Assembly: GCA_050736715.1 (NCBI GenBank) | Contig: JBOHWK010000111.1 | Span: 1 to 59,242 of the forward strand | DNA length: 59,242 nt | Direction of reading: 5' to 3' | Source of the DNA: Candidatus Binataceae bacterium | Lineage (GTDB): Bacteria > Desulfobacterota > Binatia > Binatales > Binataceae | Part shown: one piece after another, positions 1 through 59,242 of the stretch | Position numbering within the stretch: the stretch's first letter is position 1 | Layout of the letters: each line of letters opens with the position of its first letter | The notes under the pieces: generated by a model | What the model was told of the DNA's origin: nothing | What the model saw: only the letters and a program-made list of their open reading frames with translations | The model's database searches: none | Translations under genes and position numbers: made by a program

Positions 1-78
1 CTGGTCGCCGCCCTGCGCGCTCACGACGCCGAAATCGACCCAGAACCAAGGATTGACGATGCGGAGAAAGCCGCTTAA
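1..78 (+). CDS. 3' end of an unidentified CDS entering the window (partial)
   Basis: Frame 1 is open from base 1 to TAA at 76-78 (...AHDAEIDPEPRIDDAEKAA*). Too short to name. Confidence 0.3.
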   Translation: MVAALRAHDAEIDPEPRIDDAEKAA

Positions 79-124
79 ATAACTATGTTGCCGTCACTCA
101 ATTCCAACAACCAACCGGACATCC

Positions 125-585
125 CCCTGCCCCCCTTTCCTAAAGGAAAGGGGGATAGGACGGCGCACGGGATTCTTTCCGGCCCCCCTTCCCGATGCAG
201 GGGGGATTGCGTTCACACTTTTGCGGATTGCGTTCCCCGCATTCAATCGGGCGGCATTCCGATGCTCTGTCCAGATAGCCATTAACTTGCCTGGATTCTG
301 TTCCCCCTTTCCATCTTGGAAAGGGGGTTAGGGGGATAGGACGGCGCACGGGATTCTTTCCGGCCCCCTTCCCGTTGCGCGGGATTGCGTTCACACTTTT
401 GCTAATTGCGTTCCCCGCACTCAATCGGGCGGCATTCCGATGCTCTGTCCAGATAGCCATTAACTTGCCTGGATTCTGTTCCCCCTTTCCACCTTGGAAA
501 GGGGGTTAGGGGGATAGGAGGGCGCACGAGATTCTTTCCGGCCCCCCTTCCCGGTGCGGGAAGGGGCTGGGGGTTAGGTTGGCTC
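125..585. repeat. Tandem array, about 2.5 copies of a ~172-178 bp unit that opens with a conserved GC hairpin
   Basis: Hairpin CCCCCTTTCC-loop-GGAAAGGGGG starts at 131, 303 and 481. The rest of the unit (GGATAGGACGGCGCACGGGATTCTTTCCGG ... CCAGATAGCCATTAACTTGCCTGGATTCTGTT) is near-identical in copies 1 and 2. Copy 3 is truncated after a perfect 10-bp hairpin at 544-566. Confidence 0.9.
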
Positions 586-648
586 TTTCCGCCGCGCCCG
601 GAAACGCCTACACGAAGGGCCCAATGATGCGGCGGGCGCGCGAATCGA

Positions 649-1938
649 TCATTGCCGCCGCAGCGATTCGGGGCGGATCGGACGCGCCAGTGCGATCGTC
701 ACTTCCCGCACCGCGCGGGCGTCGCTGCGGGTGACGGAAATCGTCAGATCGCCCTCGGCCAATTGTTCGCCGGGTTTGGGAATATGGCCCAGCCGCTCCA
801 CCACCAATCCGCCGATCGTCGCGTATTCGTCGCCCTCCGGCAGCCCCAGCCCGAAGCGTTCGTTCAATTCCGCGATTCCCGCCCGCGCCATCACCGCGAG
901 TCGGCGCGGCCCCACGATGCGGACCAGTTCCTCGCGGAGGTCGTGCTCGTCCTCGATTTCGCCGACGATCTCCTCGAGCAAATCCTCCACCGTCAGGATG
1001 CCCGCAGCGCCGCCGTATTCGTCCACGATCGCGGCGAGATTTTCGCCCGTGCGTTGCATCGCAACCAATGCTTCGTCCAGCGGCATCGACTCGGGAAAAT
1101 AGCTGACCGGGCGCATTATCTCACTGACCGGGCGCGTAATATCGGGAGCCGAAAGGAGGTCGAAAACATGCACGACGCCGACCAGGTCGGTGATATGGCC
1201 GCGGTAAACCGGGATGCGGCTGAAGCCCTCGCGGCGCACGCTTTCGATCGCCTGGGCGATCGTGCTCTTCTCGGAGATCGCCTCGACCCGCACCAGCGGC
1301 ACCATCGCCTTGCGCACCTCGGCGCGGGAGAAGCGGAAGATGCGGCTGATCATGCGCTGTTCGGCGGGCAGAATCGCGTCGTGCACGGGGGCGGCTGCGG
1401 CGTCGGCCGGCCGCCGCCGCATCAGTTGCGCCAAATCCTCGCGCGTCAGGAATACGCTGCGGACCTCCGGCGGAACCCCGGCCAGCCGGCTCAGCCATCG
1501 CGACAGCGCCGTCTCCGCGGCGAGTACGGGCGCGAGCACACCCGCGATTATCCGCAGCGGACGCGCGGCGAGCAGCGCCGCCCGGTGCGGATTGCGGAGC
1601 GTGAGCAGCTTCGGCATCGCCTCGCCAAGGAGCAGCGTAATCGGCGTCAGAATAAAGGGGGCAAGGAATACCCAGTGCCAGGCCACATTGTGCAGGAAGC
1701 TGGTCAGCACGACGGCGGCCATTACCGTGGCAAGGTTGCTGCCGGTCAGCGTTAGGGCAAGGAGGCGATCGCGATTTTCGAGCAGCTTACCGAGCGCGCG
1801 GGCCGCCGGCTTGCCGCGCTCGCTTTCCGCACGCACCTTTAATTCATCGGCGGAAACCGTTGCGATCTCGGCGGCGGCGAAGAACGCCTGCACGAGAACG
1901 CACGCGGCGAGCACCAGAACGATCCCCTCGATACTCAT
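649..1938 (-). CDS. CNNM/CorC-HlyC family membrane protein (DUF21 + CBS pair + CorC_HlyC domain)
   Basis: Taken from internal Met MSIEGIVLVLAACVLVQAFFAAAEIA (DUF21-type TM start). CBS pair ending LTVEDLLEEIVGEIEDEHD, then a C-terminal CorC_HlyC-like segment. The start overlaps the upstream stop by 4 bp. Confidence 0.85.
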   Translation of the reverse strand: MSIEGIVLVLAACVLVQAFFAAAEIATVSADELKVRAESERGKPAARALGKLLENRDRLLALTLTGSNLATVMAAVVLTSFLHNVAWHWVFLAPFILTPITLLLGEAMPKLLTLRNPHRAALLAARPLRIIAGVLAPVLAAETALSRWLSRLAGVPPEVRSVFLTREDLAQLMRRRPADAAAAPVHDAILPAEQRMISRIFRFSRAEVRKAMVPLVRVEAISEKSTIAQAIESVRREGFSRIPVYRGHITDLVGVVHVFDLLSAPDITRPVSEIMRPVSYFPESMPLDEALVAMQRTGENLAAIVDEYGGAAGILTVEDLLEEIVGEIEDEHDLREELVRIVGPRRLAVMARAGIAELNERFGLGLPEGDEYATIGGLVVERLGHIPKPGEQLAEGDLTISVTRSDARAVREVTIALARPIRPESLRRQ

Positions 1939-3149
1939 CGCGCGAGCCTCACCAGTTCGACCGCCGCGCCACGCACGCGCTCGACAGTCGCCTCGAACTC
2001 GCCGAGTTTGAGTTTTTCCCCAACGCGCGGAACGCGGCCCAGCCGCCGCAAAATCAGGCTCGACAGCGTTTTGCCGGCGCCGGGTGCGTCGATCGCAAGC
2101 GCCGGTCCCAATTCTTTCGCCAGCCGGTCGAGCGCGATCGCTCCCGACGCGGTCCATTCGCGGTCCGAGCTGCGCGTGAGTTCGGGAACTTCCAGATCGA
2201 ATTCGTCGCGTAGTTCGCCGAATAGCTCCTCGAGCAAATCCTCGAGTGTGACCAGCCCCAGCACCTTGCCGAATTCATTGACCGCGATCGCCATTTGATA
2301 GCGCCCGCGCCGCATCTCGTCGAACAATTCGCCGAGCGCCTTGCCGGGTGGAATAAAGACCGCCGGGCGCAGGAGCCGTTCGATTCGCGGCGGCTGAGGA
2401 TCGAGCCGGCGCGCGGCCAGATCCTTGGCGTGGACGAGGCCCACGATATTGTCGGGATTGCCGCGCCAAACCGGCACGCGCGAGAAGCTCTCCTGCGCGA
2501 TCGCGGCGATTAATTGGGCGGACGGCGTGTCCGCATCGGCGGTGAACATCCGTTCCCGCGGCGTCATCACTTCCGCCGCGCGCCGCGCGCCGAAGTCGAA
2601 CACCCGATCGATCATCGCGCGCTCGGCCGGTTCGACCTGGCCGCCGGTTTCGCCCAGCCTAAGCAGCGTCTTGAATTCCGCCTCGGAGACCGGCGCCGGC
2701 GTGGGAACCGCGGCGAGCGGCGCGAATCGGCTCGCGATCGGATGCACCCCGCCCGCCAGCACGGCAAGCGGGCGGGCGGTGAGCCGCGCGAATGCGCCGG
2801 GAAAGCCGAGTGCGAAGGTCTTGGGCGTGATGTCGCACAACATCACCACGATCGCGAACATCACGGGCGCCGCCACCCACGGCCCGGCATCGCCGCCGAG
2901 CAATCCGATCAGGAAAATTGTCGCGAGGCATTCGGCGAAGATGTTGCACGCCTCGTTAAGGCCGATAACCACCACCAGCGATTCGAGCGGCCGCGCCATC
3001 AGCCGTTCCAGCGCGTCGCGCACCGGGCGACTTAACCGCTCGCGCGTATGCTCCATCCGCGCCAGCGCGAACAGCGCCGTCTCCGAGGCGGCAAGCGCCG
3101 CGCTCAGGACGATTAGAATCGCAATTGCAACCGGCAACATCACCGTCAT
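1935..3149 (-). CDS. CNNM/CorC-HlyC family membrane protein (paralog of the downstream gene)
   Basis: Start chosen at MTVMLPVAIAILIVLSAALAASETALFAL. CBS pair ending VTLEDLLEELFGELRDEFD. Same domain order as 649-1938. Confidence 0.85.
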   Translation of the reverse strand: MTVMLPVAIAILIVLSAALAASETALFALARMEHTRERLSRPVRDALERLMARPLESLVVVIGLNEACNIFAECLATIFLIGLLGGDAGPWVAAPVMFAIVVMLCDITPKTFALGFPGAFARLTARPLAVLAGGVHPIASRFAPLAAVPTPAPVSEAEFKTLLRLGETGGQVEPAERAMIDRVFDFGARRAAEVMTPRERMFTADADTPSAQLIAAIAQESFSRVPVWRGNPDNIVGLVHAKDLAARRLDPQPPRIERLLRPAVFIPPGKALGELFDEMRRGRYQMAIAVNEFGKVLGLVTLEDLLEELFGELRDEFDLEVPELTRSSDREWTASGAIALDRLAKELGPALAIDAPGAGKTLSSLILRRLGRVPRVGEKLKLGEFEATVERVRGAAVELVRLAR

Positions 3150-3297
3150 CGTTCGCCCCCGTTCCAGCGCGATTCCAGTTCGCCTTCGGCGGCGTCTGGG
3201 ATCGCGCGCCGCACTTTGTCCGCCATGGCGCACAGGATAGCATTGCGGCGAAATTGAACCTAAATTTCTGCGCGATCCGTCGCTTGCGGAGCAGCGC

Positions 3298-3327
3298 TTG
3301 ACACGCACCGGAATCTTCGATTATCTA
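3298..3327 (+). promoter_or_regulatory. Sigma70-like promoter for the 3380 exoprotein gene
   Basis: TTGACA (3298-3303), 18-nt spacer, TATCTA (3322-3327). Followed by a 5' UTR hairpin GGGGATCGGCGA...TCGCCGATTCCCC and a GGAGGA Shine-Dalgarno. Confidence 0.45.
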
Positions 3328-3379
3328 GCGGGGATCGGCGAAGGAACGCATCGCCGATTCCCCCGGAGGAATAAGGATA

Positions 3380-5176
3380 TTGTTTAGCACCGTTAAAGGT
3401 GCGGTGGTCGTGGCGATAGTTTTTGCCATTACCGCCGCAGTTGCGTCTGTTTCATGGGCCGGTTCTGACGGCGCCGGCGTTACCGGCGCCAAGATCCCTA
3501 AGGTCGTGAGCGTGGCGCCGAAAAAGCTCAATTTCGGCAACACGAAAAGCTGCGCAAAGCTGAAGACCAAAACCCTCAAAGTAAAGAATCTATCGAAGAC
3601 GGACCCGCTCACCCTGAGCGAAGCCATCGCCGGGATTGATGCGAGCGATTTCAATCTGACCGGCGGGACTTGCACGGGGACGCTGGCGCCGCGGACCTAC
3701 TGCACTTACGAAGTCATATTCGATCCGGAGAGCATCGGGACGCGGACAGCGACGATGACGATAACGGACAGTCCCGATACATTAAGTCCGTACGAGGTCG
3801 CCTTGATCGGGAAATCCAAAGTCGTTTGCGTGACACCCACGCCGACGGCTACGGCCACCGCGACCGTCACGCCGACCAGCGCCGTGACGCCGACGGCGGC
3901 GACTCCGACTTCCACGGCCACGCCGACGCGAACCGCCACGAGCACGCCAACCGCGGCCACGCCCACGAAGACTTCGACCGCGACCCCGACCATGACCAGG
4001 ACCGCCACGCGAACTCCCACGCCGACGGCCACTCGCACCTCGGCTCCCAGTACGACCCCGACCCCAACTGGAGTGCCCACCACGATTACGATTAGCGGGA
4101 AGGTCGTTCAGGGTTCCATCGGCGGCGGGACGGTTACCCCCAATTCGCCGGTTGCTCCGGTTGTGGGTGCGCCGGTGTGGCTAGAGGCGGTCTATATCCT
4201 GAGTCCCACCCCAACCGTCCAGCCGACCCCGACGATGCTTCCAACGCCGACGGCGGCGCCCACGGTGATTAGCTCACCGCTGTACTTGATCCAGACCACC
4301 GTGACCGATGGGTCTGGAAATTTCTCATTCACGGGTGTGCCGACTTACGGATCGCCCAATTCCTTTGTCGTGGTCACGGACTCCAACAGTCTGCCGACAG
4401 GCGGTTCGCCCTCCGATGCGACCATAACGGGACCGCTCGAACCGGCCGGACTCCTGACCGGCCTGGAAATTCCGCTGATACCCGCAACCAACAGCAGTAC
4501 CAACTCGCTGCAAGGGATGTTTTCGACCGCGGGGCTCGGCGGGCCGGGAACCGGCGATGACGTCACATTCGTTCCCGCACAGCCGGTAGTCGGCGCCATC
4601 CTGTTTCCGGGTTACTCGGAATCCGAATTGGATGTGGACGCGCTGGTGCCGCCACTGGCCGATCCCAACGGCACGACGAACGGTAGCCAGAACGGCACCG
4701 GCGGCGCGCCCTACCTGACGACGACCGCGGCCGGAACCGACTGCACGGGCGGCTGCACCGATTCATCCACCAACTGCGCCTGTTTCTCGATCGCGGCGCC
4801 CAACGGAAATCCCGTGAGCGGCGCGCCCTCGACTAATGGCACGGGTTATACCCAACCGACCCCGCCCGAGGGGTGCGAAGCAAATCCCGCTTCCTGCTAT
4901 GCGACCTATTACTGGGCGGCAACGATTGGAAGTTTTAGTCCGACTCAACTCTACGGGACCCCGGACTGCCCGAATCTAAACGCATTGGAATGTACGGGAC
5001 CCGGCACATATCTTCCGTGTTGCACCGGCCCTGGGACGGGTACCTGTTATTACCCGACCGAGCAGCCGGAGGACTTCCCATCGCCGTTCGAGCTCGTCGA
5101 GGGAAGTCCCTTTATCACGGACGTGCCCGACGCCAACCTGCCCTCCGCTGTCGGAGGCTTCAGCGAGTGCCAATGA
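3380..5176 (+). CDS. Secreted protein: signal peptide, choice-of-anchor-D/ASH-like beta-sandwich, long Thr/Pro/Ala linker, Cys-rich C-terminal region
   Basis: TTG start after GGAGGA. N-terminus MFSTVKGAVVVAIVFAITAAVASVSWA. Module LNFGNTK..LKVKNLSKTDPLTL...FNLTGGTCTGTLAPRTYCTYEVIFDP. About 80 aa of TPTPTATATATVTPT... and at least 15 Cys in the last ~150 aa. Confidence 0.75.
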   Translation: MFSTVKGAVVVAIVFAITAAVASVSWAGSDGAGVTGAKIPKVVSVAPKKLNFGNTKSCAKLKTKTLKVKNLSKTDPLTLSEAIAGIDASDFNLTGGTCTGTLAPRTYCTYEVIFDPESIGTRTATMTITDSPDTLSPYEVALIGKSKVVCVTPTPTATATATVTPTSAVTPTAATPTSTATPTRTATSTPTAATPTKTSTATPTMTRTATRTPTPTATRTSAPSTTPTPTGVPTTITISGKVVQGSIGGGTVTPNSPVAPVVGAPVWLEAVYILSPTPTVQPTPTMLPTPTAAPTVISSPLYLIQTTVTDGSGNFSFTGVPTYGSPNSFVVVTDSNSLPTGGSPSDATITGPLEPAGLLTGLEIPLIPATNSSTNSLQGMFSTAGLGGPGTGDDVTFVPAQPVVGAILFPGYSESELDVDALVPPLADPNGTTNGSQNGTGGAPYLTTTAAGTDCTGGCTDSSTNCACFSIAAPNGNPVSGAPSTNGTGYTQPTPPEGCEANPASCYATYYWAATIGSFSPTQLYGTPDCPNLNALECTGPGTYLPCCTGPGTGTCYYPTEQPEDFPSPFELVEGSPFITDVPDANLPSAVGGFSECQ

Positions 5177-5201
5177 CGATGGGCGAAGGAGGCGCGAAAG
5201 G

Positions 5202-6245
5202 TTAGGGCCGGCCGGCTCGCAGATGGTCCCAGCCCGCCAAGTGCGGCGGGTGCGCGCCATCGATCGTGAGTTGCCGGCCGCGCACGATCCGGCCGATGCG
5301 CCGCACCGGAACCCGCAACCGCCGGGTGAGTTCCGCCTCCGAATGGCCGGGGCGGAGGCAAAATAGCAATTCGTAATCCTCGCCGCCGCTCATCGCCAGC
5401 GACAAATCCCTCCCCATCGCGGCGCGATACGCCCGCGATACCGGAATCGCCGCCGCGTCAATTTCCGCGCCCACGCGCGAGCGTTCGAGGATATGGCCCA
5501 AGTCCTGAACGAGGCCGTCGCTGACATCGATTGCGGCCGGAGTTGGCGAAATCGCGGCCAGCCGCCGTCCCGCGAAGATGCGTGCGGACGGACGGAGGCA
5601 GCGGTCGATTAAATGTTTTCGCGCGGCAGCCGGAACGCGCATTTTACCCGCCAGGATGCGCCAGCCCAGCGCCGCATCGCCGAGCGTCCCCGTCACGAAA
5701 ATTTCGTCGCCCGGCCGCGCCGTATCGCGGCGCATCGCCGGCGATTCCGCATAACCGACAATCGCGATTGCGATCGAAAGGTCGCGCGCGCGCGCGATAT
5801 TCCCGCCCACGATATCGACGCTCTGCGCTTTCGCGGCGCGGCGCAATCCGGCGTAGAGGCCGTCGATCGCCGCGATTGAAATTCCCTTGCGCAAATTGAG
5901 ATTGACCACGCAGGCCGCAGGCCGCCCACCCATCGCCGCGATATCGCTCAGGCAGACCGCGAGCGCGCGCGCTCCGATTACATCGGGCCGCGCCCAGGCC
6001 AAATCGAAATGGACGCCCTCGACCATCGTGTCGATCGTGAAGAGGATCGGATGGCGCGCCGGAGCGAGGATCGCGCAATCGTCGCCGGGGCCGAGGATCG
6101 TCGCCCGTCCGGGTTTGATTCCGGCGCACAGGCGCGCGATCAATTCGAATTCGGAGGGCACAGTGGTGGTGCGGGCCGCCATTGGCAATGACTCCCGCAT
6201 TTTACCATCGTCCACCGCCGCGCGCCGGACCTGAGGCGGAGTCAC
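5202..6245 (-). CDS. thiL: Thiamine-monophosphate kinase (start uncertain: GTG 6245, ATG 6200 or ATG 6182)
   Basis: SEFELIARL...GPGDDCAIL...DTMVEGVHF...LSDIAAMGG...DIVGGN...GDEIFVTGTLGDAA matches the ThiL/PurM-like layout. GTG 6245 overlaps the kinase stop (GTGA). Confidence 0.85.
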   Translation of the reverse strand: MTPPQVRRAAVDDGKMRESLPMAARTTTVPSEFELIARLCAGIKPGRATILGPGDDCAILAPARHPILFTIDTMVEGVHFDLAWARPDVIGARALAVCLSDIAAMGGRPAACVVNLNLRKGISIAAIDGLYAGLRRAAKAQSVDIVGGNIARARDLSIAIAIVGYAESPAMRRDTARPGDEIFVTGTLGDAALGWRILAGKMRVPAAARKHLIDRCLRPSARIFAGRRLAAISPTPAAIDVSDGLVQDLGHILERSRVGAEIDAAAIPVSRAYRAAMGRDLSLAMSGGEDYELLFCLRPGHSEAELTRRLRVPVRRIGRIVRGRQLTIDGAHPPHLAGWDHLRAGRP

Positions 6246-7576
6246 TCGGAGGCGGGTTTCGCATCCGGCGCCGTGGTTCCGGCCGGCAACTCCACGGCCA
6301 GCGAAAGGCCGCGCCCACCGAGCCGCGCATCAATGTGGCCGCCCGCCGTCTCGGCCATCATGCGGGCGAGGTAAAGACCCAACCCGCCGGCGGACCGCCC
6401 GCGCCCGTCGGCCGGCCGCTCGAACAGCGATTGCATCTCCGCCGCGGTCAGTGCGGGGCCTTTGTCGGCCACGTCGATCAGGATCGCTTCGCCGTGAATC
6501 GCCGTGTGCAGGACCACCTCGCCGCCGACCATCCGGCCGATTGCGAAGGCGAGCAGGTTTTTGACGATTCGTTCGAGGTGGCGGGGGTCGAGCCGGCACC
6601 TCGGCAGGCGGGAGAATTCGGTGCGCAGGCCCACGCCGCGCCGGCGCGCCTGCATCGCGCAATCGGCGGCGACTTCGGCCAGGAGCGGATTGGGATCGAT
6701 GTCCGCCGCGATCGGCGCCAGCGCGCGCTCCTGCGCGTCGTAATAATCGAGCACGTTGCCGACCACCAGGTCCATCCGCCACGCCGTCGCGCCGATTCGG
6801 GCGAGGACTTCGGCGCGCTCGCGGTCGGTGATGGTTTCCTCCTCCAGGAGGTTGGCGTAACCGCTGAGCGCGGCCGCCGGGCTGCGGATATCGTGCGACA
6901 TCGTGGAGATTTGCCCCTGGCGAAAGCGGGCGGCCGCTTCCAAGTCCCGGACCTGCCCGGCCAGGCGCTGGCGATAGCGATCGATCAGGAACGACGTGCA
7001 GATCGCAAACAGCGTGACGCCCAGCAATCCGACCCAGCGGTAGGCATCGAAAGGGCCGGGGATCGGAACCAGCAGATTTGCGATCAGATAGCCGAACACC
7101 GCCATCGCGCCGATTATCAATTGCGAGCGCGGTCCCCAGGTAATAAAGCCCGCCGTCACAATCGGGAACAGGATTATCACGACGAAGCGCGATTCGGGAT
7201 TGCGGGTGAAATGGCTGGCCGCGGTGACGGCGGCAAATAGAAAAGCGAAATACGAGAGCGTCCAGAACCTTACGTGGCGCTTGAACGAATCCGTCCAGAG
7301 CAGCCCCAGAAACCCGCAACTGGCGAGGATCAGCGTCCAGCGGATCGCCATCACCGCGCCGGCGGCGTCCGGCCCTCCCTCCGCCAAGTTGTACACCACC
7401 TGCGCCACGACCATCAGCAGCGCGAGCGTGCCGGCGAGCTTCAACACGCCGATCGATTCGTCGTCGTCGGGAGTCCATGCGCCCGGCGCGGGCGAATCGG
7501 CGGCGGTGGAATCCGCCGGCTGTCCACCCAGCGCGAAACCGTGCCCGATCGATTTCTCGTCAACGGCGGACGGCAT
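6242..7576 (-). CDS. Membrane sensor histidine kinase (orphan; no adjacent response regulator)
   Basis: Multi-TM N-terminal half. H-box MSHDIRSPAAALSGYANLL. HATPase_c G-box GGLGLYLARMMAETAGG. Confidence 0.85.
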   Translation of the reverse strand: MPSAVDEKSIGHGFALGGQPADSTAADSPAPGAWTPDDDESIGVLKLAGTLALLMVVAQVVYNLAEGGPDAAGAVMAIRWTLILASCGFLGLLWTDSFKRHVRFWTLSYFAFLFAAVTAASHFTRNPESRFVVIILFPIVTAGFITWGPRSQLIIGAMAVFGYLIANLLVPIPGPFDAYRWVGLLGVTLFAICTSFLIDRYRQRLAGQVRDLEAAARFRQGQISTMSHDIRSPAAALSGYANLLEEETITDRERAEVLARIGATAWRMDLVVGNVLDYYDAQERALAPIAADIDPNPLLAEVAADCAMQARRRGVGLRTEFSRLPRCRLDPRHLERIVKNLLAFAIGRMVGGEVVLHTAIHGEAILIDVADKGPALTAAEMQSLFERPADGRGRSAGGLGLYLARMMAETAGGHIDARLGGRGLSLAVELPAGTTAPDAKPASE

Positions 7577-8759
7577 TCAAGGCTCCTTCGATCGCGTTCA
7601 TGGCGAAATCGATCTCGCCGGCCGAAATCGTGAGCGGCGGCGCGATTCGCACCACCGCCTCGGCATTCAACGTCCAGTTTATCACCACGCCGCGCGCAAG
7701 GGTTTCGGCAACAAACCGATGGGCCGTTTTCGCGTCGTGAAATTCCATCCCGATTAGCAGGCCGATTCCGCGCACCGCGGCAATTTCGGGCGCGTTCAAG
7801 CCGCGCAGTTTCCGCATTATGGAAGCCCCCGCCTCCACGGCGCGCGCGGGCAGGCGGTCCCGGACAATGACGTTGAACACCGCCATCCCCGCCGCGCACG
7901 ACAGCGGATTGCCGCCGAAGGTAGTGATATGCCCCAGCGGCGGGTCATGCGAAAGCACGCCGATTACCTCGTCGCGTCCGCAGAAGGCTCCCAGCGGCAG
8001 TCCGCCGCCGAGCGCCTTCGCCAGCACAATTATATCCGGCACAACTTCCGAATGCTCCATCGCGAATAGGCGCCCCGTCCGGCCCAGCCCCGTCAGCACT
8101 TCGTCGAAAATCAGCAGCGCGCGCATGTGATCGCATCGTTCGCGCAGGGCCTGAAGGAAGCCGGGAGGCGGGATGCGCACGCCGCCCTCGGCCTGCACCG
8201 GCTCGACTACCACGGCCGCGATCGAATCGTCGATCGCGCCAAGCGCCGCCGCGTTACCGTAGGGGAGACGAAGCACCGGGCCGGGCAACGGCTCGAACGG
8301 CTCGCGGAAAGCCGGATTCCCGGCGAGCGCGAGCGCGCCCATCGTGTCGCCGTGGTAAGCCCCGTCGAAAGCGGCGAACGCCGTCCGCCCGGTGTGCTTG
8401 CGGGCCACCTTGAGCGCGCCCTCGATCGCCTCTGCGCCGCTGTTGGTGAAATAGACGCTCGCAAGCGCCGGCGGCAGCATCCGGGCGATCAGAGCGGCGT
8501 ACCGCTCCTGGCTCTCGATTGAGTATTCGCCGTACACCATGACGTGCAGATGGCGCCGCAATTGCGCCTCGATCGCGGCGAGCACTTCGGGATTTACATG
8601 GCCGAGCGCGCTGACTCCGATTCCAGCGATAAAATCGAGATAGCGGCGGCCGCCGCGCGCGATTAGCCAACTGCCCTCGGCGCGGTCGATTTCCAGGCCG
8701 ATCGGATGCTTCGAAGTCGGCGCCAGATGGGGCCGGAAAAGACCGCGCACTTCGCTCAT
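7560..8759 (-). CDS. Class-III (ArgD/GabT-like) PLP aminotransferase
   Basis: Start at MSEVRGLF (ATGA overlap with the LuxC-like stop). Motifs FIAGIGVSALGH, FTNSGAEAIEGALK, LIFDEVLTGLGRTG, IIVLAKALGGGLPLGA (PLP lysine). Confidence 0.85.
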   Translation of the reverse strand: MSEVRGLFRPHLAPTSKHPIGLEIDRAEGSWLIARGGRRYLDFIAGIGVSALGHVNPEVLAAIEAQLRRHLHVMVYGEYSIESQERYAALIARMLPPALASVYFTNSGAEAIEGALKVARKHTGRTAFAAFDGAYHGDTMGALALAGNPAFREPFEPLPGPVLRLPYGNAAALGAIDDSIAAVVVEPVQAEGGVRIPPPGFLQALRERCDHMRALLIFDEVLTGLGRTGRLFAMEHSEVVPDIIVLAKALGGGLPLGAFCGRDEVIGVLSHDPPLGHITTFGGNPLSCAAGMAVFNVIVRDRLPARAVEAGASIMRKLRGLNAPEIAAVRGIGLLIGMEFHDAKTAHRFVAETLARGVVINWTLNAEAVVRIAPPLTISAGEIDFAMNAIEGALNAVRR

Positions 8760-10009
8760 AACGCCATTCCCATCGAATCGAGGAACGCGCCGTCGCCGTG
8801 CCGCCAATCGAGCGGCGGCGATTGCATCGCGCCCGCCGCGCATACATGCGAGGCGCCGAGCGCGCGCGCAATCGCGGCGATTTCGGCGCACTCCGGCCCG
8901 TTCCCGACGATCGCGAACGCTTCGAGGCGGCCGGCAACCGGCGCCAGCCGTTCGCGCAGTTCGGAAAGATCCCGCACAGCACTGACATATACGGTCCGAA
9001 AGCCGGGCGACACCGTGAATTGCGCCGCCGGATCGGAAATTACCGTCCAGTCGAGGCGCGGCCCTTCCCACAGCTTAATCGGCTCTCCGCCGATCCCGCG
9101 CCATCGCGCCACCTCGCGGGCATGGCGAATCGCGGCGGCATCTTCCAGCGCGAGCGCGGCCGGCGGCGGCATCGAGCGGGTGAGCCGATCGAACGCTGCG
9201 GCGATGCGCGACGCGAAATCGAGTGCCGCGCCGGAATCGCCGCCAACTACGAACACCTGATGCGGCGACAGGCAGCCCAACTGCTCGAACAGCGCCGCAT
9301 CGCGCGCGGACGATCCGGCAATCTCGTCGAGCGCGGCGGAATCGAGCTCATCCGCGACAACCGCGGCGGCGCTCACGCGGCTGGGAAATCCGATTAGCCG
9401 GGGCGCGCCGGCAAGCGCGGCAATCGTGGCATCGCCGCCATACGCAACGATCGCATCGCATGAGGAGATTAGCGCGCCGGTCAAATCGGTCCGGGACCGG
9501 TTCCAGTTGAGCACGGCGATGCGCTCGCCCACGGCGGGATCGCACTCGGCAATCGTGCGCGCAAATTCAGCGAAGAAGACCGGCTCCGCCGACGCGGTCT
9601 TGATTGCCGCCGCCGCACCCGCGATTAGCGCAATCGCGATTTCATGGAGACCCGCGCCGGCGACGTTCCCCGCCACGATGAATCCGATCGCGTTGGGACG
9701 CGCGGTATCGCCGGCGGGCGCAACTCGCGCCGCCATCGCGAGGAGCGCGTCGCGCGTAAACGGCGCGAGCAGCGCATCGATCGAGGCGTCAAGCAATGCC
9801 GGCGAAAAGCCCGTCCGCCGCGCGATTTGCGCGATCGCGGCGCGCCGGGCCGGAAAGCCGCCCTCGCGCCATCGCTCGAATGCGCGCGCCAGCGCCTCGG
9901 CGCGCCGTTCGGGCGTTGAATTTTCGGTTCGCGCGGCGCGCACGCGGGCGGCAATTGCGGCGACCGCGGCAGCCGATAGTTCGAGAAATTTTCCCGCCGC
10001 GGCATTCAT
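8756..10009 (-). CDS. LuxC-family acyl-CoA/acyl-protein reductase (ALDH-like)
   Basis: Length and layout of PF05893-type proteins. Candidate catalytic Cys in FEQLGCLSPHQVFVV. It is 7 bp downstream of the LuxE-like gene. Confidence 0.7.
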   Translation of the reverse strand: MNAAAGKFLELSAAAVAAIAARVRAARTENSTPERRAEALARAFERWREGGFPARRAAIAQIARRTGFSPALLDASIDALLAPFTRDALLAMAARVAPAGDTARPNAIGFIVAGNVAGAGLHEIAIALIAGAAAAIKTASAEPVFFAEFARTIAECDPAVGERIAVLNWNRSRTDLTGALISSCDAIVAYGGDATIAALAGAPRLIGFPSRVSAAAVVADELDSAALDEIAGSSARDAALFEQLGCLSPHQVFVVGGDSGAALDFASRIAAAFDRLTRSMPPPAALALEDAAAIRHAREVARWRGIGGEPIKLWEGPRLDWTVISDPAAQFTVSPGFRTVYVSAVRDLSELRERLAPVAGRLEAFAIVGNGPECAEIAAIARALGASHVCAAGAMQSPPLDWRHGDGAFLDSMGMAL

Positions 10010-10016
10010 GCGATCG

Positions 10017-11162
10017 TCATTCGCCCGCGGCCGCGAATTGCGCGATTCCGAGCGCGCATCCGCGCGGCGGTCCCGCCGCGGCGCGTCCGAGCAGGCGGAC
10101 TCGGTCCCGATCGGCGACGCCGTAATCTTCGGTCAGCACCGCGGACACCGAGCCAACATTGGCCAGATCGAAGAACGAGAGCAGCCCGAGTTCGCCGTCC
10201 GGCAGGGGTTCGAGGCCGGCCGGATCGCGCACGATCGCGCGCATCCATGGCGGCGCGACCTTGAAGCGATCGTCCTCGCGCGGCGCGCCGGGGGTGTTGA
10301 ACGGGGTTGCGTCGTAGAGTTGCGAGCACAGTTCCGTCATCCCATATTCGTTGATGACCATTTCCGGCGCGACGTTAAGGATTTCCTTCGCGCCGCGCAG
10401 CAATTCCAATCTGGTCATCGGCGCCGCCTGACCCTTCGCGCCGCCGGTGTCCATGATTCGCGAGCCTGACGCGAGCGGAATTTTTTCGCCGCGCTCGCGC
10501 AAATAATCGAACAGCGCGCGAATCGCGGCGGTCGTGCCGAGAATGCCGGCCGGTTCGCCGCGCGCCGCCGTCCCGGCCAGAAATCGCGCCGCCGCCGCCG
10601 TATCGACGCCTGCGCGCGTCGCGGCCGCGCAGACCGCGCCGCTCCCGAATTCCTCTATCGCCCAGCCAATCATTGCCGCCAGTGACGATTCCGGCATCGC
10701 ATCGCCCGCCGGATGCAACGCCAGCATCGCGCTCCTCCGGGCATCGGGATAAAGCATTGAGCGCAGGTGCATTATCGCCGATGCACGGTAAATTTCCGGA
10801 TGCGGGACGACGTGGCGGCCACGCCGATCCTTCCCCCGCGTCGTGCCGCTGGTGAGAAAACTCAATTTCGCGGCGGCGCCGCCGTCACCGCCTGAAAGAT
10901 CGGCGAACTTGAACGCGGCCGCCGCAACCGCCGGAATCTCAGCGACGCTGGGTATGCCATCCGCGCCGATTCCGCGCTCGAGGCAAAAGCGGCGATAAGC
11001 CGGGACGGCATCGAATTGATGCCGAAAGACCGCGAGCGCGAGTCCCTCGAATGAATCCGGCCGCGGGTTGTGGATAAAGGAAAGAACCTGCTCGTAGATG
11101 GCCATCGGCGGGGGCGCATGGCGCCCGACGCCAACGATGATGGCATCGCGGGCAGCTTCCAT
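10017..11162 (-). CDS. LuxE-family acyl-protein synthetase (adenylate-forming)
   Basis: By recall, aligns block-by-block with Vibrio LuxE: IPAVAAAAFKFADL / FLTSGTTRGKDRRGRH / MDTGGAKG / PPWMRAIVRDPAGLEPLPDGELGLLSFFD / RGCAL. Confidence 0.8.
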   Translation of the reverse strand: MEAARDAIIVGVGRHAPPPMAIYEQVLSFIHNPRPDSFEGLALAVFRHQFDAVPAYRRFCLERGIGADGIPSVAEIPAVAAAAFKFADLSGGDGGAAAKLSFLTSGTTRGKDRRGRHVVPHPEIYRASAIMHLRSMLYPDARRSAMLALHPAGDAMPESSLAAMIGWAIEEFGSGAVCAAATRAGVDTAAAARFLAGTAARGEPAGILGTTAAIRALFDYLRERGEKIPLASGSRIMDTGGAKGQAAPMTRLELLRGAKEILNVAPEMVINEYGMTELCSQLYDATPFNTPGAPREDDRFKVAPPWMRAIVRDPAGLEPLPDGELGLLSFFDLANVGSVSAVLTEDYGVADRDRVRLLGRAAAGPPRGCALGIAQFAAAGE

Positions 11163-11410
11163 TCAATGCCGCCGGATGCCGCGCATCGCCATGCGGGGAG
11201 ATTTACCGGCATTTACGCGGACTTGGAATTATCATAGGCTTAGTGAGACGGTTGGGAGACCGCGACGGCAAGCGAGCCGATAGCGGGGCCACAGCGTCGC
11301 CCAATGGAGAAACGGCGATGAGCGGGCGGTGTGGGTTGTAACCGCTTTGCGTCGCGGTCGTATATCTGCTAGTTAGTTCAACCATTGATCGGTGCTAGGG
11401 GCGTGGCCAG

Positions 11411-11824
11411 ATGAAAAAATTCGTAGCGGGTGTGATGATGGGGTTCATGGCGAGTTGCGCGCTTGCATTCGCAACGGCGGAGACGAGCCACAACGGCAAC
11501 TTCTGGGTCCGCCTGAATCATTCCGCCAAGGACGGTTACGTGATCGGCTATGCCGACGCGATGCGGGTGAGCGTAACCAAGCTTGAGTACTTGAACGGCG
11601 CAGCCGATCTCTTCCACTGGAAAGGCGCGCGCAAGATCGTCCATGAACTGGCCAAACAATTGTCGATGAACGAGCTCACTCCCCAGCGGGCCGTCAAGCA
11701 ACTCAATCAATTGTACTCGAACGACAAGTACAGCGAGTTGGACGTCGGCCAGGCCATTCAGGCACTGGCGATGCGCGCGCGCGAGACGGCGATTCCCGAA
11801 ACGCCCGCCAAAACCTCCAAGTAA
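11411..11824 (+). CDS. Small secreted hypothetical protein
   Basis: ATG start, signal peptide MKKFVAGVMMGFMASCALAFA, visibly lower GC than its flanks, own terminator downstream. Confidence 0.6.
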   Translation: MKKFVAGVMMGFMASCALAFATAETSHNGNFWVRLNHSAKDGYVIGYADAMRVSVTKLEYLNGAADLFHWKGARKIVHELAKQLSMNELTPQRAVKQLNQLYSNDKYSELDVGQAIQALAMRARETAIPETPAKTSK

Positions 11825-11839
11825 CTCCGAACCGAATTG

Positions 11840-11880
11840 CGGCGGCGGTCCTCCTCAGCGGGAGCGCCGCCGTTTTTTTT
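11840..11880 (+). terminator. Rho-independent terminator
   Basis: CGGCGGCG...CGCCGCCG stem (11840-11872) followed by T8 (11873-11880). Confidence 0.85.
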
Positions 11881-11968
11881 CGCGGCGAACGCCGAGCGGA
11901 TGCCGCTCGCGCCGAATGCGCTTGAAAGCGCGCGGCCGCCGACTTAGCTTAATTCGCGGAGCCGATTC

Positions 11969-12877
11969 GTGGACGCCCCCCCATCTTTGCTCGCCAAAAC
12001 CACCCGCGCGATCGTGGGCGTGCATTCGAGCATCCCGCCGGAGCACGTGTCGGTCGCGATCGGCTTGGGCACGGATCGGCGCGGCACCGGCACGATCGTC
12101 AGCCCCGACGGTTTGATCCTGACCGCGCACTACCTCCTGTTAGGCGCGCAACAGGCGATCGTGACGCTGCCGGGCGGCGAACAAACGGAGGCGAAGATTG
12201 TGGGCCGGGATTACGGCACCGGACTGGGCTTGCTCAAGATCGCCGGGGCGCGGTTGCCGTGCGTCGAGGTAATCGCGTCGGACCGCTGCGCCACCGGACA
12301 GGAGGTGTTCACCGTCTCGTCGCTCGGCGGGGAGAAGCGCTGCGCCGATTGCGGCGTGATCACCTACCTGGGTGCGTTCGACGCGGTGTGGGAGTTCGTG
12401 CTGGAGCGATGCGTCTGCGTGACGGCGCCCTCGCTCGGCATCGGTCTCAGCGGCGGTCCGATTTGCGACACGCAGGGACGCGCGATCGGCGTCGCGTACC
12501 TGAACTTCGCCGACTTGGGCCGCGCGATCCTAGGCATTCCGGGAGAATGCTTCCTCGCCGCGCGCGACGAATTGATCGAGCACGGGCGGCGCGTGAGCGC
12601 CCCGCCGCGCGCATGGCTGGGCGTGCTGTCCTACACGATGCACGAGCACGTGGTGATCGCGGGCGTGATGCCGGGGACGCCGGGCGAGAAGGCCGGATTG
12701 CAGCAGGGCGATCTGGTGCTGGAGCTCGACGGCTGCGAGGTGAGCGAGCGGCGCGCGCTCTACGACGCGGTGCGCAAGCATCGCCCCGGCGACGCGATCG
12801 CGCTCAAGCTCCTGCGCAACAACCGCGCGGTCGATCTCGTGGCCGCGGCCGGCCGCGCGGAGGATTACTTCGCGTAA
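11969..12877 (+). CDS. Trypsin-like (S1C/HtrA-type) serine protease with C-terminal PDZ domain; no obvious signal peptide
   Basis: His motif GLILTAHYLL, Ser motif GLSGGPICD, PDZ segment GVMPGTPGEKAGLQQGDLVLELDG. GTG start. Confidence 0.75.
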   Translation: MDAPPSLLAKTTRAIVGVHSSIPPEHVSVAIGLGTDRRGTGTIVSPDGLILTAHYLLLGAQQAIVTLPGGEQTEAKIVGRDYGTGLGLLKIAGARLPCVEVIASDRCATGQEVFTVSSLGGEKRCADCGVITYLGAFDAVWEFVLERCVCVTAPSLGIGLSGGPICDTQGRAIGVAYLNFADLGRAILGIPGECFLAARDELIEHGRRVSAPPRAWLGVLSYTMHEHVVIAGVMPGTPGEKAGLQQGDLVLELDGCEVSERRALYDAVRKHRPGDAIALKLLRNNRAVDLVAAAGRAEDYFA

Positions 12878-13336
12878 GGGCGCGACGGTTGGGATGAATC
12901 GGGGAAGAATAGCGCCTCCGCAGCCTGACAGCCATCCCGCAATAGCTCCCGGAGCCGTCGTGCCGGTTCACGATTTCATTGCGATGTTCCGAGCAAGCGA
13001 GCGCCAAATCGGGCCGGCAGCCGGCTCCGAACCGGTCGAACGGCAACGCCATTTTTTCACCGCGGCCGGTTTGCCATTTCGGCTTGCGCCAGGAGCGGCG
13101 GGAGCGGTCACAATCCGGATTGCCTGGCCGCCTGCATACCATCGGGCAGCGCTATTTTCCGGAAAAGCCGGCTTTCGGATGCCAAACATGCCGGCCGCGC
13201 GGCGAAAGGCCGGGCCGGCCGGGTACGGTGGGAGAGGCGAACCGGCGGTTCGCGGTGACCGCAATGCTCTCCGTGGAGGAAAAACTATGGTGCGCCGGAT
13301 TACATCGCGGCCCCGGCTTTGCTATCTTGGTTCGCC

Positions 13337-14245
13337 ATGCTGGAATTCAATCGAAACTCGCTTGCGAACCGGTTCGGGAAATTGAAGGCGATCGCGCTGG
13401 CCGCATTCACGGCCGCAGTCATTGCGGCGCCGCGCGCAATGGCGGCGGCGGGACCGGCTTCGCTTCCCAATGCCGGCACCGCCGCGGGCAATCCGCCCGC
13501 AGCCACCCGCAACGTGGCCGGTATCGTCACCCACAGCGGCGGGCATGTTGTCCAAATCGGAACCGCGTTTTTTGTCGCGGTGCCGAGCGAGGCGGTGCCG
13601 GGCAGTTCATTCATTTACTTGGTGACGGCCCATCACAACCTCCTCGACGATGAGGGACAGCCGCGCACAGGCCTGTTCCTTACGCTTGAGGATGCGAAAA
13701 CGGGAGCGATGCGCGAGCAGGCGTTGCCGCCCGAAACGCAATGGGTGCTCGATCCGAAAGACACCAAGGCGGATGTGGCGGCCATACCACTGCGAACTTC
13801 CGGCGCAAGCATTGCGCCGATTCCTTTAAGCTCGCTGCTCGGCGCCGACGACCCCTACGCCCACCCCGAAACCGGCGCTCAGGTCTATTATTTGACCGCC
13901 GCCACAGTGGATGCGGTGAATCCGCGCTTTGAGGCGCTGGCACGGTTCGGCCATGTGTCGGTTCCGGGGCCGGCGCGGACGGAGGTGACGGGAGCGGGCT
14001 TGCAGGAATTGGCCCTGCTCGACGGTGGCGGTACGCCGGGATTTTCCAGCGGCGCGCCGGTGTTCGCGAGCCTCGGCTTGCATTTCGCCCTGTGGGGCAT
14101 TTTGGAAGCCAACACGTCGCTCACGCATGACCCGGTATTTGCGGGTTTGGCGGGAATCCTGCCCGCCCGGTATATTGACGAGACGGTCAAGGCGATGGCT
14201 GCGGTGCAGGACAAGGCACTGCGGGCGCGCAAGCATGGCGGTTGA
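13337..14245 (+). CDS. Secreted trypsin-like serine peptidase (divergent)
   Basis: Signal-like LKAIALAAFTAAVIAAPRAMA. YLVTAHHNL (His). GTPGFSSGAPVF (Ser). The ORF opens at TTG 13319; ATG 13337 is preferred. Confidence 0.6.
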   Translation: MLEFNRNSLANRFGKLKAIALAAFTAAVIAAPRAMAAAGPASLPNAGTAAGNPPAATRNVAGIVTHSGGHVVQIGTAFFVAVPSEAVPGSSFIYLVTAHHNLLDDEGQPRTGLFLTLEDAKTGAMREQALPPETQWVLDPKDTKADVAAIPLRTSGASIAPIPLSSLLGADDPYAHPETGAQVYYLTAATVDAVNPRFEALARFGHVSVPGPARTEVTGAGLQELALLDGGGTPGFSSGAPVFASLGLHFALWGILEANTSLTHDPVFAGLAGILPARYIDETVKAMAAVQDKALRARKHGG

Positions 14246-14337
14246 TCGGGAGCGCGGGAATCCGGCTATAATCGCGGCGTTGTTGGCGCGGGCCGGACCC
14301 GCCGTGAATCCACATCCCTCCGGCGCGCCTAAATTGT

Positions 14338-14413
14338 TCCCCGGTAGCTCAGTCGGTAGAGCAGACGGCTGTTAACCGTCGGGTCGCTGGTTCGAATCCG
14401 GCCCGGGGAGCCA
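14338..14413 (+). tRNA. tRNA-Asn (anticodon GTT), CCA encoded
   Basis: Acceptor TCCCCGG/CCGGGGA. D-arm GCTC-AGTCGGTA-GAGC. Anticodon stem GACGG/CCGTC with loop CTGTTAA. T-arm GCTGG-TTCGAAT-CCGGC. Then G-CCA. Confidence 0.95.
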
Positions 14414-14580
14414 TTCTCACCACCTCGCCTTATCGCTTTGGAAACGGACCGCCGCAAACCGGCGAATACGGCCCAGCCGGTTCACGGCCCCTTGGGAGGA
14501 CAAGAATCCAATTGGATGGTGAAACTTCCCGTTAGGGGCGATCCGCGCGGGACGGCGTCAATCCCCGCCACGTCTCAGCG

Positions 14581-15522
14581 TCACTCTGCGCCCTTCATTA
14601 CCTTGATCACTCCGATTAGCGCCGGCCCAATAATCACCGATATCATCGCTGGCAAGACAAAGACCACCAGCGGGATCATCATTTTGACCGACGCCTTCTG
14701 TGCGTCTTCTTCCGCGCGCAAACGCCGCCGCATCCGCAACGCATCGGAACTGGAGCGCAATGCCGGGCCGATCTGAGAGCCGAGTTGCTCGCTCTGGACC
14801 AGGGTGGCGGCAAGCGGTTTAATGTCTTCGACGGCGGTCCGATCCGCAAGCGCGCGCACCGCCTGGCCGAGGGTCGCACCTGACGAGATGTCGGCCGAAA
14901 CCAAGCCGAGTTCGGTGCCGATAACCTGTCCTTGCCGCTCGCATTCCGTGCCGACAATTCTGATTGCTTCATACAATCCCAAGCCGGCTTCGACGCACAC
15001 CACCAACAAGTCAAGAACGTCAGAGAGCTGGCTCGATATTTTTTGCTGCCGGGCGCGGGCACGGCGCGCAAGCACGAGTTGCGGGAGTAGGTATCCGAGT
15101 ACCGCTCCCGCCAGAGCGAACAGGAGCGGCTGGCTGGTATTCGAATGCATAACCAAGCCCACTGCCAACCCTGCCACTCCGAACACGATGGTTAACCCAA
15201 AGCGAATAACCTGAAAGGTGACCGCCGAGCTTGATTTCAGATAGCCTGCCTCTGCCAGCGTCTGGGATAGCTTTTCGCCCTCCGGAGTCCCGGCTTTGGG
15301 CGCGGGAACCCGCTTGGCGGCCCATTTGAATACCGTATTCATCAAGTTTTCGTCAACGACGACGCCGCCTTCGAACGCCCCCTGCGAAGCGCGCACCTTG
15401 ACCGCCAAATCGGCAAACCGTTCGTCGACCGTCTGATTGTTACGGGAGAAGGCCATAACCAGGGCCACGATAGCGGCACCGATCAGACAGAACACCGACC
15501 CTGAAAGCATGACCAGGCTCAT
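14581..15522 (-). CDS. tadC: Tad pilus inner-membrane platform protein TadC (T2SS-F family)
   Basis: T2SSF-type repeat with terminal TM helices. Last gene of the tad operon. Confidence 0.85.
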   Translation of the reverse strand: MSLVMLSGSVFCLIGAAIVALVMAFSRNNQTVDERFADLAVKVRASQGAFEGGVVVDENLMNTVFKWAAKRVPAPKAGTPEGEKLSQTLAEAGYLKSSSAVTFQVIRFGLTIVFGVAGLAVGLVMHSNTSQPLLFALAGAVLGYLLPQLVLARRARARQQKISSQLSDVLDLLVVCVEAGLGLYEAIRIVGTECERQGQVIGTELGLVSADISSGATLGQAVRALADRTAVEDIKPLAATLVQSEQLGSQIGPALRSSSDALRMRRRLRAEEDAQKASVKMMIPLVVFVLPAMISVIIGPALIGVIKVMKGAE

Positions 15523-15523
15523 A

Positions 15524-16486
15524 TCAATAATTCACCCTCACCAATCGACGAATAGTGAACAGCGCCAAAGCATCCGCCCCGATGGCAAACTTTAGAATCT
15601 TCTGCCCCGTCGGATCGTAGAACAGCTTATCAGTGTAGCCCGGCTGAATAAGGCTGAATGCGATGAGAACAAAGACCGGCAGGAGGCCGACAATCATGCC
15701 GCCAAACCGCGCTTGTGCGGTCAATGCGCTGATCTGAAGACGCAGGCGCTGGCGGACGCGCACGATTTCGGACAGGCGGCCAATCATCATGGCCAAACTA
15801 GACCCCACATCGGATTGCACCTTGACCGCGATCACGAACAGCCGCAAGTCATCCAGCGGCACCCGCTTGATCAGGTCTTCCATCGCGCGCGCCAGCGGCA
15901 ATCCGATCCGATTCTGTTCGAGTACCGTGCGAAACTCGGCGCCCAGCGGCTCGCCGAATTCGCCGACGACGACTTGTAAAGCGCGTTGGAGAGAATGGCC
16001 CGCCTCCAGCGAGGACTTCATCATGTCGAGCGCAAACGGCATCTGCTCGGCAAACGCTCTGAGCCGCCGTCCCTTGCGGAAGCGGATATAAAGCACGGGG
16101 ATTGCGCCCAAAGCCGCGCCGACCAGAAGCGAAAACGGAGTGCTGTGGAAGGCAATCCGGCCACCGAACATTCCCGCTCCAAACAGCAAAATCATCATGA
16201 GCAGAACGTCGCCGACGCGAGAATACATCCCCGCCTGCCACATCATCTGCTCCAGATTGCGCATCAGGTTGACTCGATAAACGAAGCTGAGGAGCCGCCC
16301 CTCTTCACGCTTGCGTTTTCGAGTGATGTCAACATCGATGTCATCCCCCTGGGTGGGACGGGTCATTCGCCGCACCACGTCGCGCATTTGGTCCGATTGG
16401 CCGCCTGCGCTCATGAGGATAATCGTAAACAGCAGAAATACCGCCAGAAAAACGCCGATTGGGATCAATAACGTCATAAGCGTCAC
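15524..16486 (-). CDS. tadB: Tad pilus inner-membrane platform protein TadB (T2SS-F family)
   Basis: T2SSF domain (LPFALDMMKSSLEAGHSLQRAL). Overlaps the cpaF stop by 4 bp. Confidence 0.85.
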   Translation of the reverse strand: MTLMTLLIPIGVFLAVFLLFTIILMSAGGQSDQMRDVVRRMTRPTQGDDIDVDITRKRKREEGRLLSFVYRVNLMRNLEQMMWQAGMYSRVGDVLLMMILLFGAGMFGGRIAFHSTPFSLLVGAALGAIPVLYIRFRKGRRLRAFAEQMPFALDMMKSSLEAGHSLQRALQVVVGEFGEPLGAEFRTVLEQNRIGLPLARAMEDLIKRVPLDDLRLFVIAVKVQSDVGSSLAMMIGRLSEIVRVRQRLRLQISALTAQARFGGMIVGLLPVFVLIAFSLIQPGYTDKLFYDPTGQKILKFAIGADALALFTIRRLVRVNY

Positions 16487-17859
16487 CCGTTCATATTGCG
16501 AAACAGCTTCGCATCGAGCCGCAAGCCGGCAGCCTCCAGGCGCTGCGAATAAGTCGAGCGGATTCCCGTGGCAAGGAACTGGCCCTGCACTTCGCCGCCC
16601 GGCCCGATCCCGGTGCGTTTGAACTCGAACAAATCCTGAATCATCACCATGTCGCCTTCCATTCCGCTAATCTCCGAAATCTTCATTATTTTGCGGGTGC
16701 CGTCGGAGAGGCGCGAGGCGTGGACGATGATGTTGATTGCCGAGGCTATCTGCTGGCGCATCGCGCGCTGCGGGATGTTAATGCCCGACAGCAGCATCAT
16801 CATCTCCAAGCGACCGACACAATCGCGCGGCGTGTTGGCGTGAATGGTGGTGATGGAGCCGTCGTGGCCGGTGGACATGGCCTGCAACATATCGAGCACT
16901 TCGGCGCTGCGGACCTCGCCGACCACAATTCGATCGGGACGCATACGAAGGCAGTTTTTGACCAATTCGCGCTGAGTAATCTCTCCCTTGCCTTCAATAT
17001 TGGCAGGCCGGGTCTCCAACCTGACCACATGGGGCTGCTGGAGGGAAAGTTCGGCCGAGTCCTCGATCGTCACCACCCGTTCCTCAGCCGGAATGAACGA
17101 CGAGAGGCAATTGAGGAGCGTGGTCTTTCCAGAGCCGGTTCCGCCGCAGACGATGATGTTGAGCCGGGCTTTCACGATGGCCTGCAGGAACTCGACCATT
17201 TCCGGCACGATACTTTTCTTTTCGATCAAGTCCTCGACATTGTAACGTTTGCGGCCGAACCGCCGAATTGAGAGGGCGGGGCCGTCAAGCGCGAGGGGAG
17301 GGATAATCGCGTTAATACGGGAACCGTCGGGCAGGCGCGCGTCAACCATCGGCGAGGATTCGTCAACTCGCCGGCCCACTTGCGACACGATGCGATCGAT
17401 GACCAGCATCAAATGCTGATCGTCCTGAAACCGGACATCGGTGGCATGAAGTTTGCCGCGCTTTTCGACGTACACTTGGTTGTGGCCGTTGACGAGAATA
17501 TCGGTTATCTCGTCGTCCCAGAGGAGCGGTTCCAGCGGCCCCAAGCCGAGCAATTCGTTTTTGATTTCCTCAATCAGCCGGTTCTTGTCGGCATCGGTGA
17601 GCAGGCGGGCTTCCTCGTTCAGGATACCGGTGATCGCCTCGGTGACCTTTTGCGACGCGAGCGCCGGCTCCAAACTCTCCAAGCGCGAGACGTCGAGCGA
17701 TTCGAACAGGCTGTTATGCACTTTGAGTTTGAGTTGCTGGAAGCCTTCGGCCTGGACGTCCTTCGACCGCTTCTGCGGGCCGCCAACCAGCGATCGTTGC
17801 TGAAAGGCCGCCGCTGGAGTGCTGTTCTGTTGCTGGGAAATTCGTTCGACGAGCTTCAT
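16483..17859 (-). CDS. cpaF: Tad pilus secretion ATPase CpaF/TadA
   Basis: Walker [13 protein letters not shown], Asp/His boxes ([23 protein letters not shown]). Confidence 0.95.
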
Positions 17860-17867
17860 CGATCACC

Positions 17868-19100
17868 TCATGCGCGCGCGCCAATCGCGAGCAACAGGCG
17901 CGAAACCAAGGAATTTCCGCCTTCCTCCGCGGCCACGGCGGTGCCCATCTCCAAGCGCCGCGCAACATCCTCCACCGTTTTAGCCAGCGGTGAATTAGGC
18001 GCCACCTGCCAGAGGTCTTGGGCGCTCAGTTCGACCCGTTCGAGCACTTTGTCGTCGCGGGGAATCTTGGCGAAGATCGGCTTGGCCAGAGTATGGCTCA
18101 ACTGCTCCTCGCTGATCGGATGCCCGGCAATATACTTGCCCAGAATGAAATTCGGCTCGACTGAGGTCAGTCCCAGCCGCCCCATCAAATCGACGAATCG
18201 CCATGCGCAACGGGCGGCTCCGATCGACTGATCCAGCACATAGAATAGATGCGCCGAGCGCTCCCAAGCCGCCACCGTGTTGGCATCGATATGTGTGCCG
18301 CAATCGACAACCACAAAGTCAAACAACTGGCGCATAATATCCAATACCGAGCCGACGATCGCATCGGTGACCAACTCGCTGTCTTCTATCCGCTGGGGCG
18401 CGGCAAGCATCCAGATTCCCGACGCGTGCTTGATCAGCGCGGACTCCAAGACGATCGAATCGAGCTTGCGGCCGCTCTCGGTCAGCGCCATGACGGTTCG
18501 TTCCGGCTCCAAGTTCAGGAATGCCGCCATCCCTCCGGTTTGCAGATCGAGATCGAACACCGCGACTTTCTTGTTGAGAGTATAATGCAATGCGAGGGCC
18601 AGGTTGCCTGCCAAGCTGGTCACCCCGCTGCCGCCGATCAGGCTGACCAGCGAAACTATCATGCCGTTTCCGCCGCCGATATCCTCGCGCTGGCGCACCT
18701 CGCTGATCTTTAACAGCGCTTTGATCGCTTCGCCGGGGTCGATCGGCAGGAAGAGCAATTCGTCGGCGCCCGCGCGCAACACCCGCTTCATCAGTTCCGG
18801 CGATCGATCCTGCAGCAGCGCGAACAACTTCGGGTGCGGCTCCGCCGCCGCCTGCTGCTGCAGATAACTCAACGCACGCTCGTCATCGCCCCCGAACATC
18901 ACCATCGTCATGTCAGTGGAGGGATCGGGCGCGGTCCCGCCGTTGGGATCGGATTCGAAGATGTCGAGGGCGGGATCCCCCAGCGCAGCCAAGGCAACCC
19001 GCACTTCCGCACGAGCCTCTTCCTCTTCCCCGATCAAATGGACCCGGAGTGCGCCCCGCCGCGCGTTAGACTGTCTTCCCAGCACTGACACTCGAAACAA
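17868..19100 (-). CDS. cpaE: CpaE/TadZ-type pilus localisation protein (receiver-like N-domain + deviant MinD/ParA ATPase)
   Basis: SLIGGSGVTSLAGNLALAL (atypical Walker A lacking Lys) and its position between the secretin and the ATPase. Confidence 0.8.
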   Translation of the reverse strand: MFRVSVLGRQSNARRGALRVHLIGEEEEARAEVRVALAALGDPALDIFESDPNGGTAPDPSTDMTMVMFGGDDERALSYLQQQAAAEPHPKLFALLQDRSPELMKRVLRAGADELLFLPIDPGEAIKALLKISEVRQREDIGGGNGMIVSLVSLIGGSGVTSLAGNLALALHYTLNKKVAVFDLDLQTGGMAAFLNLEPERTVMALTESGRKLDSIVLESALIKHASGIWMLAAPQRIEDSELVTDAIVGSVLDIMRQLFDFVVVDCGTHIDANTVAAWERSAHLFYVLDQSIGAARCAWRFVDLMGRLGLTSVEPNFILGKYIAGHPISEEQLSHTLAKPIFAKIPRDDKVLERVELSAQDLWQVAPNSPLAKTVEDVARRLEMGTAVAAEEGGNSLVSRLLLAIGARA

Positions 19101-19138
19101 TCCTCCAAACTAACCCTGGATCGTTAATCCAATATCCC

Positions 19139-21016
19139 CTAAAACCTCGGCCGTGTCACGTCCGGCTGCGGCAGCCGCTTGGTCTCGATCTGCTCGCGGG
19201 TCATTTCAGGCATGGTCGTGGGATTGTAAACCTCCGAGGCTGCCGGCAGCGGACGGACGATCTGCGGCGTCACGCTCATCACGAGTTCCGATTCGGAGTT
19301 GTTGTAGCTGGTGGTGCGGAACAATCCTCCCAAGTAGGGAATGTCGCCGAAATAGGGCACTTTATTTATCGAAGTGGTCTTCTCATGCAGGAGCAATCCC
19401 GCGATGATTAGCGTCTGGTTGTCCATCAAGCGCACCATCGTTTCCGCGCGCCGGGTGACGAAGGCCGGAATGACAAACCCGAATTCCGTGACTCCGTGAG
19501 TGAAGTCAGGCTCCGACAACTCCGGCTTGACCAATAGTTCGATGGTCTTGCTGCCGACCACCGTCGGGACGAATTCCACCGAGGTGCCGTACTGCTTGAA
19601 TACGATCGAAGTGTTCAGCGCCTGGGCGATCACGATCGGAATCTCGCCGCCGTCCAGGAACTTTGCCTCCTCGCCGGAATTGGCGAGCAGGTTGGGCTGC
19701 GCAAGAACCTTCGCCAAGTCGTGCGTTTCAAGATACTGGAAGAGTCCCTCGACTTGGACATTCGAGTTTTGCGCGGTCAAGGCGTAGGTAGGATTCTGCG
19801 AGAGGAGCAGGGGAATCAGGCCGCCGGGGTTCGGCACGACGCCTGCGGCTGGTTGCGTGTTTCCCAATGCCGCGGTCGGCGAGTACGGCGCTCCCACGTA
19901 GCCTGGAAAGCTCTCCAAACCCACACCCTGCTTGACCAAGAACGCACTCAGGTTGGTGCCCTGGGTTTCAAGCGCGCTGCGATTGAGTTCGGCCACCATC
20001 GTATTTAGCAACACCTGCTGGGTGCCGTCCGGGTCAACCCTGACCGACCGTTCCTCATATTCCCCCTGCTTGTTCCATACCGCGAGCGTCGTAAATCCGG
20101 GGGTATGGCCGATTAGATTGATTTGGTACGGATTGATGACCTCAATATCGGCGATCTTGGTATCCGCGACCGAAATGCGGCGAACGCGGGCGGCAAAATC
20201 GATGACCCGCGAGGTGCCGGTCTGCAACTCCACCACATCGGCGGGCAGGTAATGTTTTCCGCCGTTGACTGCGGGCGTGGAGTAAGCGCCGCCCGCGATC
20301 GCGATCGCCGGGTTGGTCAGGTATTTGAGCGAAGGCCGCACCACCGTCATGTTGGTGGTCATCTTGATCGGCGCAACTTGGGCAGCGACCGGCGACGCGG
20401 GCGCCGGAGCTTTGGCCACCGGCGCCACGCTTACCGGCAGTGGAAGAGCCGCCGCCGGCTGGGCCGCCGCCGCTTTCGGCGCGCTCGATTCCGGCACCGT
20501 CACCGTTCGCGCGCCGCCGAGAGTCGATTCCGATAGCACCGCCGCCTTGGGCGCCGAAGGCGCCCCGGCCGGGCCCGCCGCTTTTTCGAGTTTCGCCACC
20601 GGCGGCGTGTAAATGCCACTGGGTGTCGAGCCGCTCACCACTGCGCCATACGATGCCGGGCTGGAAATGGCGTAGGGATTGGCGACCGACTTGACGGTCA
20701 CGTCGTAGATCGCCTTGCTGCCATCGGCCATTGTCAGCTTGACTTTCCATTCACCGGACTCGGCGCCGAGCAGCGTCACCTTGCCCGGCACCTCGCCGTG
20801 GATCACCAAGGCGCCGGGATTACTGATCACTGTGACCCCGGGGGTCGCCCCAGCTTTCACACCATCGATGGTGTAAGTCTGCCCCGCACCGATCGTCAGC
20901 GACATTTTCGCCGCATTATCCTTCGCCGTCGCGGGCATCGCCCGCCAGAGAAGCAACAGGCCAAGCCCCGCCGCAACAGCCCATAACCGCCGGCCCCTTC
21001 CGCACTCAACTCTCAT
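19139..21016 (-). CDS. cpaC: Tad secretin CpaC/RcpA with a long Ala/Pro-rich N-terminal extension
   Basis: Signal peptide. Secretin core LLANSGEEAKFLDGGEIPI...FKQYGTSVEF...VPYFGDIPYLGGLFRT...LVMSVTPQIV. Confidence 0.9.
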   Translation of the reverse strand: MRVECGRGRRLWAVAAGLGLLLLWRAMPATAKDNAAKMSLTIGAGQTYTIDGVKAGATPGVTVISNPGALVIHGEVPGKVTLLGAESGEWKVKLTMADGSKAIYDVTVKSVANPYAISSPASYGAVVSGSTPSGIYTPPVAKLEKAAGPAGAPSAPKAAVLSESTLGGARTVTVPESSAPKAAAAQPAAALPLPVSVAPVAKAPAPASPVAAQVAPIKMTTNMTVVRPSLKYLTNPAIAIAGGAYSTPAVNGGKHYLPADVVELQTGTSRVIDFAARVRRISVADTKIADIEVINPYQINLIGHTPGFTTLAVWNKQGEYEERSVRVDPDGTQQVLLNTMVAELNRSALETQGTNLSAFLVKQGVGLESFPGYVGAPYSPTAALGNTQPAAGVVPNPGGLIPLLLSQNPTYALTAQNSNVQVEGLFQYLETHDLAKVLAQPNLLANSGEEAKFLDGGEIPIVIAQALNTSIVFKQYGTSVEFVPTVVGSKTIELLVKPELSEPDFTHGVTEFGFVIPAFVTRRAETMVRLMDNQTLIIAGLLLHEKTTSINKVPYFGDIPYLGGLFRTTSYNNSESELVMSVTPQIVRPLPAASEVYNPTTMPEMTREQIETKRLPQPDVTRPRF

Positions 21017-21046
21017 CGTCCTACCCTGCCTCCTCCCCCGCTTCCT

Positions 21047-22165
21047 CTACGGGACCTCGATTGTCTTGGGTGTTGGTACATATCGGGCAGCGGCCGCGAT
21101 CGAGCCGCCTTTCGGTCTCATCGCGTCACCGGCCAGCATCGCGGCGCCATCGGAATGCCGCTCCGCATCAAGCGCCGGCTTTGGCTCGATCGCATCGGCA
21201 ACCGCCTCGGGCCGCCCCAAACCGCCGCTGAGTTTCCCCTGCTGTTGGCGACGATCCGTCTTTTCCGGATGCGAAGCGCCCTTGGGAGCTTGGTTGATGA
21301 ACGAGACCGACTCGGACGGCTTGCCGTTGCGCAAAATATCGATGGTTACCGCCCGCGGCGCCGCGGCTGGCGCGGCGGCTGGAGCCGGGGCCTGAGCGAT
21401 CGGCTCGGGCATCGGCGGCATCGCGGGTTCGTCGGGTTGGAGGCTGTAAGAATGGAGCAATTGGTCCAAGTCCGCGCCGCTGGTAAGCACGATTCTATTA
21501 TCGTTGTAATTGCGCATCGCCAGCCGCAAAGTTCCTTCATGGCTGGCGAGTTCGAGTTCCTCCGCTTCATGCGGCGATACGAGCAAGGTGACGGTCTTTA
21601 CCACCGTCGGCAAGTCTTTCTTCCTCTCGATCTCTTGCGCGACCGCGAGAACTTCAACGTCCTGCAGGACGATCTTGGATATCGGCTTGGACTGCGACCC
21701 ATTGCCGGAGAGTGAAACCAAGATATCCACCCGCGTATGCGGCAAGACAAATCCGGCGATGTCGCTGACTTCGTCCACGGGCACCGAGACCGCCCGCATC
21801 CCGAACGGAATCAAGAGCGGCATCACTCCGGACGCCGCGTGCCCGATAAACAGTTTCGGCGCAACGATTGGTTCGTTCGCCACAAAGGAGTTCCGCACAT
21901 AACTCCCAAGCACCTGCTTAGCATCGGTGAAAGCGCCCTCCGGCACGCTGTCTTTGGGCCAGTTGGACATCTTCACTTCGCTCGGCTCGATCTGCGTGCC
22001 CAGTGGCAGGTCGCTGCTTGCCACCACGATTTGGGTGTTCTGGGTCTTCAATTTGTTGTTTAATAGATCTTGCTTCTTGAGCGCCGAATACACCAGCACC
22101 GCCGCCACCATCGCCCCCAGCCCTGCAAGCAGAACCAAAACAATCGGCCGTCTCATATTTCCCAT
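21047..22165 (-). CDS. cpaB: Flp pilus assembly protein CpaB/RcpC with an Ala/Pro-rich C-terminal tail
   Basis: N-terminal TM, SAF-like IVVASSDLPLGTQIEPSEVKM, RcpC domain, then ~130 aa of low complexity. Confidence 0.85.
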   Translation of the reverse strand: MGNMRRPIVLVLLAGLGAMVAAVLVYSALKKQDLLNNKLKTQNTQIVVASSDLPLGTQIEPSEVKMSNWPKDSVPEGAFTDAKQVLGSYVRNSFVANEPIVAPKLFIGHAASGVMPLLIPFGMRAVSVPVDEVSDIAGFVLPHTRVDILVSLSGNGSQSKPISKIVLQDVEVLAVAQEIERKKDLPTVVKTVTLLVSPHEAEELELASHEGTLRLAMRNYNDNRIVLTSGADLDQLLHSYSLQPDEPAMPPMPEPIAQAPAPAAAPAAAPRAVTIDILRNGKPSESVSFINQAPKGASHPEKTDRRQQQGKLSGGLGRPEAVADAIEPKPALDAERHSDGAAMLAGDAMRPKGGSIAAAARYVPTPKTIEVP

Positions 22166-22425
22166 CCTCCACTCCGGCTGTCTCCCCGCCGGCCAGCACG
22201 TTCAAAAATAAAGCGCGCTTTGCTGTTCATGCTGTCATGCATTACTCGCCGACGATTAGACTAGCTGGAAGTTCAACCGGAAAAAAGCCCACCCGCGGCA
22301 AGAAACTTCAACCCCCGCCACCCCCGCACGGCAACCCGCTACCGCCTCCCAGCCGACTCCGCAGGCGGAGAGCGAAGTAACTTTGGCGAAATTTTTGCGT
22401 ATCCGCAGGTGTTCCTTAGTCGCGC

Positions 22426-22608
22426 TTACAGACCAATATCTTGGGCAACTTGCTGCACCACACCTTGAGCGATGCCTATCGATGACAGCTCTTGGTAAAC
22501 ACCGAAGACCAAAACCGCGATGGCGGCTACAATGATCGCATACTCGGCCATTGTCTGCCCTTTGCGGGCACGCATCACCCAATCGAATGCTCTTTTCAGC
22601 AGCTTCAT
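22426..22608 (-). CDS. flp: Flp-family prepilin (60 aa)
   Basis: MKLLKRAFDWVMRARKG/QTMAEYAIIVAAIAVLV: Flp G/xxxxEY processing motif plus a hydrophobic helix. GGGGAGGGGAAG SD region upstream. Confidence 0.9.
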   Translation of the reverse strand: MKLLKRAFDWVMRARKGQTMAEYAIIVAAIAVLVFGVYQELSSIGIAQGVVQQVAQDIGL

Positions 22609-22953
22609 CGGCTTCCCCTCCCCAGGATCTCGCCCGCCTGGTGTTGGAGTCATTCCCTCTTGGCAAGAGCTACATCGAGCCTTCACCAACAAGCATTGTC
22701 TCCAATCAACCGTCAAATCCGCTGCGATAATTAAAAGCGCGTCGATGATGCCGGGTAATCTTCAGGCCGCTCTCACTCTCCGCCCTTCGGCTCACCACCG
22801 CCGTCATCCGGCGATGGCCTAGCATTCGCCCGCCAACCGGCCAAACGCACCACCCTCCGCTGTCTTGCCCTGCCTCCTTCCTCGAAAGGATTTGGGACGG
22901 GGACGGATTAAACCACCCGTCCCCGTCCGCGTATTGCTCTGGTTCGCCTGGGG

Positions 22954-23124
22954 CTAGAGGTCGCCGTCGATACTCACCAGCAGGGCACTGATGTCGGTGC
23001 CCATCGTCTGATAGCCGACGAACACGATGATCGCGACGGCCGCGAGAATCAACGCGTACTCCGTCATCGTCTGGCCCCGATGATACTCCATCGCCTTCAC
23101 GTACATTTTCCTGATCTTGTCCAT
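22954..23124 (-). CDS. flp: Flp-family prepilin (56 aa), second copy
   Basis: MDKIRKMYVKAMEYHRG/QTMTEYALILAAVAIIV. GGGAGGA SD upstream. Hairpin GGGACGGGGACGG...CCGTCCCCGTCC (about 22898-22932) downstream. Confidence 0.9.
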   Translation of the reverse strand: MDKIRKMYVKAMEYHRGQTMTEYALILAAVAIIVFVGYQTMGTDISALLVSIDGDL

Positions 23125-23561
23125 TTCCGTATCCTCCCTAACCGTGTCGTTTATTGGCCACCATTGGCCATTGTCCCCAAATCTTTCAACCAAGCTTACC
23201 GAAGACAAACCATCGATCCAACTTCCAGCTTGGCGCCTCGAAGGGCTGCGAAGCGAGTTATTGCTTCAGCATCACTCGTGCCAATACACCGCGCCAACGA
23301 AACCCGCGATCTTTTTCCTTCTCTTCCCGCATTGTCAGGCTGCCCTGCAACTCTTGGTTGCGAGCCCGCAACAAAATTGACCCACCGCATTAGCTCCTCG
23401 AAACTACGCATCTGCTGGGATTTATAACAAAAAGTGACGCACAAGGGAAGAGCCATCGCATCGTCAAGCAACGATCAACCGCCGCCAAGTTCTCGTTAAG
23501 GCATCGAAGCTGATAAGCAGCGGGCATTAAAAGCTGTTTTAAGGCATAAGAACGGGTAGAT

Positions 23562-23963
23562 TTATTTGCGGCTTGCCAACCCAAGGCTATTGGCCGGCTC
23601 GACGATAATTCGGTCGCCATCCTGCGTCGCAGCTCGTTCCGCCGCCCCGGCCGCCAGTTCCAATGCGCGCCGCGCTCTGAACACCGCCGAAGAAAGCCGC
23701 CACGGCTTCAGGTTCCGATCGATCTTCAGAACTTTCCCCTCCCGATCGAGGAACACAAGGTCGATCGCGAACTTCATGAAGAACATATGCATCCACATAA
23801 CCGGTACTGGCCCGCCATTCTCGAACAACATCCCTGCGTCCGGGTCGAGGCCCTCGCGGCCAAGCAAGCCGCGGCTCTGCCCCGCAAGCCCGCCTGCATT
23901 CTCAAGCCTTTCACAAAGAACCGTGCCCCGTGTGAGGTTAGTTGCCCGCAAGATTCCGGCCAT
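23562..23963 (-). CDS. DUF192 domain protein
   Basis: GLLGREGLDPDAGMLF...VMWMHMFFMKFAIDLVFLDREGKV...ALELAAG fits the DUF192 (COG1430) pattern. Confidence 0.7.
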   Translation of the reverse strand: MAGILRATNLTRGTVLCERLENAGGLAGQSRGLLGREGLDPDAGMLFENGGPVPVMWMHMFFMKFAIDLVFLDREGKVLKIDRNLKPWRLSSAVFRARRALELAAGAAERAATQDGDRIIVEPANSLGLASRK

Positions 23964-24106
23964 CGTAGCCTCCCAAGCCCCTCAAGCGATTTGCAGCGCC
24001 ATCGTCGCAGATGCTCCAAACTCACCGCCCGGGCAAGCAATCGCCGGGCACTCGCCACCGTTCGTTCACATGCGGTTCGCGATCAATCCATTCGCAAACT
24101 TGCGGA

Positions 24107-25053
24107 TTACGCGGCTGATACAATCCCGCTTTCCGTCGGCAAATCATCGTGCCGGCGACGCATTGCTCTCCGTGTGACCAAGATGCTGGCCGCCACCACG
24201 ATCGCGCCTCCAATCATATCGGCAAGATAATGATCACCTGCAAAGGGGATTGCCAGCAGCATCGTGAGATTGAGGACGAAAAGCGGGATAAACATGCGGC
24301 ATGGCGGCCGGCTGCTGTAGACGAATAAAATGGCAAGTGCGGTGTGGAACGATGGAAACGTCACGATTCCCTGTAAGTTGCTGATTGTAAAAACCCTTTG
24401 CCACCACGGATGCTCAGCAAGGCCCGCTCGAAACTCTTGAGCTTGACATGCGGACCAATCGCTGGCAGGAGCCCGGAGATGAGCACCGTCGCAGTCGCCG
24501 TGAGCATCGCGATCCAATACATTTCGCGATTGCGATCCTTTCGACCGGTATGCGCAAAATACAGGACCAGCACAAACGACTGCATAAAGATGCTGTTGTA
24601 AGCGAATATGAGGCTATACTCGAACCAAGCGTGCGCCCGGATGAAAGTGTGCCATTCGATCCAATTGAAATGCAACGCCGCATCAATCTGCGCAAGCAAC
24701 GTGTCGTGCAACGGGAAATCCCACGCCGCCACAATATAGCAAAGAACCACCCACGCCGGACCGAATACCATCCAAAGCGCGCAATATTGACCCAATTCTT
24801 CGAAACGTTCGACCCGGCGCCAGCGACCGTAATATTTCACGCCTATCAAGGCGCTCAAGACGAGGGCAGGTGTTTCCCATCGCTTGAAGACCAATCCCGC
24901 ATGGTTCGCGAGAATCCCATCGAGAGCTAGGAGCAGAAACATCGCGGTCCACTCCCACGGCCAAATTGCCGCGGAGGGCACTGCGGCGACTCGCGCCGCG
25001 CCGGCATCGAGGGCGCTGCTCGTGACTGTTGCGGATTCTCCGTCGGGGCGCAT
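24107..25053 (-). pseudogene. PAP2-superfamily (PAP2_3-like) membrane phosphatase/transferase, split by a frameshift
   Basis: The N-terminal ORF (25053-24361) and C-terminal ORF (24517-24107, with FPSFHTA and GDHYLADMIGG PAP2 motifs) overlap out of frame. One extra base in the A5 run at 24389-24393 would fuse ...IRGGKGF to FTISNLQGIVTFPSFHT. Confidence 0.7.
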
Positions 25054-25136
25054 TCTCTCAGATTAGCAGAATAAGCTATGGGTGCCCATTGGCACTGTCG
25101 CCCTGTAGCGTCATGTAATAAAATTCAACGAGATTA

Positions 25137-25838
25137 ATGGGCTATCTTCCGATATTCCTCAATGCCGCCGGCCTCAAGTGCATGGTCGTAGGCGGCGGAC
25201 AATCCGCCGAGCATAAGACCGAAGCACTCCTGCTTGCCAAGGCGGCGGTGATCGTTGTAAGTCCCCGCCTGACGCCCGCGCTGGCCGCGATGGCATCGCG
25301 CGGTGAAATTACGCATCTAAACCGCGAGTACCGGCGCGGCGATATGAAAGGATGCGCCCTGGTCTATGCCGCAACCGGTGACGATGCCGTCCATCGCGCG
25401 ATCGCGGCGGAAGCCCGCGAACTCGGAATCCCGCTCAACGTGGCCGACGATCCGGAGCTTTGCTCGTTCATCGCTCCCGCGGTCGTCCGGCAGGGTGCGC
25501 TTCAGATCGCGATTTCCACGGGAGGCGCGTCACCAGCGTTCGCCAGCCGCGTCCGCCGCGAACTCGAGCCGCAATTTGGACCGGAGTTGGGACCGATGCT
25601 GGACATATTGCGCGCCGCACGCGGCCGGCTCCGCGCGCTGATTGCCGATTCCTCGGAGCGCGCGCGCCGATTGACGGCCCTTGCCAATTCCGATCTGCCG
25701 GTCGCGCTGCGCGCGGGAGATTCCACTGTTGTTGAACGATTACTTCACGAGCACTTGGGCGATGGATTCGGTCTCGGAGAACTCGGAATCGGACCGAGCC
25801 TGATTGGCCCGGCGCATCGGCATCGCGTGCCGGACTAA
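25137..25838 (+). CDS. Precorrin-2 dehydrogenase / sirohydrochlorin ferrochelatase (SirC/Met8/CysG-N type)
   Basis: MGYLPIFLNAAGLKCMVVGGGQSAEHK Rossmann start; typical ~230 aa size. Confidence 0.8.
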   Translation: MGYLPIFLNAAGLKCMVVGGGQSAEHKTEALLLAKAAVIVVSPRLTPALAAMASRGEITHLNREYRRGDMKGCALVYAATGDDAVHRAIAAEARELGIPLNVADDPELCSFIAPAVVRQGALQIAISTGGASPAFASRVRRELEPQFGPELGPMLDILRAARGRLRALIADSSERARRLTALANSDLPVALRAGDSTVVERLLHEHLGDGFGLGELGIGPSLIGPAHRHRVPD

Positions 25839-25847
25839 GCGATCGCA

Positions 25848-26675
25848 ATGGAAACCATCTGGATCGTTCCGGCGCTCGTCTGCTATGCCCTGTCCGCCGT
25901 CCTGTTCGTGGGCGAACGGATCGCGGGCCGCGCGCTCACCGCTCATTATGCGGCCGCGCTTCTGGGCGCCGGCGCGATATGCCACGCGCTCGATCTTTTG
26001 GTTCGCGGCGTGCAAGCCGGCAATATCCCCGTCGCGAACCTCGCGCAGGCGCTCTCGTTTCTCGCTTGGCTGACCGCGCTCGCGGGACTAATCCTGATTG
26101 TGCGCCTGCGGATGGCCGTGGTGGGCGCGTTTGTCGCGCCGGCCGCCGCGATTGCGCTCGGCGTCGCCGCCCTGACGATGAGTTCGAAGCGCGTCGTGCT
26201 GCCCGAGGCGCTGCGGAGCGTGTGGCTGCCGATTCATGTGACGCTCGCGATCCTGGGCTACGCGATGTTCGTGCTGGCCGCCGGCGTCAGCGCGGTTTAT
26301 CTCGCGTATGAATCGCGGCTAAAATCGAAGCGCCCGCGCACCCCCGGCGAAGAATCCGTTCCGAGCCTCGAAAAGCTCGACCGAATCAACTATCGCTTGG
26401 TGGGATGGGGCTTCCTGATGCTGAGCCTCGCGATCGTGACCGGCGCGATTTGGGCCGATGCGACGTGGGGCCATTTTTGGTCATGGGAACCGATAGAATC
26501 GTGGTCGCTTGCAATCTGGGTGCTGTACGCGGGCCTGCTCGAATCGCGCCTTACAATAGGATGGCGCGGGCGGCGCGCCGCCGCGCTCACGATCGCGCTG
26601 TTCACGGTCTTGGTTGGATCGTTCGTTGGGGTTAGTTTAATCTTTCCGGGCAAGCACGGCGGCAGTTTCGGGTAG
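25848..26675 (+). CDS. Cytochrome c assembly family membrane protein (CcsA/HemX-like)
   Basis: Eight TM-like segments and Trp-rich motif WGHFWSWEPIESWSLAIW. Located just upstream of hemA, as Bacillus hemX is. Confidence 0.8.
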   Translation: METIWIVPALVCYALSAVLFVGERIAGRALTAHYAAALLGAGAICHALDLLVRGVQAGNIPVANLAQALSFLAWLTALAGLILIVRLRMAVVGAFVAPAAAIALGVAALTMSSKRVVLPEALRSVWLPIHVTLAILGYAMFVLAAGVSAVYLAYESRLKSKRPRTPGEESVPSLEKLDRINYRLVGWGFLMLSLAIVTGAIWADATWGHFWSWEPIESWSLAIWVLYAGLLESRLTIGWRGRRAAALTIALFTVLVGSFVGVSLIFPGKHGGSFG

Positions 26676-26691
26676 GACGAATCAGGACCGG

Positions 26692-28050
26692 ATGGACCAG
26701 ACGTTATTTATCGTTGGCGTGAATCATCGCACCGCTCCGGTGGGCGTGCGGGAGCGCCTTGCCTTCGCCGAAGACGAGGCCGTCCCGGCGCTCCGCCGCC
26801 TGCGCGCGGCGGCGCCCGCGGTGGCCGAGGCCGCGCTCGTCTCGACCTGCAATCGGGTGGAAATTGCGGGCGTATCCGCCGATCCTGAACGCGCCGCGAA
26901 TCAGGCGCTCGAATTTATCGCCGCCGATCGCGGTGTCGAGGCCGGCGTCTTCGCCGATGCCGTCTATCGTTTCGCCGGGCGCGATGCCGCCCGCCATCTG
27001 TTCCGCGTCGGCGCGAGTCTCGACTCGATGGTGGTCGGCGAGCCGCAGATTTTGGGTCAACTCAAGCTCGCATATGCGCAGGCTGCGGAGGCCGGCGCCG
27101 TCGGCCTGATCCTACATCGCGCGTTTCACAAGGCGTTTTCGGTCGCCAAGCGGGTCCGGCAAGGCACCCTAATCGGCCACGGTTCGGTATCGGTCAGTTC
27201 GGCCGCCGCCGGCCTGGCCGGGCAAATCTTCGACACGCTCACCGGCAAGACGGTAATGCTCATGGGCGCGGGCCAGATGGCCGAGTTGGCGGCGCGACAG
27301 TTCAAGGCGCTCGGCATCCAATCGCTGCTTATCGCCTCCCGCACCTTCGATCGCGCGGTCGCGCTCGCGCGCGAAATGGACGGGACGGCGGTGCCATTCC
27401 ACGACTACAAACCGTACTTGAAAATGGTGGACATCCTGATCGGCTCGGTCGCCGCCGCCAAGCCGGTGCTCACCCCCGCCGAATTAGAACCGATCCTGCG
27501 CGAGCGGCGCTACCGCCCGATGTTCCTGATCGACTTGGGCGTGCCGCGCAACTTCGACGAACGCCTGAACGCGATGCCAAACGTCTATCTCTACGACCTC
27601 GACGATCTCGGCGCCGCCGTCGAACGTTCGCGCGGCGGCCGCGAGCGCGAGGCCGAGAAGGCGGAGCAAATCGTCGAGGCGGAACTCGATTCCTTCCTCA
27701 AATGGCTCGCCGGCCTCGACTTGACCCCCACCATCAAGGACATCCGCTACAGCATCGATCGGCTGCGCGACGCGGAACTCGGACGCAATCGCGCCTGGCT
27801 CTCCGGCCTCGGCCCGGACGAACGCGTCCGGGTCGAGATGCTGGCGCGCGGACTGACCAACAAGCTGCTCCATCGGATTCTTATCGGGCTGCGCAATCAC
27901 GATCCCGCCAATTCCGATTCGGTCTATGCGGCTGAAATCGCCCGCCGCCTGCTGATCGGCGAGTTCGGCGCCGGTCCCGCCGAAGCCGATGAAATCGCCG
28001 ACGACGGCGATGGACTCGGCTTCGATGACGACGGCGGCGGCGACGAGTAA
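26692..28050 (+). CDS. hemA: Glutamyl-tRNA reductase
   Basis: VSTCNRVEI active-site motif, NADPH domain VMLMGAGQMAE, acidic C-tail. Confidence 0.95.
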   Translation: MDQTLFIVGVNHRTAPVGVRERLAFAEDEAVPALRRLRAAAPAVAEAALVSTCNRVEIAGVSADPERAANQALEFIAADRGVEAGVFADAVYRFAGRDAARHLFRVGASLDSMVVGEPQILGQLKLAYAQAAEAGAVGLILHRAFHKAFSVAKRVRQGTLIGHGSVSVSSAAAGLAGQIFDTLTGKTVMLMGAGQMAELAARQFKALGIQSLLIASRTFDRAVALAREMDGTAVPFHDYKPYLKMVDILIGSVAAAKPVLTPAELEPILRERRYRPMFLIDLGVPRNFDERLNAMPNVYLYDLDDLGAAVERSRGGREREAEKAEQIVEAELDSFLKWLAGLDLTPTIKDIRYSIDRLRDAELGRNRAWLSGLGPDERVRVEMLARGLTNKLLHRILIGLRNHDPANSDSVYAAEIARRLLIGEFGAGPAEADEIADDGDGLGFDDDGGGDE

Positions 28051-28065
28051 TCGGCGGAGCCGCCG

Positions 28066-29019
28066 ATGGCATCCGCGGTAAAACTCGGCGCGCGCCCCAG
28101 TGCGCTGGCGCTCGCGCAGGCGGAGATTGTGCGCTCGCTACTTGGCGCCGCTGCACCCGGACTTGCGATTGAGATTGTCCCAATCCGCACCTCGGGAGAT
28201 CGGATGACTCGCGCTTCGCTCGCGCAGGTGGGTGGCAAGGGCCTCTTTATAAAGGAGTTGGAGAACGCGCTCGCGGAGCGGCGAATCGATATCGCCGTCC
28301 ATTCGATGAAGGACCTGCCCGCGGCGCTGGCGCGAAATTTCCGAATCGCCGCCGTGCCCGTGCGTGAGAACACTGCCGACGTGCTCGTGACGCGCGACGG
28401 CGCGCGGCTCACCGATCTGCCAAGCGGGGCAAGGGTGGGAACGTCGTCGCCGCGCCGCCGGTTTCAGGCGCTGCGGATCAATCCCGGCCTCGCGATCGAA
28501 CCGCTTCGCGGCAACGTTGACACGCGCATAAAGCGCGTCGAGGCCGGGGAACTCGGCGCGGTAATCCTCGCAATCGCCGGGCTTAAGCGGCTGAATCTGG
28601 CCGAGCGCGTGAAATTCGAGGAACTAAATGCGGTCGATTTTATCCCCGCCGGCGGTCAGGCTGCCCTTGCGATCGAGGCGCTCGCGGGACGCCGCGCGCG
28701 CGGATCGGCCGAGTTGGAGCGGGCGCTTGCGGCAATCAACGATCCGCGCGCCTTTTATGAAATCGCGGCCGAACGCGGATTCCTCGCCGTGATCGGCGCC
28801 TCCTGCACGACGCCGATCGGCGTCCGCGCAACGGTTGGCGATCGCGCGCTTTCGATTCGCGCGATCCTGTTCAGTCTCGACGGCGCGCGGGAAATCGCCG
28901 AGTCCGCCGGCGAACCGCTCGACCCGGACCTCGCGCCCTCATCCGCTGAACGCGCCGGGGCGGCATTGGCCGAAAAAATGCTCGCGCGCGGCGCCGCGGA
29001 ATTGCTCTCCAATGGCTAA
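28066..29019 (+). CDS. hemC: Hydroxymethylbilane synthase (porphobilinogen deaminase)
   Basis: KLGARPSALALAQA...IRTSGD...GGKGLFIKELE...DIAVHSMKD...RGNVDTR. Confidence 0.95.
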   Translation: MASAVKLGARPSALALAQAEIVRSLLGAAAPGLAIEIVPIRTSGDRMTRASLAQVGGKGLFIKELENALAERRIDIAVHSMKDLPAALARNFRIAAVPVRENTADVLVTRDGARLTDLPSGARVGTSSPRRRFQALRINPGLAIEPLRGNVDTRIKRVEAGELGAVILAIAGLKRLNLAERVKFEELNAVDFIPAGGQAALAIEALAGRRARGSAELERALAAINDPRAFYEIAAERGFLAVIGASCTTPIGVRATVGDRALSIRAILFSLDGAREIAESAGEPLDPDLAPSSAERAGAALAEKMLARGAAELLSNG

Positions 29020-30550
29020 GCACGGCGGAATCGTGTATCTCGTCGGCGCGGGTCCCGGCGATCCGAGCTTGATAACGGTGGCTGGCGCGCGCGCCATCGG
29101 GCGCGCCGATGCCGTCATCTACGACCATCTGGCCAGCCCCGAACTACTTCGACTCGCGCCGCGCGGGGCGGAATTGACCTACGCGGGAACCAGGGGCGGG
29201 GGTGAAAAAAGCCGCCGGCAGCTTCGGATCAATCGAATGCTGATCGAAAAGGCGCGCCAGGGGCAAATCGTTGTGCGGCTCAAGGGCGGCGATCCCTTCG
29301 TCTTCGGCCGCGGTGGCGAGGAGGCCGAGGCGCTCGCGCGCGCCAAGGTGCGATTCGAAATTATTCCGGGCGTGACCTCCGCAATCGCCGCGCCCGCCTA
29401 CGCCGGCATCCCGGTAACGCATCGCGATTACGGCTCGTTCGCCGTACTTGTCACCGGACACGAGGACGAGAGGAAAGGCACGCGCTCCTCGATTCCGTGG
29501 CGCGAACTGGGCGCGGCGGCAATCGCCGGGCGCGGGACGATCGTGATTCTGATGGCGACGCGGCGGATGCGCCCCGTTCTCAATAAGCTTCGTGAGGCGG
29601 GAATGCCGGCGGTCACGCCGGCCGCAGCGATTCAATCGGCGACGACCGCCGCGCAAAAAACCGTGACGGGCACAGTCGGGACGCTTGCGGATCGATGCGA
29701 ACGCGCGCGGCTCGAAGCGCCATCTTTGGTTGTAGTTGGGGAATGCGCCCGGCTGCGGGATCGGCTCAAATGGTTCGAGCGCAAGGCGCTCTTCGGCAGG
29801 CGGATTATTGTCACGCGCGCGGGCGGAGCGGCGGAACGCTTCGCCGCGGAATTGCACGCGATGGGCGCGGAGACGATCGAGTTTCCGACGATCGAATTCG
29901 CGCCGCCGAAAAATTATGCGGTTCTGGACCGGGCGATCGCGCGGCTCGATTCGTTCGATTGGATAATCTTCACCAGCGCCACCGGCGCCGAGCGATTCGT
30001 CGCGCGGCTAAAATCGATGGGCCGCGATATCCGCGATCTCGGCGCGGCGAAGATCGCCGCGATCGGACCCGCGACCACGAAGCGCCTCGACGACTTCGCA
30101 TTGAGGGTCGCGGCGATGCCCAACGAGTATCGCGCCGAGGCGTTGCTTCCCGCGCTCGGGGCCAAGGAAATCCGCGGCAAGCGTTTCCTGATTCCGCGCG
30201 CGGCGGCGGCGCGCGAGATTTTGCCGGTAACTCTCCGCAAGATGGGCGCGCGCGAAGTCGTAGTTGCGCCCGCCTATTGCACGATCAAACCGAAAGCTGC
30301 GCCCGCCGCCCGGATTCGCGCGCTGCTCGACGAGCACGCAATCGACCTCGTCACCTTCACCAGTTCCAGCACGGTAGAGAATTTCGTGGCGCTGGTTCGT
30401 GCGCCGGTCAAAGGAGTGAAGGCCGCGGCAATCGGACCGATCACGGCCGCAACCGCGCGGCGGCATGGATTTCGCGTCGTCGTCCAACCGCGCGATTACA
30501 CCACGGCTGCGCTCGCCGCCGCGATCCGCGATTATTTCAAACAGCATTAA
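29012..30550 (+). CDS. cobA-hemD: Fusion: uroporphyrinogen-III C-methyltransferase (CobA) + uroporphyrinogen-III synthase (HemD)
   Basis: Start MAKHGGIVYLVGAGPGDPSLIT (8-bp overlap with hemC). RLKGGDPFVFGRGGEE. The C-terminal half has HemD-type repeats (IIVTR..., IAAIGPATT, AAIGPITA). Confidence 0.9.
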   Translation: MAKHGGIVYLVGAGPGDPSLITVAGARAIGRADAVIYDHLASPELLRLAPRGAELTYAGTRGGGEKSRRQLRINRMLIEKARQGQIVVRLKGGDPFVFGRGGEEAEALARAKVRFEIIPGVTSAIAAPAYAGIPVTHRDYGSFAVLVTGHEDERKGTRSSIPWRELGAAAIAGRGTIVILMATRRMRPVLNKLREAGMPAVTPAAAIQSATTAAQKTVTGTVGTLADRCERARLEAPSLVVVGECARLRDRLKWFERKALFGRRIIVTRAGGAAERFAAELHAMGAETIEFPTIEFAPPKNYAVLDRAIARLDSFDWIIFTSATGAERFVARLKSMGRDIRDLGAAKIAAIGPATTKRLDDFALRVAAMPNEYRAEALLPALGAKEIRGKRFLIPRAAAAREILPVTLRKMGAREVVVAPAYCTIKPKAAPAARIRALLDEHAIDLVTFTSSSTVENFVALVRAPVKGVKAAAIGPITAATARRHGFRVVVQPRDYTTAALAAAIRDYFKQH

Positions 30551-30558
30551 ATTGACGC

Positions 30559-31011
30559 GTGGCGAACTTACCGATGGCGCATTCGAAAAAATATCACGAT
30601 CCCGAAGATCCCATTAAACGGCTCCGAGAAATCTGCCTGGCGCTGCCCAAAGCCACCGAAAAGGAGGCGTGGGGAGAATGCACCTTCCGCATCGGCGGCA
30701 AGATGTTCGCGATGACCGACGACAACCATCACGACAGCGGCCGTGTCGCGGTGTGGCTCAAATCGACGCCGATCGTGCAGGAAATTTTCATCAATTCCGA
30801 TCCGAAGCGATTTTTCAAACCGCCTTATGTCGGCCATAAGGGATGGCTCGGCGCGCGAATCGACGGCAAGCCGAATTGGGGGATGCTCACCGAACTGCTC
30901 AAGGACGCCTACGAAATGATCGCGCCCAAGAAAAAGACCGCTCCGACCCGTTCCGCGTCGGGAAAGACGCGGCGAACCCCACGCGCCAAGGCAAAAAAGA
31001 CGGTGCATTGA
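30559..31011 (+). CDS. MmcQ/YjbR family protein
   Basis: EKEAWGECTFRIGGKMFAM...PPYVGHKGWLGARID typical of the YjbR fold. Lys-rich tail. Confidence 0.7.
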   Translation: MANLPMAHSKKYHDPEDPIKRLREICLALPKATEKEAWGECTFRIGGKMFAMTDDNHHDSGRVAVWLKSTPIVQEIFINSDPKRFFKPPYVGHKGWLGARIDGKPNWGMLTELLKDAYEMIAPKKKTAPTRSASGKTRRTPRAKAKKTVH

Positions 31012-31074
31012 ACAGCATGCGGCAGTTCAAAACGGGAATTGCCGCCTGTATGATCGAGTTGAAGGGACCGCCCG

Positions 31075-32055
31075 ATGCCATTTCCAGCGATTCGTCCGCG
31101 CCGATTGCGCCGCACCGAGACTATCCGCCGAATGGTCCGCGAGACGCGCCTGTCACCCGACAATCTGATCCTGCCGATGTTCGTCTGTCCGGGCCGCGGC
31201 GTGAAGGAACCCGTCGAGGCGATGCCGGGAGTCGCGCGGATGTCTCCCGACAATATCGCCGCGGAGGCGCACGAGGCTTACGCGCTCGGCGTTCCGGCAG
31301 TGATTCTGTTCGGGATTCCCGAACGCAAGGACGCAATCGGCAGCGAAGCATGGAACGACGACGGCCCGGTCCAGTGCGCAATTCGCGAGATCAAGGAGCG
31401 CGCGCCCGGAATGGCGATCGTTACCGACGTCTGCATGTGCGAGTACACCGATCACGGCCATTGCGGCGCGCTCGCCAAGAACGGCGAGGTCGATAACGAC
31501 GCGACGCTGGAATTGCTCGCGCGCGCGGCGCTGTCCCATGCGAAGGCGGGCGCGGATATCGTCGCGCCGTCGGACATGATGGACGGGCGGGTCGGCACTA
31601 TCCGCCGCGCGCTCGACGAGAACAATTTCAGCCAGGTTGCGATCATGGCCTACTCCGCCAAGTTCGCCTCCGCGTTTTACGGCCCGTTCCGCGAGGCGGC
31701 AGGCTCCGCGCCCAAGTCGGGCGATCGCCGCGGCTACCAGATGGACCCGCCCAACGCGCGCGAGGCGCTCCGCGAAGTGGCGCTCGATATCGAGGAGGGC
31801 GCGGACATCGTAATGGTCAAGCCGGCGCTCGCCTGTCTCGATTTGATTTGGCGGGTGAAGGAAAAGTTCAACGTTCCGGTCGCCGCCTACAACGTCTCCG
31901 GCGAGTATTCGATGATTCGCGCGGCGGGCAAGAACGGCTGGATCGACGAGGAGCGCGCGATGATGGAAATGCTCGTGTCGATCAAGCGCGCCGGCGCCGA
32001 TCTGATCCTGACGTATTTCGCCAAAGACGCGGCTCGCAAGCTCCGCAGTTCATAA
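31075..32055 (+). CDS. hemB: Porphobilinogen synthase (ALA dehydratase), Zn-type
   Basis: RPRRLR start, Cys-rich metal site [14 protein letters not shown], Schiff-base lysines (MVKPA, ...). Confidence 0.95.
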
Positions 32056-32334
32056 AGATTACCGCCAGCACATCAAAAACTTATTTCGTAAACTCCGGCC
32101 CCTCTCCCTTCACAGACCTATGCGTAACTTTGATGTTGTCTGCCGGCAGTTCTCATCTGAACACTTTTGTCAGAGCCAGGGGGTCGGGCGGCTGTGCATA
32201 TGTTCGCGGCATTGGAAACCTCCCGCTTCCTCTCGCTCCAACACCGTCCACCAAACCGGTTCAACTCCAGGCCAAGCGCGCCGGGCGGCGCGTTTGACAG
32301 CCTAACACTCGTTAAATAGGCTCACATTCGAACC

Positions 32335-33000
32335 ATGCGAAACGCGAATAAGAGCGCGGCCGGCAAGGTTGTCGAATTTCACCGCAACGGGGACACCCGG
32401 ACCCGCGCGCTCGCCGTCGCGCGCGCGCTGTTCGCCGAGCGTGGCTACCGCGGCGCGAGCCTTCGCGACATCGCCCGCCGCGTCGGAATCAAGGCGCCCT
32501 CGCTGCTCCATCACTTTTCCTCCAAGCAGCAGCTCTACATCGCGGTGCTGAACGGCATCTTCGACCGCCTGGAGGACGCCGCCAACGCGCTCGCATGGGG
32601 CCGCGACGATCCGCAGGAGCGGATGCGCCGCGCGGTCGGCGACACGATAACCTACCTTGCCGGCCATCCCGATTTCGTCCGCATCATGTGGAAGGAGATG
32701 GCCGACGAAAGCGGCGTCGGGCGGCAGGTAATCAAGCGGCGGCTGCCGCCGCTGTTTTCGATCGCGACCAATTTTATTTTCCGCGGCCAGCGCGAAGGCG
32801 TGTTCCGGCCCGAGGTCGATCCGATCCATTTCGTGCTCAGCCTCAATTCCCTCACTGCGGGCTATTTCACGACCGCCGCGATGGCGCGGCGGCTGTGGGA
32901 CATGAACCTGGTCGAGCCGGCCACGATCGAGCGGCGCAAGCGCGAAGTGATCGAGATGGTGGAGCGGACGCTGTTCGTCCAGCGCGGCGAGGCCGAGTGA
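32335..33000 (+). CDS. TetR/AcrR family transcriptional regulator
   Basis: HTH ARALFAERGYRGASLRDIARRVGIKAPSLLHHFSSKQQLY. TTGACA at 32294-32299 upstream. Confidence 0.9.
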   Translation: MRNANKSAAGKVVEFHRNGDTRTRALAVARALFAERGYRGASLRDIARRVGIKAPSLLHHFSSKQQLYIAVLNGIFDRLEDAANALAWGRDDPQERMRRAVGDTITYLAGHPDFVRIMWKEMADESGVGRQVIKRRLPPLFSIATNFIFRGQREGVFRPEVDPIHFVLSLNSLTAGYFTTAAMARRLWDMNLVEPATIERRKREVIEMVERTLFVQRGEAE

Positions 33001-33110
33001 TTCCACCGAAATACCCTTGCGTATGATTTCAATTTTTCAGTATGTTCAACGCGCGCACCCGCCAACCCTAATCAGGGCAGGCTCGGCGTGACAAAGGAGA
33101 TGACCCCGCT

Positions 33111-34301
33111 ATGAAATTCGGAACGTTTTACGAGCATCAATTGCCCCGGCCGTGGAAGGAAGGACAGGAACTCAAGCTGTTCCAGCAGGCCTTAGATCAG
33201 GTCGAGCTGGCCGACAAGGTTGGAATCGACCATATGTGGGAAGTCGAGCACCACTTTCTGGAGGAATACGCTCATTCCTCCGCGCCGGAGATTTTCCTCG
33301 CCGCATGCAGCCAGCGCACCAAGCAAATTCGGCTCGGCCACGGAATCACGCTGCTGCCGCCCGCCTACAATCATCCGGCGCGCGTGGCGGAACGAATCGC
33401 GACGCTCGACCTGGTGAGCAACGGGCGCGTCGAATTCGGCACGGGAGAATCGTCCGCCGAATTGGAACTGGGCGGCTTCCTGATTCCCCGCGCGGAGAAA
33501 CGCGATCAATGGCGCGAATCGCTCGGCGCAATCACGCGAATGTTCACCGAGGCGCCGTTCATGGGGCATAAGGGCAAGTATTTCGAGATGCCGGTGCGCA
33601 ATGTCGTGCCCAAAACGGTGCAGAAGCCCCATCCCCCGCTTTGGGTGGCATGTTCCCGGCGCGAGACGATCCATCTCGCCGCCGAACTTGGCATCGGCGC
33701 GCTGTCGTTCGCGTTCGTTTCGCCGGAAGAGGCGCACCAGTGGGTGGACGATTACTACACTACGCTCGCCGATTGCGTGCCGATCGGCGCCGCGATCAAT
33801 CCCAACGTCGCGATCGTCACCGGCTTCATGTGCGACAACAACGCCGAGCATGCGCGGATGGCCGGTGAAGAGGGGCTCCGCTTCTTCTTCTACGCGCTCG
33901 GCCATCATTACGTGTTCGGCCGCCATACTCCGGGCAAGACCGACATCTGGAACAACTTTAAGACCAACCCGCTCACGATGCCCGGCATGGAGACGATGAA
34001 CGCCTGCGTCGGCACGCCCGATCAGCTTCGCACGAAGCTCCGCGAATACGAGGAGGCGGGCGTCGATCAGGTGATATTCGTCTCGCAGGCCGGCAACAAC
34101 AAGCACGAAGACATTTGCGCGTCGCTCAACCTGTTCGCGGAACAGGTGATGCCTGAGTTCAAGGAGCGCGAGCAAAAACGCGCCAAGGCGAAAGCCGAGC
34201 GGATGGCGCCGATTCTGGAGAAGGCGATGAAGCGCAAGCCCGCGCCGGTTATTCCGCCGCACGAGGAACCGGTCATCGTGCAGGCCGGAATGCTCCCGTA
34301 G
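33111..34301 (+). CDS. LLM-class (luciferase-like) flavin/F420-dependent oxidoreductase
   Basis: MKFGTFYEHQLPRPW...GIDHMWEVEHHF...RLGHGITLLP...LDLVSNGRVEFGTG: typical LLM TIM-barrel N-terminus. Confidence 0.85.
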   Translation: MKFGTFYEHQLPRPWKEGQELKLFQQALDQVELADKVGIDHMWEVEHHFLEEYAHSSAPEIFLAACSQRTKQIRLGHGITLLPPAYNHPARVAERIATLDLVSNGRVEFGTGESSAELELGGFLIPRAEKRDQWRESLGAITRMFTEAPFMGHKGKYFEMPVRNVVPKTVQKPHPPLWVACSRRETIHLAAELGIGALSFAFVSPEEAHQWVDDYYTTLADCVPIGAAINPNVAIVTGFMCDNNAEHARMAGEEGLRFFFYALGHHYVFGRHTPGKTDIWNNFKTNPLTMPGMETMNACVGTPDQLRTKLREYEEAGVDQVIFVSQAGNNKHEDICASLNLFAEQVMPEFKEREQKRAKAKAERMAPILEKAMKRKPAPVIPPHEEPVIVQAGMLP

Positions 34302-34327
34302 GGAACTCCAATATCGCAAACGCGAAA

Positions 34328-34356
34328 AGACCGCCCGATTCGGGCGGCCTTTTTAT
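34328..34356. terminator. Bidirectional hairpin terminator between convergent genes
   Basis: CCGCCCG-ATT-CGGGCGG (34331-34347) flanked by AAAAGA and CCTTTTTATTT. Confidence 0.8.
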
Positions 34357-34380
34357 TTCGCCGGCGCGGGACTCGACAGC

Positions 34381-35019
34381 TTAGTCGCCGATTGCGTTAG
34401 GCGCGGCGCGGAGGCTTTTCAGCCGGTTGTACACGACCCAGATCGCCGGCAGGATCATCGCAATCACGATCGCGGTGTCGAAGCGATGGAAATACGGGCC
34501 GAGGCGGCCCCAGTTATTGCCCATTTCCATCCCGAAATACGCGAGCGCGAGGCAGTAGGGGTACGAGCCGAGCAGCGTGTAAATCGTGAACGGCCACAGC
34601 CGCATCCGCGACACTCCGGCGGGAAACGCGATATAGGTGCGGACCACCGGCAAGAGCCGGCTAAAGAAGATGGCGGGCGCGCCCCATCGCTCGAAAAACC
34701 GGTCCGCGATCTCCAACTCGTGCGGCGCGATGAGAATCCATTTCCCGTAGCGCAGGATGAACCGGCGACCGCCCGTCGCGCCCACGTAATAGGCGACGTA
34801 CGAGCCGAGCAGGCATCCGACCGCGCCGGCGATCGCGGTCATTTGCAGGCCGAAGCGTCCTGTCGCTACCAGATAGCCGGAGAACGGCATGATCACCTCG
34901 GAGGGCAGCGGGATACAGGCACTTTCGAGCGCCATCATCAGGATGACGCCGCCGTAGCCGAGCGTGGAGATCGACGCGATGACAAACGCCGAGACCCCGG
35001 AGATCAATTTATCGATCAT
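34381..35019 (-). CDS. DedA family inner-membrane protein
   Basis: ESACIPLPSEVIMPFSGYL and FFSRLLPVVRTYIAFPAG (SNARE-associated/DedA motifs). Confidence 0.85.
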   Translation of the reverse strand: MIDKLISGVSAFVIASISTLGYGGVILMMALESACIPLPSEVIMPFSGYLVATGRFGLQMTAIAGAVGCLLGSYVAYYVGATGGRRFILRYGKWILIAPHELEIADRFFERWGAPAIFFSRLLPVVRTYIAFPAGVSRMRLWPFTIYTLLGSYPYCLALAYFGMEMGNNWGRLGPYFHRFDTAIVIAMILPAIWVVYNRLKSLRAAPNAIGD

Positions 35020-35251
35020 TAATTAAGCGGTTCCCAGAAAGATGCGCGGATTGCGCGGACGGCAACCCCGTCCGGCAATAATGCCATGCCCCGCCCTCCA
35101 ATGCGAGAGGCGCGGAAGCCACGATTTGGAAATGCCTCATTGCCCGCTTTGACATCGGCGGTGGGATGCGGTATGAACTGTATATATGTTGAACGTCAGG
35201 CGCGGCGGCCCAGTCTCCGCGCGCTGGCCGCCACCGATTGAGGAGTCCGCC

Positions 35252-36583
35252 ATGGCCAAGGAAACGCTCACCGTCAAAGACAATCGCACCGGCCGCGATT
35301 ACGAAATTCCCATCGAGGAGGGCGGCGTAATTCGCGCCGCCGCGCTCCGCGAGATCAAGACCGGCCCGGAGGACTTCGGCCTGATGTCCTACGATCCCGC
35401 GCTTAGCAATACCGCCGTGTGCCGCTCGCGGGTGACGTATATCGACGGCGACAAGGGCATCCTGCGCTACCGCGGCTATCCGATCGAGGAGTTGGCGGCC
35501 AAGAGCAATTTTCTGGAGACCGCATACCTGATCGTCAAGGGCGAACTGCCAGACCGCGAGCATTACCTGCGCTGGGAAAACAACATCAAGATTCACACGA
35601 TGGTCCACGAGAGCGTGAAGGATTTTATGCAGGGCTTCCGCTACGACGCCCATCCGATGGGGATTCTGCTCGGAACGATCGGCGCGCTCTCGACCTTCTA
35701 TCCCGATGCGAAGGACATCCACGATCTCGAATCGCGCCGGCTCCAGACGCGCCGGCTAATCGGCAAAATCCCGACCATCGCGGCCTTCGCCTATCGCCAC
35801 ACCAAGGGCTATCCCTACATCTATCCCGACAACGAACTCAGCTACACGGGAAACTTCCTCGCGATGCTGTTCAAGATGACCGAGCGCAAGTACCAAGCTA
35901 ATCCGATCCTGGAACGCGCGCTCGACGTGCTGTTCATCCTGCACGCCGACCACGAGCAGAATTGTTCGTCGAACGCGATGCGGGCGGTGGGCAGTTCGCA
36001 GTCCGATCCCTACGCCTGCGCGGCGGCCGCGATCGCGGCGCTGTATGGCCCGCTGCACGGGGGCGCCAACGAGGCGGCGATCCGGATGCTGATGGAGATC
36101 GGCTCGGCCGGTAACGTCCCGGCGCTGATCGAAAAGGTCAAGAAGGGCGAGCGCCGGCTGATGGGCTTCGGCCATCGCGTGTACAAGAATTACGACCCGC
36201 GCGCGAAAATTCTGCGCGAACTGGCGCCGCAAGTGTTCGAGGTGACCGGCCGCAATCCGCTGCTCGACATCGCGGTCGAACTCGAACGGATCGCGCTCGC
36301 GGACGATTATTTCATCCAGCATAAGCTCTATCCCAACGTCGATTTCTATTCGGGGATCATTTATCAGGCGATGGGCTTCCCGATGGAGATGTTCCCGGTG
36401 CTGTTCGCGATCGCGCGGACCGCAGGCTGGATGGCGCAGTGGGCGGAGATGGTGCGCGATCCCGAACAGAAGATCGTCCGTCCGCGCCAGATTTATATCG
36501 GCGAGCCGCTGCGCCATTACGCCCCGATCGGGGCGCGGCCCAAGCCGGTCCAGCGGGAGGATGCTGTCAGCGAGGCGATCTGA
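35252..36583 (+). CDS. gltA: Citrate synthase
   Basis: Start MAKETLTVKDNRTG after GAGGAG. HADHEQN and GFGHRVYKNYDPRA signatures. Confidence 0.95.
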   Translation: MAKETLTVKDNRTGRDYEIPIEEGGVIRAAALREIKTGPEDFGLMSYDPALSNTAVCRSRVTYIDGDKGILRYRGYPIEELAAKSNFLETAYLIVKGELPDREHYLRWENNIKIHTMVHESVKDFMQGFRYDAHPMGILLGTIGALSTFYPDAKDIHDLESRRLQTRRLIGKIPTIAAFAYRHTKGYPYIYPDNELSYTGNFLAMLFKMTERKYQANPILERALDVLFILHADHEQNCSSNAMRAVGSSQSDPYACAAAAIAALYGPLHGGANEAAIRMLMEIGSAGNVPALIEKVKKGERRLMGFGHRVYKNYDPRAKILRELAPQVFEVTGRNPLLDIAVELERIALADDYFIQHKLYPNVDFYSGIIYQAMGFPMEMFPVLFAIARTAGWMAQWAEMVRDPEQKIVRPRQIYIGEPLRHYAPIGARPKPVQREDAVSEAI

Positions 36584-36784
36584 ACCACGCCGGTTCCGAT
36601 TCGTACCGGGCCGGCCAGGCCGGGTGGGATTCGCCGAAACCCGCAATCGCGGCCGGCCCGTTCCTTGCGCCGGTTGACTTACGCACGTCAACCAGAGTAT
36701 CTCCTCACTGATTCCCTCTTTGGAACGCGAACCTATGTTTGTACGGGAGAAGATGTTCCGGCTCGAATGGAGTAGATCGGCGCG

Positions 36785-37027
36785 ATGACTTCGCAAGAAG
36801 ATGTTTTCACCATCAACGAGTTGTCCCAGTACCTGAAGGTCCACCCTACGACGATTTATCGCCTGCTGAGTGAGGGCCGGTTGCCGGGCTTCCGCGTCGG
36901 CAGTTCATGGCGGTTCAGCCGCAATGCAATTGCGAAATGGGAAGAAAGCCAAGTCGCGAAGTTCGATGGGACCGCTCCGCCGCCGCCAAAAACTTCCCGC
37001 AAGAAAGTCCGAAAAGCCCGAAAATAA
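36785..37027 (+). CDS. Excisionase/MerR-type (HTH_17) DNA-binding protein with a Lys-rich tail
   Basis: FTINELSQYLKVHPTTIYRLLSEGRLPGFRVGSSWRF. Inverted repeat GGTTGAC-N8-GTCAACC at 36671-36692 upstream. Confidence 0.7.
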   Translation: MTSQEDVFTINELSQYLKVHPTTIYRLLSEGRLPGFRVGSSWRFSRNAIAKWEESQVAKFDGTAPPPPKTSRKKVRKARK

Positions 37028-37080
37028 CGCGCCACCGCGGCACCGCCAATCGATTTTTTCGCGCGGAGCGATTGCCTGAG

Positions 37081-37893
37081 ATGAATTCCCCGGAAACAGG
37101 GGGTCGCCCCTTCGCCACGCCGGTAACCGAATACTTCGGGCGCCTCGCCGCGACCTATGGCGCTGGCGCCTATTACAAAGTCCGGCGCGTGGCGGTGATG
37201 CGCGCGATCGCGGATGAAATCACCCGCATCCACTCGATCCTCGACCTCGGATGCGGCAATGGCGCCTACACGGCCGAATTCGCGGGCGTGCCGGAGGACC
37301 GGCGGTTGTTCGGGGCCGATCTGTCCTTCGAAATGCTCTCGGAAGCGCGCCGCCGCCTTGGCGGAAAATGCCGGTTTGTGCGCACCGATGCGGCGAATCT
37401 GCCGTTCAAAGCGGCATCCTTCGGACTGATTTTCGGCAGTCACGTCTTCCCGTTCGTCGCCGATCTGGATGCCGCAGTTGGCGAGGCCGCGCGATGCCTC
37501 CGGCCCGGCGGCGTGCTGATCGCGACCCGGCACGGCGAAGGCGGCGTGCGCCGCGAGCTGGCCCGGCTAATCGGCGCCGCGCGCTGGGAGGAAATTTCGG
37601 CCGCCATTTTCCGCCGCGCCGCCAGAGCCTCCCGCTTTGCGGAAGGCGAACGGGACGATACCCGCTACCGGGCCGCATTCGCCGCCGCCGGCCTCGATTT
37701 CGAGGAGCGCGCCGCGCCGTTCACAGTCGGATGGGACGATGTCGCCGAATGGATACGCATCCGCTGGATGCCGGTGATTCCCGAATCGGAACGTGGGGCC
37801 GCGGAGCGGATGATCGCCGAAGCGGGCGCGGCCGCCGCCGGCCGCACCTTCGCACTCCACGAACCAATCGCGCTCGGCCGCAAACCCGCGTAA
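37081..37893 (+). CDS. Class I SAM-dependent methyltransferase
   Basis: Motif I ILDLGCGNGAY. Post-I FGADLS. LRPGGVLI. Start chosen at MNSPETGG. Confidence 0.75.
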   Translation: MNSPETGGRPFATPVTEYFGRLAATYGAGAYYKVRRVAVMRAIADEITRIHSILDLGCGNGAYTAEFAGVPEDRRLFGADLSFEMLSEARRRLGGKCRFVRTDAANLPFKAASFGLIFGSHVFPFVADLDAAVGEAARCLRPGGVLIATRHGEGGVRRELARLIGAARWEEISAAIFRRAARASRFAEGERDDTRYRAAFAAAGLDFEERAAPFTVGWDDVAEWIRIRWMPVIPESERGAAERMIAEAGAAAAGRTFALHEPIALGRKPA

Positions 37894-37936
37894 AGACCGG
37901 CCCGCCCCGATCCCGTGCCTCGGCGCCGCCGCGATT

Positions 37937-39391
37937 CTACTGTCTATAATTCGGGGCTTCCTTGGTGATGAAGACGTCGTGGACGTGGCTTTCGCGCATT
38001 CCGGCGTCGCTCACCCGGACGAAGCGCGCGCGCTTGCGAAGTTCGGTTAGGTTCGCGGCGCCCAGGTAGCCCATCCCCGATTGCAGGCCGCCAACCAACT
38101 GCTCGATATTCGCCGCCATCGAGCCGCGATGCGGAACGCGCCCCTCGATTCCCTCCGGCACGTGCTTGCCGTCGGGCACGCCGAGTTGTCCGTAGCGATC
38201 GCCCGTGCGCTCGTTCATCGCGCCGAGCGATCCCATCCCGCGGTACAGCTTGTAGGTGCGCCCCTGATAGAGAATCGTCTCGCCGGGGCTTTCCTCGGTC
38301 CCCGCAAAAAGCGATCCGATCATGACCGAATCGGCGCCCGCCGCGACCGCCTTGGTGATGTCGCCGGAGAATCGAATTCCGCCGTCGGCGATAACCGGCG
38401 TCTTGCGCGGACCTGCCACTGCCGCCACTTCCATGATCGCGGTGATCTGTGGCACGCCGACGCCCGAGATTACCCGCGTGGTGCAGATTGACCCGGGGCC
38501 CATCCCGACCCGGAGCGCGTCGGCGCCCGCGTCGCACAATGCCTTCGCGCCTTCGGCGGTCGCGATATTGCCCGCGGCGATTTCGAGTTCGGGGAATTCG
38601 CGGCGAATCGCCTGGATCGCCTCAATCACGTTGCGGGTGTGGCCGTGCGCCGTGTCAATGCATACGATGTCCACCCCGGCGCGGGCGAGCGCCGCGACGC
38701 GCGCCTCCCGCTCCGGGCCGACTCCGACGGCGGCGCCGACGCGGAGCCGCCCCATTTTGTCTTTGGTCGAATGGGGATAGCGAATCGCCTTGTCGATGTC
38801 CTTGACGGTGATCATCCCGGAGAGCCGGTTTTGATCGTCCACCAGCGGCAACTTTTCGATTCGATGCGCTTGCAGCAATTCCTTGGCCTGTTCGAGATCG
38901 ATTCCGGGCCGCGCCGTCACGAGCTTGGTGGTCATCACGTCGCGGACCGGCTTGTCGAGGCGCTTTTCGAATCGCACGTCGCGATGAGTCAGAATCCCCA
39001 CGAGCTTGCCGTCGGAGACCACCGGCAGGCCGGAAATATGATGGCGTTCCATCACGGCGAGCGCCTCGCCGAGCTTGATCTCCGGATGAACGGTGACGGG
39101 ATCGACGACAATCCCGCTTTCGTATTTCTTCACGATTTCGATTTCCAGGGCCTGCTTTTCAATCGGCAGGTTGCGATGGACGAAGCCGATCCCGCCCATC
39201 TGCGCGATCGCGATCGCGGCGCGCGATTCGGTCACGGTGTCCATCGGGCTGGAAACGATCGGCACGCGCAGGCTGATTTTAGGCGTGAGTTGGGTGGCAG
39301 TGTCGCAATTCACGGGCAGGACATCGGAGGCTTGCGGCAGGAGAAGAACGTCGTCGAACGTCAATGCTTCCGGCAGTTCGTGATGCGCCAT
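37937..39391 (-). CDS. guaB: IMP dehydrogenase
   Basis: [11 protein letters not shown] pair insert, [11 protein letters not shown] catalytic loop, GGIRFSGD. Confidence 0.95.
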
Positions 39392-39407
39392 TGTTGAACC
39401 TCCATAA

Positions 39408-39439
39408 TAGAAAAAGGCCCGCGGATTTCCCCGCGGGCC
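39408..39439 (-). terminator. Hairpin plus T-tract lying immediately upstream of the guaB ribosome-binding site
   Basis: Minus strand reads GGCCCGCGG-GGAAAT-CCGCGGGCC-TTTTTCTATTATGGAGGTTCAACAATG. Stem at 39416-39424/39431-39439. Confidence 0.7.
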
Positions 39440-39599
39440 TGAATCACCCTCAGAATTCGAACGCGTTCGTATTTTTCAGATGCGCCATATCTGAAATTAG
39501 CAAGCGGACCGCTCGCGATCAATACGGCGATGGAGGCGTGTCATGCAACCGATCGAAACGGCGATAAGGGCGTAATTTTCGCTGAACCGGTGAGCCGCG

Positions 39600-39893
39600 C
39601 TAGTCGAATTTCCACCGAATCGGGCGGGCGTGGAGATGGCAATGATCGGGTATCTGGCGCATCGTTCCGTCGATTACGAATCGATCCGCGCCATATACCG
39701 CGCGCGCGACCATCGAGAGCGCCTCCGTCATAAAGACGCGCTCCTCCTCGGCCGGGACGGCGCGATGCTCGCCCAGCACGGCCATCGGCGTGTCGCACGA
39801 ATCGCAATCGAGGATCGCGAATTTGAACGGGTGGAAAAAGTTCGCGTACCGCCGCGTGTAGTCGCGCAGTTCGCAGAGTTCGCAGTGCGCCAT
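39600..39893 (-). CDS. Small Cys-rich protein with a HIT-like HxHxH motif
   Basis: CELC...CDSC near the N-terminus and IPDHCHLHARP near the C-terminus. No closer assignment possible. Confidence 0.45.
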   Translation of the reverse strand: MAHCELCELRDYTRRYANFFHPFKFAILDCDSCDTPMAVLGEHRAVPAEEERVFMTEALSMVARAVYGADRFVIDGTMRQIPDHCHLHARPIRWKFD

Positions 39894-39953
39894 CTATCGC
39901 TCGCAATCGGGCCGCGCGCGGGATCGCGCGACCCGGGACTTGGCGATGCGTTG

Positions 39954-40268
39954 CTAATTTGTCTTGGCTGCGGGAGCCGGCGATTTGGCCGCCGCTTTCG
40001 CTGCGACCGGCGCCTTTGCCTCGGCCGGCTTCGCTGCCGCGGCTGCCTTGGCGGCCTTCCTCGCCTTGCCGCGGCAATAGTAAACGTGCCGGGTGGATAC
40101 TTTTAGATCCTTGGCGACTTCCTTGGGTTTCTTGCCGCTGCTCAGGTCCTTCATCACGATGTCGCAATCGCCTTTCTTGTGCGCCGCAAAGGCGGGCTGC
40201 ACGTTTGCCGCGACCGCGAATGCCGCTCCGAGCAGCGCCACAGCAATCGTCATAGAGAACTTTTTCAT
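39954..40268 (-). CDS. Small exported or anchored protein with a Lys/Ala/Pro-rich tail
   Basis: Signal-like MKKFSMTIAVALLGAAFAVAANVQPAFA. HTH-like PKEVAKDLKVSTRHVYYC. Tail KARKAAKAAAAAKPAEAKAPVAAKAAAKSPAPAAK. Confidence 0.5.
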   Translation of the reverse strand: MKKFSMTIAVALLGAAFAVAANVQPAFAAHKKGDCDIVMKDLSSGKKPKEVAKDLKVSTRHVYYCRGKARKAAKAAAAAKPAEAKAPVAAKAAAKSPAPAAKTN

Positions 40269-40382
40269 CGCTTTATCCTTTCCTTCCGATAGAGGTTATG
40301 GGTTTTCGACGCCGCCGACAGTATTCCAAAAAACGGACGGCAGCAAAAGAGGGAGGCGGCGATTCGGTCCGATCGACGCCGC

Positions 40383-41195
40383 TTACCGGGCCTTGGCGGG
40401 ACCTAAACCGGGAAACGACGGTTTGCGCTTTTCGCGCAGCGCGCTCACCCCTTCGGCCACGTCGGGCGAGAAAAACCCGAGCATCTCCAGCGCCAATGAA
40501 GCGTCAAACGCGGGGCCTGCCATGCGCAGCCAATTATTGAGCGAACGTTTAGTGAACCGAATCGCCTGCTGCGGACCGCGCGCGAGTTTGCCTGCCACTT
40601 CCATCGCCTTGTCCATCAACTGCGCGGCGGGAACGCACCGGCTCACCAGCCCGATTCGCTCCGCTTCGCGCCCGTCGATGAAATCGGCGGTGAGCAGGTA
40701 ATATTTGGCCTTCGCCATCCCGCACAAAAGCGGCCAGATAATCGCCGCATGATCGCCCGCCGCGACGCCGAGGCGCAGATGGCCGTCCGTGATGCGCATC
40801 GTGTCCGCCGCGATGCTGATATCCGCGAGCAACGCGACCGCCAACCCCGCGCCGACGGCGACGCCGTTGATCGCGGAGATAATCGGCTTATCGAGGTTGA
40901 TCATGTTGTAAACGAGGTCGCCGGCTTCCTTCCATGCGCGCGCGACATTCGCCGCGCTCCCCGTCATCGCGGCGATCATGCCGAGATCGCCGCCGGCGGA
41001 AAACGCGCCCCCCGCTCCGGTGATCACCGCGACTCGCGTGTCGTCGTCATCCCCGATGTCGCGCCATACGCGGCTCAACTCGCGATGCAACCGATCGTTG
41101 GCGGCGTTTAAGACTTCGGGCCGGTTAATCGTAATGAGCAGGATGCCGTCGTCCTTCGGCTCGAACAGGAGATGATCGTATCCGCCGTATCGCAT
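40383..41195 (-). CDS. Enoyl-CoA hydratase/isomerase (crotonase) family protein
   Basis: ITGAGGAFSAGGDL oxyanion-hole motif and AINGVAVGAGLAVAL. Confidence 0.9.
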   Translation of the reverse strand: MRYGGYDHLLFEPKDDGILLITINRPEVLNAANDRLHRELSRVWRDIGDDDDTRVAVITGAGGAFSAGGDLGMIAAMTGSAANVARAWKEAGDLVYNMINLDKPIISAINGVAVGAGLAVALLADISIAADTMRITDGHLRLGVAAGDHAAIIWPLLCGMAKAKYYLLTADFIDGREAERIGLVSRCVPAAQLMDKAMEVAGKLARGPQQAIRFTKRSLNNWLRMAGPAFDASLALEMLGFFSPDVAEGVSALREKRKPSFPGLGPAKAR

Positions 41196-41209
41196 CCGAA
41201 TCGGCCCGG

Positions 41210-42124
41210 TTAACCCTGGTAAATGTTCATGATCGTTTCGAGCAGCTTGAGCGCCTCGGCCTTGGGCCGCTGGAACGAATTGCGTCCGATGATCGAGCCG
41301 AAGCCGCCGCCGGCATGGATTTCGCGCACGGTGGCGATCAACTGCTCGTCGGTCTCTTTGGCCCCGCCGGAGAAGATCACGATTCTCCGGCCGTCGAACG
41401 CCGATTGCACCACGTGGCGGACGCGCGCGGAGAGCGGTTCGAGCGGAATCTTCTGCGCCTCGTACACCTTTTTAGCTTCGGGCTGTTCGAGATATGCCGT
41501 CGGCGGCTTGACCTTGACGATATTCGCGCCGAGTTGCGCCGCGATTTGCGCGCCGTAGGCCACCACGTCGAGTGCGGTCTCTCCCTGTTTGCTAATCGAC
41601 GAGCCGCGCGGATACGACCATACGACCACCGCCAGCCCGTGCGCTTTGGCGTCCTCCGCGATCTCGCGCAGTTCCTGGTACATCGGCTTGGCCTGCGACG
41701 AGCCGGGATAGATGGTGAATCCCACCGCCGCGCATCCGAGTTGCAGCGCGTCCTTGACGCTGCCGGTCACGGACGGTGCCGGGTCTTTTTCATCGTCGAG
41801 CAGATCGTGATTGTTGAGCTTCAGAATTAGCGGGATTTCGCCCGCGTATTCCGCCGCGCCTGCCTCAATGAACCCGAGCGGCGCGGCGTAAGCGTTGCAT
41901 CCCGCGTCGATCGCAAGCTGGAAATGGTAGCGCGGATCGTAGGCGGGCGGATTCGGCGCAAAGCTCCGCGCCGGCCCGTGCTCGAAACCCTGATCGACCG
42001 GCAGGATCACGAATTTGCCGGTGCCGCCGAGCCGCCCATGATTGAGCATCCGGGCGAGGTTGCTCCGCACGCCCGCGTTTTCCGAATCGTAATAGCCCAG
42101 GATTTCCCTAACTCGCTTGGTCAT
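41210..42124 (-). CDS. Class I fructose-bisphosphate aldolase (DhnA/FbaB, DeoC/LacD-type)
   Basis: Start MTKRVREILGYY. VILPVDQGFEHGP. GANIVKVKPP (Schiff-base Lys region). IGRNSFQ. Confidence 0.8.
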   Translation of the reverse strand: MTKRVREILGYYDSENAGVRSNLARMLNHGRLGGTGKFVILPVDQGFEHGPARSFAPNPPAYDPRYHFQLAIDAGCNAYAAPLGFIEAGAAEYAGEIPLILKLNNHDLLDDEKDPAPSVTGSVKDALQLGCAAVGFTIYPGSSQAKPMYQELREIAEDAKAHGLAVVVWSYPRGSSISKQGETALDVVAYGAQIAAQLGANIVKVKPPTAYLEQPEAKKVYEAQKIPLEPLSARVRHVVQSAFDGRRIVIFSGGAKETDEQLIATVREIHAGGGFGSIIGRNSFQRPKAEALKLLETIMNIYQG

Positions 42125-42221
42125 GGAATCTCTCCAAATGCGCTGGAATTGCCGCAGGCTGACGCCTGTGCCTCTCTCATACCACAGCGCGTTCCCAAAC
42201 CCCAAGGATGGCGGCGGGCGA

Positions 42222-43142
42222 TCAGTAAAATCGGGCTTCGCCGGGGGGACGGGTCTTCCAGCGCCGGTGAATCCAGTTCCAATGGTCCGGATGCGTGCGA
42301 ATCAGGTTTTCGAGCGTGCGGGTGAAGCGTTGCGTGTTCTCGCGCACCGATTCCTCACGATTGCCGTCCTTGACGACTTCGATTAACGGCTCAATCACGA
42401 TCCGATGATGAATGGTATCGCCTTCGCGCACGAGCACGCACGGCGCCACCGGCGCCCCGGTCGCCATCGCCAGCCGCGCCATCCCGCCGCTGGTCGAGGC
42501 GGGCAGGCCGAAGAAATCGACGAACACGCCCTTGCGCACGTCGAGATCGAGCGTGATCGCCAGCATCCAGTTCTGCCTAAGCAACCGGAACATTTCGCGC
42601 CCGCTCGCCTTGCGCGGGACGATTTTATTTCCGTAGCGGATGCGCGCGCTATGCACGGCGGCATCGATGAGCGGATTGCGGAGCGGCCGGTAAACGATCG
42701 CGATGCGGTAGCCGTAGATGGAATGGGCGAGCGGCAGGAGTTCGAAGTTGCCGAAATGCGCCGTCAGCACGAGGATGCCCCGGCCGGGCGAACGGCGCTC
42801 GGCCTCCTCCCAGGCTTCCTTGCCCTGGTAGGTAACGACATTTTCGATATTAGCGCGGCTGAGTTCGTTAAAATGGGCCCACTCGGCAAGCATCCGGCCC
42901 CAATTGCGATACATCGCGCGCAGGATCGCGAGCCGTTCGGCGGCACTCTTTTCCGGGAACGCGATGGCAAGGTTTTTCAGCGCGATCGACCGGTTGGGCC
43001 GGTCCAGATTCATCGCCCAGCCGCCCAGCCGAGCACCCGCGCGCACCGCCCGCTCCAGCGGCATCGCGCGCAGCCCGGCCACGACGGCGGCGATGCCGGT
43101 GTACTCAATCCGCGATCGAAGCGGACCGATTTGCCGTGGCAT
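42222..43142 (-). CDS. Lipid A late acyltransferase family protein (LpxL/HtrB-type)
   Basis: LTAHFGNFELL (HX4E variant of the acyltransferase motif). About 300 aa. C-terminal HPDHWNWIHRRWK. Confidence 0.8.
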   Translation of the reverse strand: MPRQIGPLRSRIEYTGIAAVVAGLRAMPLERAVRAGARLGGWAMNLDRPNRSIALKNLAIAFPEKSAAERLAILRAMYRNWGRMLAEWAHFNELSRANIENVVTYQGKEAWEEAERRSPGRGILVLTAHFGNFELLPLAHSIYGYRIAIVYRPLRNPLIDAAVHSARIRYGNKIVPRKASGREMFRLLRQNWMLAITLDLDVRKGVFVDFFGLPASTSGGMARLAMATGAPVAPCVLVREGDTIHHRIVIEPLIEVVKDGNREESVRENTQRFTRTLENLIRTHPDHWNWIHRRWKTRPPGEARFY

Positions 43143-43190
43143 CGCCTGACCGCGATTGACGCGCGTGCGCCGCCGCTTGCGCCGCTGCGA

Positions 43191-45785
43191 TCATGGACCG
43201 ACGCCCGGAGTAACGGCTGAACCCTTTGCGCCCGGCGCGGCGGCTTTGGCCGGGGACGTAGCCGGCGGAGCGGGTGCGGCGCGAATCATTGAGGTCGGGC
43301 CGATCTCCTCGGTGTTGAACGGAGTCTCGCCTTGATTGCTTCCTTGGGGTGCGCCGAAGGCGGGATTGTGGGGGAACGGCACGACGGCTGGCTGGTTAAG
43401 TTCCCGCGCGGGGGAGACCGGAATTGAGAAGTTGGGTCTGTACAGGGTATGGATTTGCGAGGACGGCATGTCGTGCATCTCCTTGCGGCCGATCGAGTTG
43501 ACGAACCGCTGCCGTTCGTTGAGCGCGAGCGCCCGCAGATCGCTCTTGGTGCGGATCACGTGCGGGGTCAGGAACACGATCAGGTTGTCCTTGTTTTTGT
43601 CGGACGATTTATTGGTGAACAGGTTGCCGATCACCGGGATGTCGGAGAAGAAGGGGACGCCACTGTTGGCCAGCGTACTCTGCGAAGCGAGCAGTCCGCC
43701 GATTACGGCGGTGCGATGGTTTTGAATCAGGACCGAGGTCGAGGCGGACCGAATCGTGGTGGAGGGTCCATTAACATTGTTCGCGGTTCCGGGGATGACG
43801 TTGGAAACTTCCTCGTACACGTCCAGCCGCACATAATCGCCCTCGGAAACCTGAGGCACGATGTCGAGCGTGATGCCGACATTTTGGCGCTCGATCGAGT
43901 TGAAAATCTGACCGAAAGCCGCGGCGTTGGCGGACGAAGTGCCGACGAACGGCAGGTTTTCGCCGATCACGATCATCGCCTCTTCATTGTCGGCGGTAAG
44001 CAGGGTCGGCGCCGAGAGCACGTCGGTATGGGTATCCATCTCCATCGCGGTCATCAGCGCCATCTCGCACGGCACCGAAACCGTGGAGGCGGTAGTGGTG
44101 GATGTTGTCGTACCGGTGGCGGCCGTGGCGGCGGCCGCGATGGCGGCCGGAACGGTGCAGGAGGCGCCCGAAGCGAGTCCCAAGCCCAGGCCGCTCAAGC
44201 CCAGCGGATTACCCAAGTAGTTTTGCAAAGTGCCGAAATCGAGCTGGCCGATGCCCAGCGTATTGGCGCCAAGCTGGGAGCCGCCGTAATAGCTGATGCC
44301 CATCTGACGCTGGCGTTCGGCGGACACCTCGACGATTATCGCCTGCACAAAAACCTGCACGCGCGCAACGTCGAGATCCTCAATAATCTTCTTCATCGTC
44401 TCCCAGTCCTGCGGCAGGGCAGCGACGATCAGGGCGTTGGTCGCGGGATCGGCGGTGACGCTGACCGGATAGGAAAATATCAAGCTTTTTCCTTGGGTGC
44501 TGGCCGAGGCCGAGCCGCCGCTTGCGCCCGACGACGAAAAACCACCCCTGCCGCCCATACCGCCACCCATGCCGCCGCCCATACTGCCGCCCATACTGCC
44601 GCCCATACCGCCACCCATGCCCCCCCCCATGCCGCCGATTATGCCGCCGGCGCCCGAACTGGGAGAGCCGATTATGCCGTTGGACCCGCCGGATGAGCCG
44701 CCAAACCCTCCCCCGAAGGACGATCCGCTGTACAGCCCCAGCGAACTGCCGCGGCCCAGCGAGCCTTTGCCGGTGGAGGGCGACAGAGTCGTGGGAGCGG
44801 CGCCGCCGCCTAAGAGGCTGCTTAGCACCTGCACCATTTCCAGCGCATCCGCGTTCTTCAGCCGATAGACGTGGATGCGGGCGGTGGCGTTGGGCGGAAC
44901 CACGTCGAGCTTCTTTACGATGTCTTGAATCTGCTCCATTTGCAGCGGGCCGGCCAGCACGATCAAGGAATTCGTGCGCTCGTCGGGAATCACCTTGAAG
45001 CCGGTGGCCGCGCCCTCCGCGCTGGGCGCCACGACGCCGAATCCGGGCCGCCGCATCTGCGGCCTTCCGCCGCCGGCGGGTTGATTGCGCGCGCCCATCA
45101 ATTCTTCGATCTCCGGGGCAATTTCGTCGGCAAAGGCGAGTTTGAGCGGAATCACCTGGATGGTCTTCTGCTCGCCCTTGACATCGAGGAGGCCGACGAT
45201 CTTGAGCAGGCGGGAGACATTGAAGGCGTCGTCGGTAATGATGAGGGAGTTGTCTTCGGGAAAGCCCGCGATCAGTCCGTCATGCGAGATCAGCGGCTGG
45301 ATCACGGCGATCATCGAGTTGACATCAACATTTTTGAGCCGCACCAGACGGGTCACGAATTCCTCGCCGTTGACTGCGGCGGGGTTCTGCGCCGAGGTCA
45401 GTTCGGCGGTGGAGCGGACGTTGCGCGCGGGCACGATTTTAATGATTTTACCCGCCGGGACGGTGGTGAAGCCCTTGATTTCGAGCACCGACTGGAAGAT
45501 TTGATAGGCCTGCTCGGGCGTCACCTTTTGCGGCACCTTGAGCGTTACGTGGCCGCGCACGCTTTCGTCGATCAGGAAGTTTTTGCCGGTGACTTCGCTA
45601 ATGAACTCGGCGAGCGTGCCGATATCCACGTTGTCGTAATTCATCGAAATCAAATTCTTGGACGAATCCGGAGGAGCATCGGCGGCCGGGTCCGCGGCTC
45701 CGGCGGGATCGGCGGCGTACGACGGGAACGCCAATGTGGCCAACAACAGCATGGCGATCGCCGCCACGCCCATCCGGCAAATCAT
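43191..45785 (-). CDS. gspD: GspD-type secretin (N0-N3 domains + secretin core) with a Gly/Met-rich insert
   Basis: N0 NYDNVDIGTLAEFISEVTGKNFLID. Repeated N-domains ending ...IVKKLD / ...IIEDLD. Core VFVQAIIVEVS...VPFFSDIPVIGNLF...LIVFLTPHVI. Confidence 0.85.
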   Translation of the reverse strand: MICRMGVAAIAMLLLATLAFPSYAADPAGAADPAADAPPDSSKNLISMNYDNVDIGTLAEFISEVTGKNFLIDESVRGHVTLKVPQKVTPEQAYQIFQSVLEIKGFTTVPAGKIIKIVPARNVRSTAELTSAQNPAAVNGEEFVTRLVRLKNVDVNSMIAVIQPLISHDGLIAGFPEDNSLIITDDAFNVSRLLKIVGLLDVKGEQKTIQVIPLKLAFADEIAPEIEELMGARNQPAGGGRPQMRRPGFGVVAPSAEGAATGFKVIPDERTNSLIVLAGPLQMEQIQDIVKKLDVVPPNATARIHVYRLKNADALEMVQVLSSLLGGGAAPTTLSPSTGKGSLGRGSSLGLYSGSSFGGGFGGSSGGSNGIIGSPSSGAGGIIGGMGGGMGGGMGGSMGGSMGGGMGGGMGGRGGFSSSGASGGSASASTQGKSLIFSYPVSVTADPATNALIVAALPQDWETMKKIIEDLDVARVQVFVQAIIVEVSAERQRQMGISYYGGSQLGANTLGIGQLDFGTLQNYLGNPLGLSGLGLGLASGASCTVPAAIAAAATAATGTTTSTTTASTVSVPCEMALMTAMEMDTHTDVLSAPTLLTADNEEAMIVIGENLPFVGTSSANAAAFGQIFNSIERQNVGITLDIVPQVSEGDYVRLDVYEEVSNVIPGTANNVNGPSTTIRSASTSVLIQNHRTAVIGGLLASQSTLANSGVPFFSDIPVIGNLFTNKSSDKNKDNLIVFLTPHVIRTKSDLRALALNERQRFVNSIGRKEMHDMPSSQIHTLYRPNFSIPVSPARELNQPAVVPFPHNPAFGAPQGSNQGETPFNTEEIGPTSMIRAAPAPPATSPAKAAAPGAKGSAVTPGVGP

Positions 45786-45963
45786 GCGAACAACCTCTGC
45801 ATCGCACGCAGCTTATTGCACCGGCGCGCGGCTGCGCAACCTTCAATGTTGCAAACGGTGCGGCGCTTCGGGACTATGGACGATGCCTGCGCCCGCTTAA
45901 TTCAGATGAAGCCCGCCCAATCGAACCGAGCCGTTTTGGCCGCGCCCTTCCCGCGGTGAACCC

Positions 45964-47236
45964 GTGCGCTACGAACTGCTGATCGGAATGCGCTACCTGC
46001 GCGCCCGCCGGCGCGAGCGCTTTGTCTCGCTGATCGCACTGATCTCGCTGGCGGGAGTGATGCTGGGGACCTTTGCGCTTACCGTCGCATTATCCGTGAT
46101 GAGCGGCTTTCAGGAGGACCTGCGCAACCGGCTGCTCGCCTTCACGCCGCAAATCACCGTCGAACGATTGGGCGCGCGGCCGGCGGATTTCGCCGCGCTC
46201 GAGACGAAAGCCGCGGCGCTTCCGGAGGTCGTGGCTGCGGCGCCGTTTGTCAGTTCGGACGCGATCGCCGTGTCGGACAACAGCGGCGGCGCTCCTGCCT
46301 ACGTCTCGGGGGGGATCGTGCGCGCGGTCCAGCCGCGAAACAACCCCGTGCTCAAGGAATTGAAGGACACCCTGGAATGGGGCAGCTTAGGCGCGCTCGA
46401 AACCACCCATCGGGTGACGATTTCCGAGGCGGGCAAGCGGCGGCAGGTCGATTTGCCCGGCGCAATCGTCGGCCGCGCGCTCGCCCTGGAACTGGGCGTG
46501 AAGCCCGGAGGCACCATCACCTTGATTTCTCCCGCCGGCGCCGGCGCGCTGCCCGGCGTCCCGCGGCTCAAGCGCTTCGTGGTCGTGGGCTACTTCCATT
46601 CCGGGATGTTCGACTTCGACTCCTCGCTGATCTTTATTCCACTTAACGCGGGGCGCGCGCTATTCGCCGACGATCCGCAGGCGGAAGCGGGGCTGGAACT
46701 GCGGCTTGCTAACCTGTTCGACGCGCCGGCGCTGCGGGCGAAGATTGCCGCGCTCGCCGGTCCCGGCTTCGAGGTGACCGACTGGACACAGGCCAACGCG
46801 CCGCTCTTTTCGGCGCTTAAGCTGGAGAAATTCACCTACTTCATGGTGCTGCTGCTGATCGTGCTGGTGGCGGCATTCAACATAATCGCAACGCTGGTGA
46901 TGGTGGTGATGGAGCGGCGCAAGGAGATCGCGATCCTGCGCGCGATGGGGGCGCGGGCCGGCTCGGTCGCCTCGATCTTCCTGTGCGAGGGTGCCGCGCT
47001 CGGCGTGGCGGGCACCGCGTTGGGAGTGGGCGCGGGGTTCGCCGCCTCCTTCCTGATCGGCAAATACCACCTGATCCATCTGCCCGCCGATATGTTCATG
47101 GTGAGCGCGGTGCCGGTGCGGCTCTATCCGCTCAATTTCATCGCGGTCGCCGCCGCCTCGATCCTGCTGTGCGTCGGCGCCGCGCTCTATCCGGCATTGC
47201 GAGCGCGCACGCTCTCGCCGGTTGAGGTAATCCGCT

Positions 47237-47244
<8 letters not shown>
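45964..47244 (+). CDS. lolC: Lipoprotein-releasing ABC transporter permease (LolC/LolE family)
   Basis: MRYELLIGMRYLRARRRERFVS start, MacB-like periplasmic domain, FtsX C-terminal TM bundle. Confidence 0.9.
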
Positions 47245-47968
<724 letters not shown>

Positions 47969-48151
47969 CGAGTCGCGTGACATCGCGAGCGGCGTCTGCC
48001 ATTTGTGGATGTGCGAGCCAGTGGCATAAATCCGCATTGGCGATTGCAGATGTTTGCCGTTGGAATCGCTTGCGCGGTCATCCGGCGCATTGCATAATTT
48101 GCACGGCCATATGCGGACTTATCCGTTAGTTGCCGTTCAGGAGGGAGTGCG

Positions 48152-51100
48152 ATGCGGAAGATAGCGATTGCGGCGGCGACCGCATCGATACTTGGGCTGG
48201 TTGGATTTGTGGCGACGGCATTCGCCGCAGTGAGCCTCAGCGTTTCTCCTAACAGTCTCACATTCGCCGGCGTCGCGCTCGGGACGACTTCCGCGCCGAA
48301 GATCGTGACAATTACAAACAAGAGCGGCCGAGCGATTTATATCGGCGGGTTCGACTTATCCAGCGGCTTCCACGCAATCGACGATAAATGCAGCGGCGCA
48401 AATCTCACGGCAGGCGCGAAATGTACGGTGGGCGTGACGTTCACCGCGTCGCAGGCGGGGACGATTAGCGGGGAGTTGACAATTTCGACCGGCAGCGGCG
48501 CTGAAATCGCGGCCGTTTCCAAGCCCCGCGCCGAGAATCGCCGCACCCGCCACCGCCACAATCGGGCCGCCGTGCAACTGACCGGCAGCCCAGGCCCGGC
48601 GGCGAGCGGCATCTTCGTGGCCAATCCTTACGCGGACAGCGTGACGGTTTATCCAATTGACGCGGCGGGCGATGCGCTCCCATCCGCGACAATTTTCGGC
48701 GGTGCGACGCTCCTCGATTATCCGTTCGGGATCGCGGCCGGCCCCGGCGGCGAGATTTACGTCGCCAATTACGGCGCCAACGGCTTGACCATCTATGCGG
48801 CCAACAGCAGCGGCAATGTCAGCCCCACGACCGAGATCGGCGGCGCGCTCACGGGAATCGCCAATCCCGACGGAATCGCGGTCGATTCGAGCGGGAATAT
48901 TTATGTGGCGAACGATGCGCCCGGTTTTGGCAGCATAACAGTTTTTGGCGCGAGCCAATCCGGCGACGTGGCGCCGAATCAGACGATTGCGGGCGCATCC
49001 ACAGGACTTGCGTATCTCTCCGGCGTGGCGCTCGATTCCAGCGGGAACATCTACGCGGCGAATCTTGAGGGCGGCGTCCAAGGGATGGGCAGCCTCACGA
49101 TCTACTCAAACAGTGCGAATGGAGATGCCGCCCCGATTGCGACGATTACCGGCCCGGCAACGCAATTGGGGCAGCCTTCCGGAATCGCGGTCGATTCGCT
49201 CGGCCAGATTTACGTCGCGAACAATAGCTGTGGGCCGTCGGCCAGCGGATGTATCGCGATCTATGCGCCGATTGGCAGCCAGACGGGGAAACTCGATCCC
49301 GCACCGATCAAGACGATCGGGGGGCCAGATGCGAAGCTAAATGATCTCGCGGGGATCGCGGTCGATGGGGCCGGGACGATGTATGTGACGAGCTTCGCCG
49401 ATCCCGGCGAAGTCGCGATTTACTATGCGACCCAGAACGGGAACGTAGTGCCAGCGGCGACGATCGCGGGCGGCGACACGGGACTGCTCGCGCCGCGCGG
49501 AATCGCCGAACTCGGCATCCGCCCGACTCCGACCGCAACCGCGACCGCGACTGCGACCGCGACTGCCACCGCGACTGCCACGGCAACCGCAACCGCAACC
49601 GCAACGGCAACCGCCACTGCTACTGCCACGGCGACCGTGACTGCAACGCCAACTGCAACCGCGACTGCGACGCCGACGACGACTGTCACCGCAACGCCGA
49701 CCGCGACCGAAACCGCGACCATATCGCCGACGGCGACGCTCACCGCCACGCCGACCGTGACGCCAACGGTGTCGTGTTCGATTATCGTGCAAAACACGGG
49801 CGGCGGTAACTACGGGCCCGCATTTTTCGGCCAAGGATTTACGACGCCGATCACCGGTGGGCCGTGGAGCAACATCGCGTTCACTTTTTTGCCCCACTCA
49901 AGTTTCCCGTCTGCCGCCGGTACCGCGTACATTCTCAGCTCGGCGTACACTGGAACCCCTGCGAACCTGAGCACGTCGAGTTATCTTGCCGCGTCAATAG
50001 GGATAAGCGGCAATACCTATGTGTTCAGCCCCACGTTCACCCTTTCGGTCAACACGACGTATTATCTTTTTGAAGATTCGAATATTGAGGGCACTTTTTC
50101 GGCCAGCGGCACGTCTTATTTCACCAGCAGCTCGACATTCCCGTTCGCTTCCACCGTGGGAGCAATGAACTACCAGGTGGAGAGTTGCACCGGATCGCTC
50201 ATTCCCGCGACGCCCACCGCGACCGTAACGCCGACCGCGACCGTAACGCCGACCGCGACCGTATCGCCCACCGCGACCGAGTCGCCGACTCCGACTGCAA
50301 CGGCGATTTCGCCGACCATCTTTGTTGCGAATGCCGGCACAAAAACAATTTCTTCTTCGGTCGCTTCGTTCCCCCTTTCCGCCTCCGGCAACGCGACGCC
50401 GTCAACTGACCTTACCGGCACGGGCACCGGCTTGAGCGGCGCTTTTGGCGTCGCCGTGGATACCACCGGGAATCTTTACGTTACGAACAATGGGAACGGC
50501 AGCGTGACGGTCTATCCGGCGATCGCCAGCGGCGACCTCGGACCCAGCACAACCATCAGCGGCGCGAACACCGGCTTAAACCAACCTACCGGAATTGCGG
50601 TGGATTCGAGCGGGCAGATTTATGTCGCGGACTTCGGCCCCGTTGGCGGTATGCCCGGCGTGATGGTCTATGCGGCGGGCAGCACCGGAAACCAAGCGCC
50701 GCTCCTCACCATCACCGGCACCAATACCGGCTTGAACCTCCCTCAAGGCATCTTGGTGGATTCCGGTGGGAAAATCTGGGTCGCGAACTACGGTACCAAC
50801 AGCATATTCGTCTATCAGTCGCTAAGCTTCCTTTGCCCTAGTCCTCCTTGCACTCTTAACCAAGGGACATTCTCGACGATCAGCGGCGGCAACACCGCAT
50901 TGACCGACCCGACCGGCATCGCGCTGGATTCCAGCGGGATCATTTATGTCGCGAGCGAGTACGGCGGTGGCGGTGGCATCGGCAGCATTAATATCTATTC
51001 GTCAGGCACCTCCGGAAACTTCGCGCCGAACGTGATCGTCACCGGCACGAGCACCGGCTTAAACGACCCGATCGGCATCGCGGTCGATTCCAGCGGTAAC

Positions 51101-51277
51101 ATCTATGTCGCTAACACTTATTCATCAGCCGTTACGGTCTATCCGCCGTGGAAGACTATTTGCCCTAGCCCTCCGTGCAATAACAGCACCTCTCCGGCAA
51201 ACCAACCGCCCACCGCGACCATCACCGGCGCGAACACCTTGTTGAACAATCCAGAGCTGCTCACGCTCAGCCCGTAG
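48152..51277 (+). CDS. 1041-aa secreted protein: choice-of-anchor-D-like module, two NHL/beta-propeller repeat blocks, an unassigned ~150-aa central domain, (Thr-Ala)n linkers
   Basis: Signal MRKIAIAAATASILGLVGFVATAFA. LTFAGVALGTTSAPKIVTITNKS...CSGANLTAGAKCTVGVTF. At least 12 repeats of the type GIAVDSSGNIYVAN. Linker TPTATATATATATATATATATATATATATATATATVTATPT. Confidence 0.85.
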   Translation: MRKIAIAAATASILGLVGFVATAFAAVSLSVSPNSLTFAGVALGTTSAPKIVTITNKSGRAIYIGGFDLSSGFHAIDDKCSGANLTAGAKCTVGVTFTASQAGTISGELTISTGSGAEIAAVSKPRAENRRTRHRHNRAAVQLTGSPGPAASGIFVANPYADSVTVYPIDAAGDALPSATIFGGATLLDYPFGIAAGPGGEIYVANYGANGLTIYAANSSGNVSPTTEIGGALTGIANPDGIAVDSSGNIYVANDAPGFGSITVFGASQSGDVAPNQTIAGASTGLAYLSGVALDSSGNIYAANLEGGVQGMGSLTIYSNSANGDAAPIATITGPATQLGQPSGIAVDSLGQIYVANNSCGPSASGCIAIYAPIGSQTGKLDPAPIKTIGGPDAKLNDLAGIAVDGAGTMYVTSFADPGEVAIYYATQNGNVVPAATIAGGDTGLLAPRGIAELGIRPTPTATATATATATATATATATATATATATATATATATVTATPTATATATPTTTVTATPTATETATISPTATLTATPTVTPTVSCSIIVQNTGGGNYGPAFFGQGFTTPITGGPWSNIAFTFLPHSSFPSAAGTAYILSSAYTGTPANLSTSSYLAASIGISGNTYVFSPTFTLSVNTTYYLFEDSNIEGTFSASGTSYFTSSSTFPFASTVGAMNYQVESCTGSLIPATPTATVTPTATVTPTATVSPTATESPTPTATAISPTIFVANAGTKTISSSVASFPLSASGNATPSTDLTGTGTGLSGAFGVAVDTTGNLYVTNNGNGSVTVYPAIASGDLGPSTTISGANTGLNQPTGIAVDSSGQIYVADFGPVGGMPGVMVYAAGSTGNQAPLLTITGTNTGLNLPQGILVDSGGKIWVANYGTNSIFVYQSLSFLCPSPPCTLNQGTFSTISGGNTALTDPTGIALDSSGIIYVASEYGGGGGIGSINIYSSGTSGNFAPNVIVTGTSTGLNDPIGIAVDSSGNIYVANTYSSAVTVYPPWKTICPSPPCNNSTSPANQPPTATITGANTLLNNPELLTLSP

Positions 51278-51396
51278 AACCTAAGCCCCTGTTCTCCCTT
51301 CTCATAAATGGAAAGGGAAAACAGGGAAGGAAACGGGAAGGGGTGAAGATTTAATGGCGTGCGGGACGGCGGTTAAGGTTTACTTACCCGAACCGA

Positions 51397-53859
51397 TTGG
51401 ATAGCGTGGTCGCGGTTTTTCGGTGTGTTTCGGTGACAGCGCGGAAGTTCCATTCGCAAAAGTCCGGCGCGGCGGTTTGCGCCGCGATCGCGGTTCTAAT
51501 CGCGGCGGCGTTCGCCCTCCCGCGCGCATTCGCGCAAGGTCCCGCGCCGATTATCTCCAGCATCGAGATCCTCGGCAATCAGCGCGTTGAGAGCGACGCG
51601 ATTCGCATCCATATCACCCAACAGGCCGGCCAGCCGCTCGATCCCGCCGCGGTCGATTCCGACATCAAGTCGATCTACAAGATGGGCTTCTTCGATTCGG
51701 TGACGGCGAACGTGGAGACCAAAAACGGCCGGGAGGTTCTGGTGTACCGGGTCCGGGAGCGGCCGCAGATCACCGACGTGCGGTTCAAGGGGATGAAGGA
51801 GATTCGCTCCACCAGCGACAAGATCGTCGCGGCCACCAGGGTTCATCCCGGCTCGATCCTCGATCCGGTCGCGGTCCGCGACACGATCAACGGCGTCACC
51901 AAAGTCTATCAGGGCGAGGGCTACCTCGACGCGAAGGTTATCTTCCGGCCGATCCTCCAGACCGGCAACACAGCGATCGCCGAATTCGACGTTACCGAAG
52001 GCCCCAAGGTCCAAATCACCGGCATTGAGTTCGAGGGCAACACCGCGTTTTCCTCGCGCACGCTGCAAGGCGATATGGAAACGCGGCCGCATATGTTTTT
52101 GGTCAGCTACCTGACCGGATGGGGCACGCTGGACCAGGCGAAACTGGATGAAGACATCGACCGCCTGACCGCGTTCTACTACGACCACGGCTACCTCAAC
52201 GTCCATGTGTCGCCGGCGCGCATCGAGCGCAAGGGCAATTCGCTGACGGTGATAATCCACATCGACGAGGGCCGGCCGTACCGCGTGGGCCGGGTCCGCG
52301 TGACCGGCAACTTGAAGTATCCGCGCCACGGCCTGCTCCGGCTCCTGACCATCCGGCCGGGGCAGCGGTTTCGCGGCTCCACGCTGCAGCACAACGTGCT
52401 GGCGCTGTCGGATTTTTACTCGAACCGGGGATACGCCTTCGTCAACGTCGATCCGCGCACGCGGATGGAGCCGGCGCGGCGGCGGATCGACATCACTTTC
52501 GTCGTCAATCCGGGCCACGAAGTCCTGATCAACCGCATTCACATCGCCGGCAACACCAAGACCTCCGACAAGGTCATCCGGCGCGAGCTGCAGGTGCAGG
52601 AGCAGGAGCCGTACTCCGCGGCGGCGATTCGCGAATCCAAGGTCCGGCTGGACCGGCTCGGATTCTTCAGCGACACGCGGATCACCACTTCGCCGTCGTC
52701 GCAGCCGGACAAGATCGACCTGAACGTCAACGTGACCGAAGCCAACACCGCGTCGTTCCAGGTGTCGGGCGGATTCGACAGCTACCAGTCGCTGTTCGGC
52801 AATTTCACGCTGGGCAATACCAACCTGTTCGGCGGCGGCGAGTCGCTGATTCTCAACGCGCAGATCGGGTTCTTGTTCCAGAATTACAGCATTAGCTACA
52901 CGGAGCCGTGGTTTTTGGACATGCCGCTAAGCGTTGGACTGCAACTCTTCGACAATAAGACGTATCTCTTGAGCTTCAATCAGGCGTCGGCGGGCTTCTC
53001 GGTCAACACTTCCTATCCGCTGACCGAGCTGGGCTTCAAGAAGCTGGGGCCGTTCTCGTTAAAGGATGTCAACGCGGGCTTGGGCTATACCTACGAGAGC
53101 GTGGGAATTACCGGCCTCGCTCCGCTGACGACCTACCAGATCGCGCAGTACAAGGGATACATCCAGACTTCGGAACTCACTCCGAGCATCCGGCGCTTCA
53201 CGGTGGACAATCCGGTCGATCCGCGCTCGGGTTCGGTGCTGAGCCTGACCGGACAGATCGGCGGAATTGGCGGCAGCAACGATTTCATCATGGGCGTGGC
53301 GCACGGCCGCTATTTTTACCCGTTCCTGAAGAGTTCGCGCTTCGGCACTTGGGTGCTTTCGCAGGGCATCACGTTCGGAATCGGCGAGAGCATCGGCGGC
53401 AGCCACGGCAGCGATCTGCCGCTGTATCAGCGATTTTTCCCCGGCGGCGTGGGCGGATCGGCCGACGTGCGCGGCTACCAGCTCTATTCGTTGGGGCCGC
53501 AAGTGACGCTCTACAATAAGGGCGGCGTGCCGATCAGCGTGCAGGATGTGGGCGGAAGCAAGGAACTGATATTCAGCAATGAAATCACCTTCCCGCTCTT
53601 GTCGGGTTTGGGCCTGCGGGGGGTCGTGTTCACCGACGCCGGCCAATCGTTCCTGCTTAACGACTCGATTAAGTTCTCCGGATGCGGCGGGCAGAACAGC
53701 CAACCGCAAGCCAACCCTTGCATGCAGGCGGCGTGGGGGATGGGAATCCGGTGGAAGTCGCCGTTTGGCCCGCTGGCCGTCGATATCGCGTTCCCGCTCA
53801 ATCCGCGGCCGGCCGACCAGAGCACGGTCTTCGAAGTCGGCGCCGGTTCTCCGCTATAG
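51397..53859 (+). CDS. bamA: Outer membrane protein assembly factor BamA
   Basis: POTRA repeats (IEILGNQRV..., VRFKGMKEI..., IEFEGNTAFS...) and an Omp85 barrel ending ...VFEVGAGSPL. TTG start uncertain. Confidence 0.9.
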   Translation: MDSVVAVFRCVSVTARKFHSQKSGAAVCAAIAVLIAAAFALPRAFAQGPAPIISSIEILGNQRVESDAIRIHITQQAGQPLDPAAVDSDIKSIYKMGFFDSVTANVETKNGREVLVYRVRERPQITDVRFKGMKEIRSTSDKIVAATRVHPGSILDPVAVRDTINGVTKVYQGEGYLDAKVIFRPILQTGNTAIAEFDVTEGPKVQITGIEFEGNTAFSSRTLQGDMETRPHMFLVSYLTGWGTLDQAKLDEDIDRLTAFYYDHGYLNVHVSPARIERKGNSLTVIIHIDEGRPYRVGRVRVTGNLKYPRHGLLRLLTIRPGQRFRGSTLQHNVLALSDFYSNRGYAFVNVDPRTRMEPARRRIDITFVVNPGHEVLINRIHIAGNTKTSDKVIRRELQVQEQEPYSAAAIRESKVRLDRLGFFSDTRITTSPSSQPDKIDLNVNVTEANTASFQVSGGFDSYQSLFGNFTLGNTNLFGGGESLILNAQIGFLFQNYSISYTEPWFLDMPLSVGLQLFDNKTYLLSFNQASAGFSVNTSYPLTELGFKKLGPFSLKDVNAGLGYTYESVGITGLAPLTTYQIAQYKGYIQTSELTPSIRRFTVDNPVDPRSGSVLSLTGQIGGIGGSNDFIMGVAHGRYFYPFLKSSRFGTWVLSQGITFGIGESIGGSHGSDLPLYQRFFPGGVGGSADVRGYQLYSLGPQVTLYNKGGVPISVQDVGGSKELIFSNEITFPLLSGLGLRGVVFTDAGQSFLLNDSIKFSGCGGQNSQPQANPCMQAAWGMGIRWKSPFGPLAVDIAFPLNPRPADQSTVFEVGAGSPL

Positions 53860-54015
53860 GACAATGCGGATGTTAGGCGCTCACAGCGGCGAATGCGGCC
53901 CGGCTCTAATGCCGGGCGGGGCGCATTCGTGTATGCTTGTTTGCTTGCGCGGGACGGGCATTCCGGCCCCGCGCACAATGCGATGCGCAGTCATCGAGGA
54001 GGCTCTTCGGCAATT

Positions 54016-54624
54016 ATGAGGCAGTTGTTCATCATCGGCGCGGTGGCCGCGCTCATCTCCGTTACCGTTCCGGCACGCGCCGAATTGAAGTTCGCCTATG
54101 TGGACGTGCAGCGGGCGCTCAATCAATGCGACGCCGGGAAAAAGGCGAAGGCCGAATTCCGCGGCAAGGTCCAATCGGTCGAAACCAAACTCCAGCGCCA
54201 GCAGAGCGGGGTCCAGGCGCTTAAGGACGAACTGGAGAAGAAGGGAATGCTGATGAGTCCGGATCAGCGCCAGAACTTGCAGGACAAATATACTGAGAAG
54301 CTCACCGATTTCAAACACGCATATCAGGATTCCCAGACTGAGTTGCAGGCCAAGGACAACGAAATCACCACCAAGATTGTCCACGATCTGGCCGAGATCA
54401 TCCGCCGGCTCGGTCAGCGCGACGGCTATACGATGGTGATGGAGAAAGGTTCGATCCTGTGGGGTGCGCCGAACATCGACATCACCGACCAGGTCATCCG
54501 GGCCTACAATGCGACTCACGCGCCGATCGGCACCCTCGGCGCCGGTGGCGCCGGGGGCGCGCAATCGGCGCGTTCCGCCGGGTTTGGAGCCAACGCCGAG
54601 CGGCGCTCCACCATCTCGAAGTGA
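54016..54624 (+). CDS. skp: OmpH/Skp family periplasmic chaperone
   Basis: Start MRQLFIIGAVAALISVTVPARA after GAGGAG. Coiled-coil KAEFRGKVQSVETKLQRQQ... Position after bamA. Confidence 0.85.
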   Translation: MRQLFIIGAVAALISVTVPARAELKFAYVDVQRALNQCDAGKKAKAEFRGKVQSVETKLQRQQSGVQALKDELEKKGMLMSPDQRQNLQDKYTEKLTDFKHAYQDSQTELQAKDNEITTKIVHDLAEIIRRLGQRDGYTMVMEKGSILWGAPNIDITDQVIRAYNATHAPIGTLGAGGAGGAQSARSAGFGANAERRSTISK

Positions 54625-54630
54625 GCTCCG

Positions 54631-55086
54631 GTGGCTGACGGCGCAAAGCCCGCCCCGCAGCGGAGCATCGCGGCGCTGCTCCCGCATCGCTACCCCTTTC
54701 TGCTGGTTGACCGCGTGATTCAACTCGAACCGGGCCGCGTCGTCACGCTCAAGAACGTCAGCTTCAACGAGCCGTACTTCAGCGGCCATTTTCCGGACTA
54801 TCCGGTGATGCCTGGCGTGCTCATTGTCGAGGCGATGGCGCAATCGGCCGCGATTCTCGCGCTTAACGAATCCGGCGCGAGTCCGAGCGTTCTTTTTATG
54901 CTCACCGGTCTGGACAAGGTGCGCTTTCGCCGCCCGGTCATGCCCGGCGATCGGCTCATGATGGAAGTTAAGCTCGTACGGAAGCATCGCCCGCTCTGGA
55001 AAATGCAGGCAACCGCCAAAGTCGAAAACGAGTTGGCGGCCGAAGCGGAACTGTCGGCGATGGAAGCCGGGGAGCGGGTCCGATAG
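54631..55086 (+). CDS. fabZ: 3-hydroxyacyl-ACP dehydratase
   Basis: LPHRYPFLLVDRV...FNEPYFSGHFPDYPVMPGVLIVEAMAQ hot-dog signature. GTG start. Confidence 0.95.
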   Translation: MADGAKPAPQRSIAALLPHRYPFLLVDRVIQLEPGRVVTLKNVSFNEPYFSGHFPDYPVMPGVLIVEAMAQSAAILALNESGASPSVLFMLTGLDKVRFRRPVMPGDRLMMEVKLVRKHRPLWKMQATAKVENELAAEAELSAMEAGERVR

Positions 55087-55886
55087 CCGGGCGAATCCAT
55101 ACGTCGGCGATAGTCGATTCGCGCGCCGAACTCGATTCGAGCGTCGAGATCGGTCCCGGCGCGGTAATCGGCCCCGGCGTCCGAATCGGCGCGGACTCTA
55201 TCGTCGGTCCCAACGCGGCGATTGTGGGTAACACCACGATTGGCCGGCGCAATCGCATCTGGCAATTCGCCGCGCTCGGCGCCGAACCGCAGGACTTGAA
55301 GTTCAAAGACGAGCCGTCGCGGGTCGAAATCGGCGACGACAACCTGATCCGTGAATTCGTGACGATCCATCGTGGGACCGAGGGCGGTGGAATGGTCACC
55401 CGCGTCGGCAGCAACATTCTGCTGATGACCTCCGTTCACGTCGCCCACGATTGCACGATCGGCGATCATGCGATTATCGCGACCGGGACGGGATTGGCGG
55501 GCCATTGCGCGATCGAAGAGTATGTGACTGTCGAGGGAATGGTCGGCCTGCACCAGTTCTGCCGCGTCGGCGCCCATGCGATCGTCGCGGCGGGGTCCAA
55601 GGTTGCGCAGGACGTTCCGCCGTACTCGATGGTCGCGGGGCCCGAGCGCGCGCGCTTGGCCGGAATCAACGGCATCGGACTTAAGCGGCGCGGTTTCCCG
55701 GCCGAGACCATCGCCGCGCTCAAATCCGCCGTCCGAACGATCTTTTTCGGCAAACTGCTCCGTGCGGACGCGCTCCGCAAGGCGCGCGAAGAGCATGGCG
55801 ACGTACCCGAAGTCCGCCGCCTCATCGACTTCATCGCCAACTCCAAGCGCGGAGTCACGAGCCGCCAGCACTTAGCCGGGTGTTGA
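55083..55886 (+). CDS. lpxA: Acyl-ACP--UDP-GlcNAc O-acyltransferase; 5' end uncertain (no canonical start codon)
   Basis: Hexapeptide repeats are encoded from 55095 (IHTSAIVDSRAELDSSVEIGPGAVIGPGVRIG...). Later AHDCTIGD, HQFCRVG, INGIGLKRRGF. The first ATG/GTG/TTG in frame is GTG 55224. Confidence 0.8.
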   Translation: MAGRIHTSAIVDSRAELDSSVEIGPGAVIGPGVRIGADSIVGPNAAIVGNTTIGRRNRIWQFAALGAEPQDLKFKDEPSRVEIGDDNLIREFVTIHRGTEGGGMVTRVGSNILLMTSVHVAHDCTIGDHAIIATGTGLAGHCAIEEYVTVEGMVGLHQFCRVGAHAIVAAGSKVAQDVPPYSMVAGPERARLAGINGIGLKRRGFPAETIAALKSAVRTIFFGKLLRADALRKAREEHGDVPEVRRLIDFIANSKRGVTSRQHLAGC

Positions 55887-56062
55887 GAAAACGGAAAAAC
55901 GCAATGCGAACGAGGCAACGGTCTCAACACCCTGTAATGAAGCTGGTTTCCATCCTTAATCTTCTCCCCCGTTCCTTTGCGGGGGAGATAAGCCTGTCCA
56001 GAGCGGAGCCGAGGGAAGAGAGGGCGTAGGCTGTCGATCTATCGACAGTCTGCTGGCGGATC

Positions 56063-56866
56063 ATGGAGAAGCTCGGCCTGATCGCGGGTAACGGCGTCTT
56101 TCCGCTGGAAGTCGCCAACAGCGCCCGCAAGCGCGGAATCGAGGTAATCGCGGTGGCGCACGCGGGCGAGACCGATCCTGCGATCGAATCCGCCGCGACA
56201 AGCGTTACCTGGATCGAGATCGGCGAGCTACAAAAACTGATCGACGCATTTTCCAGGGCCGGTGTCGCGGCGGCCGCGATGGCGGGTGGAATTTCCCGCG
56301 CGCGGTTGGTGTCCGGATTCGCACCCGACGCCCGCGCGCTCGCGATGCTCTCCCGAATCGGGCGGCTCAGCGACGATTCGATCCTGCGCGGGGTCGCCGC
56401 CGAGGTTGAATCGGTGGGAATAAAAATGATCGATCCGGTGCCGATGATCCCGCATTGGCTCGCGCCGGCCGGCCTGGCCGCCGGTCCCGCGCCCGATGCG
56501 GCCCAAATGCGCGACCTCGAGTTGGCGTTTTCCGTCGCGCGGCAACTCGGCCGCTTCGACATCGGCCAAACGGTCGCCGTCCGCGATGGCGCCGTTGCCG
56601 CCGTCGAGGCGATCGAGGGGACCGACGCCGCGCTGCGGCGCGCCGCCGCGCTCGTGGGCCGGGGAATCGTCGTGGCCAAGGCGGCCAAGCCGGTGCAGGA
56701 CCTGCGCTTCGATCGTCCCGCTATCGGTCCGGCCACAATCGAAACGATGGCCGAGATCGGCGCGGTCCTTATCGGCGTCGAAGCGGGTGTCGCCCTAATC
56801 CTCGAACGCGAACGGACGCTGGAACTCGCCCGCGAAAAGGGCGTCTCGGTGTTCGGGCATGCCTGA
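56063..56866 (+). CDS. lpxI: UDP-2,3-diacylglucosamine pyrophosphatase LpxI (DUF1009)
   Basis: LGLIAGNGVFPLEVA...DIGQTVAVRDGAVAAVEAIEGTDAALRR...KPVQDLRFDRPAIG. Confidence 0.85.
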   Translation: MEKLGLIAGNGVFPLEVANSARKRGIEVIAVAHAGETDPAIESAATSVTWIEIGELQKLIDAFSRAGVAAAAMAGGISRARLVSGFAPDARALAMLSRIGRLSDDSILRGVAAEVESVGIKMIDPVPMIPHWLAPAGLAAGPAPDAAQMRDLELAFSVARQLGRFDIGQTVAVRDGAVAAVEAIEGTDAALRRAAALVGRGIVVAKAAKPVQDLRFDRPAIGPATIETMAEIGAVLIGVEAGVALILERERTLELAREKGVSVFGHA

Positions 56867-57809
56867 ATTGCGCGCGGCGGTGATCGGCGCGGGGCGGCTC
56901 GGCACGCTTCATGCGCAAAAGTATGGCCTGATTCCGGGAATCAAGCTTGTCCATACCGTCGATATAGATCGCGATCGGGCCGCGTCGCTCGCCGCCGAAA
57001 CGGGCGCCGCGCCGCTGGCCGATTACCGGGAGCTAAAGGGCAAGGCCGACATCGTCACAATCGCCTCGCCCGGCGTCACCCACCATGAGATCGCCGCCGC
57101 GATGCTCGCGGCGGGAATCGACGTAATGCTGGAAAAGCCGATGGCGGCGACGCTAGGCGAGGCGCGCGAACTGGCGCGGCTTGCGGAGCAGCACGGGCGG
57201 ATTCTTCAGATCGGCCATATCGAGCGCTTCAATCCCGCCGTCGTGCGGCTCCATTCGATCGTTAAGAATCCGCGCTTCGTGGAATGCCACCGGCTGGCCT
57301 CCTTCACCGAGCGCGGCGCGGACGTGGACGTGATCCTCGACCTGATGGTCCACGACCTCGACGTAATCCTGTCCGTCGCGCCCTCGGAAGTTACTTCGCT
57401 CGAAGCGGTCGGCGTCGCGATCCTGACCGACCGGATCGATCTCGCCAACGCGCGCATCCGGTTCAAGAGCGGGTTAATCGCCAATCTCGTGACCAGCCGC
57501 GTGTCGGCGCGCCGCGAACGCAAGATTCGCTTCTTCCAGCCCGACGCCTACATCTCGGTCGATTACGAAACCCGCCGCATCCAGATTTACCGCAAGAACC
57601 CATCCGCGCCGGGATCGCAGTTCCCCACGATTTCCGCCGAGCAAGTCGATTTCGGCCAGAGCGATCCGCTGGCCGACGAAGTCCGCGCCTTCGTCGATTC
57701 GGTGCGCAATCGCACGGCGCCAACCGTAGGCCCGCTCGACGGCCTGCGCGTAATGGAACTGACGCAGCAAATCAAAGACGCGATGGAAACCGATTCGCCA
57801 GCGGGTTGA
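56859..57809 (+). CDS. Gfo/Idh/MocA family oxidoreductase
   Basis: Rossmann AVIGAGRLGTLHAQ. EKPMA motif. 8-bp overlap with lpxI. Confidence 0.85.
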   Translation: MPELRAAVIGAGRLGTLHAQKYGLIPGIKLVHTVDIDRDRAASLAAETGAAPLADYRELKGKADIVTIASPGVTHHEIAAAMLAAGIDVMLEKPMAATLGEARELARLAEQHGRILQIGHIERFNPAVVRLHSIVKNPRFVECHRLASFTERGADVDVILDLMVHDLDVILSVAPSEVTSLEAVGVAILTDRIDLANARIRFKSGLIANLVTSRVSARRERKIRFFQPDAYISVDYETRRIQIYRKNPSAPGSQFPTISAEQVDFGQSDPLADEVRAFVDSVRNRTAPTVGPLDGLRVMELTQQIKDAMETDSPAG

Positions 57810-57855
57810 CAGGCTGGCCTTGGCGCTGGCAGTCCCGATTTGTTAGCATATCCTC

Positions 57856-58065
57856 GTGGTTTTTCACGTCACGCTGACCATGGCCGAAGACGGTTGGATC
57901 GTCGCCGAATGTCCGGCCCTTCCCGGGTGCGTGTCTCAGGGCAAAGACGAACCAGAGGCGCTCGCCAACATCAAGGAAGCGATTGCCGCGTGGCTCTGGG
58001 CCGAGGACCGGAAGGCGGCCCGAACCGCCAAAGTTGGCGAGCGCGAGATTCTCGTTACCGTATAG
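57856..58065 (+). CDS. hicB: HicB-family antitoxin (short, UPF0150-type)
   Basis: VTLTMAEDGWIVAECPALPGCVSQGKDEPEALANIKEAIAAWL. GTG start 6 nt after a TAGCAT -10-like hexamer (possibly leaderless). Confidence 0.8.
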   Translation: MVFHVTLTMAEDGWIVAECPALPGCVSQGKDEPEALANIKEAIAAWLWAEDRKAARTAKVGEREILVTV

Positions 58066-58069
58066 CCGA

Positions 58070-58291
58070 GTGGCGCGGCTCGCCAATATCTCTGGAAAAG
58101 ATGCGGCGAAGGCTTTCGAGAAGGCCGGATGGGACCGCATCGGGCAAGTTGGAAGCCACGTCGTGATGGTGAAATCCGGCCTTCGCGTCAACCTCTCGAT
58201 TCCCCGGCACAAGGAGCTTTCCATCGGGACCCTGCGTACCCTCATTCGCCACGCTGGATTGACGGTTGAGCAATTCCCTGCACTCCTTTAG
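58070..58291 (+). CDS. hicA: HicA-family toxin (YcfA-like mRNA interferase)
   Basis: GTG start. ISGKDAAKAFEKAGWDRIGQVGSHVVMVK...IPRHKELSIGTLRTLIRHAGL. Confidence 0.8.
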   Translation: MARLANISGKDAAKAFEKAGWDRIGQVGSHVVMVKSGLRVNLSIPRHKELSIGTLRTLIRHAGLTVEQFPALL

Positions 58292-58311
58292 CCGCGGACC
58301 CCTCCCGCGGG

Positions 58312-58339
58312 TTGACAGGCGAGCCGAACGATCTACAAT
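58312..58339 (+). promoter_or_regulatory. Near-consensus sigma70 promoter for the RHH/RelE module
   Basis: TTGACA (58312-58317), 16 nt, TACAAT (58334-58339). Preceded by hairpin CCGCGG-N7-CCGCGG. Confidence 0.6.
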
Positions 58340-58375
58340 CGAAACGAGGAGCCTGTAGCACAAAAGATACACATC

Positions 58376-58666
58376 ATGCGCGAAACCATAAATCTGTCGC
58401 TGCCGCCCAGGATGCGCAAGGCGGTGGACGCCGCCTGCCGCCGCGAGCTTCGCTCGCGCAGCGAACTGATCCGCGAGGCGCTCAGGCGCTATCTTACCCG
58501 CGAAATCCCCGTCGAGCGCCCCACCCCGGACGAGCTAAGAGCGATAGCGCGCGGACGGCGCGAACTGGCGCGCGGCGAGACTGTCTCGCTGGCGGATTAC
58601 CTCGATGAACTGGCGGCTCGAACTCGCAAAATCGGCAAGAAAGCAACTCGACCGCATTCCGCCTGA
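58376..58666 (+). CDS. Ribbon-helix-helix (CopG-type) antitoxin
   Basis: INLSLPPRMRKAVDAACRRELRSRSELIREALRRYL. Overlaps the toxin ORF by 62 nt. Confidence 0.75.
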   Translation: MRETINLSLPPRMRKAVDAACRRELRSRSELIREALRRYLTREIPVERPTPDELRAIARGRRELARGETVSLADYLDELAARTRKIGKKATRPHSA

Positions 58667-58880
58667 CGACCGCCGCCGCATCGGCGGCGCGCTACACCGG
58701 ATGGAGCAGGACCCGCGTGGCGGCGACGTGCTGCGGCTTCATCCGGTGTCCGGCCTCCCGGCTTTCCGCCGCCGCGTTGGCGACTATCGAATCCTGTTCG
58801 ATCTTTATCCCGAACGGAACCTGATTCTGGTCTCCGATATCGTCCGCCGCACAACCACCACCTACCGCGGACGCCGTTAG
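58605..58880 (+). CDS. relE: RelE/ParE-family toxin
   Basis: WRLELAKSARKQLDRIPPDDRRRIGGAL...FRRRVGDYRILFDLYPERNLILVSDIVRR. Confidence 0.8.
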   Translation: MNWRLELAKSARKQLDRIPPDDRRRIGGALHRMEQDPRGGDVLRLHPVSGLPAFRRRVGDYRILFDLYPERNLILVSDIVRRTTTTYRGRR

Positions 58881-58903
58881 CCATGCGTACCAGTACGATG
58901 CAC

Positions 58904-58990
58904 GCGACCGATCGGCTCGGCGGCCTGCGCGTGATGGAACTGACGCAACGCATCAAAGATGAGATGGAAACGGAAGCGTCGGCGGGATGA
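58904..58990 (+). pseudogene. Displaced remnant of the 3' end of a Gfo/Idh/MocA gene
   Basis: Encodes ...ATDRLGGLRVMELTQRIKDEMETEASAG*, versus the intact gene end ...TVGPLDGLRVMELTQQIKDAMETDSPAG* (57741-57809). 57 of 69 nt are identical by hand alignment. Confidence 0.75.
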
Positions 58991-59196
58991 CTGGAGGAGT
59001 TTCTCATCCGCGCGCGAACATCGGGGCTATAGAAACGATCGAGGTGTGCTTGGCGGACGGCGCGGCGGATCGATTGCGCATCCGGTTCCGCGGGCTTGCG
59101 GAAAAAGTCTTGCGGCCTAGTGTCCTGTCCCGTAATTATCTAGCATAATTCTTGCTTGCATATCCGGCATCTTTTCGGGTTAAGGAGAGTTGCCGA

Positions 59197-59242
59197 TGCG
59201 AACCGGGAGACCCAAGGCGGAGTTGGTGTTGAGCGCGGAAGA
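59197..59242 (+). mobile_element. 5' end of a possible IS630-family transposase gene (partial, runs off the window)
   Basis: AAGGAGAG SD then MRTGRPKAELVLSAE..., which resembles the GRPK..LVLS..E N-terminus I recall for IS630-type HTH transposases. Only 15 codons are visible. Confidence 0.35.

What the first reader, a model, noticed from the sequence alone, without database searches (positions are those of the whole stretch)
7560..11162. LuxE-LuxC-aminotransferase operon: a predicted carboxylate to aldehyde to amine module in a non-lux context
The three genes are tightly coupled: a 7-bp gap between the first two, then an ATGA overlap. The LuxE-like product keeps the blocks I recall from Vibrio LuxE (TSGTT.G, TGG.KG, PPW...DP...P...G..GL). 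The LuxC-like product keeps an ALDH-type Cys context (LGCLSPHQ). In lux operons LuxE and LuxC form a fatty-acid reductase that yields an aldehyde. Here no luxA, luxB or luxD is present, and a class-III (omega-type) aminotransferase follows directly. The chemical logic (activate a carboxylate, reduce it to an aldehyde, transaminate to a primary amine) parallels ArgB/ArgC/ArgD and LysZ/LysY/LysJ, but with unrelated activation and reduction enzymes. I know of no characterised pathway with this composition. The product could be a fatty amine, an amino-lipid head group or a diamine-type metabolite.
Basis: inference. Interest (0 to 1): 0.7.

Follow-up and report, generated by a model that had tools for sequence, protein, structure and literature searches.

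The report
Conserved LuxE–LuxC–aminotransferase amine-forming operon
Three tightly coupled genes in a soil bacterium of the class Binatia, also found together in several other little-studied phyla, most likely turn a carboxylic acid into a primary amine by an enzyme combination that nobody has characterised; the product is unknown.

Summary
On the minus strand lie a LuxE-like acyl-protein synthetase (11162-10017), a LuxC-like thioester reductase (10009-8756) and a class-III aminotransferase (8759-7560). A 7-bp gap separates the first two, and an ATGA overlap joins the last two. All catalytic residues known from the Photobacterium LuxC-LuxE structure are kept.

The linkage is not a local accident. 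In 80 species-level Binatia genomes the aminotransferase follows LuxC in 76 of 76 assessable loci, usually with the same 4-nt overlap, while the flanking genes vary. The three genes also sit together, in other orders, in Methylomirabilales (NC10), Nitrospiria and further lineages. Searching from the aminotransferase side leads back to LuxE-LuxC.

The aminotransferase is not a standard ArgD. It keeps the PLP lysine and the Glu/Arg pair used for glutamate/2-oxoglutarate. But the arginine that binds the distal carboxylate in ArgD, OAT and GabT is an invariant Asp.

Best reading: R-COOH to R-CHO to R-CH2NH2, where R lacks that carboxylate. The substrate is unknown. The chemical logic is known (TabE/TabA, PigE, TamH); this enzyme composition is not. 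I rate it a new variant of a known kind, of moderate interest.

The parts
10017..11162 (-). LuxE-like acyl-protein synthetase (381 aa). It is an adenylate-forming enzyme without the ANL C-terminal subdomain and carries a C-terminal swinging Cys.
   Evidence: PF04443 4e-14 over residues 39-375. PDB 7xc6_E (LuxE) is the only solved hit. Lys243 (codon 10434-10436), Arg360 and Cys369 (codon 10056-10058) correspond to PpLuxE K238, R355 and C364 in the motif TRxxKGCxLS. All three are invariant in 82 LuxE-like sequences.
8756..10009 (-). LuxC-like acyl-thioester reductase (417 aa, ALDH fold) with catalytic Cys246 (codon 9272-9274).
   Evidence: PF05893 1.2e-44. Cys246 aligns with the catalytic Cys of 7xc6_A. 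The AlphaFold model (pLDDT 90.3) has 7xc6_A as its best PDB match, TM 0.79, ahead of generic ALDHs at 0.54-0.71. The motif Q-x-G-C-L-S-P is invariant or nearly so.
7560..8759 (-). Class-III (omega-type) PLP aminotransferase (399 aa) of a distinct 'HGD' clade. Key residues: Lys248 (codon 8016-8018), Glu191, Asp219, Arg371; Asp138 (codon 8346-8348) replaces the ArgD/OAT/GabT arginine.
   Evidence: PF00202 3e-102. It lies below all NCBIfam equivalog cut-offs. Alignment with E. coli ArgD, GabT, PatA and BioA. Asp is invariant in 78/78 Binatia copies, in 5/5 LuxCE-linked copies from other lineages, and in 118/120 best profile hits.
11163..11410 (.). Divergent intergenic region upstream of luxE; presumed promoter/5' UTR.
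   Evidence: No Rfam family at E<=1. No sigma-70 consensus and no internal minus-strand terminator in 5000-12000.
11411..11824 (+). Divergently transcribed 137-aa secreted protein (signal peptide, no Pfam family). It is a lineage-specific neighbour and probably not part of the module.
   Evidence: Present upstream in 69/71 assessable Binatia loci. It has no homologue next to the trio in other lineages and no family hit.
6242..7576 (-). Orphan membrane histidine kinase (six predicted TM segments, HisKA + HATPase_c) directly downstream. It is a frequent but not constant neighbour; any role is uncertain.
   Evidence: Pfam. It follows the AT in 59/71 Binatia loci and is absent from the trio loci of other lineages.

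Best explanation
This is a self-contained three-enzyme module that converts a free carboxylic acid into a primary amine. Step 1: the LuxE-like enzyme adenylates R-COOH with ATP and moves the acyl group onto its own C-terminal Cys369. Step 2: that flexible tail hands the acyl group to Cys246 of the LuxC-like reductase, which reduces the thioester with NAD(P)H to the aldehyde R-CHO. Step 3: the translationally coupled class-III aminotransferase uses glutamate as amino donor and converts R-CHO to R-CH2-NH2 plus 2-oxoglutarate. The R group does not carry the distal carboxylate typical of ArgD, OAT or GabT substrates, so it is neutral or possibly cationic; its identity is unknown. What is shown: gene order, coupling, family membership, retention of every catalytic residue, and cross-phylum co-localisation in both search directions. 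What is inferred: each chemical step, the direction, the amino donor and the nature of R.
For: Anatomy and coupling. LuxE-like: PF04443, and K243/R360/C369 are invariant and match the residues proven essential in PpLuxE. LuxC-like: PF05893, catalytic Cys aligned and invariant, fold closest to 7XC6_A. LuxE-LuxC fusion proteins exist in the same clade. AT: Lys248, Glu191, Arg371 and Asp219 are conserved, with Asp138 in place of Arg. Linkage within Binatia: AT after LuxC 76/76 and LuxE before LuxC 72/73, while HK (59/71), ThiL (46/69) and the protease (41/62) vary. The one exception is an IS insertion. Linkage outside that clade, with permuted order: NC10 AT-LuxE-LuxC (L086, L099); Nitrospiria LuxE-LuxC-AT (L096); others (L087-L090, L100, L103, L106, L110). 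Reciprocal test from the AT side: HGD-type ATs have LuxE/LuxC next door in 5/5 assessable metagenome loci and in 2/2 look-ups. About 50 YHG[SN]T sister-clade loci and about 20 FHGRT (ArgD-type) loci have none. Related LuxE-LuxC pairs are instead joined to an SDR or ADH, which shows that the aldehyde consumer is the exchangeable part.
Against: There is no biochemical evidence for any step, and the substrate is unknown. No carrier protein, thioesterase (LuxD) or amine-consuming enzyme is conserved next to the trio, so source and fate are open. In two sub-lineages the AT lies about 2 kb from LuxC, with unrelated genes between them (L087, L089, L179). I could not check whether Binatia genomes hold a separate canonical argD. 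Neighbour hints on the type of R conflict: an SCP2 lipid-carrier domain in L088, against LysE-type and CNNM/PaeA-like exporters and Asp138, which point to a cationic product.
Confidence: 0.65

Rival explanations
1. Lipid variant of the same logic: the substrate is a fatty or other aliphatic acid and the product is a long-chain primary amine (a membrane constituent, signal or precursor), as in TabE/TabA or TamH.
For: Bona fide LuxE/LuxC act on myristate. A LuxC-like reductase plus an omega-transaminase makes dodecylamine in Streptomyces. An SCP2 lipid-carrier gene follows the AT in L088. The AT has a hydrophobic residue (L/I/M) where ArgD and GabT have Gln, as in BioA and omega-TA enzymes. A 6-TM histidine kinase often follows in Binatia.
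Against: The window LuxC lacks about 30 C-terminal residues, the segment that in PpLuxC helps build the >40 A hydrophobic cleft (lengths and alignment). There is no LuxD, ACP or lipid-assembly gene nearby. An invariant acidic Asp138 in the substrate site is not what a purely hydrophobic pocket needs. Related LuxE-LuxC pairs sit with NMT1-type ABC importers for small polar solutes.
Confidence: 0.28
2. Diamine/polyamine variant: an omega-amino acid (beta-alanine, GABA, 5-aminovalerate) or other cationic acid is reduced to an aminoaldehyde and transaminated to a diamine. This would be a PatA-type reaction run in the synthetic direction.
For: The best solved relative of the AT is E. coli putrescine aminotransferase (1.5e-83). 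Asp138 replaces the carboxylate-binding Arg and could pair with an ammonium group; it is invariant. The trio is single-copy and clade-wide among housekeeping genes. Two CNNM-family proteins with weak PaeA (polyamine exporter) similarity follow in Binatia, and a LysE-family exporter is nearby in another lineage.
Against: PatA itself has Lys, not Asp, at that position. The exporter hints are family-level only and far below cut-offs. Aminoaldehydes cyclise readily. No natural pathway of this kind is known.
Confidence: 0.22
3. Amino-acid semialdehyde route: LuxE-LuxC replaces ArgB/ArgC, ProB/ProA or LysZ/LysY, and the AT acts as an ArgD/OAT/LysJ to make (acetyl)ornithine or lysine.
For: The best NCBIfam matches of the AT are ArgD, LysJ and OAT models. 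The trio sits in a housekeeping neighbourhood and is highly conserved (AT median 69% identity). ProA is also an ALDH-superfamily thioester/acyl-phosphate reductase.
Against: The Arg that binds the substrate alpha-carboxylate in ArgD, GabT and the four nearest solved enzymes is Asp in every member. Scores are below all ArgD/LysJ/OAT cut-offs (356 vs 457; 345 vs 410). ArgD-type (FHGRT) relatives are never next to LuxCE.
Confidence: 0.06
4. No functional link: the aminotransferase is an independent enzyme that merely shares an operon with a LuxE-LuxC aldehyde (or alcohol) producing pair, or the set works catabolically (amine to aldehyde to acid).
For: Other housekeeping genes of unrelated function (ThiL, CNNM) are also syntenic in Binatia. 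The AT is 2 kb away in some lineages.
Against: Adjacency survives gene-order permutation across phyla and holds in both search directions, whereas ThiL, HK and protease adjacency does not. The 4-nt LuxC/AT overlap is conserved. LuxC-type enzymes lack the hydrolytic Glu, and LuxE consumes ATP, so a catabolic direction has no precedent.
Confidence: 0.07

Closest known systems
LuxC-LuxE fatty acid reductase of luminous bacteria (Photobacterium phosphoreum, PDB 7XC6)
   Same: The two protein families are the same (PF04443, PF05893). The LuxE Lys/Arg pair and C-terminal Cys are kept, as is the LuxC catalytic Cys. The genes are adjacent and coupled. The predicted LuxC fold is closest to 7XC6_A.
   Different: Identity is only about 18%, and scores are far below the NCBIfam equivalog cut-offs (48 vs 550; 51 vs 750). 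There is no luxA, luxB or luxD. LuxC is about 70 residues shorter and lacks the C-terminal oligomerisation/cleft segment. The aldehyde is passed to an aminotransferase, not to luciferase.
TabE/TabA of tambjamine BE-18591 biosynthesis (Streptomyces albus; bioRxiv 10.1101/2025.08.11.669332)
   Same: A stand-alone LuxC-related ALDH-type thioester reductase makes an aldehyde, which a class-III omega-transaminase converts to a primary amine (dodecylamine).
   Different: In that pathway the thioester comes from an acyl carrier protein (TabQ) inside a secondary-metabolite cluster, not from a LuxE-type synthetase acting on a free acid. Sequence relatedness to the window proteins was not tested. Here there is no biosynthetic gene cluster around the trio.
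PigE (prodigiosin) and TamH (tambjamine YP1) reductase-aminotransferase fusion proteins
   Same: They follow the same two-step logic, thioester/aldehyde to amine, using a class-III aminotransferase domain. PigE is among the better AT matches (289 bits; 4PPM 5e-61).
   Different: Their reductase is an SDR-type thioester reductase domain fused to the AT, not an ALDH-type LuxC. They are dedicated to pigment pathways and acyl-carrier-bound substrates.
ArgB/ArgC/ArgD and LysZ/LysY/LysJ
   Same: They share the formal sequence activate carboxylate, reduce to aldehyde, transaminate. The AT is overall most similar to the ArgD/LysJ family.
   Different: Their activation is by a kinase and their reduction by a GAPDH-type enzyme; both are unrelated to LuxE/LuxC. 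The AT lacks the carboxylate-binding Arg (Asp138) and fails all family cut-offs.
Uncharacterised LuxE-LuxC pairs joined to SDR/ADH and ABC transporters (Azospirillum and Pantoea megaplasmids, L098), and LuxC/LuxE in Aeromonas flagellin glycosylation islands (PMC7874193)
   Same: They have the same LuxE-LuxC core in a non-luminous context (about 30% identity), with a single downstream aldehyde-consuming enzyme.
   Different: There the partner is a dehydrogenase (presumably alcohol-forming) or sugar-modifying enzymes. No class-III aminotransferase is present.

Membership tests
LuxE acyl-protein synthetase family (PF04443) | Significant match to the family model over its full length | tested here: met
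   52.7 bits against a cut-off of 24.9; residues 39-375 match model positions 39-388 of 391.
LuxE acyl-protein synthetase family (PF04443) | Catalytic Lys in the GGxxK loop and the Arg of the Lys/Arg pair (PpLuxE K238, R355) | tested here: met
   K243 in TGGAKG and R360 are invariant in 82 sequences.
LuxE acyl-protein synthetase family (PF04443) | Short C-terminal tail with the acyl-accepting Cys (TRxxKGCxLS) instead of the ANL C-terminal subdomain | tested here: met
   The motif GR...RGCALG has Cys369 12 residues from the end of a 381-aa protein; the Cys is invariant.
LuxE acyl-protein synthetase family (PF04443) | ATP-dependent self-acylation and acyl transfer to LuxC | not testable with these tools
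   Needs biochemistry.
Bioluminescence LuxE / LuxC orthologues (NCBIfam NF052244, NF052251) | Score above the equivalog cut-off; presence of luxAB(D) | tested here: not met
   48.1 against 550 and 50.7 against 750. There is no luxA, luxB or luxD in the window.
LuxC acyl-CoA/acyl-protein reductase family (PF05893) | Family model match and ALDH-type fold closest to LuxC | tested here: met
   153 bits against a cut-off of 21. In the fold search 7xc6_A ranks first, TM 0.79.
LuxC acyl-CoA/acyl-protein reductase family (PF05893) | Catalytic acyl-accepting Cys (PpLuxC Cys296) | tested here: met
   Cys246 aligns with it and is invariant in three alignments.
LuxC acyl-CoA/acyl-protein reductase family (PF05893) | Loss of the ALDH hydrolytic Glu/Asn triad residues | not tested
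   This would need a structure-based alignment with ALDHs.
LuxC acyl-CoA/acyl-protein reductase family (PF05893) | C-terminal oligomerisation segment (P460-P488) that completes the long hydrophobic cleft of luminous LuxC | tested here: not met
   The window protein ends about 30 residues earlier relative to 7xc6_A: query residue 352 aligns with chain residue 382, in proteins of 417 and 477 residues.
Class-III aminotransferases (PF00202) | Family match, PLP Lys, PLP-N1 Asp | tested here: met
   342.7 bits. Lys248 and Asp219 align with GabT K268 and D239.
2-oxoglutarate/glutamate-dependent subgroup (ArgD/OAT/GabT/PatA type) | Glu/Arg switch pair (GabT E211, R398) | tested here: met
   Glu191 and Arg371 are conserved in all copies.
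Acetylornithine aminotransferase ArgD (also OAT, GabT, LysJ) | Arg in the HGR(T/S) motif that binds the substrate's distal carboxylate (GabT R141); score above the family cut-off | tested here: not met
   Asp138 (YHGDT) occupies the position in the window, in 78/78 Binatia copies, in 5/5 other linked copies and in 118/120 profile hits. The four nearest solved enzymes all have Arg. NF002874 scores 356 against 457 and TIGR00707 scores 345 against 410.
Putrescine aminotransferase PatA/YgjG | Score above the equivalog cut-off; long N-terminal extension; Lys at the HG(K)S position | tested here: not met
   329 against 612. The query starts at PatA residue about 73. It has Asp, not Lys.

The most novel reading that the evidence does not exclude
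The trio is a previously unrecognised primary-metabolic route in Binatia, Methylomirabilota, Nitrospirota and relatives. It would make a cationic amine, for example a diamine or polyamine from an omega-amino acid or another small acid, by ATP-dependent carboxylate reduction plus transamination. The route would be defined by a new aminotransferase subfamily (HGD/LHxMVYGE) whose specificity switch is the Arg-to-Asp change.
Probability: 0.2. Interest if true: 0.8.

Novelty: new variant of a known kind. Interest (0 to 1): 0.52.

Why it matters
LuxE-LuxC pairs are widespread outside luminous bacteria, yet essentially none has an assigned role. Here the pair is locked to its own aminotransferase clade in hundreds of genomes of abundant but uncultured soil, peat and sediment lineages (Binatia, NC10, Nitrospiria). 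This marks an unknown amine as a conserved product of their metabolism. If confirmed, three things would follow. About 350 or more species-level genomes would gain a function for three 'generic' annotations (acyl-CoA reductase, long-chain fatty acid-CoA ligase, aspartate aminotransferase family protein). Biocatalysis would gain a compact, CoA- and carrier-independent natural acid-to-amine cassette, an alternative to CAR plus omega-transaminase. Class-III aminotransferases would gain a testable specificity determinant (Arg to Asp at the HGR position).

Tried and rejected
1. Family-wide LuxC alignments (A1, A3) were too diverse for the pattern-based locus scans, and both calls failed. I used the Binatia-clade alignment A2 and the aminotransferase alignment A4 instead.
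2. A riboswitch upstream of luxE could have named the ligand, but there is no Rfam hit. The promoter/terminator scan was uninformative.
3. I asked whether the divergent 137-aa ORF is part of the system. It is conserved only in Binatia and unrelated to the small divergent ORFs of other lineages, so I rejected it as a core part.
4. I looked for functional hints in the sister aminotransferase clade (YHG[SN]T). It matches no equivalog and has no conserved neighbours, so this was a dead end.
5. HemL reading: the window has hemA, hemC, hemD and hemB but no hemL. I rejected this because the AT matches ArgD/PatA-type models and HemL is not among its top hits.
6. Luciferase nearby: the LLM at 33111-34301 is not LuxA/B.
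7. I could not test whether this is 'the genome's only ArgD'.
8. Literature searches for the trio, YgjG specificity and Binatota metabolism failed from then on because of tool time-outs. The roles of GabT R141/R398/E211 and OAT R180 therefore rest on my knowledge of the published structures.

Full report
**1. Observation**

The finding's coordinates match three minus-strand ORFs exactly:
- 11162..10017, 381 aa
- 10009..8756, 417 aa
- 8759..7560, 399 aa, counted from the ATG that overlaps the preceding stop

The sequence shows the TGA of the first gene, then 7 bases (cgatcgc), then the ATG of the second. The junction between the second and third genes is ATGA.

Pfam assigns the three genes to LuxE (PF04443, 4e-14), LuxC (PF05893, 1.2e-44) and Aminotran_3 (PF00202, 3.2e-102). 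Each of the three families occurs only once in the window.

By the names attached to the closest LuxC homologues, the organism belongs to the Binatia (Candidatus Binatus/Binataceae).

**2. Are the enzymes competent?**

The only solved relatives of the first two proteins are the two chains of the Photobacterium phosphoreum LuxC-LuxE complex, 7XC6. The paper on that structure (PMC9157457) names the essential residues:
- LuxE: Lys238 in a GGGWK loop, Arg355, and the acyl-accepting Cys364 in a flexible C-terminal motif TRxxKGCxLS
- LuxC: Cys296

The window LuxE-like protein has Lys243 (TGGAKG), Arg360 and Cys369 (GR...RGCALG, 12 residues from the C-terminus). All three are invariant in 82 LuxE-like sequences from the loci I collected.

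Cys246 of the LuxC-like protein aligns with the catalytic Cys of 7xc6_A. It is invariant in alignments of 47, 19 and 50 homologues.

An AlphaFold model of the LuxC-like protein (pLDDT 90.3) finds 7xc6_A as its best PDB match (TM 0.79), ahead of generic aldehyde dehydrogenases.

Both proteins score far below NCBI's equivalog cut-offs for luminescence LuxE and LuxC. They are members of the families, not orthologues of the lux genes.

The LuxC-like protein is about 30 residues shorter at the C-terminus. In PpLuxC that segment (P460-P488) helps form the long hydrophobic cleft. LuxE-LuxC fusion proteins occur in the same clade.

**3. Is the aminotransferase really linked?**

A scan of one genome per GTDB species, using a Binatia-clade LuxC alignment, found 350 relatives. 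The best 80 are all Binatia-type MAGs.

| Neighbour in these 80 loci | Present / assessable |
|---|---|
| AT directly after LuxC | 76/76 |
| LuxE before LuxC | 72/73 |
| Histidine kinase downstream | 59/71 |
| ThiL downstream | 46/69 |
| Trypsin-PDZ protease upstream | 41/62 |

- The single locus without LuxE has an IS5-like transposase inserted there.
- The estimated LuxC-stop to AT-start distance is -4 nt in 57 of 79 loci, and between -8 and +7 in all but one.
- Median identities to the window proteins are 55% for LuxE, 51% for LuxC and 69% for the AT.

The trio therefore persists while its surroundings change.

A search of 1.84 billion cluster representatives (clustered) separates two groups:
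- a Binatia clade at >=43% identity to the window LuxC
- a broad second tier at <=37%

Context look-ups in the second tier again show a class-III aminotransferase beside LuxE-LuxC, with other gene orders:

| Locus | Lineage | Arrangement |
|---|---|---|
| L086 | Methylomirabilales (NC10) | AT, 645 bp, LuxE, LuxC |
| L096 | Nitrospiria | LuxE-LuxC-AT, tightly packed |
| L088 | not named | LuxE-LuxC-AT-SCP2 |
| L090 | not named | LuxE-LuxC-AT next to panB/folD |
| L087, L089 | not named | LuxE-LuxC, about 2 kb, AT |

L091 was not informative because it lies at a contig end.

L098 carries a different variant: an ADH-LuxE fusion, LuxC and an ABC transporter. This resembles the LuxE-LuxC-(ABC)-SDR sets on Azospirillum and Pantoea megaplasmids.

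**4. The reciprocal test**

I scanned metagenome contigs from the aminotransferase side (alignment A4) and classified the 80 closest relatives by one active-site motif.

| AT type | Loci | LuxE/LuxC adjacent? |
|---|---|---|
| HGD | 7 | Yes, in all 5 with enough flank (L099, L100, L103, L106, L110) |
| YHG[SN]T sister clade | about 50 | None |
| FHGRT (ArgD type) | about 20 | None |

Two further look-ups that started from HGD-type aminotransferases on 9.2-Mb and 5.6-Mb contigs also landed next to LuxE-LuxC.

Of the 120 best database hits to the AT profile:
- 118 have the Asp.
- All 120 have the motif LHxMVYGE.
- Named sources include Methylomirabilota, Nitrospiria, 'Thermodesulfobacteriota', 'Deltaproteobacteria' and 'Desulfurellaceae' MAGs.
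- NCBI calls them only 'aspartate aminotransferase family protein'.

**5. What kind of aminotransferase?**

Overall it is most similar to ArgD, LysJ and putrescine aminotransferases, but it falls below every curated cut-off.

I aligned it with E. coli ArgD, GabT, PatA and BioA, taken from NC_000913.3.
- Residues kept: the PLP lysine (Lys248), the PLP-N1 aspartate (Asp219), and the Glu/Arg pair (Glu191, Arg371) equivalent to GabT E211/R398. In this subgroup that pair handles glutamate/2-oxoglutarate; this role rests on my knowledge of the GabT and OAT structures.
- Residue changed: the arginine of the HGR(T/S) motif (GabT R141, OAT R180). It binds the distal carboxylate of GABA, ornithine and acetylornithine, again from my knowledge of the published structures. 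Here it is Asp138.

This Asp is invariant in 78/78 Binatia copies and in all linked copies elsewhere. The four most similar solved enzymes in this segment all have Arg. PatA has Lys and BioA has Asp. The Gln of DEVQTG is replaced by Leu/Ile/Met, as in BioA and omega-transaminases.

Conclusions:
- The enzyme is not a standard ArgD/OAT/GabT.
- It probably uses glutamate as the amino donor.
- Its aldehyde substrate lacks the usual distal carboxylate. The acidic side chain hints at, but does not prove, a cationic group on the substrate.

**6. Mechanism proposed**

- LuxE-like: R-COOH + ATP gives R-CO-AMP, then R-CO-S-Cys369.
- The tail swings into LuxC: R-CO-S-Cys246 + NAD(P)H gives R-CHO.
- AT: R-CHO + Glu gives R-CH2NH2 + 2-oxoglutarate.

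Translational coupling of LuxC and the AT would keep the reactive aldehyde from accumulating. All chemical steps are inferred from homology and context.

Hints about R conflict:
- Lipid-like: an SCP2 neighbour in one lineage, and the fatty-acid precedent of Lux and TabE/TabA.
- Small or cationic: Asp138; the shorter LuxC; NMT1-type ABC importers beside related LuxE-LuxC pairs; CNNM/PaeA-like and LysE-type exporters nearby. All of these are weak.

**7. Comparison with what is known, and novelty**

The logic 'thioester reduction then transamination' is established. Examples are TabE (LuxC-related) plus TabA making dodecylamine, and TamH (bioRxiv 10.1101/2025.08.11.669332). PigE is a further case, by its NCBIfam name and my own knowledge, and engineered CAR plus omega-TA cascades are another (own knowledge).

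Non-lux LuxC/LuxE pairs have been noticed but not characterised, for example in Aeromonas flagellin glycosylation islands (PMC7874193).

In the searches that worked, I found no described system that joins a LuxE-type synthetase, a LuxC-type reductase and a dedicated class-III aminotransferase. I also found no description of the HGD aminotransferase clade. Later literature searches failed for technical reasons.

I therefore class this as a new variant of a known kind. The module is real, conserved and uncharacterised. Its chemistry is predictable in outline and its product is unknown.

**8. Verdict**

- Observation: confirmed.
- Interpretation: supported as far as computation can go.
- Confidence in the acid-to-aldehyde-to-amine model: about 0.65.
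- Substrate class: open, split between aliphatic/lipid and cationic small acid. The ArgD-like reading is unlikely.
- Interest: moderate, 0.52.

Noticed in passing
window 33111-34301 (+): A luciferase-like monooxygenase (Bac_luciferase, PF00296) lies 22 kb from the luxE/luxC-like genes. It is a generic LLM-class oxidoreductase; the LuxA model scores 65 bits against a cut-off of 600. It is not a luciferase partner.
   Followed up: yes
window 25137-32055 (+): Tetrapyrrole cluster: siroheme synthase N-domain protein, CcsA/HemX-like protein, HemA, HemC, a fused CobA-HemD (571-aa ORF) and HemB. No HemL (also a class-III fold enzyme) is in the cluster or elsewhere in the window.
   Followed up: partly
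window 14581-22165 (-), and tRNA-Asn at 14338-14413 (+): A complete Tad/Flp-type pilus assembly block (two TadB/C-like T2SSF proteins, CpaF ATPase, CpaE-like ParA ATPase, CpaC secretin, RcpC/CpaB) lies next to the window's only tRNA gene.
   Followed up: no
window 6242-7576 (-): An orphan histidine kinase with about six predicted transmembrane segments and no periplasmic domain; no response regulator is nearby. Its longest ORF overlaps the AT stop by 17 nt. It follows the AT in 59/71 Binatia loci but not in other lineages. Whether it senses the product of the trio is open.
   Followed up: partly
window 649-3308 (-): Two tandem CNNM/CorC-family membrane proteins (CBS + CorC_HlyC) with weak similarity to the polyamine exporter PaeA and to GldE. 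They are syntenic with the trio in many Binatia.
   Followed up: no
window 11411-11824 (+): A 137-aa secreted protein with no family assignment. It is divergently transcribed from luxE, is conserved at that position in 69/71 Binatia loci, and is absent elsewhere.
   Followed up: yes
L024 5111-6223: In one Binatia genome an IS5-like transposase sits where LuxE, the 137-aa ORF and the protease normally lie. LuxC-AT is left without an adjacent LuxE.
   Followed up: yes
L098 5842-9563; L004, L005: Alcohol-type variants of the module. L098 has a Zn-ADH fused to LuxE, followed by LuxC and an NMT1-type ABC transporter. The Azospirillum and Pantoea megaplasmids have LuxE-LuxC with an SDR (plus an ABC transporter in Azospirillum). 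All are uncharacterised.
   Followed up: partly
P0134, P0139, P0143 (proteins); L110 3-2150: Single polypeptides fuse LuxE and LuxC (706-821 aa) within the same clade as the window LuxC.
   Followed up: partly
L105-L156 (metagenome loci): A large uncharacterised sister clade of class-III aminotransferases (YHG[SN]T at the specificity position, sharing the LHxMVYGE motif, 40-48% identical). It matches no NCBIfam equivalog and has no conserved gene neighbours.
   Followed up: partly
window 48152-51277 (+) and 3380-5176 (+): A 1041-aa NHL/beta-propeller repeat protein and a 598-aa choice-of-anchor-D protein. Both are large predicted surface or secreted proteins of unknown role.
   Followed up: no
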